NCBI RefSeq assembly: GCF_001652585.1
Contig: NZ_LWLG01000004.1
Location: 30,001-62,000, forward strand
Direction of reading: 5' to 3'
From: Thermosulfurimonas dismutans
GTDB lineage: Bacteria; Desulfobacterota; Thermodesulfobacteria; Thermodesulfobacteriales; Thermodesulfobacteriaceae
Length of the DNA: 32,000 bases
In this document: positions 1 through 32,000 of the stretch, one piece after another
How the letters are laid out: every line of letters begins with the position of its first letter
Position numbering within the stretch: the stretch's first letter is position 1
Translations under genes and position numbers: made by a program
Notes under the pieces: generated by a model
The model's database searches: none
Seen by the model: only the letters and a program-made list of their open reading frames with translations
What the model was told of the DNA's origin: nothing

Positions 1-421
1 AGGCCCCGGAAAGGGTCACCCCGGCGTCTGCCCCCACCGTGATCACCCCGACGGCTTTGCCCTCCACATAACTGGGCTCTCCAAAGGCCACCATGTTTTC
101 GAGGGCTGTCATGCGATCAATAAGGATCTTTAACGGCCCGGAGGGGCCATACCAGTAAACCGGCGAGGCTATGATATAGCCGTCAGCTTTTTTGAGTTTC
201 TGGAGGATCTCTTTGCCATAGTCTTCGAAGATACACGGATATTTACACGTAGGTTCCTCTTCCTGGACGCAACCGATACAGGGTTCGATCTTTTGGGCAT
301 ACACGCTTATCAATTCGGTAGCCACGCCTTCTTCCTCGGCGGCGTAAAGGGCGCAACGCAGAAGAGAGCCCGAACCTCCAAAGGGGTGCGGCGAACCGAG
401 TATCCCTATGATCCTAGGCAT
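1..421 (-). CDS. Flavodoxin-like / NADPH-dependent FMN reductase family protein (iron-sulfur flavoprotein-like). The C-terminus is cut off by the window edge.
   Basis: My own translation of the minus strand from ATG 421..419 gives MPRIIGILGSPHPFGGSGSLLRCALYAAEEEGVATELISVY...CIGCVQEEEPTCKYPCIF...ADGYIIASPVYWYGPSGPLKILIDRM. This shows the typical FMN-reductase fold signature (GSP...; SPVYW) and a compact Cys cluster. The frame is open to position 1, and it is absent from the ORF track because it is open-ended. Confidence 0.7.
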   Translation of the reverse strand, partial: MPRIIGILGSPHPFGGSGSLLRCALYAAEEEGVATELISVYAQKIEPCIGCVQEEEPTCKYPCIFEDYGKEILQKLKKADGYIIASPVYWYGPSGPLKILIDRMTALENMVAFGEPSYVEGKAVGVITVGADAGVTLSGA

Positions 422-1328
422 TGCGATTCAAGACCTCCGTAAGCCAGAATTTGGGCAGGGCAAAAGAGGCCCGGTGGACCTCGTGGGTATAATACTTGGT
501 CGCCGGAACACTCTTTTTACGAGGTTCGCCAGGGTCTCCTCCAGGGAACCTCAACACATAGGCGTTGTCCCCCCCAAAGGAGGGAATGGAAGCCCGATAA
601 CAGAAGACCTCTCCTTTGGAGTAGACGTTGGTAAAGACCTTGTAAGAGCCTTCGAGGATGTTCTTCATAGTAAAGGGAGTAGCTGCCTGCTGGACAATGG
701 CTCCTCCCGGGGCCAGTTTTAGAAGTAGCCGGTGAAAATCTTCGCTAAACAAGGAATGCGAGAGTTCCAGGGTGAAGTCGGAGGTAGAAATATCCGGATC
801 GGTGGAGTCGATTATCACGAGATCGAAAGTTTGCCCCTGGCTTACGAGATCTTCCACCAGCTTAAAGGCATCCACGGTTAGGAGCTTGAGACGCGGATCA
901 TCCGGATTTTCGGGAAGGAGCTCCGGGAAAAATTCTTTTACTACTCGCGGTACTCGGGGGTCGATATCGGCGATGAGGACTTCTTCCACTTCCGGATACT
1001 TGAGGACCTCCCGAGCGGCCCCGAAGTCTCCACCTCCACAGATGAGAACCCTTTTGACTTTGCCCTCTGGAAAGGCCTGGATAGGGATGTGCACCAAGGC
1101 TTCGTGATAGATGAACTCATCCCGAGAGGTGAACTGCGCGGTGCCATTTATAAAGAGAATTCGTCCCCAGAAAGGGGTCTCCAGGATCATGATGGCCTGT
1201 TCTCCGCCTTCCTCGTGCAGCACGATCCCTTCATAGCCGTAAAAGTAGCCCTTTTGTACCGGCTCACCCAGAATGATCTTGGCCCCTTGCCCTTCGGTGG
1301 GCAAGGAATCTTCCATAATAGCCGCCAT
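414..1328 (-). CDS. speE: Polyamine aminopropyltransferase (spermidine synthase family)
   Basis: The ORF 414..1358 contains VLICGGGDFGAAREV and IIDSTDP motifs. I prefer the internal ATG at 1328 (MAAIMEDS...) because AGAGGAGG lies 5 nt upstream. The ATG at 1358 has no SD. Confidence 0.85.
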   Translation of the reverse strand: MAAIMEDSLPTEGQGAKIILGEPVQKGYFYGYEGIVLHEEGGEQAIMILETPFWGRILFINGTAQFTSRDEFIYHEALVHIPIQAFPEGKVKRVLICGGGDFGAAREVLKYPEVEEVLIADIDPRVPRVVKEFFPELLPENPDDPRLKLLTVDAFKLVEDLVSQGQTFDLVIIDSTDPDISTSDFTLELSHSLFSEDFHRLLLKLAPGGAIVQQAATPFTMKNILEGSYKVFTNVYSKGEVFCYRASIPSFGGDNAYVLRFPGGDPGEPRKKSVPATKYYTHEVHRASFALPKFWLTEVLNRNA

Positions 1329-1379
1329 AGATGCCTCCTCTTGAGGTCTCGCCTCCATAATTACAGGAATCTTATCCTC

Positions 1380-1408
1380 TTGCCAAGTTAACTCCCTGGC
1401 ATTAAAAT
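1380..1408 (+). promoter_or_regulatory. Candidate sigma-70-type promoter for tRNA-Arg (and possibly queF)
   Basis: TTGCCA (1380-1385), a 17-nt spacer, then TAAAAT (1403-1408). The predicted TSS is about 1415, 4-5 nt before the mature tRNA 5' end at 1420. Confidence 0.4.
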
Positions 1409-1419
1409 CACAAGCAAGC

Positions 1420-1496
1420 GCGCCCGTAGCTCAATCGGATAGAGCATTGGACTACGAATCCAAAGGTTGGAGGTTCGAGTCCTCCCGGGCGCGCCA
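1420..1496 (+). tRNA. tRNA-Arg (anticodon ACG), with encoded CCA
   Basis: Hand-folded cloverleaf. The acceptor stem is GCGCCCG/CGGGCGC and the D arm is GCTC-AATCGGATA-GAGC. The anticodon stem is TTGGA/TCCAA with loop CTACGAA (anticodon ACG). The T arm is GGAGG-TTCGAGT-CCTCC, followed by discriminator G and CCA. Confidence 0.95.
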
Positions 1497-1506
1497 TCTA
1501 ACTTTT

Positions 1507-1908
1507 ATGGCTGAGGAAAAGAGATACGGAGAGCGGGCTATTGAAGAGGCCGAGCTTGAGGCCTGGCCCAATCCCTATCCCGACCGAGACTATCGTATAG
1601 ACATCACCTTCCCGGAGTTCACCTGTCTGTGTCCCCGTTCGGGCTATCCGGACTTTGCTACCATTAAAATTTCTTATCTCCCGCACAAAAAGATCGTGGA
1701 ACTACGCTCTCTGAAACTCTGGCTTAACAAATTCCGTGGGCGCTATATCTCGCACGAAGCCGCTACCAACGAGATTTTTGACGCCCTCTGGAAACTCCTT
1801 GAGCCCAGGGAGCTTAAGGTGGTGGGGGACTTCAACCCCCGGGGAAATGTGCACACCGTGATCACCGTGGAACGGCGTCAGGGAAGTTCCGGCAGTCCCA
1901 CGGCGTAA
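1507..1908 (+). CDS. queF: NADPH-dependent 7-cyano-7-deazaguanine (preQ0) reductase, unimodular type
   Basis: [23 protein letters not shown] (catalytic Cys region) and the QueF motif ELRSLKLWL. The ORF-track start at 1447 is a TTG inside the tRNA, so the first ATG at 1507 is used. Confidence 0.9.
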
Positions 1909-3185
1909 GACAATCTGGCCCTGGCAATCTCGTATTCCGCGAGAGCCGCAATCTCGTGAGTTTGAGCCCGGGTAAGCAGGGTTTCGGCATCCATAACATC
2001 CGTGGTGTCGGCCAGGCCCTCGCGAAACCGGGCTCGGTTGAGCCGGAAGTTTTCTTGAGCTGCGGCTAAGGCTTTTTGGGCCACCTCGATTTTCTTTTCG
2101 GCGGCGGAAAGCGAAAGAAGCGCCTCGCGCACCTCAAGCCCCACCCGATCCTTTATTTCCTTTAAGAGGGCCCTCTGAGATAGAAGTTCGGCCCGTACGG
2201 CCGCAACCTCCCGACCGCGAATATCCCAGTCCCAGAGCTCCCAGTTGAGACTCAGGCCCACCCAGGCATTTTCTCTGTCACCGTAAGGGTTCTCGGATAG
2301 ATCCAGAGTGTCTCCCCTTTTGTAATACTGGGCCTCAAGGTCGAGCCAGGGAAAATAGCGACTCCGGGCAAGCCTTAATTCCTTTTCCTTGGCCTTTACG
2401 GCTAAAACCGCGGCTTTTACCTCCGGCCGGTTTTGAAGGGCAAGCTCAAGAAGTTTTTCGTAAGGCTCTTTTACTGGTTTCAAGGGGAACACAGGAATCA
2501 CTTTGAGCGGGGCGGAAAGGGGACGCTGAAGCAGAAGATTCAGTCTGGAACGGGCCACCTTTACCTGATTTTCGACTGAAAGGAGCCGGTATTCGCCCTC
2601 CTTGACCTCGGTTTCGGCCTGAAGGAGCTGGTTTTTAGCCACCAGTCCCTCTCGGAAAAATCCTTGAACATCCCTGAGGTGAGTCCTCCGTCTTTCAAGG
2701 GATTTTCTGGCAAGCTCAAGCTCTTTTTCCGCCTGAACCAGCCGGAAGTAGGCCTCTTTTACCCGAAAGATAAGTTCCTGCTTTACCCGGGCCTCCTCCA
2801 CCTCCGAGACCTTAACCGCAAGCTTCTTTAGATCGTGGCGGGTGGAAATGGCCAGCCCGTGAAACACGGGCAGTTTCACCGTGAGGGCAAAAATGGCCTC
2901 CTCTCGGTCTTTTATGGGGTAATTTCCGAAGGGGGTTTTTATGATCTCCTGATCCCGATAGCGCCGATATTCATATCCGGTATAGAGTTTTGGAAAGTGT
3001 TCCCGAAAGGCCGCTTTTTCCCTTTCCTCCGCGGCCTGTCTTCTTGCCAAAGCGGCCTTTAAGGCCGGATACCGGGAAAGAGCGAGTCTCAAACATTCCT
3101 CAAGGGAAAAAAGGTTTTCTTCAGCTCTCAAGGCAGGACCGAGTAGGCAAAATAAACTCAGGGCCAGAAAGAATATCTTTTTCAC
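1878..3185 (-). CDS. TolC-family outer-membrane efflux protein
   Basis: 435 aa with an N-terminal signal peptide ([21 protein letters not shown]) and a two-fold internally repeated, helix-rich TolC-like sequence. It is the last gene of the tetR-emrA-emrB operon. The GTG start overlaps the emrB stop (GTGA), and GGGAGGTG lies upstream. Confidence 0.85.
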
Positions 3186-4765
3186 GCCCTCACCTCCCTT
3201 CGGGCTTGATAGCTCCGGTAAAGGTTGCGGAAAAAGAGGATGAAGAGGAAGACGGCCCCGAGGAGGGCGAAGTAGTAGGTGCGGCGGAAGGTGTCCTGAA
3301 AGGCGTAACTTGCGGCGTAGAGACTTTCCACCTTGAACATGAGAGCCTTGGCCTTCCGGATGGCAAGCTCAGAGGGAAAAAAGGGCTCAAGAAAGGCCGT
3401 TCCTTTCTGGATGGCTTTCTCAAAAAGAACGCGATTCTGGAGGCCGGTGATCTCCTGAAAATGAAAATCGGTTCGATAAGTGAGGGTATTGGTGGCTATA
3501 GCCGTTCCGAAAGAACCCCCGATAAATCTTTGATAATGCATAAGGACCACCCCGAGGCCAGTCCGGGGCCCGAGGTTGCTTAAAGTGATCCGGGTAAGGG
3601 GCGGGAAAAAGGTTCCAATGGCCATTCCCAGGGGTACGGTGTAAAGGGCGGCCGTAAAGGCCGGGGTATAATAATTGAGGCGCGGGAGGAGAAATACGGA
3701 CACAAAGGAATAGATAAAGAAGCTTGCCACCAGCAGATATTCCGGTTTAAACCGGTCGCTTAAGGCCCCGGAGATTACGGAAAAAAGGCCGATACAGCTC
3801 GCAAAGGCCAGCATGTGAAGCCCGGCTTGGAAAGTGGTAAGGCCTTTGAGGTTCTCGTAATAGAGGGGAAGGAGGTAAAAAATCTGATACATGGAAAAAC
3901 CAAGCACAAAGAAGTGGTAGGCCATGGTAAGGCCGAACTCGGGGATGAGATATATAGAAAGATCAAGCAGGGGTTTACGGGAAAGAAGTTCACTTATGAG
4001 ATAAGCCACCAGGGCCAGAGCCGAGACAAAGGCCAGAGTCCCGATCACGGTGGACTGGAACCAGCCAAGCTGCTGGCCCTTCGAGAGGAGTACCAGCAGG
4101 GAAATGGTGAAGGCGGTGAGAAAGATGTAACTTATCGGGTTGAATTCGAAACGGCCGGTGCGGCCGATTGCACGGGGAAGAAAGAAAAGTCCGGCCACCA
4201 GGGTGAGGACGCCTACCGGGAGGTTGATGTAAAAGACCCAGCGCCAGGAGAGGTGTTCGGTGAGAAACCCTCCGAGGGTCGGCCCCAGGGCCGGGGCAAA
4301 GCTTACCCCCAGGCCGAAGATGCCCATGGCAAGGCCCTGTCTCTCCGGGGGGTAGACCGCAAGGAGGATGGTCTGGGCCGAGGCCGCAATGAAGGCCTCC
4401 CCCAGCCCCTGCATCACTCGCCAGAAGACCATGGAGGGAAGGCTTCCGGCCAAACCGCACATGGCCGAGGAAAGGGTGAAGAGGGTGAGCCCGGAGAGAA
4501 AGGTCCAGGCATAGCCGATCCTCGGAGCCAGGGAAACCACGAAGATGAGGCCTACCGCGGCTGCGGTCATGTAAGCCGTGATCACCCACTGGATGCCGTA
4601 AAGGTCGGTGGAAAGCGGGCCCATCATCTTGGGAACCACGATATCTACGATGGTGGTATCAAGAATAGCCATGAAAAAACCGGTCATTACGATGAAGGTG
4701 ATGAGGACCCGATCCAGGGGAGAGACCGGATAATAAAAACTTTGGGTAACCGGGGCTTCAGCCAT
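3182..4765 (-). CDS. MFS drug-efflux transporter, DHA2 (EmrB/QacA-like, 14-TMS) family
   Basis: 527 aa and hydrophobic throughout, with about 14 predicted TM segments. The N-terminus (DTTIVDIVVPKMMGPL) is typical of EmrB-type proteins. The gene sits between HlyD/EmrA-like and TolC-like genes. Confidence 0.88.
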   Translation of the reverse strand: MAEAPVTQSFYYPVSPLDRVLITFIVMTGFFMAILDTTIVDIVVPKMMGPLSTDLYGIQWVITAYMTAAAVGLIFVVSLAPRIGYAWTFLSGLTLFTLSSAMCGLAGSLPSMVFWRVMQGLGEAFIAASAQTILLAVYPPERQGLAMGIFGLGVSFAPALGPTLGGFLTEHLSWRWVFYINLPVGVLTLVAGLFFLPRAIGRTGRFEFNPISYIFLTAFTISLLVLLSKGQQLGWFQSTVIGTLAFVSALALVAYLISELLSRKPLLDLSIYLIPEFGLTMAYHFFVLGFSMYQIFYLLPLYYENLKGLTTFQAGLHMLAFASCIGLFSVISGALSDRFKPEYLLVASFFIYSFVSVFLLPRLNYYTPAFTAALYTVPLGMAIGTFFPPLTRITLSNLGPRTGLGVVLMHYQRFIGGSFGTAIATNTLTYRTDFHFQEITGLQNRVLFEKAIQKGTAFLEPFFPSELAIRKAKALMFKVESLYAASYAFQDTFRRTYYFALLGAVFLFILFFRNLYRSYQARREVRA

Positions 4766-5901
4766 TAGAATTTCCTTTTAATTTCAACCTCTCCCCCGAG
4801 TCCCACTCTTAAAAGGGAGATGTCCCCTTTGGTAATTTTGATCTTTACCGGAATCCTTTGGGCCACTTTGGTAAACTCTCCGGCGGAAATATCCCGCGGA
4901 ACCAGGGCAAACTTGGCGGCGGTTGCCGGAAGTACGGCCGTCACTACGCCGTAAAAGATTCGGCCGGGATAGGCGTCTATCCTTATTTTGGCTTCACAGC
5001 CGGGTTTTACGCCCCGAAGCTTAGTTTCCTCAAGAAGAACCAGAACATACAGTTTAGAAAAATCCACCACTGCATAAACCGGCTCCCCGTGGGCCACTAC
5101 GTCGCCTTCGGCGTGGAAGCGTTTGGCAATATAGCCCGAGACCGGGCTTTTAAGTTTGCAGTAGGAAAGCAGGACCTGGGCCTCCTCAAGGGCCTTCTCC
5201 TGGGCCTTGATCTGAGCCTTTAAGGCCAAAAGCTCTTTTTCTTTTTCTCGAATGAGTTTGCGCTGGTTTTTTACGATTTCTTTTTCCTTCTGAGTGGCGC
5301 GGATAGCGGCTGAGAGAGAATCTATCCGGGCCAAAAGGGCCTTTCTTTTCTCACGGAGCCCGAGCACCCTGTTCTCAACCTCCTCGAAGCGATGCTCCGG
5401 GATCAGTTTTTCCTCCAAAAGACGCTTGAAACGTTTAAGGTCCCGCTCGGCCTGGGATAAATCCACCTCAAGGGCCGCAAGTTCATTTTTCAGGGCCTCC
5501 CTTTCGGCCTGAAATCTTTCAATTTCGTTTCCGATCTGGGCCTCCCTAAGGGTTAGCTCCTTTCTGAGCCTTTCGATCTCTATCGCAAGGGCCTTGGCCT
5601 TTTCCCGCAAGGCCTTTAAGTTTTCCGTAAGGTTTTTGACCCTTAGGGCGTAGGTGGTATCGTCGAGTTCGGCTAGAAGTTCCCCCTTCGAGGCTCGGTC
5701 GCTTTCTTCCTTGTTAAGTTTCTTGAGTCTTCCGTTTACCTTGTCAAAGGATACAAAGACCAGGGAGTCGGTTTCCACAAAAACGGCGTTGGTCACGGCG
5801 TAAAGGTGGCGGTGCCAGAGAAAACGAGCCAGAAAAACGAGAAGAGTAATAAAGATGGCGAGAAGGATAAATAACGCCAGTCTTCGGTGTTTGTTCTCCA
5901 T
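4765..5901 (-). CDS. HlyD/EmrA-family membrane fusion (periplasmic adaptor) protein
   Basis: An N-terminal TM anchor, a long coiled-coil, and a C-terminal beta domain ending in the EmrA-like GEFTKVAQRIPVKIKI. Its stop overlaps the emrB-like ATG by 1 nt (TAATG). Confidence 0.85.
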   Translation of the reverse strand: MENKHRRLALFILLAIFITLLVFLARFLWHRHLYAVTNAVFVETDSLVFVSFDKVNGRLKKLNKEESDRASKGELLAELDDTTYALRVKNLTENLKALREKAKALAIEIERLRKELTLREAQIGNEIERFQAEREALKNELAALEVDLSQAERDLKRFKRLLEEKLIPEHRFEEVENRVLGLREKRKALLARIDSLSAAIRATQKEKEIVKNQRKLIREKEKELLALKAQIKAQEKALEEAQVLLSYCKLKSPVSGYIAKRFHAEGDVVAHGEPVYAVVDFSKLYVLVLLEETKLRGVKPGCEAKIRIDAYPGRIFYGVVTAVLPATAAKFALVPRDISAGEFTKVAQRIPVKIKITKGDISLLRVGLGGEVEIKRKF

Positions 5902-6498
5902 TTATTTCTCCTTCGGAATGAGGGCCCGGGTAAGGATTTCCCACAGATCTTCCGATCTGGGAAATGGCATCTTCCCTTCCAGTGCTTCCACCACCGCGGT
6001 GGCGATCACCCCGTCCACCAAGGCGGCGTAAAATCTAGGATTCTTGGAAAGGGGAGAGGGTAACTTTTTAAGTATTCCGGCAAGCCTTTCCAGATAGTCC
6101 TCAAAAAGAGCCCGAATCTTTTCCGTATGCACCCCGCGGAATCTCGCCTCCCAGAGTTCCCGAAGGTGAAGTTTGAGCAAGATCTCATTTTCACGAAGGG
6201 TCTCAAGCTTTATTTCCAGAAACCTTTTCAGGACCTCTTGCGGAGGGCCTTCCTCAGAAAGAACCTTTATCACCCTTTCGTGTATCATTGAGGCGGTCTC
6301 AAAGAGAAGGGTTTCATAAAGGGCCTTTTTGCTTGGAAAATACTGATAAAGGGTTCCCACCGCCACCCCGGCTCTTTCGGCAATCTCCACCATTTTAGCT
6401 CGATGAAAGCCCCTTTCCGAGAAGACCGAAAGCGCGGCCGCAAGAATCTCCCTTTCAACCTCCTCACGCCAGGCCTTCCTTTTTGAACGGCCATTCAT
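5902..6498 (-). CDS. TetR/AcrR-family transcriptional regulator
   Basis: The N-terminal HTH reads AALSVFSERGFHRAKMVEIAERAGVAVGTLYQYFPSKKALY. It is the first gene of the efflux operon, and its stop is directly adjacent to the emrA-like ATG. Confidence 0.9.
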   Translation of the reverse strand: MNGRSKRKAWREEVEREILAAALSVFSERGFHRAKMVEIAERAGVAVGTLYQYFPSKKALYETLLFETASMIHERVIKVLSEEGPPQEVLKRFLEIKLETLRENEILLKLHLRELWEARFRGVHTEKIRALFEDYLERLAGILKKLPSPLSKNPRFYAALVDGVIATAVVEALEGKMPFPRSEDLWEILTRALIPKEK

Positions 6499-6499
6499 A

Positions 6500-6535
6500 A
6501 TTTGAATTCTAATTCAAATCAAAATCAAAAGTCAA
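6500..6535 (-). promoter_or_regulatory. Candidate promoter plus palindromic operator of the tetR-efflux operon
   Basis: The minus strand reads TTGACT (6535-6530), 18 nt, TAGAAT (6511-6506), 7 nt, then ATG (6498). A perfect palindrome ATTTGAATT-CT-AATTCAAAT (6500-6519) overlaps the -10. No SD is present. Confidence 0.5.
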
Positions 6536-6549
6536 GGCCGGTAAGAGAA

Positions 6550-6924
6550 TTAAAGAGGCTCAATGCGAATGAGGTGGGCGCCTTTTACTTCTTTAAGCTT
6601 AGAGGGATCGTCAAGGATACGACCTACCAGGTTTACCTCGCTTGCCGGAACCGGATCCGGGCCGGTAGAAGCCGGGGTGGGACCGAAGAAGATGGCCAGG
6701 GCCTGACCTGGAGGCCAGTAGCCAATATCCCCTACCTTCACCTTTACGGTATAGGTCTCATCCGGTTCGCAGCTTACCGGTATCCGGAAGTAAAACTCAT
6801 CCCCCCATTCGCTTGGCTCGGCTTCAATAGGTAGAGCCTCATAGAGCCTACGGGCACAATCGGTATCGAAGAGCTCGGCTCGAAGCTCTAGATTCTCAAT
6901 CCTTATTCGGATAGGGTAAGGCAT
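6550..6924 (-). CDS. Cyclophilin-like superfamily protein (TM1367-like)
   Basis: The 124-aa sequence LELRAELFDTDCARRLYEALPIEAEPSEWGDEFYF...GDIGYWPPGQALAIFFGP matches my memory of the TM1367/cyclophilin-like family. The ATG at 6924 is preceded by GAGGAGGT at 5 nt. The track start at 6927 is a TTG. Confidence 0.7.
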   Translation of the reverse strand: MPYPIRIRIENLELRAELFDTDCARRLYEALPIEAEPSEWGDEFYFRIPVSCEPDETYTVKVKVGDIGYWPPGQALAIFFGPTPASTGPDPVPASEVNLVGRILDDPSKLKEVKGAHLIRIEPL

Positions 6925-8038
6925 CAAGGACCTCCTCGCATAGTTCAGAGACCGGTCGGTCTCCGGAAAGTCTTAGGTAATTGAATCGCGGCAGGATCTC
7001 AAAATAGAGTTCCTTTATGGCCGAAAGCCTTTCTCTGGTTTCGTAAAGCTCGTGGGGTTCACCCCGATCTTTTATGCGTTCTAACGCCAAGTCTTCGGAA
7101 ACATCTATAAATACCACCAGATCTGGTACCGGGGCCACGGTTTCATTTTTACGGAGCAGTTCTTCAACATCGAGGCCCTCACTCCCTTGATAGGCCAGGG
7201 TAGAAGGATAATAACGATCACAGATGACAATTTTGCCGGCAAGCAAAGCCGGCACTAAGATCTTTTCGGCGTGTTCCCGACGGTCCCGCAGGAATAGCTC
7301 AGCATAGGCCTGGGGGGAAAGCGGGGTACGCTTAGCTAGGTGTTCCCGGATTTTCTCCCCCCATTCTCCCCGGGTGGGCTCCTGGGTAAAAATCGCGGGA
7401 ATCCCCCTAGATTTGAGCTCCTGATACACCTCCCTAGCCAGGGTACTTTTCCCAGAGCCGTCAAGGCCTTCGAAGACGATTAGCCGTCCAGGTCGCTCAA
7501 ACTCCACAAGAATCCTTGTTACTAGGAAATCCCGATTATCCGGCGTGATTTCGCAAAAAATAGGCTCCTTTAAACTCAGGATCTCCTCAAGAAAGGGCAC
7601 CTTACCGTAGCCCACGGAAGCCAGAAGTGGCTCTGGTCCTGAAAGAAGCTTCCGCATACGCTCGCGAAAGGCCTCGGAGAAGATTTCCATCTTTCCGATT
7701 TCGTCCACGATGAAGACTGGAGTGGCGCCCGAAGAGCTATCCAGCTCAAGGGAGGAAAGGGCCAATTTTTCGAAGGTCTCAAGGAAGACCTTGTATTTAC
7801 CCACTTGAGGCCAACCTCGGCCCCTTTTGGCCAGCCAGGCCTCTCGCCCGTCGAGAGTATAGATCTTGAACCCCACACGCCGGCCACCCTCCCGGACCTC
7901 ACGGGTTACGAATCCCTTTTTGGGCCCGGCAAGCCTTTCGGCCACCCGTTCTATGAGGGTGGTCTTGCCTGAACCAGGCAACCCATGAACGAGAACCTTC
8001 CTGCGACCGTGGGCCGGGATCTTTATTTTGTTTTCCAT
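6896..8038 (-). CDS. tmk: Fusion protein: N-terminal THEP1-like nucleoside-triphosphatase domain plus C-terminal thymidylate (dTMP) kinase
   Basis: The N-terminal half has Walker A (GLPGSGKTT) and Walker B (FIVDEIGKME), as in THEP1/NTPase_1. The C-terminal half has the Tmk P-loop (FEGLDGSGKST), the DRY motif (CDRYYPSTLAYQG) and a LID-like region. It is one uninterrupted 380-aa ORF. Confidence 0.8.
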   Translation of the reverse strand: MENKIKIPAHGRRKVLVHGLPGSGKTTLIERVAERLAGPKKGFVTREVREGGRRVGFKIYTLDGREAWLAKRGRGWPQVGKYKVFLETFEKLALSSLELDSSSGATPVFIVDEIGKMEIFSEAFRERMRKLLSGPEPLLASVGYGKVPFLEEILSLKEPIFCEITPDNRDFLVTRILVEFERPGRLIVFEGLDGSGKSTLAREVYQELKSRGIPAIFTQEPTRGEWGEKIREHLAKRTPLSPQAYAELFLRDRREHAEKILVPALLAGKIVICDRYYPSTLAYQGSEGLDVEELLRKNETVAPVPDLVVFIDVSEDLALERIKDRGEPHELYETRERLSAIKELYFEILPRFNYLRLSGDRPVSELCEEVLDALPYPNKD

Positions 8039-8610
8039 GGTTTTGGGCTTAAAAGTACATAAGTGGCTCCAGGACCTCCGTCACAGGGTCTAGCACTGGC
8101 GTAGGCCAGAACATGACGCCGTAAGGGCCCCCGCTCGAGCCAAAACCTTACTTTTTCTTTTAACACCGGTTTATCCGGTGAGGAAAGCCCCCGACCGTGA
8201 ATGATGAGCACACACCGTTCGCCACGGAAGAGGGCTTCCCGCATGAACTCAAAGAAGGCGAATTCGGCTTCCGGCACGGTCAATCCGTGCAGATCAAGCA
8301 CTCGGGAGACGGCAAAACGTCCCTCTCTCAAGGCCTTTATCACTTCTTGACTCACCCCCGGGGCACGGCCTTCTATGTATTCCGAGGTCTGCCAGACTCT
8401 GACCTTTATTTTTCGAGGAGGCCAGTTCTTCTCTTCGAAGCGGGGCGGCTCTTTGGGAGCCGGGGACCAAAAGATAGGCTTTCCGGAAAGGGGCCGCACT
8501 TTACGAAAAAACTCTTCTGGGTCCTCATCGCAAAGTGGCCTTTCCGGCCCCTTCGGCAAATCCTCCACCCGGATTTTGTCCTTCAAAATCTCAAAAGGCC
8601 TAAAACCCAT
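8023..8610 (-). CDS. Smr-domain protein (SmrB-like endonuclease family)
   Basis: The C-terminal Smr domain reads LDLHGLTVPEAEFAFFEFMREA...CVLIIHGRG...LKEKVRFWL. The SD GAGGA lies upstream of the ATG at 8610. Confidence 0.8.
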   Translation of the reverse strand: MGFRPFEILKDKIRVEDLPKGPERPLCDEDPEEFFRKVRPLSGKPIFWSPAPKEPPRFEEKNWPPRKIKVRVWQTSEYIEGRAPGVSQEVIKALREGRFAVSRVLDLHGLTVPEAEFAFFEFMREALFRGERCVLIIHGRGLSSPDKPVLKEKVRFWLERGPLRRHVLAYASARPCDGGPGATYVLLSPKPWKTK

Positions 8611-8625
8611 CCCAAATCCTCAGAC

Positions 8626-8659
8626 TTTCGGGAAGATCGACCCCCTACCCTTCCCGAAA
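8626..8659 (-). other. Perfect 10-bp inverted repeat (hairpin or protein-binding palindrome) between the DUF362 gene and the Smr gene
   Basis: TTTCGGGAAG (8626-8635), 14 nt, then CTTCCCGAAA (8650-8659). No U-tract follows on the minus strand, so a classical terminator is doubtful. Confidence 0.3.
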
Positions 8660-8672
8660 TATTTAAGTAACC

Positions 8673-9794
8673 TCATTTCTCGAGTTTTATCAATTCATAT
8701 TTCCTTGATCCTAACCCGATTCTCTCTGCGTGTTCCAGTGTAATTTCCCAGTTTAATTGCGGATAGAGTCTCCGAAACTTGTCCTCGCCTGGAGCGACCT
8801 CACCCACTTTGGAACCTGGAAGCCCGGCCTCCTGATTTATCAGGTCAACACTAGCCTGATCAATGGCCACTGGGTCCTCCGAGGCTAGGATCCCGATGTC
8901 TCTTACCAAGGGGTAATCATTAAAAGGATAACAGTCGCAGGTTGGAGAGACCTGCAAAATGAAGTTCAGAAAAAAGGTCCGCCCCCTTTTGGTAGAAAGA
9001 AGGGCCGCAGCGTACTCCGCCATCTTTTTCATAAAAAGCTCGGCCTTCTCGTTCCACTGAACTTTAATAGCCTCTTGAGGACAAACCGCAATACACTCGC
9101 CGCAGCCTATACAGCGCTTTTCGTTTATGCGATAGCGGGGCTTCTTTACCCCCTCGACCGGCTCGGGAGCCTCCACCGGGCAGAACTCCCGGCAGGTACC
9201 GCAGGCCACACACCGTTTCTTGTCTATCTTAGGGGCCACTGTAGAATGTTGCTCTAGCTTACCCTTACGTGCGGCACACCCCATACCTACATTCTTTAGG
9301 GCCCCACCAAAGGCCGAAAGCTCGTGACCCTTGAAGTGCGTTAGCACCACCAGACCATCGGCCCTCACCACCTCCTTGGCCAGGTAGAACTCCTTGAGAA
9401 CCGGTAGGTCGAGCTCTACCTTCTCATAGGTGTTGCCCCTTAACCCGTCGGCGATGACAATTGGTGCTCCTACCACCGCAAAGTCAAAACCGTTTCGGAT
9501 AGCAGTCTCAAGATGAACTACAGAATCCGAACGGCTTCCTCGATAAAGGGTATTGGTATCTGTAAGGAAAGGTTTAGTTTCAAGCCCTTTTAGGTAATCT
9601 ACCACTCGGCGCACCCATTGGGGTCGAAGGTGGGCCAGGTTGCCGGCCTCTCCGAAATGAAGCTTCACCGCCACCAGAGCTCCCTTCCTAAACCGGCCTT
9701 GGAGTTTCAGGGCCTCAAGCAAGGCCTCCACCTTATCAAGAAGCGAACTCTTTTTCTTTAAATGGAGATCCACAAAATAAACCGGACTTGTCAT
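8673..9794 (-). CDS. DUF362-domain protein with an inserted 2x[4Fe-4S] ferredoxin domain
   Basis: A DUF362-like N-terminus (VAVKLHFGEAGNLAHLRPQWVRRVV...FLTDTNTLYRGSR) and two CxxCxxCxxxCP motifs (CVACGTCREFCP, CIGCGECIAVCP). I prefer the ATG at 9794 (GGAGG at 5 nt) over 9809. Confidence 0.8.
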   Translation of the reverse strand: MTSPVYFVDLHLKKKSSLLDKVEALLEALKLQGRFRKGALVAVKLHFGEAGNLAHLRPQWVRRVVDYLKGLETKPFLTDTNTLYRGSRSDSVVHLETAIRNGFDFAVVGAPIVIADGLRGNTYEKVELDLPVLKEFYLAKEVVRADGLVVLTHFKGHELSAFGGALKNVGMGCAARKGKLEQHSTVAPKIDKKRCVACGTCREFCPVEAPEPVEGVKKPRYRINEKRCIGCGECIAVCPQEAIKVQWNEKAELFMKKMAEYAAALLSTKRGRTFFLNFILQVSPTCDCYPFNDYPLVRDIGILASEDPVAIDQASVDLINQEAGLPGSKVGEVAPGEDKFRRLYPQLNWEITLEHAERIGLGSRKYELIKLEK

Positions 9795-9823
9795 CTCCCC
9801 CTCCATCATTTTTAATTAAAGCC

Positions 9824-10801
9824 ATGGAAGCCGAGGATCGCAAGCTTTTAACCCTGGTGCAGAAGGATTTTCCCCTGGTCAAGCGTCCTTATTCGGCTTT
9901 GGCCGAGGCTCTCGGGCTTCCGGAAGAAAATATCATCGCCAGGCTCAGGAGACTCACCGAGGCCGGTATCCTACGCCAGATCGGGGCCATATTCAACCCC
10001 AAGGCCTTGGGCTACCGGACCACCTTAGTGGCCTTCAGGGTACCGGAAGACAGGGAGGAGGAAGCCGCCCGAGTCATAAGCCAGCATCCGGGGGTGAGTC
10101 ACAACTATCTACGGGATCACTGTTTCAACTTCTGGTTCACGCTGGCGGTGCCTCCGGGAAAAGACCTTGAAGCGGAAGTAAAAAGACTGGCTGAGGAGGC
10201 CGGTGCCGAAGGCTATCTCGTTTTGCCTATCAAACGGGTTTTTCGAATTGCGGTGATTTTCGACCTCGAGGATGGACAGACCGGGGATGGAAATTTCGCC
10301 TACGAAGGCGTTTCCGGGAAGCCGGATAAACGGACGATAAAATTGGTCCGGGCCACCCAGGAGCCCCTACCTCTGGCTCCCAGGCCTTTTCTTGAGGTGG
10401 CCAGGAAGGCGGAGGTTTCCGAAGAGGAACTTCTTTCCTGGATAAAGGAAATGCTCAAGAAAGGGGTTATGCGTCGATTTGCCGGACTGGTGCGCCATCA
10501 CCGGGCGGGTTTCAAGGAAAATGTCATGGTGGCCTGGAAGGTGCCGGAATCACGAATAGAAGAGATCGGGCAGGCCCTAGCTCAGGAACCCGGCATCACC
10601 CATTGCTACGAAAGACAAAGTTATCCCGAGTGGCCCTATAACCTTTACACTATGCTCCACGCGATAGAAGACGCGGAAGGAAGACTTAAAGAGATCTCGC
10701 ACAAGTACGAACTTTCTGATTTCGTAGCCCTTAAAACCCTTAAGGAATACAAGAAGATCCGGCTTAAGCTCTTCCTGGAGGAAACCGCAGAAAGTTCCTG
10801 A
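9824..10801 (+). CDS. ahbAB: Siroheme decarboxylase, fused AhbA/AhbB (NirD/L-like, Lrp/AsnC-type) two-module protein
   Basis: Two tandem modules each have an N-terminal HTH-like segment ([19 protein letters not shown]... and [17 protein letters not shown]...) followed by an AsnC-type domain (GVSHNYLR / GITHCYER). The ATG at 9824 is preferred over the TTG at 9788. Confidence 0.78.
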
Positions 10802-11429
10802 GAATCACCACCCCCTCGGGCAGGTCATCGGAAAGGAAGTCCCAGTCTCGTGGAGGCTTTGATAGGCGTTTCCAGGCGTAAAGCGAAGTCCCAATAGATT
10901 CGGGATGGAACTGGACGCCCTCGATAGGATATTCCTTATGCCTTACGCCCATGATCTCGCCGTCCTCAGCCCGGGCGGTGATTTCTAGACAATCGGGAAG
11001 GCTTTTCTCCTCGATGGCCAGCGAATGGTAGCGCATGGCCTCGAAGGGGCTGGGCAGGCCCGCAAAGACCCCCCTGCCGTCGTGGGTAATTTCGGAGGTC
11101 TTACCGTGCATGAGGCGTTTGGCCGAAACAATACGGCCGCCAAAGGCCTCTCCAATACACTGGTGTCCTAGACAAACCCCCAGAATGGGGACTCTTCCGG
11201 CAAAGTGCTTTATCAGGGCCACGGAAATCCCGGCCTTTTTAGGGGTACAAGGTCCCGGAGAAATTATAATATGGGTGGGCTCCAGACCTTCGGCCTTTTT
11301 GAGATCTATTTCATCATTTCGAAAGACTAGAATTTCGCTTCCCTGAAAAAGCTTAGCCAACATCACCCCTAGAAGCTGAACCAGGTTGTAAGTGAAGGAA
11401 TCATAGTTGTCTATGACTAGGAGGCGCAT
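10764..11429 (-). CDS. trpG: Anthranilate synthase component II (glutamine amidotransferase; the TrpG/PabA function is not separable here)
   Basis: A class-I GATase triad context (GVCLGHQ, VQFHPES). It lies immediately downstream of trpE. There is an unusual insertion of about 24 aa before the C-terminal LRNFL. Confidence 0.85.
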
Positions 11430-11432
11430 GTT

Positions 11433-12917
11433 CTAAACCACCCCCTTTTTCACCATCTCCAGGGCCTTCATCATGCCCCGGGCCTTGTTAAGCGTTTCCT
11501 CATATTCTCGTTCCGGATCGGAGTCGGCCACAATCCCAGCCCCGGCCTGAAGATAGAGCTGATCTCCCTTCTGGAAAAGGGTCCGAATGGTAATACAAAG
11601 GTCCATGTTTCCGGAGAACCCGAAATAACCTACGGCTCCAGCGTAGGGACCGCGTTTGGTAGGCTCGAGTTCTTCGATGATCTCCATAGCCCGGATTTTC
11701 GGAGCCCCGGAGACCGTGCCCGCCGGAAAGGCGGCCCGGAAGACATCAAACATGTCCTTGTCCGGAGAAAGTTCTCCCCTTACTCCAGAAACCAAATGCA
11801 TGACATGGGAATAGCGTTCGATCACCATGAGTTCATACACATCTACACTTCCATAGGTACAAACCCGCCCGAGGTCGTTGCGTCCAAGATCAACCAGCAT
11901 CAGGTGCTCGGCTCTCTCCTTGGGATCGTGCAGTAGATCCTCGGCCAGGGCTACATCCTCGGTCTCTGTGCGTCCACGGGGACGAGTACCAGCAATGGGA
12001 CGGGTCTCCACCTGACGATCCTCGACCCGCACCAAGATTTCCGGAGAAGAGCCAATCAAGGTTTCGTCGGCCATTCTCAGGAAAAAGAGATAGGGCGAAG
12101 GATTGATTTTTCTCAGGGCCCGGTAAATAGCAAAGGGCGGAAGGTGAGAACGCCCAGAGAAACGCTGGGAGAGGACCACCTGAATGACATCCCCTGCAGC
12201 GATGTAGTCCTTAGCCCGTCGGACCATCTCCTTGAATTGTTCCTTTTCGATTTCAGGCCTAAGCTCTACCTCCTCGCGCCCCTCAACCACCGGAGGATAA
12301 ATCAAAGGCCCCCGCACGCGGGCCACTGTAGCCGCAAGCTCGGCCCGGGCTCGCTCATAAAGGGCCTCCAGAGAAATTCCAGGCTCTATTCGGGCATTAT
12401 AAATAACCTGAAGGACATGTCGCAGACGATCATAGACCAGAAGGATCTCAGGGAACATGAAATGAAGGTCCGAAAAGCCGGCCGTGTCCGGGGAGAAATC
12501 AGGAAGCCTTTCTATGAAACGGATCATGTCGTAGGAGATGAATCCTACCGCCCCTCCGAAGAATCTAGGCAACTCTGGAAGCGAGGCTGGTCGAAAACGA
12601 GAGAGGATTTCTTTTAGAGTTTCAAGCGGATCCTGCACCTCACGAGTAGTTTCTCCGTGTCGATCAAGAAGGGTGACCTGCCGCCCCTTAGACCGGAAGA
12701 CCAGAAATGGATTAAGCCCTATGAAACTGTAACGGGCCCATTTCTCTCCGCCTTCAAGGCTCTCTAGTAAGAAACCATAATGTCCAGTAAAAGCTTTGTA
12801 GAAAAGCGAAATCGGCGTCTCGAGATCCACTAAAAGTTCGGTATAAACCGGAACAAGATTGGCCGTTTCAGCAAATCTTACAAACTCTCTTTTCGAAGGG
12901 AAAACCTCTGGGAACAT
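11433..12917 (-). CDS. trpE: Anthranilate synthase component I
   Basis: 494 aa with a chorismate-binding C-terminal domain (GAVGYFGFSGNMDLCITIRT, AGAGIVADSDPE) and the N-terminal LLES-X10-S Trp-feedback motif (FLLESLEGGEKWARYS). Confidence 0.9.
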   Translation of the reverse strand: MFPEVFPSKREFVRFAETANLVPVYTELLVDLETPISLFYKAFTGHYGFLLESLEGGEKWARYSFIGLNPFLVFRSKGRQVTLLDRHGETTREVQDPLETLKEILSRFRPASLPELPRFFGGAVGFISYDMIRFIERLPDFSPDTAGFSDLHFMFPEILLVYDRLRHVLQVIYNARIEPGISLEALYERARAELAATVARVRGPLIYPPVVEGREEVELRPEIEKEQFKEMVRRAKDYIAAGDVIQVVLSQRFSGRSHLPPFAIYRALRKINPSPYLFFLRMADETLIGSSPEILVRVEDRQVETRPIAGTRPRGRTETEDVALAEDLLHDPKERAEHLMLVDLGRNDLGRVCTYGSVDVYELMVIERYSHVMHLVSGVRGELSPDKDMFDVFRAAFPAGTVSGAPKIRAMEIIEELEPTKRGPYAGAVGYFGFSGNMDLCITIRTLFQKGDQLYLQAGAGIVADSDPEREYEETLNKARGMMKALEMVKKGVV

Positions 12918-12983
12918 TTTCCTCTATTTACTCGCTAATCTAGGTCTTGGCAAGGGCAGGCAAGATGAGTATTTTCTCGAACC

Positions 12984-13844
12984 ATGGATGCCATTTCAGA
13001 ATTTTTAGAAAAAGAGGCCGAACGGTTGCGAACCTGTTGGACGGCTTTTCTGTCTCCTTTTAAGGACCTAAAACTCCCTTTGCCCCCTATATATGCAGAA
13101 GAGTTCTCGCGTGCCGAAAAACTTTCTCCAGAGGAAAAGAAACACGTCCTTGCCAGCCTCCTTGAGGAAACACGGAAAATTCTTTCTTGGCTCTTGGCCC
13201 AAAAGGAAATAAGGGAAGCGATAGCGGTTAAAGGTCGTCTTACGGATCTGGAAGAAATTTTAACGCGCATTAAAGAACTAGAAGAGCAGGTCTATTATCT
13301 TAGAGAAGAACTCCTAAGAGATGAACTTACCAAACTATGGAACCGTCGAGCCTTGAACATATTTTTCCCAGAAGTCTTAGGCAAAATAGCCCATGGAAAA
13401 GAGCTTTACATCATGGTCTTTCTCGACCTTTGCGACTTAAAAAGAATAAACGACTTCTATGGACACAACATCGGAGACCGGATTATCATCCAGGCTGCCA
13501 AGAGGCTTAGGGTCTTCACTAAGAGAGTAGATGTTCCGGCAAGGATAGGGGGAGATGAATTCATACTCTTGCTGGCGGCCCATTCTTTAGAACGAGCCGA
13601 ACCCTTTCTGAAAGAATTAGTCTCCGAACCCATACGTTTGCCTTATAAGGAAGCCGTTATCGAAGCTTTTCTGGCTTGCGGAGCTACAGATATCTTAGGC
13701 GAGGACACCTTAGAAAGTTGTCTTCACCGGGCAGATTTAGCCATGTACAGACACAAAATCCAATTAAAAGATTGGTTAAAAAAGGGTAAGAAGGGAGCCT
13801 TTCCTTCACCTATTCTTCTGCGAGCCTTATCTAAAAACCTATGA
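12984..13844 (+). CDS. GGDEF-domain diguanylate cyclase with an N-terminal coiled-coil region
   Basis: The sequence LWNRRAL...FLDLCDLKRINDFYGHNIGD...RIGGDEFILL has an intact GGDEF motif. The I-site position reads KRVD rather than RxxD. Confidence 0.85.
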   Translation: MDAISEFLEKEAERLRTCWTAFLSPFKDLKLPLPPIYAEEFSRAEKLSPEEKKHVLASLLEETRKILSWLLAQKEIREAIAVKGRLTDLEEILTRIKELEEQVYYLREELLRDELTKLWNRRALNIFFPEVLGKIAHGKELYIMVFLDLCDLKRINDFYGHNIGDRIIIQAAKRLRVFTKRVDVPARIGGDEFILLLAAHSLERAEPFLKELVSEPIRLPYKEAVIEAFLACGATDILGEDTLESCLHRADLAMYRHKIQLKDWLKKGKKGAFPSPILLRALSKNL

Positions 13845-13856
13845 CAGAAGCGAACA

Positions 13857-16310
13857 ATGTCGGTATATAACCTAGATTTCTTATTTAAGCCCAAAAGGAT
13901 CGCAATTTTTGACGTCAAACCCGAGGAATCCTCACTAGGCTCACAAATCTTCAAAAATCTAATCTTACAGGGCTTCAAAGGCGGAGTTTATCCCATAAGT
14001 GAGCAAGAAGAGTCCATCTTTGGCATAGAACCCTACCCTGATTTGGCCAGTCTTCCGAGGCCCGTAGACCTAGCCATTCTTGCAGGGGAGCCCGAAAATT
14101 GGTGGTCACAATTAAAGGCCTGTGCGGCCAATAATGTCAAAGCCGTCGTCATTTTAGGGCTAGACTTTTCTGCTCGGACCGAAAATCCCTCAGCTTTTAT
14201 GGAAAAAATAGCCCAGTTTGCCCATGAAAGAAAAATTCGAGTTTTAGGCCCCAATACTTTAGGTTTTATCTGCCCCAGACTCAGGCTGAACGCCAGCTTG
14301 TTTCCTGGAAGTCTAACCCCTGGGAACCTGGCCTTCCTTTCAGATAGCGCTACTTTGGCTTACGCCATCTTGGACTGGGCCGAAGAAAAGAAGGTAGGAT
14401 TCAGTCTCTTTGCTTCGCTGGGAGAGAAAGCGGATGTAGATCTTTCGGATCTGATCGACTATCTAACTTTAGACCCTTACACCAAGGCTATCGTAGCTTA
14501 TATAAAAAACTTAAAAAGCGGCCGAAAATTTATAAGGGCCGCTCGGGCCTTTGCTCGGAACAAACCCATTGTCGTAGTAAAAGGGAAAAAACTGGGCTCT
14601 TCCCAAAATGCAGAAGAGACTTTGTCCCTTCTGGCCCAGGAAAATCTAGTCTATGACGCGGCCTTCAAAAGGGCGGGCGTAGTTCAAGTTGAAGAAATCT
14701 TAGAGCTCTTTTATCTGGCCGAGAGTCTTTCCAAACAACCCCGGCCCAAAGGCCCGCGGCTAGTCATAATAAGTAATGCCGGTGGTCCGGCCATGATCGC
14801 CGCTGAATACTTGCAACGTCTAGGGGGTACCTTAGCCAGGTTATCTCCTGAAACCACTAAAACTTTGCATGAACTATTGGGCCGTGAAATTCAAAACCCC
14901 ATTGACTTATTGTCTTCGGCCCCTCCTCACCTCTTTCGAGAAACCCTGAAAACTTGTTTAAAAGATAGCGAAGTAGATGGCGCTCTAGCAATTTTTACTC
15001 CCAGCTTAGAAGCCCCGGTAGAAGATTTTGCTTGGTCTATCGTAAGGGCCCACAAAGAAATACATTGGAAACCCGTCTTAGCCAGTCTTATGGGAGAAAA
15101 TAGGGTCTTGGAGGGTAGGCGAATCTTGGCCAAAGAAGGCATACCCAACTTTGTTAGTCCCACAGAAGCCGTCAAGAGCTTTGTTTATATGTATCGTTAC
15201 GATCACAATCTCCGTTTAATATCAGAGACTCCGGGGACTATATTAGAAGACTTTTCCCCTGACAAAACCTTGGTTAATAGCATTATTGAGAAGGCTACTA
15301 AGGAGAATCGCCTAATCTTAACCTTTGAGGAAGCGGCATCTATTTTACAAGCCTACGGCATAATTGGAAGATATAACAATTTATCGGATATACCCGTCTC
15401 TTTCTTTCTAGGCACTACTCGAGACCCCTCCTTTGGAGCTACCATCCTTTTTGGATTGGGGGGCTTTCTTTTGGAGCCGGAGAGAGATTATGCTATTGGC
15501 CTTCCGCCCTTAAATCAAACCCTAGCCCGAAGACTTCTTGAGGAAACCAAAATATACTGGCATCTAAAAAAGAACCTAAAGGTTCCCCTCTCTTTTCTGG
15601 AGGAACTACTAGTCCGCTTTTCTCATTTAATTGTAGACTTTCCAGAAATTAAGGAAGTATTTATTCCGGCCCTAGAAATATCACGCGATGAGATAAAAGC
15701 TCCGAAAGCGGAAATCCTTCTAGACGAAATTGCATTCAAACGAACCGACTTCAAAAAAGGCTATTTTTGCCCTACTCACTTAGCCATTTGTCCCTATCCT
15801 TCTCATTTCATTTTTGAAGCCTCTTTAAAGGATGGGACTCCAATCTTTATACGCCCTATTAAACCCGAAGATGAACCTCTTATGGCGGAGCTCTTTTATA
15901 CTCTTTCGGAAGAAACTATAAGGTTCCGTTTTCACCAGATCAAAAAGAGTATTTCTCATGAGGAACTAGTCCGATACTGCCAAATCGATTACGATCGCGA
16001 AATGGCCCTGGTAGCCGTCCAAAAAGAAAATGGCCGAGAGAAAATAATAGGCGTAGTGAGGCTCAACAAATATCCTGACGAAGAAACAGCTGAAATGGCC
16101 GTAGTGGTAGGAGATCCGTGGCAGGGCAAAGGCCTAGGCAAGATCCTTTCTGAAAAAATGCTTTCGGTGGCCAGAGATATGTACTTGAAACGCATTCGTA
16201 TGCACATTTTGAAAGAAAATGAAAAAATGCTCACCCTAGCCCAAAAGTTAGGTTTCAAACCTGTAGATTTAGAAGAAGACATAGTTCGAGTAGAAAAAAT
16301 CCTAAATTAA
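13857..16310 (+). CDS. Pat-type protein acetyltransferase: an ADP-forming acetyl-CoA synthetase-like (CoA-binding/ATP-grasp) region fused to a C-terminal GNAT domain
   Basis: 817 aa. The N-terminus has CoA-binding and succinyl-CoA-ligase-like segments (KRIAIFDV..., VLGPNTLGF). The C-terminal GNAT has an acetyl-CoA motif (VVVGDPWQGKGLGKIL). Confidence 0.82.
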   Translation: MSVYNLDFLFKPKRIAIFDVKPEESSLGSQIFKNLILQGFKGGVYPISEQEESIFGIEPYPDLASLPRPVDLAILAGEPENWWSQLKACAANNVKAVVILGLDFSARTENPSAFMEKIAQFAHERKIRVLGPNTLGFICPRLRLNASLFPGSLTPGNLAFLSDSATLAYAILDWAEEKKVGFSLFASLGEKADVDLSDLIDYLTLDPYTKAIVAYIKNLKSGRKFIRAARAFARNKPIVVVKGKKLGSSQNAEETLSLLAQENLVYDAAFKRAGVVQVEEILELFYLAESLSKQPRPKGPRLVIISNAGGPAMIAAEYLQRLGGTLARLSPETTKTLHELLGREIQNPIDLLSSAPPHLFRETLKTCLKDSEVDGALAIFTPSLEAPVEDFAWSIVRAHKEIHWKPVLASLMGENRVLEGRRILAKEGIPNFVSPTEAVKSFVYMYRYDHNLRLISETPGTILEDFSPDKTLVNSIIEKATKENRLILTFEEAASILQAYGIIGRYNNLSDIPVSFFLGTTRDPSFGATILFGLGGFLLEPERDYAIGLPPLNQTLARRLLEETKIYWHLKKNLKVPLSFLEELLVRFSHLIVDFPEIKEVFIPALEISRDEIKAPKAEILLDEIAFKRTDFKKGYFCPTHLAICPYPSHFIFEASLKDGTPIFIRPIKPEDEPLMAELFYTLSEETIRFRFHQIKKSISHEELVRYCQIDYDREMALVAVQKENGREKIIGVVRLNKYPDEETAEMAVVVGDPWQGKGLGKILSEKMLSVARDMYLKRIRMHILKENEKMLTLAQKLGFKPVDLEEDIVRVEKILN

Positions 16311-16321
16311 GGGGAGTGATT

Positions 16322-16849
16322 ATGGCTGAAAGTTTGAAAATTATACTGTCCCCAGAAGAAATTACTCAACGACTCAAAGAACTCGGAGAAGAAATTTCAA
16401 GAGAATACGAGGATAAACCCTTGGTTCTCATCGGCGTTTTAAAGGGGGCTTTCGTTTTCCTGGCCGACCTCATGCGGGTGCTGAGGCTTCCTCAGGTGGA
16501 GGTAGATTTTGTGCGTCTCAAAAGTTATGGTTTTTCGGACACCTCTACCGGTGAGGTCCAGATTACCAAAGATGTAGAACTTCCACTCAAGGGAAAACAT
16601 GTGCTGGTAGTGGAAGATATCGTGGATACAGGATATACCCTAGCCTACTTAAAAGATCACCTACTTCTGCATGAACCGGCTTCGGTGAAAATTTGCTGCT
16701 TCATTGATAAGGCCGAAAGAAGACAAATCCCGGTGGAGATTCATTTCAAGGCCTTCGAAATTCCCAAAGGCTTCCTAGTAGGCTACGGACTGGACTACGC
16801 TGAAAGATATAGACACCTACCCGGAGTCTATGAAGTCATTAAAAAGTAA
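16322..16849 (+). CDS. hpt: Hypoxanthine(-guanine) phosphoribosyltransferase
   Basis: The PRPP-binding motif VLVVEDIVDTGYTL and the GYGLDY motif. The ATG at 16322 has GGGGAG 5 nt upstream. The track start at 16316 is a GTG. Confidence 0.9.
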   Translation: MAESLKIILSPEEITQRLKELGEEISREYEDKPLVLIGVLKGAFVFLADLMRVLRLPQVEVDFVRLKSYGFSDTSTGEVQITKDVELPLKGKHVLVVEDIVDTGYTLAYLKDHLLLHEPASVKICCFIDKAERRQIPVEIHFKAFEIPKGFLVGYGLDYAERYRHLPGVYEVIKK

Positions 16850-16853
16850 AAAA

Positions 16854-16874
16854 GGCCGGGCCTTTCGCCCGGCC
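16854..16874 (-). terminator. Rho-independent terminator (a GC hairpin shared by convergent genes, with a U-tract only on the minus-strand transcript)
   Basis: GGCCGGGC-CTTTC-GCCCGGCC, a perfect 8-bp stem. The minus-strand transcript continues with TTTTTTACTTTTT, while the plus strand has no T-run after the stem. Confidence 0.6.
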
Positions 16875-16891
16875 GAATTCGTCTCCTAAAC

Positions 16892-17071
16892 TTACCACCA
16901 GCTTATGGTCTTGTCGGCCTCCCAGATCATTTGAATAAGCTTATCGTAGTCGGCGTCATCTTTAGCTTCGTAAAGTTTGAACTCCATAGCCTCATTACCC
17001 TCATTAAGTAGGGAGACCAACTTCTGAACCTCTTCATTTGGTTCACTACGATATACATGCAGAATCTTCAT
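16892..17071 (-). CDS. Small conserved hypothetical protein, last gene of the yedE-tusA-dsrE cluster (chp2 position)
   Basis: 59 aa (MKILHVYRSEPNEEVQ...ISWW). AGGAGG lies 6 nt upstream of the ATG at 17071, and the terminator follows. I do not recognise a function. Confidence 0.6.
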   Translation of the reverse strand: MKILHVYRSEPNEEVQKLVSLLNEGNEAMEFKLYEAKDDADYDKLIQMIWEADKTISWW

Positions 17072-17108
17072 TTTCAACCTCCTGGTTCAGAATTTTAGAA
17101 AGCCGGAA

Positions 17109-17474
17109 TTAATCCGCGCAGGCTGGAGGCGGAGCATGTTTCTGTTTAGGAAGACCGTAACCAATGATCACATCCGCTTCCTTCAACCTCTGGGCCAGCT
17201 CTTCAAGGGTGATAGCCGTGAGGCCAACCTCATCCACATTATATTTTTTGGCTTCCTCATCCATAGTATCTACTACCGCAAAGACATCGCCTTCCATATC
17301 GCGGATCCAATCGATGTTCTCCTGAACGTACTCCGTAACCCGAGGCATCTTGTTATAGAAAACACATGTATGGGAATAATGATTTTCTACGGAAAGACCC
17401 AGTGTAGAGCGAATGCCATCCCCTATATACATCCGGTTAGCAATCAAAAAATAAACCTTAAGGGATTCCGCCAT
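17109..17474 (-). CDS. Conserved hypothetical protein (chp1 position), possibly DsrE/F-fold; it has a C-terminal PPPACAD tail
   Basis: 121 aa, with GGAGGG 4 nt upstream of the ATG. The N-terminal pattern (KVYFLIAN...GDGIRSTLGL) loosely resembles DsrE/DsrF family proteins. This is a weak call made by eye. Confidence 0.6.
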   Translation of the reverse strand: MAESLKVYFLIANRMYIGDGIRSTLGLSVENHYSHTCVFYNKMPRVTEYVQENIDWIRDMEGDVFAVVDTMDEEAKKYNVDEVGLTAITLEELAQRLKEADVIIGYGLPKQKHAPPPACAD

Positions 17475-17498
17475 TTTATCCCTCCTTTTCTGAAATTT

Positions 17499-17831
17499 TT
17501 AAAGCACGAGATACTTACCGCACTCATCCAGGATCTCACCGTGATAGGCCTGCGTCCGCATCTGTTTAGGAGTCATACCGCCGGGGATATCCGTTTCTAC
17601 ATCGAAGCCTTCGCAGGTATAACTATCTGCACAGATAGCCAGATCCGCTTCCGGGATCATCTGAACTAATTTAGGAAAATCCGGTTGTTTGGTGAGATGA
17701 ACAGCCTTAAAGGTAAAAAAGATTTTGACCTTCTTGCCAGCCCGCTGAGCGGCCTCCACAATTTTCATCAGTTGGGGCATATACTGAGGATTGGTTACAA
17801 AAATACCAAGCTTATCGGGATCCTTAGCCAT
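17499..17831 (-). CDS. DsrE/TusD-like sulfurtransferase family protein
   Basis: 110 aa. The sequence LGIFVTNPQ...KIFFTFKAVHL...ADLAICADSYTCEGF has the DsrE-family layout with a Cys-containing active-site-like segment. It has a strong SD (GGAGGTGA). Confidence 0.68.
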   Translation of the reverse strand: MAKDPDKLGIFVTNPQYMPQLMKIVEAAQRAGKKVKIFFTFKAVHLTKQPDFPKLVQMIPEADLAICADSYTCEGFDVETDIPGGMTPKQMRTQAYHGEILDECGKYLVL

Positions 17832-17853
17832 AACTCACCTCCCCCTAAAATTT

Positions 17854-18111
17854 TTACCCTTTCTTGACGTAAAAGCGAATAAACCCCTGATCCTGCTTTT
17901 CGCCGAGATACTCGTGTCCAGCCCGCTCACACCAACCCGGAATGTCGTTCCGAGAACCTGGATCCGTTCCCAGAACCTCTAGGATTTGCCCGGACTGAAG
18001 CTTCTGAATGGCCTTCTTGGTCTTCAGAAGGGGCATCGGACAGGAAAGTCCTTTACAATCAATGGTCATGTCAGCCTTGACGTCATCGGGGGCCACTTTA
18101 ATGTCTGCCAT
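17854..18111 (-). CDS. tusA: TusA/SirA-family sulfur carrier protein
   Basis: The sequence DCKGLSCPMPLLKTKKAIQKL carries the canonical CPxP motif. 85 aa, with the SD AAGGAGG. Confidence 0.9.
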   Translation of the reverse strand: MADIKVAPDDVKADMTIDCKGLSCPMPLLKTKKAIQKLQSGQILEVLGTDPGSRNDIPGWCERAGHEYLGEKQDQGFIRFYVKKG

Positions 18112-18140
18112 CGTTAAACCTCCTTAGATTTATTTTTATT

Positions 18141-19307
18141 TTACATTTCGAGAACCAGTTTATTAGTATCCTCATTCCAGTCAATAACGATGTACCAAAC
18201 AATGACCGCCAAAGCGATCAAAAACAGCGTTCCAGCATATCCCAAGTATTCAGGCATAAAGATAGCCTTACCCAGATAACCACTTTCAATGACCTCATAC
18301 TCCGCAAAAAGATGTCTTACCAGAGAGTTGGTTAAAGCGAAAAAGATGACCACCACCACCAGCTTGACCTGCCCTTCCGCCACTCGCCAGAGGCTTCCAG
18401 AACCACATCCACCAGCCACCACCATAGCGGCCCCGAAAATAAAACCTCCCAAGAGGGCCCCAATGCCGAAGGTGGGGGTAACATAAGCCATCTCAGGCCT
18501 AAACTCATTGTATTTCAGGATGGCTATCCCGATGGCCGAAAGAATAAGGCTTATGGCCAAAGCCTTACCCATTACGGCCTCACCAGTCATAAAGGGCTCG
18601 CGCAAGGCGTTCACCATACAAAACCGACTCCGATGCATGGTATAACCAATGGCCGCCGTAAGGATCAAGCAACCTCCAAGAGTAGCTCCGTCATCAGCTT
18701 CGCTTCCAAAATAGGCCTTAGTGGCCAGTAGCAAGCCAATAAGGGCTATCACTCCCAATATGGGGTTTATCTTTCGGAAGCTGATTTCAAAGCCACCGGC
18801 ACTCGGAAAATGCTCAAGCTCCCAATAGAGATACTTCACTCCCAAAATGACCCCAAAAATGAGTCCGATCATCATGACCAGGCCATTGGCCGCCAGATTG
18901 TTCACCGCCATATAAAAACCACCTACATTACATCCCATGGCCAAGGCCGAACCAATCCCCATGAGGATACCGGCCACTATCGCCTTTATGAACTCAATCT
19001 TGGGAGGCACACGGATACCGAATTCTCGGGCCAAAGCAGCCGAAATAAAGGCCCCCCAAACCAAGCCTATGTCCAGAATAGAGGAAGAAAACCAAAGAGG
19101 GTGAGGAGGCTCGTCCTCATAAAGCCCCAGGCCGTAAAAGAACCAGTCCGCCCAGTTTCTCAACCCCCCCACGATACCCCAAGGACGATACCAAGTCTCA
19201 AGGAGGACCACAAAAAAAGCCAAAAGGATGCCACCCATAAGAGGAGACCAATTCTTAGCACAAAGCCCTTCATACACACCTTTGATCTTTTCCTTTAATA
19301 CACTCAT
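18141..19307 (-). CDS. YeeE/YedE-family (TsuA-like) sulfur-compound/thiosulfate transporter
   Basis: A 388-aa polytopic membrane protein with the three conserved Cys motifs of the family (AMGCNVGG, RSRFCM, AGGCGSGS). Confidence 0.88.
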   Translation of the reverse strand: MSVLKEKIKGVYEGLCAKNWSPLMGGILLAFFVVLLETWYRPWGIVGGLRNWADWFFYGLGLYEDEPPHPLWFSSSILDIGLVWGAFISAALAREFGIRVPPKIEFIKAIVAGILMGIGSALAMGCNVGGFYMAVNNLAANGLVMMIGLIFGVILGVKYLYWELEHFPSAGGFEISFRKINPILGVIALIGLLLATKAYFGSEADDGATLGGCLILTAAIGYTMHRSRFCMVNALREPFMTGEAVMGKALAISLILSAIGIAILKYNEFRPEMAYVTPTFGIGALLGGFIFGAAMVVAGGCGSGSLWRVAEGQVKLVVVVIFFALTNSLVRHLFAEYEVIESGYLGKAIFMPEYLGYAGTLFLIALAVIVWYIVIDWNEDTNKLVLEM

Positions 19308-19478
19308 AAAGCCTCCCTCCCTATCAAGCAGAGTTTGTTTTTTGGGGAGCTAAAACAAGCCTCTATCAAAAATTCAGGCATATGTCAAACGCTATTTTAC
19401 CCTTGACTTTTACTGATTTGTGCGATTCCATCCTAAAAAATAAAAATCAAATCGGGTAAACTCCTGAGGGAGTGAGCT

Positions 19479-22112
19479 ATGTATACTATACTAGCAAGCA
19501 TCCTTTTTTACCTTTTGGTCCTTGGAGGTCAGGGTATGGGATTGGAATTGAAACCAGGTGTTCACAAACATACTCTCTCTAACGGTCTTACAGCCATCGT
19601 AGAGGAAAATCATCGTGCTCCCGTAGTAGCCGTACAGGTTTGGGTCAAAGTCGGCAGCATCTATGAAGACGAAAAAGTCGCGGGCATTACCCACCTCATC
19701 GAACACATGATCTTCAAAGGCACCCAAACCCGTGGCCCGGGAGAAATCGCCAGTACCATCGAAGGCTATGGGGGTTATATCAACGCCTTCACCTCTTATG
19801 ATTATACTTGCTACTACATCGTAGGGCCTAGAGAAATCTTAGAGGTAGCTCTCGACATTCTTTCGGATGCTCTATTCAACTCTGTCTTCGATCCCAAAGA
19901 GCTTGAAAGAGAAAAAGAGGTTGTTCTCGAAGAAATGCGAATGCGGGAAGACCGTCCCATGATCGTCCTCTCAGAGGAAGTCCTCAAAACCGCGTATCAA
20001 AAATACCCCTACCGTCGGCCCATTATTGGCTACGAAAGCACTGTCAAAAAGATCACCCGAAGGGACATCCTGGAGTACATCAAGAAATTCTATGTCCCAG
20101 AAAATATAGCGGTAGTAGTAGTCGGCGATATAGAATCCGAGAAGGCCTTAGCTCTTATAGAGCAATATTTTGGTAAAGTTCCCCGTAAAAAGCCTCCCAA
20201 AACCATTTTCCCAAAGGAACCATACGTAACCAGTCCCCAGTCGGTAGTCGTAAAACGTCCCGTAGAGGAAGGTTATTTTGAAATTGTCCTTCCGGCCCCT
20301 CCACTCACGGAAAAAGAGGCCCCTATCATGGATGTAATAGCGGCCCTCCTAGGAGAAGGGCGCTCTTCCCGCCTCTATCTCAAACTCCGCCGAGAACTAT
20401 CCCTGGTAAACTCTATCGAGGCTTCGGCCTTCACCCCTGCGGGTCCAGGGCTTTTTGAAATTTATGGTACGGCTCCTCCCGAAAACTTACGAGCGGCCAT
20501 CAAAGAAGCTCTTATAGAGGTTTTCCGTCTCAAATATCAGCCTGTAAGCGAAGAGGAGTTATCCAAGGCCAAGATCCAGGTACTCTCGGACTTTGTTTAC
20601 GGACGTGAGAGCATGGAAGGCGAGGCCCGCAAACTAGGAACCTTTGAAATGGTTACCGGAGACCCCTTGGCCGCCGATCGATATCTTGAAGCCATCAAAC
20701 GGATCACCCCAGAGGCCATCCTTCACGCCGCTCAGAAATATTTCAAGCCCGACAAGGTCGTCTCCGGAATCCTAGCCCAAAACGAGAGTCTAGATCCTAA
20801 ATTGCTGGCTGAAATGGTAAAGGAAGCCGAACTAGCCGCCCAAGGGATCTCCACAGGAGAGATGGCTCCAGTGATACCGCCCACTTATCGCATTTTAAAC
20901 AATGGCCTTAGGGTCATCATCCTTCCTCTCAAAGATGTCCCCTCGGTAGCCATATCTCTCGTTTTTCCAGGAGGGGTTCGCTATGAAACCCCCGAGACCA
21001 ATGGTCTTTTCCGAGCGCTTACTACTATCTGGCCCCGGGCTACCCGCAAACACTCTGCGGAGGCCTTAGCCACCCTCATTGAATCCTTGGGAGGCAAAAT
21101 CACCGGTTTTTCGGGCCGGAATACCTTTGGTCTGGAAGCCACCTTTCTCTCGGAAAATTTTGACCAAGGATTAGATCTCTTTCTCGAAGTATTACTTAAA
21201 CCGGCCTTCCCGGACAAAGAAATAGAAAAAGCCCGTCCAGAATTGATTTCCGCTCTTCTCCGTCAAGAGGACCAGCCTCTACAGGTGGCCTTAAGGGAAT
21301 TTTACCGAGTTATGTTTGCACCCCATCCTTATAGCCTGAATGTCTTGGGTTCCAAAGAATTTTTCGAAAAGGTAACCGCCGAAGATCTCCGGCGGGCCTA
21401 TACCAAATATGTTCGTCCAGATACTGGGGTACTTGCCATTGTAGGAGACGTCAATCCGGAAAAGGTTCTTAGCAAGCTTGAAAAGGCCCTTCGCGACTGG
21501 CAAGCTCCTCCCAATCCTACACCCGAAGACCTCCAACCTTCGCCTCTTGAGGCTCCTAGGATTACAACTGTGCCCAAACCTTCGGAACAAACCCATATTC
21601 TCTTAGGCTTTAGGACCGGAGGGCTTAACGATCCAGATCGATATGCCCTGGAGGTCCTCAATGCCGTACTCGCTGGACAGGGAGGGCGCCTCTTTCGCAG
21701 CCTTAGAGATCAAGAAGCCCTAGCTTATTCCGTAACTTCTTTCCTTACTCTGGGGACCAACACCGGGGCCCTGGCCTTCTACATCGGCTGTGCCCCAGAG
21801 AAAAAAGATCAAGCCCTCTCGGGGCTCTGGCGCGAGATCAACAAAATCAAGGAAAGGGGCCTCACCGAAGAAGAACTCTCCCGGGCCAAAAACTGGCTTG
21901 TAGGACGTTATGAGACCGAACTCCAGACCAATCTCTCTCAGGCCATGGATCGGGCTTTAAACGAAGCTTTAGGGCTCGGGTTCAACTATTTCTATAGATA
22001 CATTGAAAACATCAAGAACGTTAAGTTAGAAGAAGTCTTGGCAGCTGCTCGTAAATATTTGGAAGATGAAGCTTATGTTCTAGTGACGCTTGAACCTATA
22101 GAATATCAGTAA
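19479..22112 (+). CDS. Secreted M16-family zinc metallopeptidase (pitrilysin/PqqL-like) with two tandem M16 units
   Basis: An N-terminal signal-like segment. The HxxEH zinc motif (THLIEHMIFKGT) is in the first unit. The second unit (from about aa 470) lacks HxxEH, as in the inactive partner domains. Confidence 0.9.
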   Translation: MYTILASILFYLLVLGGQGMGLELKPGVHKHTLSNGLTAIVEENHRAPVVAVQVWVKVGSIYEDEKVAGITHLIEHMIFKGTQTRGPGEIASTIEGYGGYINAFTSYDYTCYYIVGPREILEVALDILSDALFNSVFDPKELEREKEVVLEEMRMREDRPMIVLSEEVLKTAYQKYPYRRPIIGYESTVKKITRRDILEYIKKFYVPENIAVVVVGDIESEKALALIEQYFGKVPRKKPPKTIFPKEPYVTSPQSVVVKRPVEEGYFEIVLPAPPLTEKEAPIMDVIAALLGEGRSSRLYLKLRRELSLVNSIEASAFTPAGPGLFEIYGTAPPENLRAAIKEALIEVFRLKYQPVSEEELSKAKIQVLSDFVYGRESMEGEARKLGTFEMVTGDPLAADRYLEAIKRITPEAILHAAQKYFKPDKVVSGILAQNESLDPKLLAEMVKEAELAAQGISTGEMAPVIPPTYRILNNGLRVIILPLKDVPSVAISLVFPGGVRYETPETNGLFRALTTIWPRATRKHSAEALATLIESLGGKITGFSGRNTFGLEATFLSENFDQGLDLFLEVLLKPAFPDKEIEKARPELISALLRQEDQPLQVALREFYRVMFAPHPYSLNVLGSKEFFEKVTAEDLRRAYTKYVRPDTGVLAIVGDVNPEKVLSKLEKALRDWQAPPNPTPEDLQPSPLEAPRITTVPKPSEQTHILLGFRTGGLNDPDRYALEVLNAVLAGQGGRLFRSLRDQEALAYSVTSFLTLGTNTGALAFYIGCAPEKKDQALSGLWREINKIKERGLTEEELSRAKNWLVGRYETELQTNLSQAMDRALNEALGLGFNYFYRYIENIKNVKLEEVLAAARKYLEDEAYVLVTLEPIEYQ

Positions 22113-22384
22113 GGAGCGAAATAGATTCGCAAAAACTCGCCAAAGGCCATTATGACGGCGGCCCACAAAGCGATTTTGACAAAATTTTCTCGGGAAAGTT
22201 CCCGTCGCAGGAACTGGCGCAGGAACCATTTAAAAATAAAAGCAAAGGCCAAACCATAGATAAAGGAGGCCAGCAAAAATCTAAAATTTTGTTTAAGGGT
22301 GAGTTCCAGGTTTCCAGGATAATAACGCAGGTTGAGGATTAGGAGCAAAATGAAAGGGACGAAATAGTCTTTAATCTTCGCCAT
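22106..22384 (-). CDS. Small hypothetical membrane protein
   Basis: 92 aa with about 3 hydrophobic segments. It has no recognisable motif, and the ORF fits exactly between the M16 gene and trpF. Confidence 0.45.
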   Translation of the reverse strand: MAKIKDYFVPFILLLILNLRYYPGNLELTLKQNFRFLLASFIYGLAFAFIFKWFLRQFLRRELSRENFVKIALWAAVIMAFGEFLRIYFAPY

Positions 22385-22402
22385 ATTTTAAAGATATCAT
22401 AA

Positions 22403-23023
22403 ATGGAGAGCAAAGTAAGGATCAAGATCTGTGGGATCACCAATCTTGAGGACGCCTTGCTCGCAATTGAGCTGGGAGCTTCGGCCCTGGGTTTCATCTT
22501 TTATCCCCGAAGTCCCCGCTATATAGAACCCGAGGCCGCCCGCAAGATCATAAGTCAGCTGCCCCCTTTTGTGACCACGGTGGGAGTGTTTGTAAATGAA
22601 AGCGAAGATTTCATCCGAAAAGTCCTTTCGGAGGTCGGACTAGACTTAGTGCAACTCCACGGAGACGAATCCCCAGATCTTTGTGCCCGTTTTTTCCCGA
22701 AAGCAATCAAAGCTCTAAGAGTACGGAGCCTCGAAGACCTCAAGGCTATATCGGCTTATAAAGGCAAGATCCGAGCTGTGTTGCTTGACACCTATGTAAA
22801 AGGAATCCCAGGAGGAACCGGCCAAACCTTTAATTGGGAACTGGCCAAGAAGGCCAAAAAATTCGGGATCCCTGTCATCCTCGCTGGAGGACTCAGACCG
22901 GAAAACATCAAGGAAGCCCTCCAAACTGTAAGACCTTTTGCAGTGGATATAAGCTCCGGTGTCGAGGCTTCACCTGGTAAAAAGGACCCGGAGAAACTCC
23001 GGGCCCTCTTTGCTGCTATTTAG
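22403..23023 (+). CDS. trpF: N-(5'-phosphoribosyl)anthranilate isomerase
   Basis: The sequence VRIKICGIT...FIFYPRSPRYI...VQLHGDE...LLDT...GGTGQTFNW...AGGL is the classic TrpF pattern. Confidence 0.9.
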   Translation: MESKVRIKICGITNLEDALLAIELGASALGFIFYPRSPRYIEPEAARKIISQLPPFVTTVGVFVNESEDFIRKVLSEVGLDLVQLHGDESPDLCARFFPKAIKALRVRSLEDLKAISAYKGKIRAVLLDTYVKGIPGGTGQTFNWELAKKAKKFGIPVILAGGLRPENIKEALQTVRPFAVDISSGVEASPGKKDPEKLRALFAAI

Positions 23024-23415
23024 CAACCTTCCATTCTCATCCTGTGCCAACGTTTATTGTAAGACCTTGCTCCTTTACAAAAGCAGGGGCAATTTTTCTG
23101 GTTATTCCAGCCTTTCATGTTCTTACAAAGTTCTTCACCTTTATGTTTCTGACAGTACTCTTCCATCTCCTGCCAAACCTTGGCTCTCACATCCTTCATC
23201 TTCTGCCAGTGTTCCCACATCATTTCCATCATCTTCTGACAATTCTTGCTCTTGGGGTTGACCTTTTCACAGTAGTGCCACATGGGACCTACCCAAGAAG
23301 GAACACTTTTCTGATAACTCGGCGGGTAAGAGCTCTCCCCTCCCTCCTGAGAAAAAGCCCAGCCGCCTAACATCAAAACCCCCAGCACCAAAAAGATCCC
23401 CATGACCTTCTTCAT
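23020..23415 (-). CDS. Secreted hypothetical protein rich in Cys, Met, His, Trp and Lys
   Basis: A signal peptide (MKKVMGIFLVLGVLMLGGWAFS). By my count the mature part has 8 Cys (HYCEK, KNCQK, EYCQK, ELCKN, NCPCFCKG, and a C-terminal EGC) plus a KMMEMMWEHWQKM segment. The SD GGAGGT lies 7 nt upstream. Confidence 0.65.
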   Translation of the reverse strand: MKKVMGIFLVLGVLMLGGWAFSQEGGESSYPPSYQKSVPSWVGPMWHYCEKVNPKSKNCQKMMEMMWEHWQKMKDVRAKVWQEMEEYCQKHKGEELCKNMKGWNNQKNCPCFCKGARSYNKRWHRMRMEGC

Positions 23416-23447
23416 GACACTTACCTCCTTTATGTGTTTGTTACTAA

Positions 23448-23789
23448 CTAATTTATTTTTCTCCCATACCGCCTAAAGGATCTCTTATCCCTTTGGAGTT
23501 CCTGAAAGTCCCGGTGGAGTTCCCGGCAATCACGGCGCAACTTTCGAAAATCATGTCTTATTTCCTTTAGGTCGTGACGAATCTCTGCAGGCCTGGTATG
23601 CGGATACCTTAGATCCTTTTTCAGTTCCCGATGGTCTTCTCGCAATGCCCGTCGATCTGCACGCAACTCGCGCAAGTCGTGTCTTATTTCCTGCCTATCG
23701 TACCTAATCTCCGACCACCAAGCCCTAGCTGCCCCTGCATTTCCCATCAAAAGTCCCCCGACTAAAAGCCAAACCCCAAACCTTTTCAT
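23448..23789 (-). CDS. Secreted hypothetical protein built from tandem 7-aa (E-[IL]-R-x-D-x-R) repeats
   Basis: A signal peptide (…NAGAARA|WWS) is followed by EIRYDRQ EIRHDLR ELRADRR ALREDHR ELKKDLR | YPHTRPA | EIRHDLK EIRHDFR KLRRDCR ELHRDFQ ELQRDKR SFRRYGR. It has a strong SD (AGGAGGTGA). Confidence 0.7.
   Translation of the reverse strand: MKRFGVWLLVGGLLMGNAGAARAWWSEIRYDRQEIRHDLRELRADRRALREDHRELKKDLRYPHTRPAEIRHDLKEIRHDFRKLRRDCRELHRDFQELQRDKRSFRRYGRKIN
23460..23711 (-). repeat. Coding tandem repeat with 21-nt (heptad) periodicity, arranged as 5 + linker + 5-6 units
   Basis: This is the DNA underlying the heptad array. For example, GAAATAAGACA(T/C)GA (EIRHD) recurs about 130 nt apart (about 23555 and about 23685 on the plus strand, as TGTCTTATTTCCT). 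Confidence 0.75.
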
Positions 23790-23811
23790 GGTTCACCTCC
23801 TGGCCATTTTA

Positions 23812-24231
23812 TTAGTAGTAGTTTCCGGTCTTGGTGCCCTCACAGACCTCTTCAATACGGTCGGTCACCAATTGTCCGTTTCTCCAAATACGCTTGTGGA
23901 CCTTGTGGCAGTAGGTCTTCTGGTTGTATTCCATGGGCGTAGCCTCCACCACTGCGTTTTCACTCTGATAAACTACGGTCTGCTGTTTGGCGACCGCCTC
24001 CTGAGTGGCCCGGGTGCTTATGGCCGTAAGTCCACCTCCAAGAACCGCCCCTGCGGTAGCCCCAATCACGGCCCCCCGCCAAGGATTGTGATGATCAAGA
24101 AGGGCTCCGGAAAAGGCTCCCACAGCCGCTCCAAGCCCCGCTCCCTGATAAGGGGCACTTTGAGTAGTGGTACATGCTGTAACCAAAAGTCCGACCATCA
24201 AAAGACCCCAAAACCACCTCTGAATCCTCAT
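23812..24231 (-). CDS. Lipoprotein with a glycine-zipper (Rick_17kDa_Anti/YMGG-like) domain
   Basis: A lipobox LLVTA|C follows a signal sequence, then glycine zippers GAGLGAAVGAFSGALL and GAVIGATAGAVLGGGL. I prefer the ATG at 24231 (GGAGG 8 nt upstream). The track start at 24240 is a GTG. Confidence 0.75.
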   Translation of the reverse strand: MRIQRWFWGLLMVGLLVTACTTTQSAPYQGAGLGAAVGAFSGALLDHHNPWRGAVIGATAGAVLGGGLTAISTRATQEAVAKQQTVVYQSENAVVEATPMEYNQKTYCHKVHKRIWRNGQLVTDRIEEVCEGTKTGNYY

Positions 24232-24271
24232 CCTCCTCACCTCCTTCGTTTTGTCCTTTGTTTTGGTTCAA

Positions 24272-24287
24272 ATCAAATGACGTGCCA
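24272..24287 (-). promoter_or_regulatory. Possible sigma-54 (-24/-12) promoter for the lipoprotein / heptad-protein / Cys-rich-protein operon
   Basis: The minus strand reads TGGCAC-GTCAT-TTGAT. The -24 element and spacing are perfect, but the -12 reads TGA instead of the consensus TGC. It lies about 40 nt upstream of the ATG at 24231. Confidence 0.35.
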
Positions 24288-24337
24288 AAGCCTTCTTTCG
24301 CTTTAAAAACAAAGGGTTCAGGCCCGAAGGCCTATCC

Positions 24338-24401
24338 AGAAAACAAAAGTACAGCTTTGTTTTCTCGACGATTTCGAAGGCTTCAACGACAAAATCGTCG
24401 A
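24338..24401. promoter_or_regulatory. Two abutting perfect palindromes, candidate enhancer (UAS) sites for the NtrC-type activator
   Basis: IR-A is AGAAAACAAA (24338-24347), N8, TTTGTTTTCT (24356-24365). IR-B is TCGACGATTT (24365-24374), N17, AAATCGTCGA (24392-24401). TCGAAGGC is also directly repeated (24374-24381 and 24398-24405). Confidence 0.45.
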
Positions 24402-24453
24402 AGGCCTCCACTGGGAAACCGAGTTTTTGGATAAAGTAGGAGGACTTTTACTC

Positions 24454-24469
24454 TGGCACGGGTTCTGCT
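24454..24469 (+). promoter_or_regulatory. Sigma-54 (-24/-12) promoter of the periplasmic-protein / kinase / activator operon
   Basis: TGGCAC-GGGTT-CTGCT has correctly spaced GG (24455-24456) and GC (24467-24468). GGAGG (24482-24486) and the ATG at 24492 follow. A sigma-54-dependent activator gene is in the same operon. Confidence 0.7.
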
Positions 24470-24491
24470 TTAAAATAAGACGGAGGTAGCC

Positions 24492-24872
24492 ATGAAAATG
24501 CGTATCTTTCTCCTAATAGGGTTCTTGTTTCTGGGAGCCTCCCAAACCGCTTTCGCCTGGGGAGGATGCTCACGAGGAGAGAAGTGGCGAAATGAGGTGA
24601 AAGTTATTGGTCGAATAATAAAAATTCGCCCACCACTGGCGGTATTGGAAACCCCTCAGGGCGAAACTTTATATATCCGTCTGGGGCCTTATCAGTTCTG
24701 GAAGGCCATGGGCTATAGCCTGAGAAAAGGCGAAAAAGTTATTATCAGAGGCTATCGGTGTGGAGATATCATTTTCCCGAAAGTCATTCGTCATCGAGGA
24801 GGGAAAATAAGACTTCGTAATGAAAAAGGGATTCCCCTCTGGAGGAAATATCGTTCCAGACCAGGGTGGTAG
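24492..24872 (+). CDS. Small secreted (periplasmic) hypothetical protein, probably beta-rich
   Basis: A signal peptide (MKMRIFLLIGFLFLGASQTAFA|WGGC). The mature sequence reads ...VIGRIIKIRPPLAVLETPQGETLYIRLGPYQFW...GEKVIIRGY...IRLRNEKGIPLW. The ideal SD GGAGG lies 5 nt upstream. Confidence 0.7.
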   Translation: MKMRIFLLIGFLFLGASQTAFAWGGCSRGEKWRNEVKVIGRIIKIRPPLAVLETPQGETLYIRLGPYQFWKAMGYSLRKGEKVIIRGYRCGDIIFPKVIRHRGGKIRLRNEKGIPLWRKYRSRPGW

Positions 24873-26106
24873 TAAAGGCTTGCGTTCAAAGGTTTTCTTT
24901 TTGGCAGGTTTTGTGGTCCTTTTTCTGAGCTTCATGGCCGAAATATGGTTGTTTCACAATACCCTTTCCGACCATCAGCGTTTCGAAGCCCAAAGGGCAC
25001 TCAACTTAATAGAAGGACGGCTCGCGGGTTACCTTGAATTGCTGGCAGTCCTTTCAGAGGTGCCACCCTACTTAAAGAACCTTGCCTGGTTGACCGATGA
25101 ACTCCAAGGAGATCCTGGTCTTACCGGAGTCCTGGTAAAAGAAGGGAAGCGCGTACTTTTGAACACCTTCCCCGAAGATATTCGGCTCGACAAGGAAACC
25201 TTTTTGGCCTGTCGGAAGGGATACGAATACCAAAGGGCTTTTTTTCTTTGTCGAAATTCCGAGCTTGCCCCTGGAAAGAACTTTTTTCTTTTGGTAGCCT
25301 TTGATACCCATTTCAAGGCCCTTCTTTTCAGAGAGGCTTTAGTCTATGGAGGTCTAGTTTTTTTAGGGGGAAGCCTCCTTCTTCTTCTAGCGGCCCTTTA
25401 CACCCAGAAACTTGAGAAAGAACGGGAAAACCTTAGAGAAAGGCTCATTTCCTCCGAAAGACTGGCTACCATGGGAAGACTTTCAGCCATGATTGCCCAC
25501 GAGATAAGGAATCCCTTGAACACCCTCTTTATGGGGATCCAATACCTAAAGGAGGCGGAAAACTCCGAAGAGATCCTTCCTCTCCTTGAAGATGAAATCA
25601 GACGACTTTCCGAACTTACCGGGGAACTTCTATCGCTTTCCCGAGGATTTGAGGTCAAAATCGAAAAATTTGAACTCTCGGAACTCCTTTCTCAGATTGA
25701 AGTCCGCTTCCGCCCCAAGATAGAAGCCAAAGGACTTGCTTTTCGGATTTCGGCCCCGGAAAAACTTGTCCTAACCGCCGATCGGCGGTGGCTTTATAGG
25801 GCGCTTGCTAACCTCCTTACCAATGCCATCGAACACGCTCCTGTCGGGGAATCGGTAGAAGTCTCGATCTCGGCTCAAAAAAGGCAAATCGTTTTCCAGG
25901 TTTGCAATAGTGGTTCTACCGTGCCGAAAGCCTTAAAAGGAAAGATATTTGAACCTTTTTTCACCACCCGGGAAGGAGGTTTCGGCCTGGGGCTTTACAT
26001 CGTAAAACAGGTGGCGGAGGCCCACGGCGGACGAGTCGGCTTGAAGACCTTTCCGGAAAAAGTATGCTTTGAGATGGAAATCCCCGGAGAGTCAACAAGT
26101 CTATGA
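24820..26106 (+). CDS. Sensor histidine kinase (2 TM segments, a periplasmic loop of about 135 aa, HisKA + HATPase_c, no obvious HAMP)
   Basis: The H-box is SAMIAHEIRNPLN, the N-box is LLTNAIEHAP and the G-box is GFGLGLYIV. The start is uncertain. The ATG at 24820 overlaps the upstream ORF by 53 nt and lacks a well-spaced SD. The TTG at 24880 (MRSKVFFLAGF...) is an alternative. Confidence 0.85.
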   Translation: MKKGFPSGGNIVPDQGGSKGLRSKVFFLAGFVVLFLSFMAEIWLFHNTLSDHQRFEAQRALNLIEGRLAGYLELLAVLSEVPPYLKNLAWLTDELQGDPGLTGVLVKEGKRVLLNTFPEDIRLDKETFLACRKGYEYQRAFFLCRNSELAPGKNFFLLVAFDTHFKALLFREALVYGGLVFLGGSLLLLLAALYTQKLEKERENLRERLISSERLATMGRLSAMIAHEIRNPLNTLFMGIQYLKEAENSEEILPLLEDEIRRLSELTGELLSLSRGFEVKIEKFELSELLSQIEVRFRPKIEAKGLAFRISAPEKLVLTADRRWLYRALANLLTNAIEHAPVGESVEVSISAQKRQIVFQVCNSGSTVPKALKGKIFEPFFTTREGGFGLGLYIVKQVAEAHGGRVGLKTFPEKVCFEMEIPGESTSL

Positions 26107-27467
26107 AAATGGCCTATCGTGTGCTTCTGGTGGAAGACGAAGAAGCCCAGCGCAAGATCTTGGGAGGCTATTTACAAAAAAGGGGCTACCAGGTGTCTGA
26201 AGCCGGAAGCGGCACAGAAGCCTTGAAGATTGTAGAGGAGAAAAAGCCGGAGATCGTTCTCCTCGACTGGCGGCTCCCAGATGATGATGGCCTGAACCTT
26301 ATCCCCAAACTCAAAGAACGCTCTCCCCTTTCGGCCATCATCATGCTAACGGCCTTTGCCACCGTAGAACGGGCGGTCTCGGCCATGAAACTCGGAGCCT
26401 ACCACTACCTCACCAAACCGGTAAACCTGGAGGAATTACTCCTCATTATGGAGCGAGCCCTTTCGGAACTAAAATTGAGGAAAGAAATAGAGGACCTCCG
26501 CCGGAAACTCGCCGAACTTCTACCTATAGAAATCAGAGATTTTGTAGCCGAAAGTCATAAAATGAAAGAAATCTTGGCCTTGGTCTCCAAAGTGGCTCCC
26601 ACCGAGGCCACCGTACTCATCACCGGAGAACCTGGAACCGGAAAGGAAGTCCTGGCTCATCTCATTCACCATTTGAGTAGCCGGAAAGAGGGCCCCTTCG
26701 TTCAAGTAAACTGTGCCGCCATTCCGGAGGGTTTATTAGAATCCGAGCTCTTTGGGCATGAGAAGGGGGCCTTTACCGGAGCCGACCGTGCTAAACCGGG
26801 CCTTTTCGAGGAAGCTCATAGGGGAACCATTTTCCTTGACGAGGTTGGGGAACTGCCACTGCCCTTGCAGGCCAAGCTCCTTCGAGTGCTACAGGACGGG
26901 ACCTTCCGGCGAATAGGGGATACCAAGGAAATCAAAGTGGATGCCCGGATTATCGCAGCCACCAATCGAGATCTCGAAGAGATGGTCAAAAAGGGCGCTT
27001 TCCGGGAAGATCTTTTCTGGCGGTTAAACGTCTTCAGCCTCCGACTCCCACCGTTAAAGGAAAGGCGAGAGGACATTGTACCTTTGGCAAAGTATTTTTT
27101 GCAGAAATTTTCTGAAAAATACGGCAAGGCCGTCCAAGGATTTAGCCGTGAGGTCCTAGAGTTCTTGCTTACCTATCACTTTCCCGGAAACGTTAGAGAA
27201 CTCAAAAACCTCATCGAACGCGCCGTTATCCTAGTCGAAGAGGAAACTATAACCATCAAGGATCTGGCCTTAATGCCAGAAGGTCCTGAAGACTTAACCC
27301 AAAAACTTTTAACACTCCCTCTAACGGAAGCGGTTGAGACTTTGGAAAAGATCCGCATAAGGGAGGCCCTAGAAAAAGCAGGAGGAGTAAAGACCAGAGC
27401 CGCTGAATTTTTAGGTATTTCCGAAAGGGTTCTAAGGTACAAACTCGAAAAATATAAATTCAATTAA
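26103..27467 (+). CDS. Sigma-54-dependent response regulator (NtrC/ZraR/AtoC family: REC + AAA+ + Fis-type HTH)
   Basis: REC is VLLVEDEE...LLDWRLPDDDG, Walker A is GEPGTGKE, the sigma-54 contact loop is GAFTGA (EKGAFTGAD), and the C-terminal HTH is TRAAEFLGISERVLRYKLEKY. The ATG overlaps the kinase stop (ATGA). Confidence 0.92.
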   Translation: MKMAYRVLLVEDEEAQRKILGGYLQKRGYQVSEAGSGTEALKIVEEKKPEIVLLDWRLPDDDGLNLIPKLKERSPLSAIIMLTAFATVERAVSAMKLGAYHYLTKPVNLEELLLIMERALSELKLRKEIEDLRRKLAELLPIEIRDFVAESHKMKEILALVSKVAPTEATVLITGEPGTGKEVLAHLIHHLSSRKEGPFVQVNCAAIPEGLLESELFGHEKGAFTGADRAKPGLFEEAHRGTIFLDEVGELPLPLQAKLLRVLQDGTFRRIGDTKEIKVDARIIAATNRDLEEMVKKGAFREDLFWRLNVFSLRLPPLKERREDIVPLAKYFLQKFSEKYGKAVQGFSREVLEFLLTYHFPGNVRELKNLIERAVILVEEETITIKDLALMPEGPEDLTQKLLTLPLTEAVETLEKIRIREALEKAGGVKTRAAEFLGISERVLRYKLEKYKFN

Positions 27468-28018
27468 TGCTTTCGTGGAACCGGTTGCTTTCCAAATTTT
27501 TCCCATAGTAACCTAAAAGTAGGCGTAAAATCCTGCGGCTTTTTAGCCAGCCATTCCTCAAGTTCCGCTGGGTCCACGAAGCGTCCTTCTTCGATCTCTA
27601 GGGGATTGGGCTTGGGACTTTTGCGGGTGGTACCCTTAAAAAGGACCACAAACTCGTAACCGGTCTCTGGGGATGCCGGGAGACGTCCCACTTCACTTAA
27701 ACCACATAAAAGCCCTAGTTCTTCCTTAAGTTCACGACGAGCAGCTACCGGATAGGGCTCTCCGGGAGAAACATGGCCTGAGGCCGAAGAATCCCATTTT
27801 CCAGGATTTTCATCCTTTAAGCGAGATCTTTTTTGCAAATATATCTTCCCTTCGGGGTTGAATAGAAAGACATGCACAGCTTTATGAAAGAGTTTTTGTT
27901 CGTGAATCTGGCCGCGCGGGAGAAGACCTACTACATTACCATCCTGATCTGTGATTTCTAGCATCTCAAGGAGCATTCCCTCGGGACTATCCTTTTTTTT
28001 ACGACCTCTTTTTCCCAT
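27464..28018 (-). CDS. Nudix hydrolase
   Basis: A perfect Nudix box, GHVSPGEPYPVAARRELKEELGL (GX5EX7REUXEEXGU). I prefer the ATG at 28018 (the track start at 28024 is a GTG). Its stop overlaps the convergent activator stop (TTAA). Confidence 0.8.
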   Translation of the reverse strand: MGKRGRKKKDSPEGMLLEMLEITDQDGNVVGLLPRGQIHEQKLFHKAVHVFLFNPEGKIYLQKRSRLKDENPGKWDSSASGHVSPGEPYPVAARRELKEELGLLCGLSEVGRLPASPETGYEFVVLFKGTTRKSPKPNPLEIEEGRFVDPAELEEWLAKKPQDFTPTFRLLWEKFGKQPVPRKH

Positions 28019-28769
28019 TTTCACCCTCTAGCATGTGATTTATCATACTTGCAAAATAGGCCGCTCCGACACCGTTGTCAATATTTACCACAGTAACTCC
28101 CATAGCACAGGTGTTTAGCATAGCGAGAAGCGGGGCCAGTCCCCCAAAATTGGCTCCATATCCCACGCTGGTGGGTACGGCAATGACCGGTCGATCCACC
28201 AGCCCTGCCACTACGCTGGGTAGGGCCCCTTCCATGCCAGCCACTACAATAATGGCTCTAGCCGCTCGCAATTTCTCGAGTTCAGGGAAAAGCCGGTGTA
28301 TACCGGCCACTCCTACATCATAAATGGCCTCTACCCGGTTGCCGAAGTACTCGGCAGCTATCCTAGCCTCTTCAGCTACCGGGAGATCCGCGGTTCCAGC
28401 CGAGACCACTGCCACCTGCCCCACCAGACTTCCCTCGGGTTTTACGCCAAGAAGCCTTGCCCGTTCGTAGTATTCAAGCTGCGGGAACCTGTTCTTTAAT
28501 CTTACAGCCATTTTTTCCGATATACGGGTAACGAGAAAAGGGCTTTCCTTTTCGAGAAAGGACTCCACAATTTTTTGAAGTTCCTCTTCGTTTTTTCCAG
28601 GACCGTATATGATCTCTGGAAAATGTTTCCGGAGTCCGCGATGATGGTCAAGACGAACGGTCGTTAGATCCTCATAAGGTAGATCTCGGAGCCTTTCATA
28701 GGCCTCTTCAACAGAAAGCTCTCCCCTTGCAAGAGCCGAAAGAAGATTTTTGAGGGTTTTAGGCGTCAT
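27999..28769 (-). CDS. larB: LarB-type nickel-pincer cofactor biosynthesis protein (PurE/AIR-carboxylase-like NaAD carboxylase/hydrolase)
   Basis: The C-terminal PurE-like domain reads VAVVSAGTADLPVAEEA...VVAGMEGALPSVVAGLVDRPVIAVPTSVGYG, and there is an N-terminal LarB-specific helical extension. The ATG overlaps the upstream stop (ATGA). Confidence 0.82.
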   Translation of the reverse strand: MTPKTLKNLLSALARGELSVEEAYERLRDLPYEDLTTVRLDHHRGLRKHFPEIIYGPGKNEEELQKIVESFLEKESPFLVTRISEKMAVRLKNRFPQLEYYERARLLGVKPEGSLVGQVAVVSAGTADLPVAEEARIAAEYFGNRVEAIYDVGVAGIHRLFPELEKLRAARAIIVVAGMEGALPSVVAGLVDRPVIAVPTSVGYGANFGGLAPLLAMLNTCAMGVTVVNIDNGVGAAYFASMINHMLEGENGKKRS

Positions 28770-29359
28770 TGATTTAGCGCTTTTGCAAAGATGTTTTTGA
28801 GGTATTCAAGCTGCCTTTCATATTGAGGATCGAGCTGGTCCCGCACCTTGCGCCATTCTTCCTGAAATTGAGGCTGCATCTCTACGTCCACCTGGACCTG
28901 AACACCCATCTGATTACGTAGAGCCTCTTCCACTCCGGCCAACTGAGATTCAAATTGCTGTTTTAATTGTTCATAAAGGGCCTTCCGGTGCTGGAGATAC
29001 TGACTGAGGAGCCTCTCTATTTCCTGAGTCAACTGTTTCACATCCGGGAAAGCTGAAAAGACGATCTCTAGCCCCAAAAGGGCTTTTTTGGCCCCTTCCA
29101 AGGCATATTCATCCCTCGGAAGGTTGATATTTCTAAGTAAGGTAAATATTATGCCTTTAATAAAAGGCCCCTTCTCAGAAGGGTTCAGGCGAGCAATCTC
29201 GGCTGCAAGATCAATCTCCTCTTCGCTGTTCAAGAACTTAGCCGCTAGCCTTTGACCTTTTTCTTTTAGCTCCTCAAGCTTTAATTCCTCTCGGGAAGCC
29301 CTTCCGATCTTTTCCGCTTTTTCCAGGGCAATCTCAAGGGCACTTTTTATCTCCCCCAT
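28766..29359 (-). CDS. Hypothetical all-helical protein, first gene of the larB operon
   Basis: 197 aa, E/K/L/Q-rich and probably coiled-coil or helical-bundle. I recognise no motif. It is translationally coupled to larB. Confidence 0.55.
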   Translation of the reverse strand: MGEIKSALEIALEKAEKIGRASREELKLEELKEKGQRLAAKFLNSEEEIDLAAEIARLNPSEKGPFIKGIIFTLLRNINLPRDEYALEGAKKALLGLEIVFSAFPDVKQLTQEIERLLSQYLQHRKALYEQLKQQFESQLAGVEEALRNQMGVQVQVDVEMQPQFQEEWRKVRDQLDPQYERQLEYLKNIFAKALNQ

Positions 29360-29467
29360 ATCTCATTCCTCCCTAGCAAATAAATTTCCAAACTAAATCT
29401 AAACGTTCCCGAGCAAAAATCCACTCCCCTCTTTCGAAACCGATGCTTCCCTGTTAAAAACAAAGAT

Positions 29468-30253
29468 ATGGAGGAATGGTTATCCATTGATGAAATTCTA
29501 AAAAAACTTTCTTTCGAAGGTTATAAATTCACTAAAAGGACCTTCCTCTACTATGTCCAGCTTGGCCTTCTCCCCAAAGGAAAGCGGGTAGGCCAGAAAA
29601 AGGGGGGCGTAAAATTTTACTATCCCTTCTGGGCTATAGAGCGTTTAAAAGAAATTCTCCACTTAAAACAACAGGGTTTAAAATTAAAAGAAATCCAAAA
29701 AAGGCTCTCTACTCCTTCCGCCAAAAAAAAAGAAAAGAAGGCTCCCCCCCAATTTTATGACTGGGAAAAATTAAAAAGATGCACTGGTTGTGGAATCTGC
29801 GGGGGGATATGTCCCGTTTATGAAGAAATGGAGGACCCTCCCTGGCGTTTAATTCAAGTCCTAGCCCACCGAAAAGACGCAAAGCTCACAAGTAATACTC
29901 CCTGGATATGCATAGGTTGTTATCTCTGTGAAGAGCGATGCCCGGAGGAAATTCCTATTGTGGAATTTTTGAGGTTTTTGAAAAGAGAGGCCCTATCAAA
30001 GGGACATATACAACTATCTCAAGCTCCAGAATGGAGCCAGCTCTTCTGGGAACTCGTCGAAGAAAGGGGCCGCTCTTTTGATTTTGGAGCCGTGCACGCC
30101 TACCAGATAAAAATAACCGGCTCGGGCAATGACCGACGTATTATCCTGCGGCTTCCTTGGGAAAAAGGCGAAAAAGAGGTTTCCGCTCCGGAGCCCATTA
30201 AAGACCTTCAGGGATTTAAAAAGATGCTGGCTAAAGCCAAGGAGTTTTGTTAG
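29468..30253 (+). CDS. hdrC: HdrC-like 2x[4Fe-4S] subunit with an N-terminal MerR-like helix-turn-helix extension
   Basis: Residues about 5-80 (LSIDEILKKL...FTKRTFLYYVQLGLLPKGKR...GVKFYYPFWAIERLKEILHLKQQGLKLKEIQKRL) follow the MerR HTH and wing pattern. A K-rich linker comes next, then CTGCGICGGICP and CIGCYLCEERCP as in HdrC. Confidence 0.72.
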   Translation: MEEWLSIDEILKKLSFEGYKFTKRTFLYYVQLGLLPKGKRVGQKKGGVKFYYPFWAIERLKEILHLKQQGLKLKEIQKRLSTPSAKKKEKKAPPQFYDWEKLKRCTGCGICGGICPVYEEMEDPPWRLIQVLAHRKDAKLTSNTPWICIGCYLCEERCPEEIPIVEFLRFLKREALSKGHIQLSQAPEWSQLFWELVEERGRSFDFGAVHAYQIKITGSGNDRRIILRLPWEKGEKEVSAPEPIKDLQGFKKMLAKAKEFC

Positions 30254-31045
30254 ATGCGAGCGTTCTATTACCCCGGATGTTCTTCGGAACATCTGGCCAG
30301 AGATCTCCATCTATCTGTAGAAACTCTATTTTCGGTCCTGGGAATTGAGATCGAGAACCTCGAAGACTGGAATTGTTGTGGAGCCCGCGAAATCCACGAC
30401 TATCAAGATCTTTTGGGATTGTCTCTGGCGGCGAGAAATTTGGCTTTGGCCGAGAAAGGAGACCTTTTAGTTACGGCTTGTAGCCTCTGTTTCTTTAATT
30501 TAAAACGGGCTGAAAAAATCCTCAGAGAAGATCAAGATCTCTTGCAAAAGATTAATACAATTCTCGGAGAAGCGGATCTCTCTTATCACCCTGGAAAGGT
30601 CCACATTTTGCATTTACTAGAGTTCCTCTCCATTAAGGAAAATTTCTCGCGACTCCTCAAACAAATTAAAGGCGAAGACAAAACTTCTGTGGTTCCCTAT
30701 TACGGTTGTTTTCTTTCGCGACCGTTCCCTTTTGACCTTTCCACCATGGAAAAAATTCTTCGAATATTAGGTTATGAAGTAAAGCCTTTCACACTCAAAA
30801 GTCATTGTTGTGGAGGACACCTTCCCCGAACAAACTCTCCCACAATACAGGAATTATGTGGTCGCATTTTACTGGAAGCCGAGATGCGGGGAGCGGACTT
30901 TATCGCTGTGACCTGTCCGGTATGCAAGCTCAACTTAGAAATTTATGGCTTCCGTGAAGGGCTCCCTCGGATAATCTATTTCACCCAGCTCATAGGATTA
31001 AGACTAGGGCTTCCTAATTCTCTACTTGGTCTTCCTGGAGAATGA
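30254..31045 (+). CDS. hdrB: HdrB-like subunit (two CCG domains)
   Basis: The two CCG motifs are YYPGC...WNCCGA...ACSLC and YYGC...SHCCGGH...TCPVC. The start directly abuts the hdrC stop. Confidence 0.85.
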   Translation: MRAFYYPGCSSEHLARDLHLSVETLFSVLGIEIENLEDWNCCGAREIHDYQDLLGLSLAARNLALAEKGDLLVTACSLCFFNLKRAEKILREDQDLLQKINTILGEADLSYHPGKVHILHLLEFLSIKENFSRLLKQIKGEDKTSVVPYYGCFLSRPFPFDLSTMEKILRILGYEVKPFTLKSHCCGGHLPRTNSPTIQELCGRILLEAEMRGADFIAVTCPVCKLNLEIYGFREGLPRIIYFTQLIGLRLGLPNSLLGLPGE

Positions 31046-31046
31046 A

Positions 31047-32000
31047 ATGAAAGTGTCGATATTCCTTTGTGAATGTGGCGGCAATATAAGCGATCGTATC
31101 AATCTCAAAAAGTTGAGTACTAAGCTACAAGAGGATGTAAACCTGGACGTCCATATTCATCCCTTTTTATGTTCTCCCAAAGGACAGGTTGCACTGGTCC
31201 AAAAACTAAAAAAAGGTACCAAAGTCCTTATTGGAGCCTGCTCGCCCCACCTCCACGGAGAAACCTTTAAGACCCTACTGGCGGAAATTGGCATTCATAC
31301 CTTCCAAATAGTAGCCATACGAGAGGAAGCTGCCTGGACCGACGGGAACACCCCAGAAGAAAAGGCCTTACGCCTCATAAAAGGCGCGCTTAAGGCCTTA
31401 AAAGGTATGGTGCCTCCCCAGATTCAAGAATCCTTAATTGTTCCCAATCTAATGGTTATTGGAGGAGGCATTGCAGGCATCGTAGCGGCTATCAAAGCCG
31501 CCCAAGAGGGAATTCCCGTGTACCTAATCGAAAAAGAACCCTTTGTCGGGGGCAAAGCCGTCTTTCTTGATCGCTTATACCCCCGTTTTGAATGCGCCTC
31601 TTGTGTAATCTCCCCTAAACTCTCGACCTTACTCCACGAGAAACGTGTCCAGATCATTACCCAGGCTCGCATAGTCAAAATCACAGGACTTCCTGGGAAA
31701 TATGAAGTGGAATTAGAGATTCGTCCTCGATACGTAGATCTTCAGAAGTGCAACGGTTGCGGCAAATGCTTGGAAGCCTGTCCCCTTAACCCTCCAGCCA
31801 TCGCCTTCCACAATCCACATCCCGTCCCTAGAGTACCGGTCATAAATCCCTTCGCTTGCTTGCGTCTCAAAGGCCAAACTTGCCGAAGGTGTCAAAGGGC
31901 TTGTCCTCAAAAAGCTATCAATTTTAAGGCCACCTTTCAGAGAACAAATCTACAGGTAGGGGGTTTTATCGTAGCCACTGGCTTTAGACCTTATCCGGTC
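31047..32000 (+). CDS. hdrA: HdrA-like FAD/Fe-S oxidoreductase subunit. The C-terminus is cut off by the window edge.
   Basis: My own translation from ATG 31047 gives 318 codons with no stop. It begins MKVSIFLCECGGNISDRINL...IGACSPHLHGETF, an HdrA N-terminal Cys domain. The FAD fold is MVIGGGIAGIVAAIKAAQEG, and the ferredoxin motifs are CNGCGKCLEACP and CRRCQRACP. It is absent from the ORF track because it is open-ended. Confidence 0.8.
   Translation, partial: MKVSIFLCECGGNISDRINLKKLSTKLQEDVNLDVHIHPFLCSPKGQVALVQKLKKGTKVLIGACSPHLHGETFKTLLAEIGIHTFQIVAIREEAAWTDGNTPEEKALRLIKGALKALKGMVPPQIQESLIVPNLMVIGGGIAGIVAAIKAAQEGIPVYLIEKEPFVGGKAVFLDRLYPRFECASCVISPKLSTLLHEKRVQIITQARIVKITGLPGKYEVELEIRPRYVDLQKCNGCGKCLEACPLNPPAIAFHNPHPVPRVPVINPFACLRLKGQTCRRCQRACPQKAINFKATFQRTNLQVGGFIVATGFRPYPV

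Follow-up and report, generated by a model that had tools for sequence, protein, structure and literature searches.

A divergent exported heptad-repeat protein encoded beside a sigma-54-type two-component locus in Thermosulfurimonas dismutans, a probable new kind of envelope-stress protein

Small periplasmic stress proteins such as Spy, CpxP and ZraP play a central part in the sensing and repair of envelope damage in Gram-negative bacteria. To our knowledge, all that have been characterised fall into a single superfamily and are from a few model proteobacteria. Members of the Spy/CpxP family (PF07813 LTXXQ and PF13801 Metal_resist, including the ECF281/ECF290 operon proteins and CnrX of CnrYXH) are stress-induced and periplasmic, and fold as long helical hairpins. 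Some of them bind a sensor domain or an anti-sigma factor and feed back on signalling: CpxP acts so on CpxA, ZraP on ZraS and CnrX on CnrY/CnrH. The family occupies a niche beside envelope two-component systems and inside ECF sigma operons, some of which have PF13801 (ZraP-like) proteins as conserved members (PMC7826278). In E. coli, zraP and zraSR are transcribed from divergent sigma-54 promoters, both driven by ZraR, and ZraP binds zinc (PMC4987338); the studies cited in that paper describe ZraP as a chaperone that also represses ZraSR.

Here we describe a 113-aa protein of Thermosulfurimonas dismutans, encoded at 23448..23789 (minus strand, stop included) of the window, by which we mean the whole stretch of 32,000 nt analysed, positions 30,001 to 62,000 of contig NZ_LWLG01000004.1. 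By alignment, it falls, as a divergent member, within a large and so far uncharacterised family of secreted proteins built from Arg/Asp/Glu heptads. Since the family is switched on via cell-envelope stress regulators elsewhere, the protein probably represents a new kind of envelope-stress protein. It recalls Spy, CpxP and ZraP as the product of a gene for an exported, predicted helical hairpin placed beside envelope-stress signalling; the likeness is functional and does not prove that the protein belongs to their superfamily.

The gene opens with ATG and runs for 113 codons to its stop, as read from the list of open reading frames and the translation. A ribosome-binding site, AGGAGGTG, was read from the sequence at 23794..23801 (minus strand), its 3' end 5 nt upstream of the ATG. 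In a collection of 15 billion proteins that includes three neighbours of the gene from its own 115-kb contig, neither the exact protein nor two possible shorter-start variants found a match, and public annotation appears to lack the gene. That pattern, together with the orthologous operon of the closest relative found (L097), which is the same operon without the heptad gene, might suggest a spurious or non-expressed frame, its heptads a by-product of composition in an intergenic insertion. We regard such an origin as extremely improbable, for the ribosome-binding site is strong and correctly spaced, the frame of 113 codons is intact, hundreds of proteins are collinearly homologous with signal peptide and linker included, and the AlphaFold2 prediction is confident. 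In addition, GC content (0.491 in the gene vs 0.494 in the window) and GC3 equal those of the genome; no signature of horizontal transfer was seen in this base composition. On this sequence evidence, which includes homology to more than 400 clusters of the same architecture, the frame is a real gene, and the L097 operon indicates that it is dispensable for that operon.

In the window, the gene is the middle one of three genes for exported proteins. The first encodes a glycine-zipper lipoprotein (23812..24240, minus strand, starting at ATG 24231 or GTG 24240) with the lipobox LVTAC and matches over cut-off to Gly-zipper_YMGG (31.9 bits) and Rick_17kDa_Anti (28 bits). The heptad gene follows after 22 nt, and after another 32 nt comes a gene from the list of open reading frames (23020..23415, minus strand) for an exported, Cys-, Met-, His- and Trp-rich protein of 131 aa, which has one homologue, at 54% identity, and no family match in Pfam or NCBIfam. 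A pattern search placed a sigma-54-type promoter, TTGGCACGTCATTTGAT, at 24272..24288 on the minus strand, 41 nt before the lipoprotein ATG; its -24 element is perfect and its -12 element imperfect, TTGA rather than TTGC. A second one, CTGGCACGGGTTCTGCT, lies at 24453..24469 on the plus strand, 23 nt before the ATG of a 126-aa gene. The motif YTGGCACG occurs only twice in the 32-kb window, both times in this 250-bp divergent intergenic region, pointing outward and with the -12 elements rightly spaced. Between the two promoters, a repeat search found a perfect inverted repeat, TCGACGATTT-N17-AAATCGTCGA (24365..24401, no strand assigned), a candidate activator binding site.

The divergent operon would sense the periplasm. 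It begins with an exported 126-aa protein from the list of open reading frames (24492..24872, plus strand), whose similarity to the C-terminus of MamS is weak (E 8e-5) and falls far short of the cut-off. A sensor histidine kinase follows (24820..26106, plus strand; HisKA and HATPase_c), with two predicted membrane segments around a periplasmic domain of ~120 aa, and then an NtrC-family sigma-54-dependent response regulator (26103..27467, plus strand; Response_reg, Sigma54_activat, HTH_8), for which an exact look-up gave no match. The locus thus reads as a three-gene operon of exported proteins with a promoter of sigma-54 type, transcribed away from a putative periplasm-sensing kinase and a sigma-54 activator, and we infer that the heptad gene would be induced by this neighbouring regulator.

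Both sides of the locus invite comparison with zraP and zraSR, which in E. coli are likewise divergent. Here too a small exported alpha-helical protein is encoded opposite a kinase and sigma-54 regulator operon, with sigma-54 promoters on both sides, and the regulator is 44% identical to E. coli ZraR over its full length. However, the kinase matches ZraS (27% identity) in the kinase core only, its sensor domain being unrelated, and the heptad gene sits inside a three-gene operon that is found without it in L097. The heptad protein itself lacks both the LTXXQ motif (its 113 residues hold not even an LT dipeptide) and the Gly/His-rich C-terminus of ZraP. When the two were aligned with hhalign, the probability was 18% and the alignment covered the signal peptide alone, so homology was not detected; against an alignment of Spy, CpxP and ZraP, profile-profile comparison gave a probability of 0.6%. 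Homology to ZraP alone and to the three together was rejected on these values. Moreover, the regular Arg/Asp heptad repeat of the window protein is absent from the Spy/CpxP families, and sequence, profile and fold searches found no match between the protein and the solved chains of Spy, CpxP, ZraP or CnrX.

The N-terminus, MKRFGVWLLVGGLLMGNAGAARA followed by WW, has the n-h-c layout of a Sec signal peptide, predicted to span residues 1-23 (23721..23789, minus strand): MKR, a hydrophobic core and an A-x-A site (A-R-A). In the family alignment (A1), this segment aligns with the signal peptides of 39 relatives, the hydrophobic stretch is conserved, and the Ala at -1 is nearly invariant (at least 90%). 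No lipobox Cys was seen near the cleavage site on inspection. Export is therefore likely, in line with the original prediction of a secreted protein. The repeat that the same prediction described, 11 gap-free heptads split 5 + 6 by a proline-containing linker, was recovered in full: from residue 27 onwards, 12 consecutive seven-residue units run without a gap as five heptads, YPHTRPA and six heptads, with the consensus E-[IL]-R-x-D-x-R and a degenerate last unit, SFRRYGR. Identity at lag 7 is 0.40, a value equalled by none of 100,000 shuffles (maximum 0.275). A repeat search within the gene returned no DNA tandem repeat, which argues that the repeat is maintained at the protein level; recent tandem duplication of DNA was excluded as its origin on the same ground. 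The mature protein is computed to be ~11.7 kDa and strongly basic (pI ~10.6, net charge ~+10).

Relatives were resolved by exhaustive phmmer, as a word-indexed search of proteins with the single sequence gave two weak matches; scans of GTDB representative genomes with the heptad protein and with the kinase yielded no useful relatives. Against 1.84 billion representatives, phmmer returned 250 matches at E <= 1e-3. The best small ones are signal-peptide proteins aligned over residues 2-110 at 40-56% identity (E 6e-13 to 1e-8). About one third of the matches (P0034, P0043, P0051, P0065, P0107 and others) were set aside as a different family: they are cytoplasmic, carry [DE]-V-x-x-L-K-[TS]-D heptads and have no signal peptide. 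In a profile search with 8000 candidates scored, at least 414 sequence clusters, mostly from soil metagenomes, reached E <= 1e-5 and followed a common plan. In it, the signal peptide leads directly into the repeat region: a block of 4-6 heptads (c = E, d = L/I, e = R, g = D), then a short Gly/Pro linker ending in E-I, then a second block of this kind. YPHTRPA aligns with this linker, x-G-A-x-x-x-E-I in the family and H-P-Y-K-N-R-A-D-I in P0033/P0118. Although scores of low-complexity repeats can be inflated, the collinear plan, in which a signal peptide precedes two blocks with a linker between them, speaks for true homology.

No curated family covers these proteins. The window protein matches nothing in Pfam or NCBIfam, and none of 40 relatives reaches a Pfam threshold: one has a weak Metal_resist match (PF13801, E 0.0019) and one a weak ZraP match (E 0.0013). 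DUF7801 (PF25078) is not among the matches of the window protein, and two relatives score 27.6 and 25.7 bits against its cut-off of 33.2. A literature search for the heptad sequence motifs found no match either. The repeat family had not been recognised from the sequence in the first place, and it indeed proves to lack a Pfam or NCBIfam entry for the window protein and its relatives alike.

In most relatives, the heptad gene would be driven by an ECF sigma promoter. The motif GT[A/C]AAC-N16/17-CGTCTA (at most 2 mismatches) lies upstream of the heptad gene in 30 of 52 loci, vs 2% of 1073 control windows, and in nearly all of the 30 it stands 7-61 nt before the gene. In 9 of 43 loci, which represent 4 sequence clusters, and in L015 as well, the heptad gene is followed on its own strand by a Pfam-confirmed ECF sigma gene, 13-289 nt downstream; in L086-L096 a second copy of the motif precedes the sigma gene. 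In L100-L103 an ECF sigma/anti-sigma operon lies divergent from the heptad gene, and in two more clusters a convergent anti-sigma/ECF pair lies 1.8-3.2 kb off. The linked sigma factors fall near RpoE, SigW and SigM-like models of NCBIfam, below equivalog cut-offs. By these signs, the family behaves as a target of extracytoplasmic stress signalling. In the window, the best site within 700 nt upstream of the heptad gene has 3 mismatches, which is chance level. Nor did tblastn with all the neighbours place any window neighbour protein in the family loci, so the link to sigma-54 rests on a single locus. With PF13801 proteins in ECF operons and ZraP beside a two-component system, the known family and the heptad family have two genomic niches in common.

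This regulatory setting, sigma-54 here and an ECF sigma factor elsewhere as read from promoters and neighbours, is the main clue to function. By analogy, we favour an envelope-stress-induced periplasmic hairpin, a non-homologous analogue of ZraP, CpxP and Spy, and give this reading about an even chance of being right; the most likely role would be that of a periplasmic effector, a protective binder or holdase. The protein might instead be a signalling accessory that binds the sensor domain of the kinase or the anti-sigma factor and feeds back. Such a role would suit a gene found directly beside signalling genes in many lineages, as the first gene of sigma/anti-sigma operons, divergent from such operons, or divergent from a two-component system as here; the ~120-aa periplasmic domain of the kinase offers a partner, and ZraP sets a precedent as chaperone and repressor, as reported in the work cited by PMC4987338. 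Yet about half of the family loci have no adjacent regulator gene and only the promoter motif, one family would have to recognise sensors as unrelated as an anti-sigma factor and a histidine kinase, and the operon of L097 works without the heptad gene. Altogether, we consider an accessory role rather unlikely.

The histidines bear on a further proposal. The original prediction had six of them recurring at one heptad position, suggestive of metal or pH sensitivity. There are six, but they are scattered: three at f (H37, H72, H79) and single ones at a (H53), at e (H92) and in the linker (H64). Given this spread, sensing of metals or pH is still guesswork. One could imagine a periplasmic buffer of metal ions or protons, in which the Asp/Glu edge and E-x-x-H-D (EIRHD, three times) bind divalent cations and so drive folding or oligomerisation. 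In EIRHD, a single face of the helix does carry Glu (i), His (i+3) and Asp (i+4), His makes up 6.7% of the window protein vs a family median of 2.6%, and the downstream operon partner is exported and rich in Cys, Met, His and Trp. The layout is also ZraPSR-like, ZraP is a zinc binder (PMC4987338), and weak Metal_resist and ZraP matches do exist. But these matches are far below threshold and come from one in 40 members each, no homology to ZraP, CpxP or Spy was detected, His is neither a conserved family feature nor confined to one heptad position, and a net charge of +10 is unfavourable to cation binding. A buffering function thus seems improbable to us, and we return to the stress-induced hairpin.

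The shape of this hairpin comes from AlphaFold2, run on the monomer: helices at residues 18-61 and 67-112, with a break at YPHTR (pTM 0.65; pLDDT 78 without and 85.3 with an alignment). Helix 1 holds the five heptads of residues 27-61 (23607..23711, minus strand; pLDDT 84-96 over the predicted helix 18-61), the linker of residues 62-68 the predicted hairpin turn (23586..23606, minus strand; break at 62-66), and helix 2 the six heptads of residues 69-110, the degenerate one last (23460..23585, minus strand). The top fold matches in Foldseek are generic antiparallel helical hairpins (E at least 0.04, none of them significant; sequence identity 16-26%), the best being 5j2l, with a target-normalised TM-score of 0.91 and an rmsd of 1.1 A. 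Oligomerising antiparallel hairpins of this kind (designed 2L-type 5j2l and 5j0k, Nup58/Nup54, ING N-terminal domains) share the predicted fold of two ~40-residue helices; they are cytoplasmic, eukaryotic or synthetic, however, and the likeness is one of fold with no functional link. When the PDB was searched with the sequence and with a profile, only designed coiled coils and a phage fibre came up. The confident AlphaFold2 model supports the antiparallel two-helix hairpin, one of two folds initially envisaged.

The other, a single charged helix, did not survive. Like SAH ('ER/K') domains, the protein is very rich in Arg, Lys, Glu and Asp and has few hydrophobic residues. The stability of such domains needs opposite charges at i,i+4, whereas 24 of the 28 charged i,i+4 pairs here are like-charged and 4 opposite (at i,i+3, 19 like and 5 opposite). 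With the spacing of charges thus reversed, we rejected the single alpha-helix reading. Nor does a description with one reliably hydrophobic position per heptad hold entirely. The I/L position is hydrophobic throughout (I, L or F in 11 of 11 heptads), but the 'x' of D-x-R is so too in 6 of 11 (L, L, L, F, F, C), while the other five have R, R, H, K or G there. As this x lies 4/3 residues from the I/L position, the two form a recognisable a/d seam (a = x, d = I/L). The claim that this is no a/d coiled coil is therefore partly right and partly wrong for the window protein; it stands for the family as a whole, in which 57% of heptads have Arg at a in place of the Leu, Phe or Cys often found here.

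Around the helix, the Leu/Ile stripe at d would be flanked by acidic residues at c (Glu) and g (Asp) and by basic ones at e, b and often a (Arg). In a hairpin register of i + j = 130 (a-d' layers), derived from the sequence, six layers are fully hydrophobic and no polar-polar pairing occurs; g-g' pairs are Asp-Asp in five of five cases, and e-e' pairs set Arg/Lys against Arg in three of five. Asp would then face Asp along one edge of the antiparallel hairpin and Arg face Arg along the other, which makes the molecule a ribbon, acidic on one side and basic on the other. We infer that copies of this ribbon could pair with one another edge to edge; alternatively, one edge may bind cations and the opposite one anionic components of the envelope or exposed segments of clients.

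Uniform g = Asp and e = Arg would leave an isolated antiparallel hairpin electrostatically frustrated, a point on which an AlphaFold2 monomer run cannot discriminate. Designers of parallel coiled coils use charge patterns of this type: by coiled-coil design rules, it favours parallel g-e' salt bridges and disfavours antiparallel g-g' and e-e' contacts. A parallel oligomer, a ~13-nm rod kinked at the Pro linker and serving as a structural or spacer element of the periplasm, would draw on this pattern in essentially every heptad and on a seam with isoleucine or leucine at every d, the degenerate unit aside, and with roughly half of its a positions taken by Leu or Phe. Pairing in register would, however, place Arg on Arg, His on His and Lys on Lys in four a-layers of the window protein, and Arg on Arg in most layers across the family. 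The two blocks of equal length and the Gly/Pro turn are conserved in the family, the AlphaFold2 monomer is a hairpin, and both a lipid anchor and an Lpp-like C-terminal Lys are absent. We hold the rod to be distinctly improbable and keep the hairpin.

A broader and more tentative proposal, possible but in our view doubtful, is that the family forms an unrecognised class of envelope-stress proteins, exported hairpins with one all-acidic and one all-Arg edge, which would join edge to edge as charge zippers into rings or sheets, perhaps upon a trigger by cations, pH or anionic envelope polymers, and which would be deployed by ECF sigma factors across soil phyla and, in this lineage, have been recaptured by a sigma-54 two-component system. 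If this is true, charge-zipper hairpins would be a non-homologous counterpart of Spy, CpxP and ZraP that works on a different physical principle. The conserved ECF promoter motif, and in the window the sigma-54/two-component pair, give the family a testable handle. Its heptad with segregated acidic and basic flanks is, in addition, an unusually clean natural example for the rules of coiled-coil specificity.

Our finding points to an unrelated family of at least several hundred clusters, so far called 'hypothetical' or given misleading coiled-coil names. For its clusters we found neither a Pfam or NCBIfam family nor an informative name, and source databases mislabel some members 'Skp family chaperone' or 'Lpp'. 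Skp and Lpp are exported coiled-coil proteins as well, and Skp is basic and holds its clients between coiled-coil arms. In the fold search, though, Skp ranks 35th with E = 8, with no match beyond generic helices, and the Skp beta-barrel core is lacking; unlike Lpp, the heptad protein has no lipobox and ends in ...GRKIN, with no C-terminal Lys. As the gene is apparently missing from public annotation, a family model would improve the annotation of genomes. In Binatia, Acidobacteriota and other poorly studied soil lineages, as well as in the organism of the window, the family is found in the regulatory niches that Spy, CpxP and ZraP fill elsewhere.

The analysis supports the heptad gene as real and its product as an exported hairpin protein belonging to a new family, with expression tied to extracytoplasmic stress signalling. 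It is an ORF of 113 codons on the reverse strand (23448-23789), with an ATG start and a ribosome-binding site, AGGAGGTG, ending 5 nt before it. The product opens with MKRFGVWLLVGGLLMGNAGAARA, followed by WW after the predicted cleavage site: the n-region is basic, a hydrophobic core follows, and the site is of the A-x-A type, without a lipobox cysteine. From residue 27 on, it consists of 12 gap-free 7-residue units: EIRYDRQ, EIRHDLR, ELRADRR, ALREDHR and ELKKDLR, then the linker YPHTRPA as unit 6, then EIRHDLK, EIRHDFR, KLRRDCR, ELHRDFQ, ELQRDKR and SFRRYGR. Identity at lag 7 is 0.40 (0.29-0.33 at lags 14, 21 and 28), and none of 100,000 shuffled versions exceeded 0.275. The coordinates and heptad description of the original prediction are thus borne out by ORF list, translation and shuffle test. 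Tandem Repeats Finder detects no DNA-level repeat in the ORF, so the periodicity is kept at the protein level. The mature protein (residues 24-113) has a mass of 11.7 kDa, a pI of 10.6 and a net charge of about +10.

The neighbouring 131-aa, 126-aa and lipoprotein products are present in a 15-billion-protein collection, on the same 115,463-bp NCBI contig. Neither the 113-aa protein nor either of its shorter start variants (99 aa and 100 aa) is in that collection, and the gene seems to have been missed in public annotation. In locus L097, which has the nearest related operon and where trpF and an M16 peptidase gene lie nearby as in the window, the 131-aa gene begins some 40 nt beyond the lipoprotein stop (...TGNYY*). 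Alignment of L097:1-110 with window positions 23380-23840 (reverse strand) shows that the missing stretch, some 370 nt, comprises the heptad ORF and its ribosome-binding site. The heptad gene, cleanly present in one lineage and absent from the other through gain here or loss there, is therefore accessory to the window operon; its base composition has no foreign signature. Between the M16 peptidase gene and trpF, the window also holds a 92-aa hydrophobic ORF of no family (22106-22384, reverse strand), whose 3' end runs a few bases into that of the M16 gene.

Against Pfam and NCBIfam, the 113-aa protein gives just sub-threshold generic coiled-coil matches, e.g. to CENP-F and SMC, in agreement with the initial failure to recognise the repeat. 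A word-indexed protein search turned up two weak relatives, each carrying a signal peptide and this heptad, and an exhaustive phmmer search of 1.84 billion representatives returned 250 matches at E <= 1e-3. A spurious ORF, which absence from the protein collection would allow, is most improbable beside the best short matches, aligned from the signal peptide through the C-terminal heptads (E 6e-13 to 1e-8, 40-56% identity). After the signal peptide, an alignment of 40 sequences gives the consensus RxDRREIRxDRRELRxDRRELRxDRRELRRDLRxGAxxxEIxxDRxEIRxDxRELRxDRRELRxD, with a short Gly/Ala/Pro linker between two blocks of 4-6 heptads each; the linker YPHTRPA-EI resembles HPYKNRA-DI in the phmmer matches P0033 (a Terriglobia MAG) and P0118. 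By profile search, with 8000 candidates scored, the family comprises at least 414 clusters (90% identity) at E <= 1e-5. Where a source is named, it is a MAG of Candidatus Binatia, Terriglobia or Deltaproteobacteria, or else a soil metagenome; database names are 'hypothetical protein' or misnomers (chromosome segregation ATPase, DUF342, EnvC, Skp, Lpp). None of 40 members has a Pfam or NCBIfam model above threshold, the heptad regions of P0267 and P0278 score 27.6 and 25.7 bits with Pfam DUF7801 (PF25078), short of its cut-off of 33.2, and a full-text literature search with the family's sequence motifs matched no paper. The heptad family is widespread, with neither model nor name.

Many relatives (among them P0053, P0082, P0115, P0151 and loci L017-L040) end in a low-complexity tail with much Trp, Tyr, Arg, Gly, Asp and Asn, as in ...YGWNRVPNDNGRYGYAGNRYVGWDRNRWGWDRYRWNRD; compared with these, the end of the 113-aa protein is reduced to SFRRYGRKIN. 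Two full block-linker-block modules per polypeptide are found in loci L064 (3500-4165) and L026 (67-741), so here the hairpin unit is duplicated in tandem. Finally, P0034, P0043, P0045, P0051, P0065, P0105 and P0107 carry 10-14 near-identical [DE]-V-[AST]-x-L-K-[TS]-D heptads without a signal peptide; they look like members of another, cytoplasmic family, picked up because their repeats are similar.

With the heptad E-[IL]-R-x-D-x-R lettered c-d-e-f-g-a-b, each of the 11 heptads of the 113-aa protein has I, L or F at position d. At position a, six of the 11 have a hydrophobic residue (L, L, L, F, F, C) and the others R, R, H, K or G, which gives this protein an a/d seam. Family-wide counts, anchored on c, d and g, give Glu at c (81%), Leu/Ile at d, Asp at g, and Arg at a, b and e in 57%, 44% and 64% of heptads. 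Position a being so rich in Arg, the proposal of one hydrophobic position per heptad fits the typical family member better than the 113-aa protein, a more canonical outlier. Charged i,i+4 pairs are like in 24 cases and opposite in 4, charged i,i+3 pairs like in 19 and opposite in 5; this excess excludes a stable single alpha-helix, the alternative first offered beside the hairpin.

The hairpin itself is upheld by the AlphaFold2 monomer, with helices to 60-61 and from 67 to 111-112 broken at YPHTR (pLDDT 78 and pTM 0.59 without an alignment; 85.3 and 0.65 with the family alignment, and 92-96 in the repeat region). Foldseek matched the model to antiparallel helical hairpins only, every E value being non-significant: the designed 5j2l (target-normalised TM-score 0.91, rmsd 1.1 A), Nup58, ING domains and the Cdc37 hairpin. 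From the sequence, we infer an antiparallel register of i + j = 130, which would set each d opposite an a', with six layers wholly hydrophobic and none holding two polar residues. A parallel coiled-coil rod could draw on the same seam, and an in-register dimer of this kind would contain R-R, R-R, H-H and K-K stacks; we hold it very unlikely. In the antiparallel hairpin, g-g' pairs would be Asp-Asp in five of five cases and e-e' pairs would place Arg or Lys opposite Arg in three of five, which would make it a ribbon, acidic along one edge (g, c) and basic along the other (e, b). Such a ribbon would be frustrated when alone and complementary to copies of itself; its acidic side would likewise suit cations, and its basic side anionic partners. 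In this respect the family offers a naturally occurring test of the charge rules for coiled coils.

All that we say of function we infer. There is about an even chance that the 113-aa protein is an effector, a protective binder or holdase acting through its charged edges. A cation binder, to which the acidic edge would lend itself, is unlikely; the six His residues, said to recur at one heptad position, are actually at f three times, at a, at e and in the linker. In function, the protein comes closest to ZraP, CpxP, Spy and the ZraP-like PF13801 proteins. Homology to ZraP/CpxP/Spy, which the original prediction had singled out for checking, was not found (hhalign probabilities of 18%, for the signal peptide only, and 0.6%), the LTXXQ motif is lacking, and neither Spy, CpxP nor ZraP is among the Foldseek matches. 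With no homology and no LTXXQ, the protein is not to be filed with them: it would be of the same stress-regulated small periplasmic helical kind, but built on an unrelated, very regular Arg/Asp heptad scaffold.

The evidence supports a tie to stress signalling through ECF sigma factors in most lineages, and through sigma-54 and a two-component system in the window. The context of relatives was compared in 80 metagenome loci (target found in 62), with genes called around the fixed target and neighbours clustered. A Pfam-confirmed ECF sigma gene lies on the same strand 13-289 nt 3' of the heptad gene in nine of the 43 loci with sufficient downstream sequence, in four sequence clusters, and likewise downstream in L015; in L100-L103 an ECF sigma/anti-sigma operon is divergent from it, 97 nt apart. 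A convergent anti-sigma (zf-HC2) and ECF sigma pair is found at least 1.8 kb downstream in two Binatia-like clusters (1.8-3.2 kb) and the P0289 loci. The linked sigma factors are RpoE/SigW/SigM-like. Upstream of heptad genes, the promoter-like motif GT[A/C]AAC-N16/17-CGTCTA occurs at <=2 mismatches in 30 of 52 loci, with nearly every copy 7-61 nt ahead of the start, versus 2% of 1073 control windows from the same loci; exact copies are present in 29 of 106 loci, against about 0.1 expected by chance, all but one on the gene strand. It carries the 'AAC ... CGT' ECF promoter signature and resembles the sigma-W/sigma-M type. It spans many sequence clusters (L015, L017-L024, L031, L035, L047, L048, L060, L064, L067-L070, L075, L076, L078, L086-L096), and in L086-L096 the sigma gene has a second copy ahead of it, which would fit autoregulation. 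ECF sigma factors are usually autoregulated and co-encoded with regulators and targets, and PF13801 proteins are conserved in ECF281 and ECF290 operons (PMC7826278). For the uncharacterised ECF systems of soil phyla, the heptad family provides a regulon member that can be tested directly.

At the heptad gene of the window the ECF motif is absent, and none of the window neighbour genes lies near family members in the other loci examined; here, therefore, the gene would answer to another envelope-signalling system than in those loci. Three exported-protein genes stand head to tail on the reverse strand, with gaps of 22 and 32 nt: the glycine-zipper lipoprotein (23812-24231/24240; Pfam Gly-zipper_YMGG above cut-off), the heptad gene and the 131-aa protein (23020-23415; no Pfam/NCBIfam family). 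The last has 8 Cys and many Met, His and Trp (as in MWHYCEK...MMEMMWEHWQKM...CPCFCKG...RMRMEGC) and looks like a metal- or redox-related periplasmic protein; besides itself, its one homologue in a 5.8-billion-cluster database is in L097 (54% identity). Across a 250-bp intergenic gap, the forward-strand sensor operon is headed by the 126-aa exported protein (24492-24872), which weakly matches the C-terminus of the magnetosome protein MamS (E 8e-5; 22.8 bits, cut-off 200). It is followed by a histidine kinase with a periplasmic domain and an NtrC-type sigma-54 activator with 44% identity to ZraR. The kinase ORF as listed (24820-26106) overlaps the 126-aa gene by 53 nt, so its real start may be further downstream.

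The 32-kb window contains two YTGGCACG octamers, both in this divergent intergenic region, one per strand, each aimed at its own operon and paired with a -12 element at canonical spacing. The resulting sigma-54-type promoters are TTGGCACGTCATTTGAT, 41 nt before the lipoprotein ATG (reverse strand), and CTGGCACGGGTTCTGCT, 23 nt before the 126-aa ATG (forward strand). E. coli zraP/zraSR has the same divergent layout, its two promoters being sigma-54-dependent and ZraR-activated, and ZraP acts both as a periplasmic chaperone and as a repressor of its system (PMC4987338). Such a layout would also suit a feedback modulator of the sensor, a role that we consider rather doubtful for the 113-aa protein; binding or holding through the charged edges is the reading we prefer. 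Midway between the two promoters, a perfect 10-nt inverted repeat, TCGACGATTT-N17-AAATCGTCGA (24365-24401), may serve as an enhancer-binding site; the same intergenic region has another repeat, an imperfect one, at 24335-24368.

Follow-up and report, generated by a model that had tools for sequence, protein, structure and literature searches.

An HdrC-like subunit with an N-terminal MerR/GlnR-type DNA-binding domain in Thermosulfurimonas dismutans, and a conserved promoter box that accompanies the fusion

The window analysed here is a 32,000-nt stretch of the Thermosulfurimonas dismutans genome. Read directly from it, an open reading frame at 29468..30253 on the plus strand begins with ATG and encodes 261 aa in three parts. 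Residues 1-81 (29468..29710, +) form a MerR/GlnR-type winged helix-turn-helix (wHTH), assigned from Pfam family PF13411, an AF2 model, Foldseek and conservation. Residues 82-98 (29711..29761, +) form a Lys/Pro-rich flexible linker, marked by its pLDDT and low identity and containing A9 and C7 homopolymer runs. Residues 99-261, with the stop codon (29762..30253, +), form an HdrC-like ferredoxin body assigned from Fer4_8/Fer4_17, TIGR03290 and the solved HdrC 5odc_C. The protein is a real and rare fusion of a MerR-type DNA-binding domain and an HdrC-like body in one polypeptide.

An hdrB-like gene of 263 aa (30254..31045, +) follows with a gap of 0 nt. Its product matched the CCG domain PF02754 in two stretches (E=1.5e-23) and TIGR03288 at E=1.3e-25, the latter below the cut-off of that model. 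After a further 1 nt comes the 5' part of an hdrA-like gene (31047..32000, +), whose translation begins MKVSIFLCECGGNI and whose frame stays open to the window end. The two CCG stretches of hdrB and the gaps of 0-1 nt are as an earlier note on this DNA had described them. At orthologous loci the hdrA position is occupied by a 620-627-aa FAD/Fer4 protein, followed by mvhD (FlpD), mvhG and mvhA; the fusion has the same partners as the HdrC of other bacterial hdrCBA-mvhDGA operons, namely HdrB with CCG domains, HdrA and MvhDGA. The hdrCBA-mvhDGA genes of T. dismutans are TDIS_0910-0915, and the extra domain goes unmentioned in the genome paper (PMC4911364). Upstream, a divergent DUF6657 gene (28766..29359, minus strand; PF20362, E=1.2e-6) is the first of a conserved DUF6657-AIRC(LarB-like)-NUDIX operon and shares a 108-bp intergenic region with hdrC. 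This synteny next to the fusion gene was kept in three other loci (L061, L064 and L065).

The identity of the N-terminal domain was established by profile and by fold. With the whole protein as query, PF13411 (MerR_1) matched residues 21-81 at E=9.6e-8, and residues 1-90 alone scored 35.6 bits (E=1e-8) against a curated cut-off of 21.6 bits, confirming the MerR HTH that the earlier note had read there. A family profile compared with solved structures matched Bacillus megaterium MerR (4ua1_A) over residues 19-92 at E=5e-5, and the NCBIfam TnrA model reached only E=0.034 on the fusion protein. The AF2 model of the domain alone (pLDDT 90.7, pTM 0.76) showed the topology b1-a1-a2-b2-b3-a3-a4, with alpha4 at residues 73-80. 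Foldseek gave a probability of 1.00 for MerR-family domains; the top match was the GlnR-DNA complex 4r4e_A (TM 0.68/0.69, rmsd 2.6 A), followed by the HiNmlR-, BmrR- and SoxR-DNA complexes, so that the nearest structures were all DNA-bound MerR/GlnR-type domains.

The wHTH was also the most conserved segment of the protein, with a mean pairwise identity of 0.63 compared to 0.17 in the linker. Codon differences over residues 22-53 comprised 585 synonymous and 162 non-synonymous changes. The wHTH is a real, translated and selected domain, and the claim that the first 80 or so residues follow the MerR HTH/wing pattern was borne out by profile, fold and strong purifying selection alike. The domain is basic, with a pI of about 10 and a net charge of +10 in T. 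dismutans; for the 12 proteins that the first homologue search recovered from Thermodesulfobacteria, the charge was +7 to +12. Both clades that carry the fusion share an invariant recognition helix, RTF[LQ]YYVQ, and an invariant wing. Neither R24 nor Y28 varied, and they align with the two residues, Arg and Tyr, through which GlnR reads T-G-T; from this alignment we infer that they would make the same base contacts.

Two dimerisation elements of related regulators were absent from the AF2 model. The coiled-coil helix alpha5 was missing, alpha4 running instead into the disordered Pro/Lys-rich linker, and in place of the alpha1' helix of TnrA/GlnR only a 3-residue strand (E4-6) preceded alpha1. 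The manner, or even the fact, of wHTH dimerisation on a palindrome is therefore in doubt. A homologue search with the wHTH alone returned only fragments of fusion proteins and one distant Myxococcota protein with a C-terminal helix; the fusion thus has this wHTH subtype almost to itself.

In the C-terminal body, Fer4_8 and Fer4_17 matched residues 102-162 above their cut-offs. Both CX2CX2CX3CP motifs that the earlier note had listed were present: CTGCGICGGICP (C105-P116, 29780-29815) and CIGCYLCEERCP (C148-P159, 29909-29944). All eight Cys and both Pro of these [4Fe-4S] motifs were invariant in 13 sequences, and the same two motifs occur in the HdrC of MvhAGD-HdrABC (PDB 5ODC chain C), which the family profile matched over residues 99-184 at E=4e-17. 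The HdrC equivalog model TIGR03290 gave 54 bits (E=1.6e-14), below its cut-off of 160 bits; by this measure the body is HdrC-like rather than a CoB-CoM HdrC equivalog, and it differs from HdrC further in its extra N-terminal domain of about 80 residues and the linker. Bacterial HdrC-like proteins of around 190 aa share the C-terminal region, and the plain proteins, of 177-200 aa, aligned to profile positions 93-259. HdrC relays electrons from HdrA to the active site of HdrB (PMC13518236).

The fusion architecture was found in at least 20 loci of two clades, a recurrence that, judged from the sequences compared, is far more than chance would produce. Its distribution was confined to Thermodesulfobacteria of the Thermosulfurimonas/Thermodesulfatator type and to a second, distant clade (36-39% identity) with Nitrospirota among its members. 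Every close relative of the HdrC body also carried the wHTH. The lysine-rich linker SAKKKEKKAPP, also described earlier, is present in T. dismutans; residues 84-94 had pLDDT below 50, and second-clade linkers were much longer and of variable length. Since the linker is variable and disordered, allosteric passing of the redox state of the clusters through it is unlikely. Annotation of the fusion proteins was uneven, one being named 'MerR family transcriptional regulator' and another '4Fe-4S dicluster domain-containing protein', and such inconsistent names could mislead metabolic reconstructions.

In the shared intergenic region, an 11-bp box, TGTTAAAAACA (29452..29462, +), ends 5 nt before the hdrC ATG and is a candidate operator with arms TGTT/AACA. 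The box was invariant, 5-7 nt before ATG, in 9 of 10 Thermodesulfobacteria loci, while other intergenic DNA diverged. It contains an extended -10-like TGtTAAAAA. A -35-like hexamer, TTCGAA (29433..29438, +), can be read 16 nt upstream of TAAAAA, and aligned relatives had TT-starting hexamers (TTGGCA, TTGAAA, TTCAAG, TTGGAA, TTCAAA) 16-17 nt upstream of it. A strict consensus scan returned no promoter, and the -35-like assignment is accordingly putative. A classical MerR promoter with its 19-20-bp spacer did not fit the spacing of 16-17 bp in the compared loci. Given this spacing and the missing coiled-coil helix, 'MerR-like regulator' is true of the fold and false of the mechanism. A sigma-54 promoter driven by the neighbouring NtrC-type regulator was also discarded for hdrC, as no GG dinucleotide was seen on the plus strand of 29360-29467; the best sigma-54-like sites lay at 24272 and 24454, adjoining the regulator's own operon. 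Among inverted and direct repeats, the intergenic region held only short ones, most simply explained as facing ribosome-binding sites.

The same 11-mer also marked the promoter of the adjacent operon for the group-1 [NiFe] hydrogenase (hyn), in 4 of the 4 loci that reach hyn, and this invariant box at hdrC and hyn promoters is new here. All 13 exact copies in 132 kb were at hdrC or hyn promoters. Within the 32-kb window there was no second copy with one mismatch or none, and matches with two mismatches were at chance level. The hyn promoters are of the TTGACT-17/18-TACAAT type; in three of the four the box begins 5-6 nt past the -10, and in L065 it begins 14 nt past it. At hdrC the box holds the -10-like TAAAAA, whereas at hyn it lies downstream of the -10, and this difference in position relative to the core promoter favours an operator over a simple promoter element. 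With a -10-like hexamer and an upstream TG inside the box, its conservation could partly reflect promoter function alone.

In the second clade, all 6 strict TGTT-N3-AACA matches in the loci were at the fusion gene, lying at or flanking it as TGTTATAAACA, as TGTTAATAACG together with TGTTAATAACA, and as TGTTTTTAACA, the last being the same 11-mer as in T. dismutans, reversed. The box was seen there at +15 inside the coding region as well as in reversed orientation, and in L069 it lay about 90 nt upstream of the ATG. Three fusion loci (L006, L071 and L072) had near-matches only. The fusion locus L067 had no box, and its fusion gene is translationally coupled to the upstream gene, which accounts for this. 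Close plain-HdrC relatives were sought for a tighter co-occurrence test and none shared words with the body, so 55 distant plain-hdrC loci served as the control. No TGTT-N3-AACA was present within 400 nt upstream of these 55 genes; across 548 kb of plain-hdrC loci the motif was 7.5-fold rarer, with 8 matches, of which 0/8 fell within 400 nt upstream of hdrC. The box therefore co-occurs with the fusion and not with the plain genes of this control, and its presence in both clades lends indirect support to an autoregulatory role.

Several known regulators resemble the fusion in part. The canonical MerR activators (MerR, CueR, BmrR and SoxR) share its wHTH fold and Pfam family; they differ in having the alpha5 coiled coil and a promoter with a 19-20-bp spacer, both missing here, and in operators of more than 22 bp compared to the putative 11-bp operator, while the 'effector domain' of the fusion is an entire enzyme subunit. 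SoxR, with its [2Fe-2S] sensor, sets a precedent for linking a MerR-type domain to Fe-S redox sensing. Fused DNA-binding domains are also found in the trigger enzymes PutA (RHH plus flavoenzyme), BirA and NadR. Like these, the fusion is a catalytic or redox protein with a DNA-binding domain of its own, and it has a candidate operator at its own promoter; unlike them, it has a different DNA-binding fold, and the partner of that fold belongs, as a single subunit, to a multi-subunit complex that bifurcates electrons.

A further parallel is with TnrA/GlnR, MerR-related wHTH regulators under glutamine synthetase control, whose Arg26/28 and Tyr30/32 read T-G-T (PMC4335299). As in the fusion, these proteins lack a coiled coil, act at ordinarily spaced promoters and physically couple a metabolic enzyme to a DNA-binding domain, and GlnR on DNA was the best structural match. 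The half-site is the same, TGTNA in TnrA/GlnR and TGTTA here. The spacing is not: the TnrA operator is TGTNA-N7-TNACA, whereas the arms of the candidate operator TGTTA-N1-(T/A)AACA are separated by 1 bp. TnrA/GlnR further differ in possessing the alpha1' N-terminal helix, and in the fusion the enzyme partner is covalent and a redox subunit. HdrR of Methanosarcina barkeri, likewise a winged-HTH protein, acts on an hdr operon promoter, which it binds and regulates (PMC11218639); it is a separate archaeal activator, neither fused to an Hdr subunit nor MerR-type.

A conserved DNA-binding domain and a palindromic box accompanying the gene in two phyla suggest that the enzyme subunit probably regulates its own operon too. 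We put the chances at about even that the HdrC-like subunit is an enzyme-tethered autoregulator of its own operon, comparable to PutA or to GlnR/glutamine synthetase. The C-terminal body, with its two [4Fe-4S] clusters, would then provide electron transfer within a cytoplasmic HdrCBA-MvhDGA hydrogen:heterodisulfide oxidoreductase, as one of its subunits, while the wHTH on its flexible tether would bind the palindrome TGTTA-N-TAACA sequence-specifically (here at 29452-29462), the protein itself presumably being the reader of the box. At hdrC the box overlaps the likely -10 region and the start site of a probably leaderless transcript, and at the group-1 [NiFe] hydrogenase promoter it would overlap the start site. 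With the box over these elements, occupancy should repress both the hdr and the hydrogenase operons, resulting in a tethered autoregulation of hydrogen metabolism. More speculatively, the signal may lie in whether the Hdr complex is assembled or in its redox state. A fuller version is less likely and offered tentatively: the HdrC subunit of the electron-bifurcating Hdr-Mvh complex may be the transcription factor for the hdrCBA-mvhDGA and periplasmic group-1 hydrogenase operons, its coiled-coil-less MerR/GlnR-type domain reading TGTTA-N-TAACA in an unprecedented geometry, so that the promoters learn directly of the complex's assembly, its clusters or its redox state. If so, it would be the first trigger enzyme of flavin-based electron bifurcation.

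The absence of a coiled coil and of an alpha1' dimerisation element, together with the ordinary promoter spacing of 16-17 bp, would also fit a MerR-like domain recruited as a structural or protein-protein docking module that does not bind DNA, its ligand being, for instance, a partner enzyme, a chaperone or a DsrC-like substrate. The box would then be a strong extended -10 or the site of another regulator; it contains TG-n-TAAAAA, TATAAA or TAATAA, all -10-like, and the L067 fusion gene does without it. We consider such a role rather unlikely. The domain is strongly basic, its nearest structural neighbours were all bound to DNA and its base-reading Arg and Tyr are invariant. A -10 alone fails to explain a box that lies past the canonical hyn -10, at +15 in a coding region or reversed in the second clade, and the box goes with the fusion rather than with plain hdrC. 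The reader of the box could also be some other, unlinked regulator; in Thermococcales, GTTn3AAC serves as the motif of SurR.

The high positive charge of the domain and its apparent monomeric state, with no dimerisation element, are in keeping with non-specific DNA binding that would anchor the Hdr-Mvh complex to the nucleoid, the box belonging to an unrelated hydrogen-responsive regulator. This is improbable: an invariant recognition helix and wing in two clades are more than non-specific binding needs, and the same box accompanies the fusion in both. Less probable again is control of translation through the box as a 5'-leader element (UGUUAAAAACA) near the hdrC and hynB start codons, bound by the domain or by another factor. 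In Thermodesulfobacteria the distance from the box to a start codon never exceeds about 20 nt, and hyn transcripts would have the box at their 5' end. At hdrC, however, the fixed distance of 16-17 nt to the -35-like hexamers puts the -10 within the box and transcription initiation at the ATG, which would leave the box untranscribed. A search for an RNA element at the hdrC leader gave no Rfam match and no significant fold (z = -0.32), the L069 box is far from its start codon, and to our knowledge MerR-type domains are not RNA binders.

That the gene is an artefact, whether two neighbours run together through misassembly or a frameshift error, or a plain HdrC made from a downstream start, is hardly credible despite the A9 run in its linker (from 29723), the split of L006 into 135-aa and 175-aa ORFs and a wHTH-only fragment of 113 aa (P0045), given that the unbroken ORF was conserved in 13 proteins of the first search and in further metagenome loci, that the A9 run is not conserved in relatives, and that no in-frame ATG, GTG or TTG occurs at residues 2-120. 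The internal start near residue 100 that the earlier note had raised was not found; the sole in-frame start codon in residues 2-125 is ATG121, past the first cluster motif. Genuinely split versions of the gene ('Rosetta stone') did not emerge either: L006 comes from a long-read MAG and is broken by one indel near the start of the linker, with the third frame reading on as fused linker, and the 70-aa ORF that precedes a plain hdrC in L068 bears no resemblance to MerR.

The presence of an HdrC-type Fe-S subunit with an N-terminal MerR-like domain at the head of hdrCBA, the central claim of the earlier note, is confirmed by profile, fold and gene order, and the survey of HdrC homologues limits the fusion to two clades. 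The literature was searched for MerR with HdrC, for fused HTH and Hdr and for the box sequence; no paper describing the fusion was found, in agreement with the note's view that it was not known to be described. Nor did the literature searched describe a regulator of hdrCBA-mvhDGA in bacteria that reduce or disproportionate sulfur compounds. For the regulation of electron-bifurcating Hdr/Mvh complexes in anaerobes, a DNA-binding domain within HdrC, with a precise candidate operator common to two hydrogenase-related operons, provides a directly testable hypothesis. If it is true, a redox Fe-S subunit would join the short list of trigger enzymes, and the coiled-coil-less MerR-type branch represented by TnrA/GlnR would be extended to a new operator geometry.

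The gene at 29468..30253 (+), first in hdrCBA(-mvhDGA), starts with ATG and encodes a 261-aa protein in which a MerR/GlnR-type winged helix-turn-helix (wHTH) is fused to an HdrC-like subunit. Pfam placed MerR_1 (PF13411) on residues 21-81 of the whole protein (E=9.6e-8); residues 1-90 alone scored 35.6 bits (E=1e-8) against a curated cut-off of 21.6, bearing out the ORF and MerR-type N-terminus that an earlier note had read from the sequence. Both CX2CX2CX3CP motifs and the Lys-rich linker were present as that note described, and 4Fe-4S dicluster domains covered residues 102-162 (Pfam). The NCBIfam HdrC equivalog TIGR03290 matched residues 103-183 (E=1.6e-14) at 54 bits, short of its cut-off of 160; the body is thus HdrC-like without being a CoB-CoM HdrC equivalog. 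The family profile matched the solved HdrC chain 5odc_C over residues 99-184 (E=4e-17) and the Bacillus MerR 4ua1_A over residues 19-92 (E=5e-5). Downstream, the proposed gaps of 0-1 nt held: hdrB (30254..31045, +), with its CCG domain in two stretches, abuts the fusion gene with zero gap, and an HdrA-like ORF runs from 31047 (+) past the window end.

In the full-length AlphaFold2 model, residues 1-80 had pLDDT 81-91; the wHTH modelled alone reached pLDDT 90.7 and pTM 0.76. The modelled topology was b1-a1-a2-b2-b3-a3-a4 followed by a disordered linker, with no long alpha5 helix after a4. The top Foldseek PDB match was DNA-bound GlnR (4r4e_A; TM 0.68/0.69, rmsd 2.6 A, 81 columns, probability 1.00), followed by HiNmlR-, BmrR- and SoxR-DNA complexes. 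In the Thermodesulfobacteria proteins the wHTH was strongly basic (pI ~10, net charge +7 to +12) and the HdrC body near neutral.

When 5.8 billion proteins were searched, 13 full-length relatives (36-77% identity) were recovered, all identical in architecture. Their public names conflict: the T. marina protein is called 'MerR family transcriptional regulator', that of Thermosulfurimonas sp. F29 '4Fe-4S dicluster domain-containing protein'. HMMER, run exhaustively against 1.84 billion cluster representatives, gave ~1000 HdrC-like proteins with E<=1e-10; when the best 150 of these were surveyed for the extension, the wHTH part was matched only in this cluster, a second cluster of 308 aa and a few fragments. 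All close relatives of the HdrC body carried the wHTH, and this wHTH subtype was almost unknown outside the fusion. Further loci, found by scanning genomes and metagenomes, belong to Thermosulfurimonas and Thermodesulfatator MAGs or to a second clade of greater diversity, in which a Nitrospirota MAG is the sole member with a taxonomic label. By eye, two other HdrC-like proteins carried different N-terminal domains, a response-regulator receiver (P0025, 347 aa) and a Lrp/AsnC RAM-like domain (P0039, 268 aa); fusions of HdrC with regulatory modules may be recurrent.

The wHTH was the most conserved alignment segment, with RRTFLYYVQLGLLPKG.R.GQ..GGV.F.YP nearly invariant. Mean pairwise identity was 0.63 in the wHTH, 0.54 in the Fe-S part, 0.50 in the C-terminal part and 0.17 in the linker, which in the second clade was far longer and variable in length. 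Codon differences across residues 22-53 in nine loci were synonymous in 585 cases and non-synonymous in 162, which shows that the wHTH region is translated and subject to purifying selection. An internal start yielding a plain HdrC was also considered, and no in-frame ATG, GTG or TTG occurred between residues 2 and 120. In L006, a Nitrospirota long-read MAG, one indel early in the linker (~6250-6366) splits the fusion into 135-aa and 175-aa ORFs. A genuine split gene was rejected, because the linker of the fused form resumes exactly in the third reading frame; L006 has either a sequencing error or a copy in decay. The window's own linker contains an A9 homopolymer (29723-29731) followed by a C7 run. 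A frameshift at A9 in either direction meets a stop within 8-13 codons; the product of slippage would then be a free wHTH of ~95-100 aa. Orthologues do not conserve the run, which is thus probably incidental and a likely source of sequencing errors.

Relatives shared an upstream layout of a histidine kinase, a sigma-54-type response regulator and a divergent DUF6657-AIRC-NUDIX operon, followed by merR-hdrC, hdrB, hdrA, mvhD, mvhG, mvhA and a group-1 [NiFe] hydrogenase operon (hyn) with hyp genes. The T. dismutans genome paper lists hdrCBA-mvhDGA as TDIS_0910-0915 and the adjacent periplasmic hydrogenase as TDIS_0916-0918, with no mention of the extra N-terminal domain (PMC4911364). In the window, the divergent operon comprises DUF6657 (28766..29359, -), LarB-like AIRC (27999..28769, -) and NUDIX (27464..28024, -) genes. 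Its synteny with the fusion gene was seen in the Thermosulfurimonas-type loci L061, L064 and L065, and L001 and L002 had ORFs matching in size and order. Two sigma-54 -24/-12-like sites, each with 1 mismatch and from a window total at chance level, were found at 24272-24287 (-, TGGCACGTCATTTGAT) and 24454-24469 (+, TGGCACGGGTTCTGCT). They point outwards between a 142-aa ORF (23812..24240, -) that synteny with L064 identifies as a glycine-zipper gene and the operon 24492..27467 (small ORF, histidine kinase, sigma-54 response regulator), and are probably targets of the adjacent regulator, not of hdr. Elsewhere the window holds an NTPase_1-thymidylate kinase fusion (6896..8038, -), a Pat-like CoA-ligase with GNAT acetyltransferase (13857..16310, +) and a YeeE/YedE-type sulfur transporter (18141..19307, -).

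Aligning the DNA upstream of the fusion start codon across relatives revealed an 11-mer box, TGTTAAAAACA, identical in nine Thermodesulfobacteria loci and ending 5-7 nt before the ATG; the surrounding intergenic DNA (~47 bp in L001) was divergent among loci. The window's copy, at 29452-29462 (+), is its sole match at up to 1 mismatch. TT-starting -35-like hexamers lay 16-17 nt upstream of a box-internal TAAAAA preceded by TG, and no Shine-Dalgarno was present between box and hdrC ATG. We infer an extended -10 promoter with transcription starting at or next to the ATG of a leaderless mRNA; a strict consensus scan found no promoter. Such a start would support 29468 as the true start.

Exact copies also occurred at the promoter of the hyn small-subunit gene in 4/4 relatives' loci reaching that gene (L001 10844-10854, L061 13962-13972, L064 16045-16055, L065 15539-15549); the window ends before hyn. 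There the box sits between a TTGACT-type promoter and the Shine-Dalgarno of this Tat-signal gene, directly downstream of mvhA. A canonical TTGACT-17/18-TACAAT-type promoter precedes it in L001, L061 and L064, the box beginning 5-6 nt past the -10 and so covering the start site; L065 has a weak candidate -10 (TAATTA), and its box begins 14 nt beyond that. All 13 exact copies in 132 kb of these loci were at hdrC or hyn sites, with 0 elsewhere. Within mvhA, 400-575 nt before the hyn box, a single homologous position carried TGTT-N3-AACA variants (L061 13442, L064 15484, L065 14964: TGTTTAGAACA, TGTTTAAAACA, TGTTTTAAACA; near-match TGATAAAAACA at L001 10449); either a third site or plain codon conservation could account for them.

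Although second-clade proteins share only 36-39% identity with the window's, TGT-N5-ACA boxes were found at the fusion gene there too. L069 carried TGTTATAAACA ~90 nt upstream of the ATG. L070 carried TGTTAATAACG over the -10 of a leaderless-type promoter (TTGACA-17-TAATAA-6-ATG) plus TGTTAATAACA at +15, the latter also at +15 in L066/L073 behind TTGACA-17-TATTAA-7-ATG. The box abutting the ATG in L075/L076, TGTTTTTAACA, is the Thermodesulfobacteria box in reverse complement. L006, L071 and L072 had near-matches only, those in L006 being degenerate (TGTTTAGAGCG, TGTTCATAGAA). L067 had no box; there translational coupling links the fusion gene to the gene before it, a different operon context (809..1186, 1186..1974), and that upstream gene has a DJC28_CD (DnaJ-C28-like) domain and is preceded by a TPR gene. 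The strict box occurred in 4/6 second-clade lineages against an expectation of ~0.004 per locus. Across fusion loci, TGTTNNNAACA had 22 copies in 200 kb (15 at the fusion gene 5' end, 4 at hyn promoters, 3 inside mvhA), compared with 8 in 548 kb of 55 plain-hdrC loci, 0 of these 8 within 400 nt upstream of hdrC. The counts include near-duplicates (L001/L002, L066/L073, L075/L076), so independent lineages are fewer than loci.

TnrA and GlnR are MerR-related wHTH proteins without a coiled coil, are governed by direct contact with glutamine synthetase, and bind TGTNA-N7-TNACA in promoters of normal spacing; Arg28/26 reads G4 and T5, and Tyr32/30 reads T3 (PMC4335299). In a HMMER alignment to GlnR, these base-reading residues corresponded to invariant R24 and Y28 of the fusion family, and the box half-site TGTTA fits TGTNA. 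However, the fusion wHTH lacks the alpha1' helix and its half-sites are 1 bp apart instead of 7, so the geometry must be new if two domains bind; alternatively, a monomer could read one arm and the A/T-rich centre through its basic wing. We infer with moderate confidence that the wHTH binds the candidate box TGTTA-N-TAACA. Lying across -10/+1 at hdrC and +1 at hyn, the box is placed such that a bound protein should repress both operons; on this positional argument the HdrC subunit would be an autoregulator of hydrogen metabolism. The DUF6657 operon shares a short intergenic region (47-160 bp) with the fusion gene, and a box-bound protein could thus affect it also. The input signal is a matter of speculation. 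A linker that is disordered and non-conserved speaks against rigid allosteric signalling from the clusters; control by HdrC abundance, assembly, cluster loading or stability, or sequestration of the tethered wHTH in the assembled complex, would be more plausible.

A wHTH serving as a docking or structural module, with the box a mere promoter element, is unlikely: it accounts for the missing dimerisation elements but fails to explain the basic wHTH surface, the invariant base-reading residues, and boxes at +15, past a separate -10, or reversed. Some other regulator might read the box, whose core equals the Thermococcales motif GTTn3AAC of SurR, a redox-switched archaeal regulator of hydrogenase and sulfur genes (PMC12162507); the folds are unrelated and the match is probably coincidence. 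Less likely than docking are non-specific nucleoid tethering by the wHTH, which seems improbable, an RNA-level role for the box, more improbable still, and an artefactual fusion, which can practically be set aside.

A literature search found no paper describing the MerR-HdrC fusion, in agreement with the earlier note, or the box. The only hdr regulator it turned up, HdrR of M. barkeri, is a separate protein, whereas here the regulator-type domain is fused to HdrC. The concept has precedents in enzymes with a fused DNA-binding domain, MerR-type domains with an Fe-S sensor, and coiled-coil-less MerR-like domains paired with an enzyme; PutA and GS-GlnR/TnrA are the best functional analogies. Fusion and box together offer a specific, testable way into how an electron-bifurcating complex is regulated.
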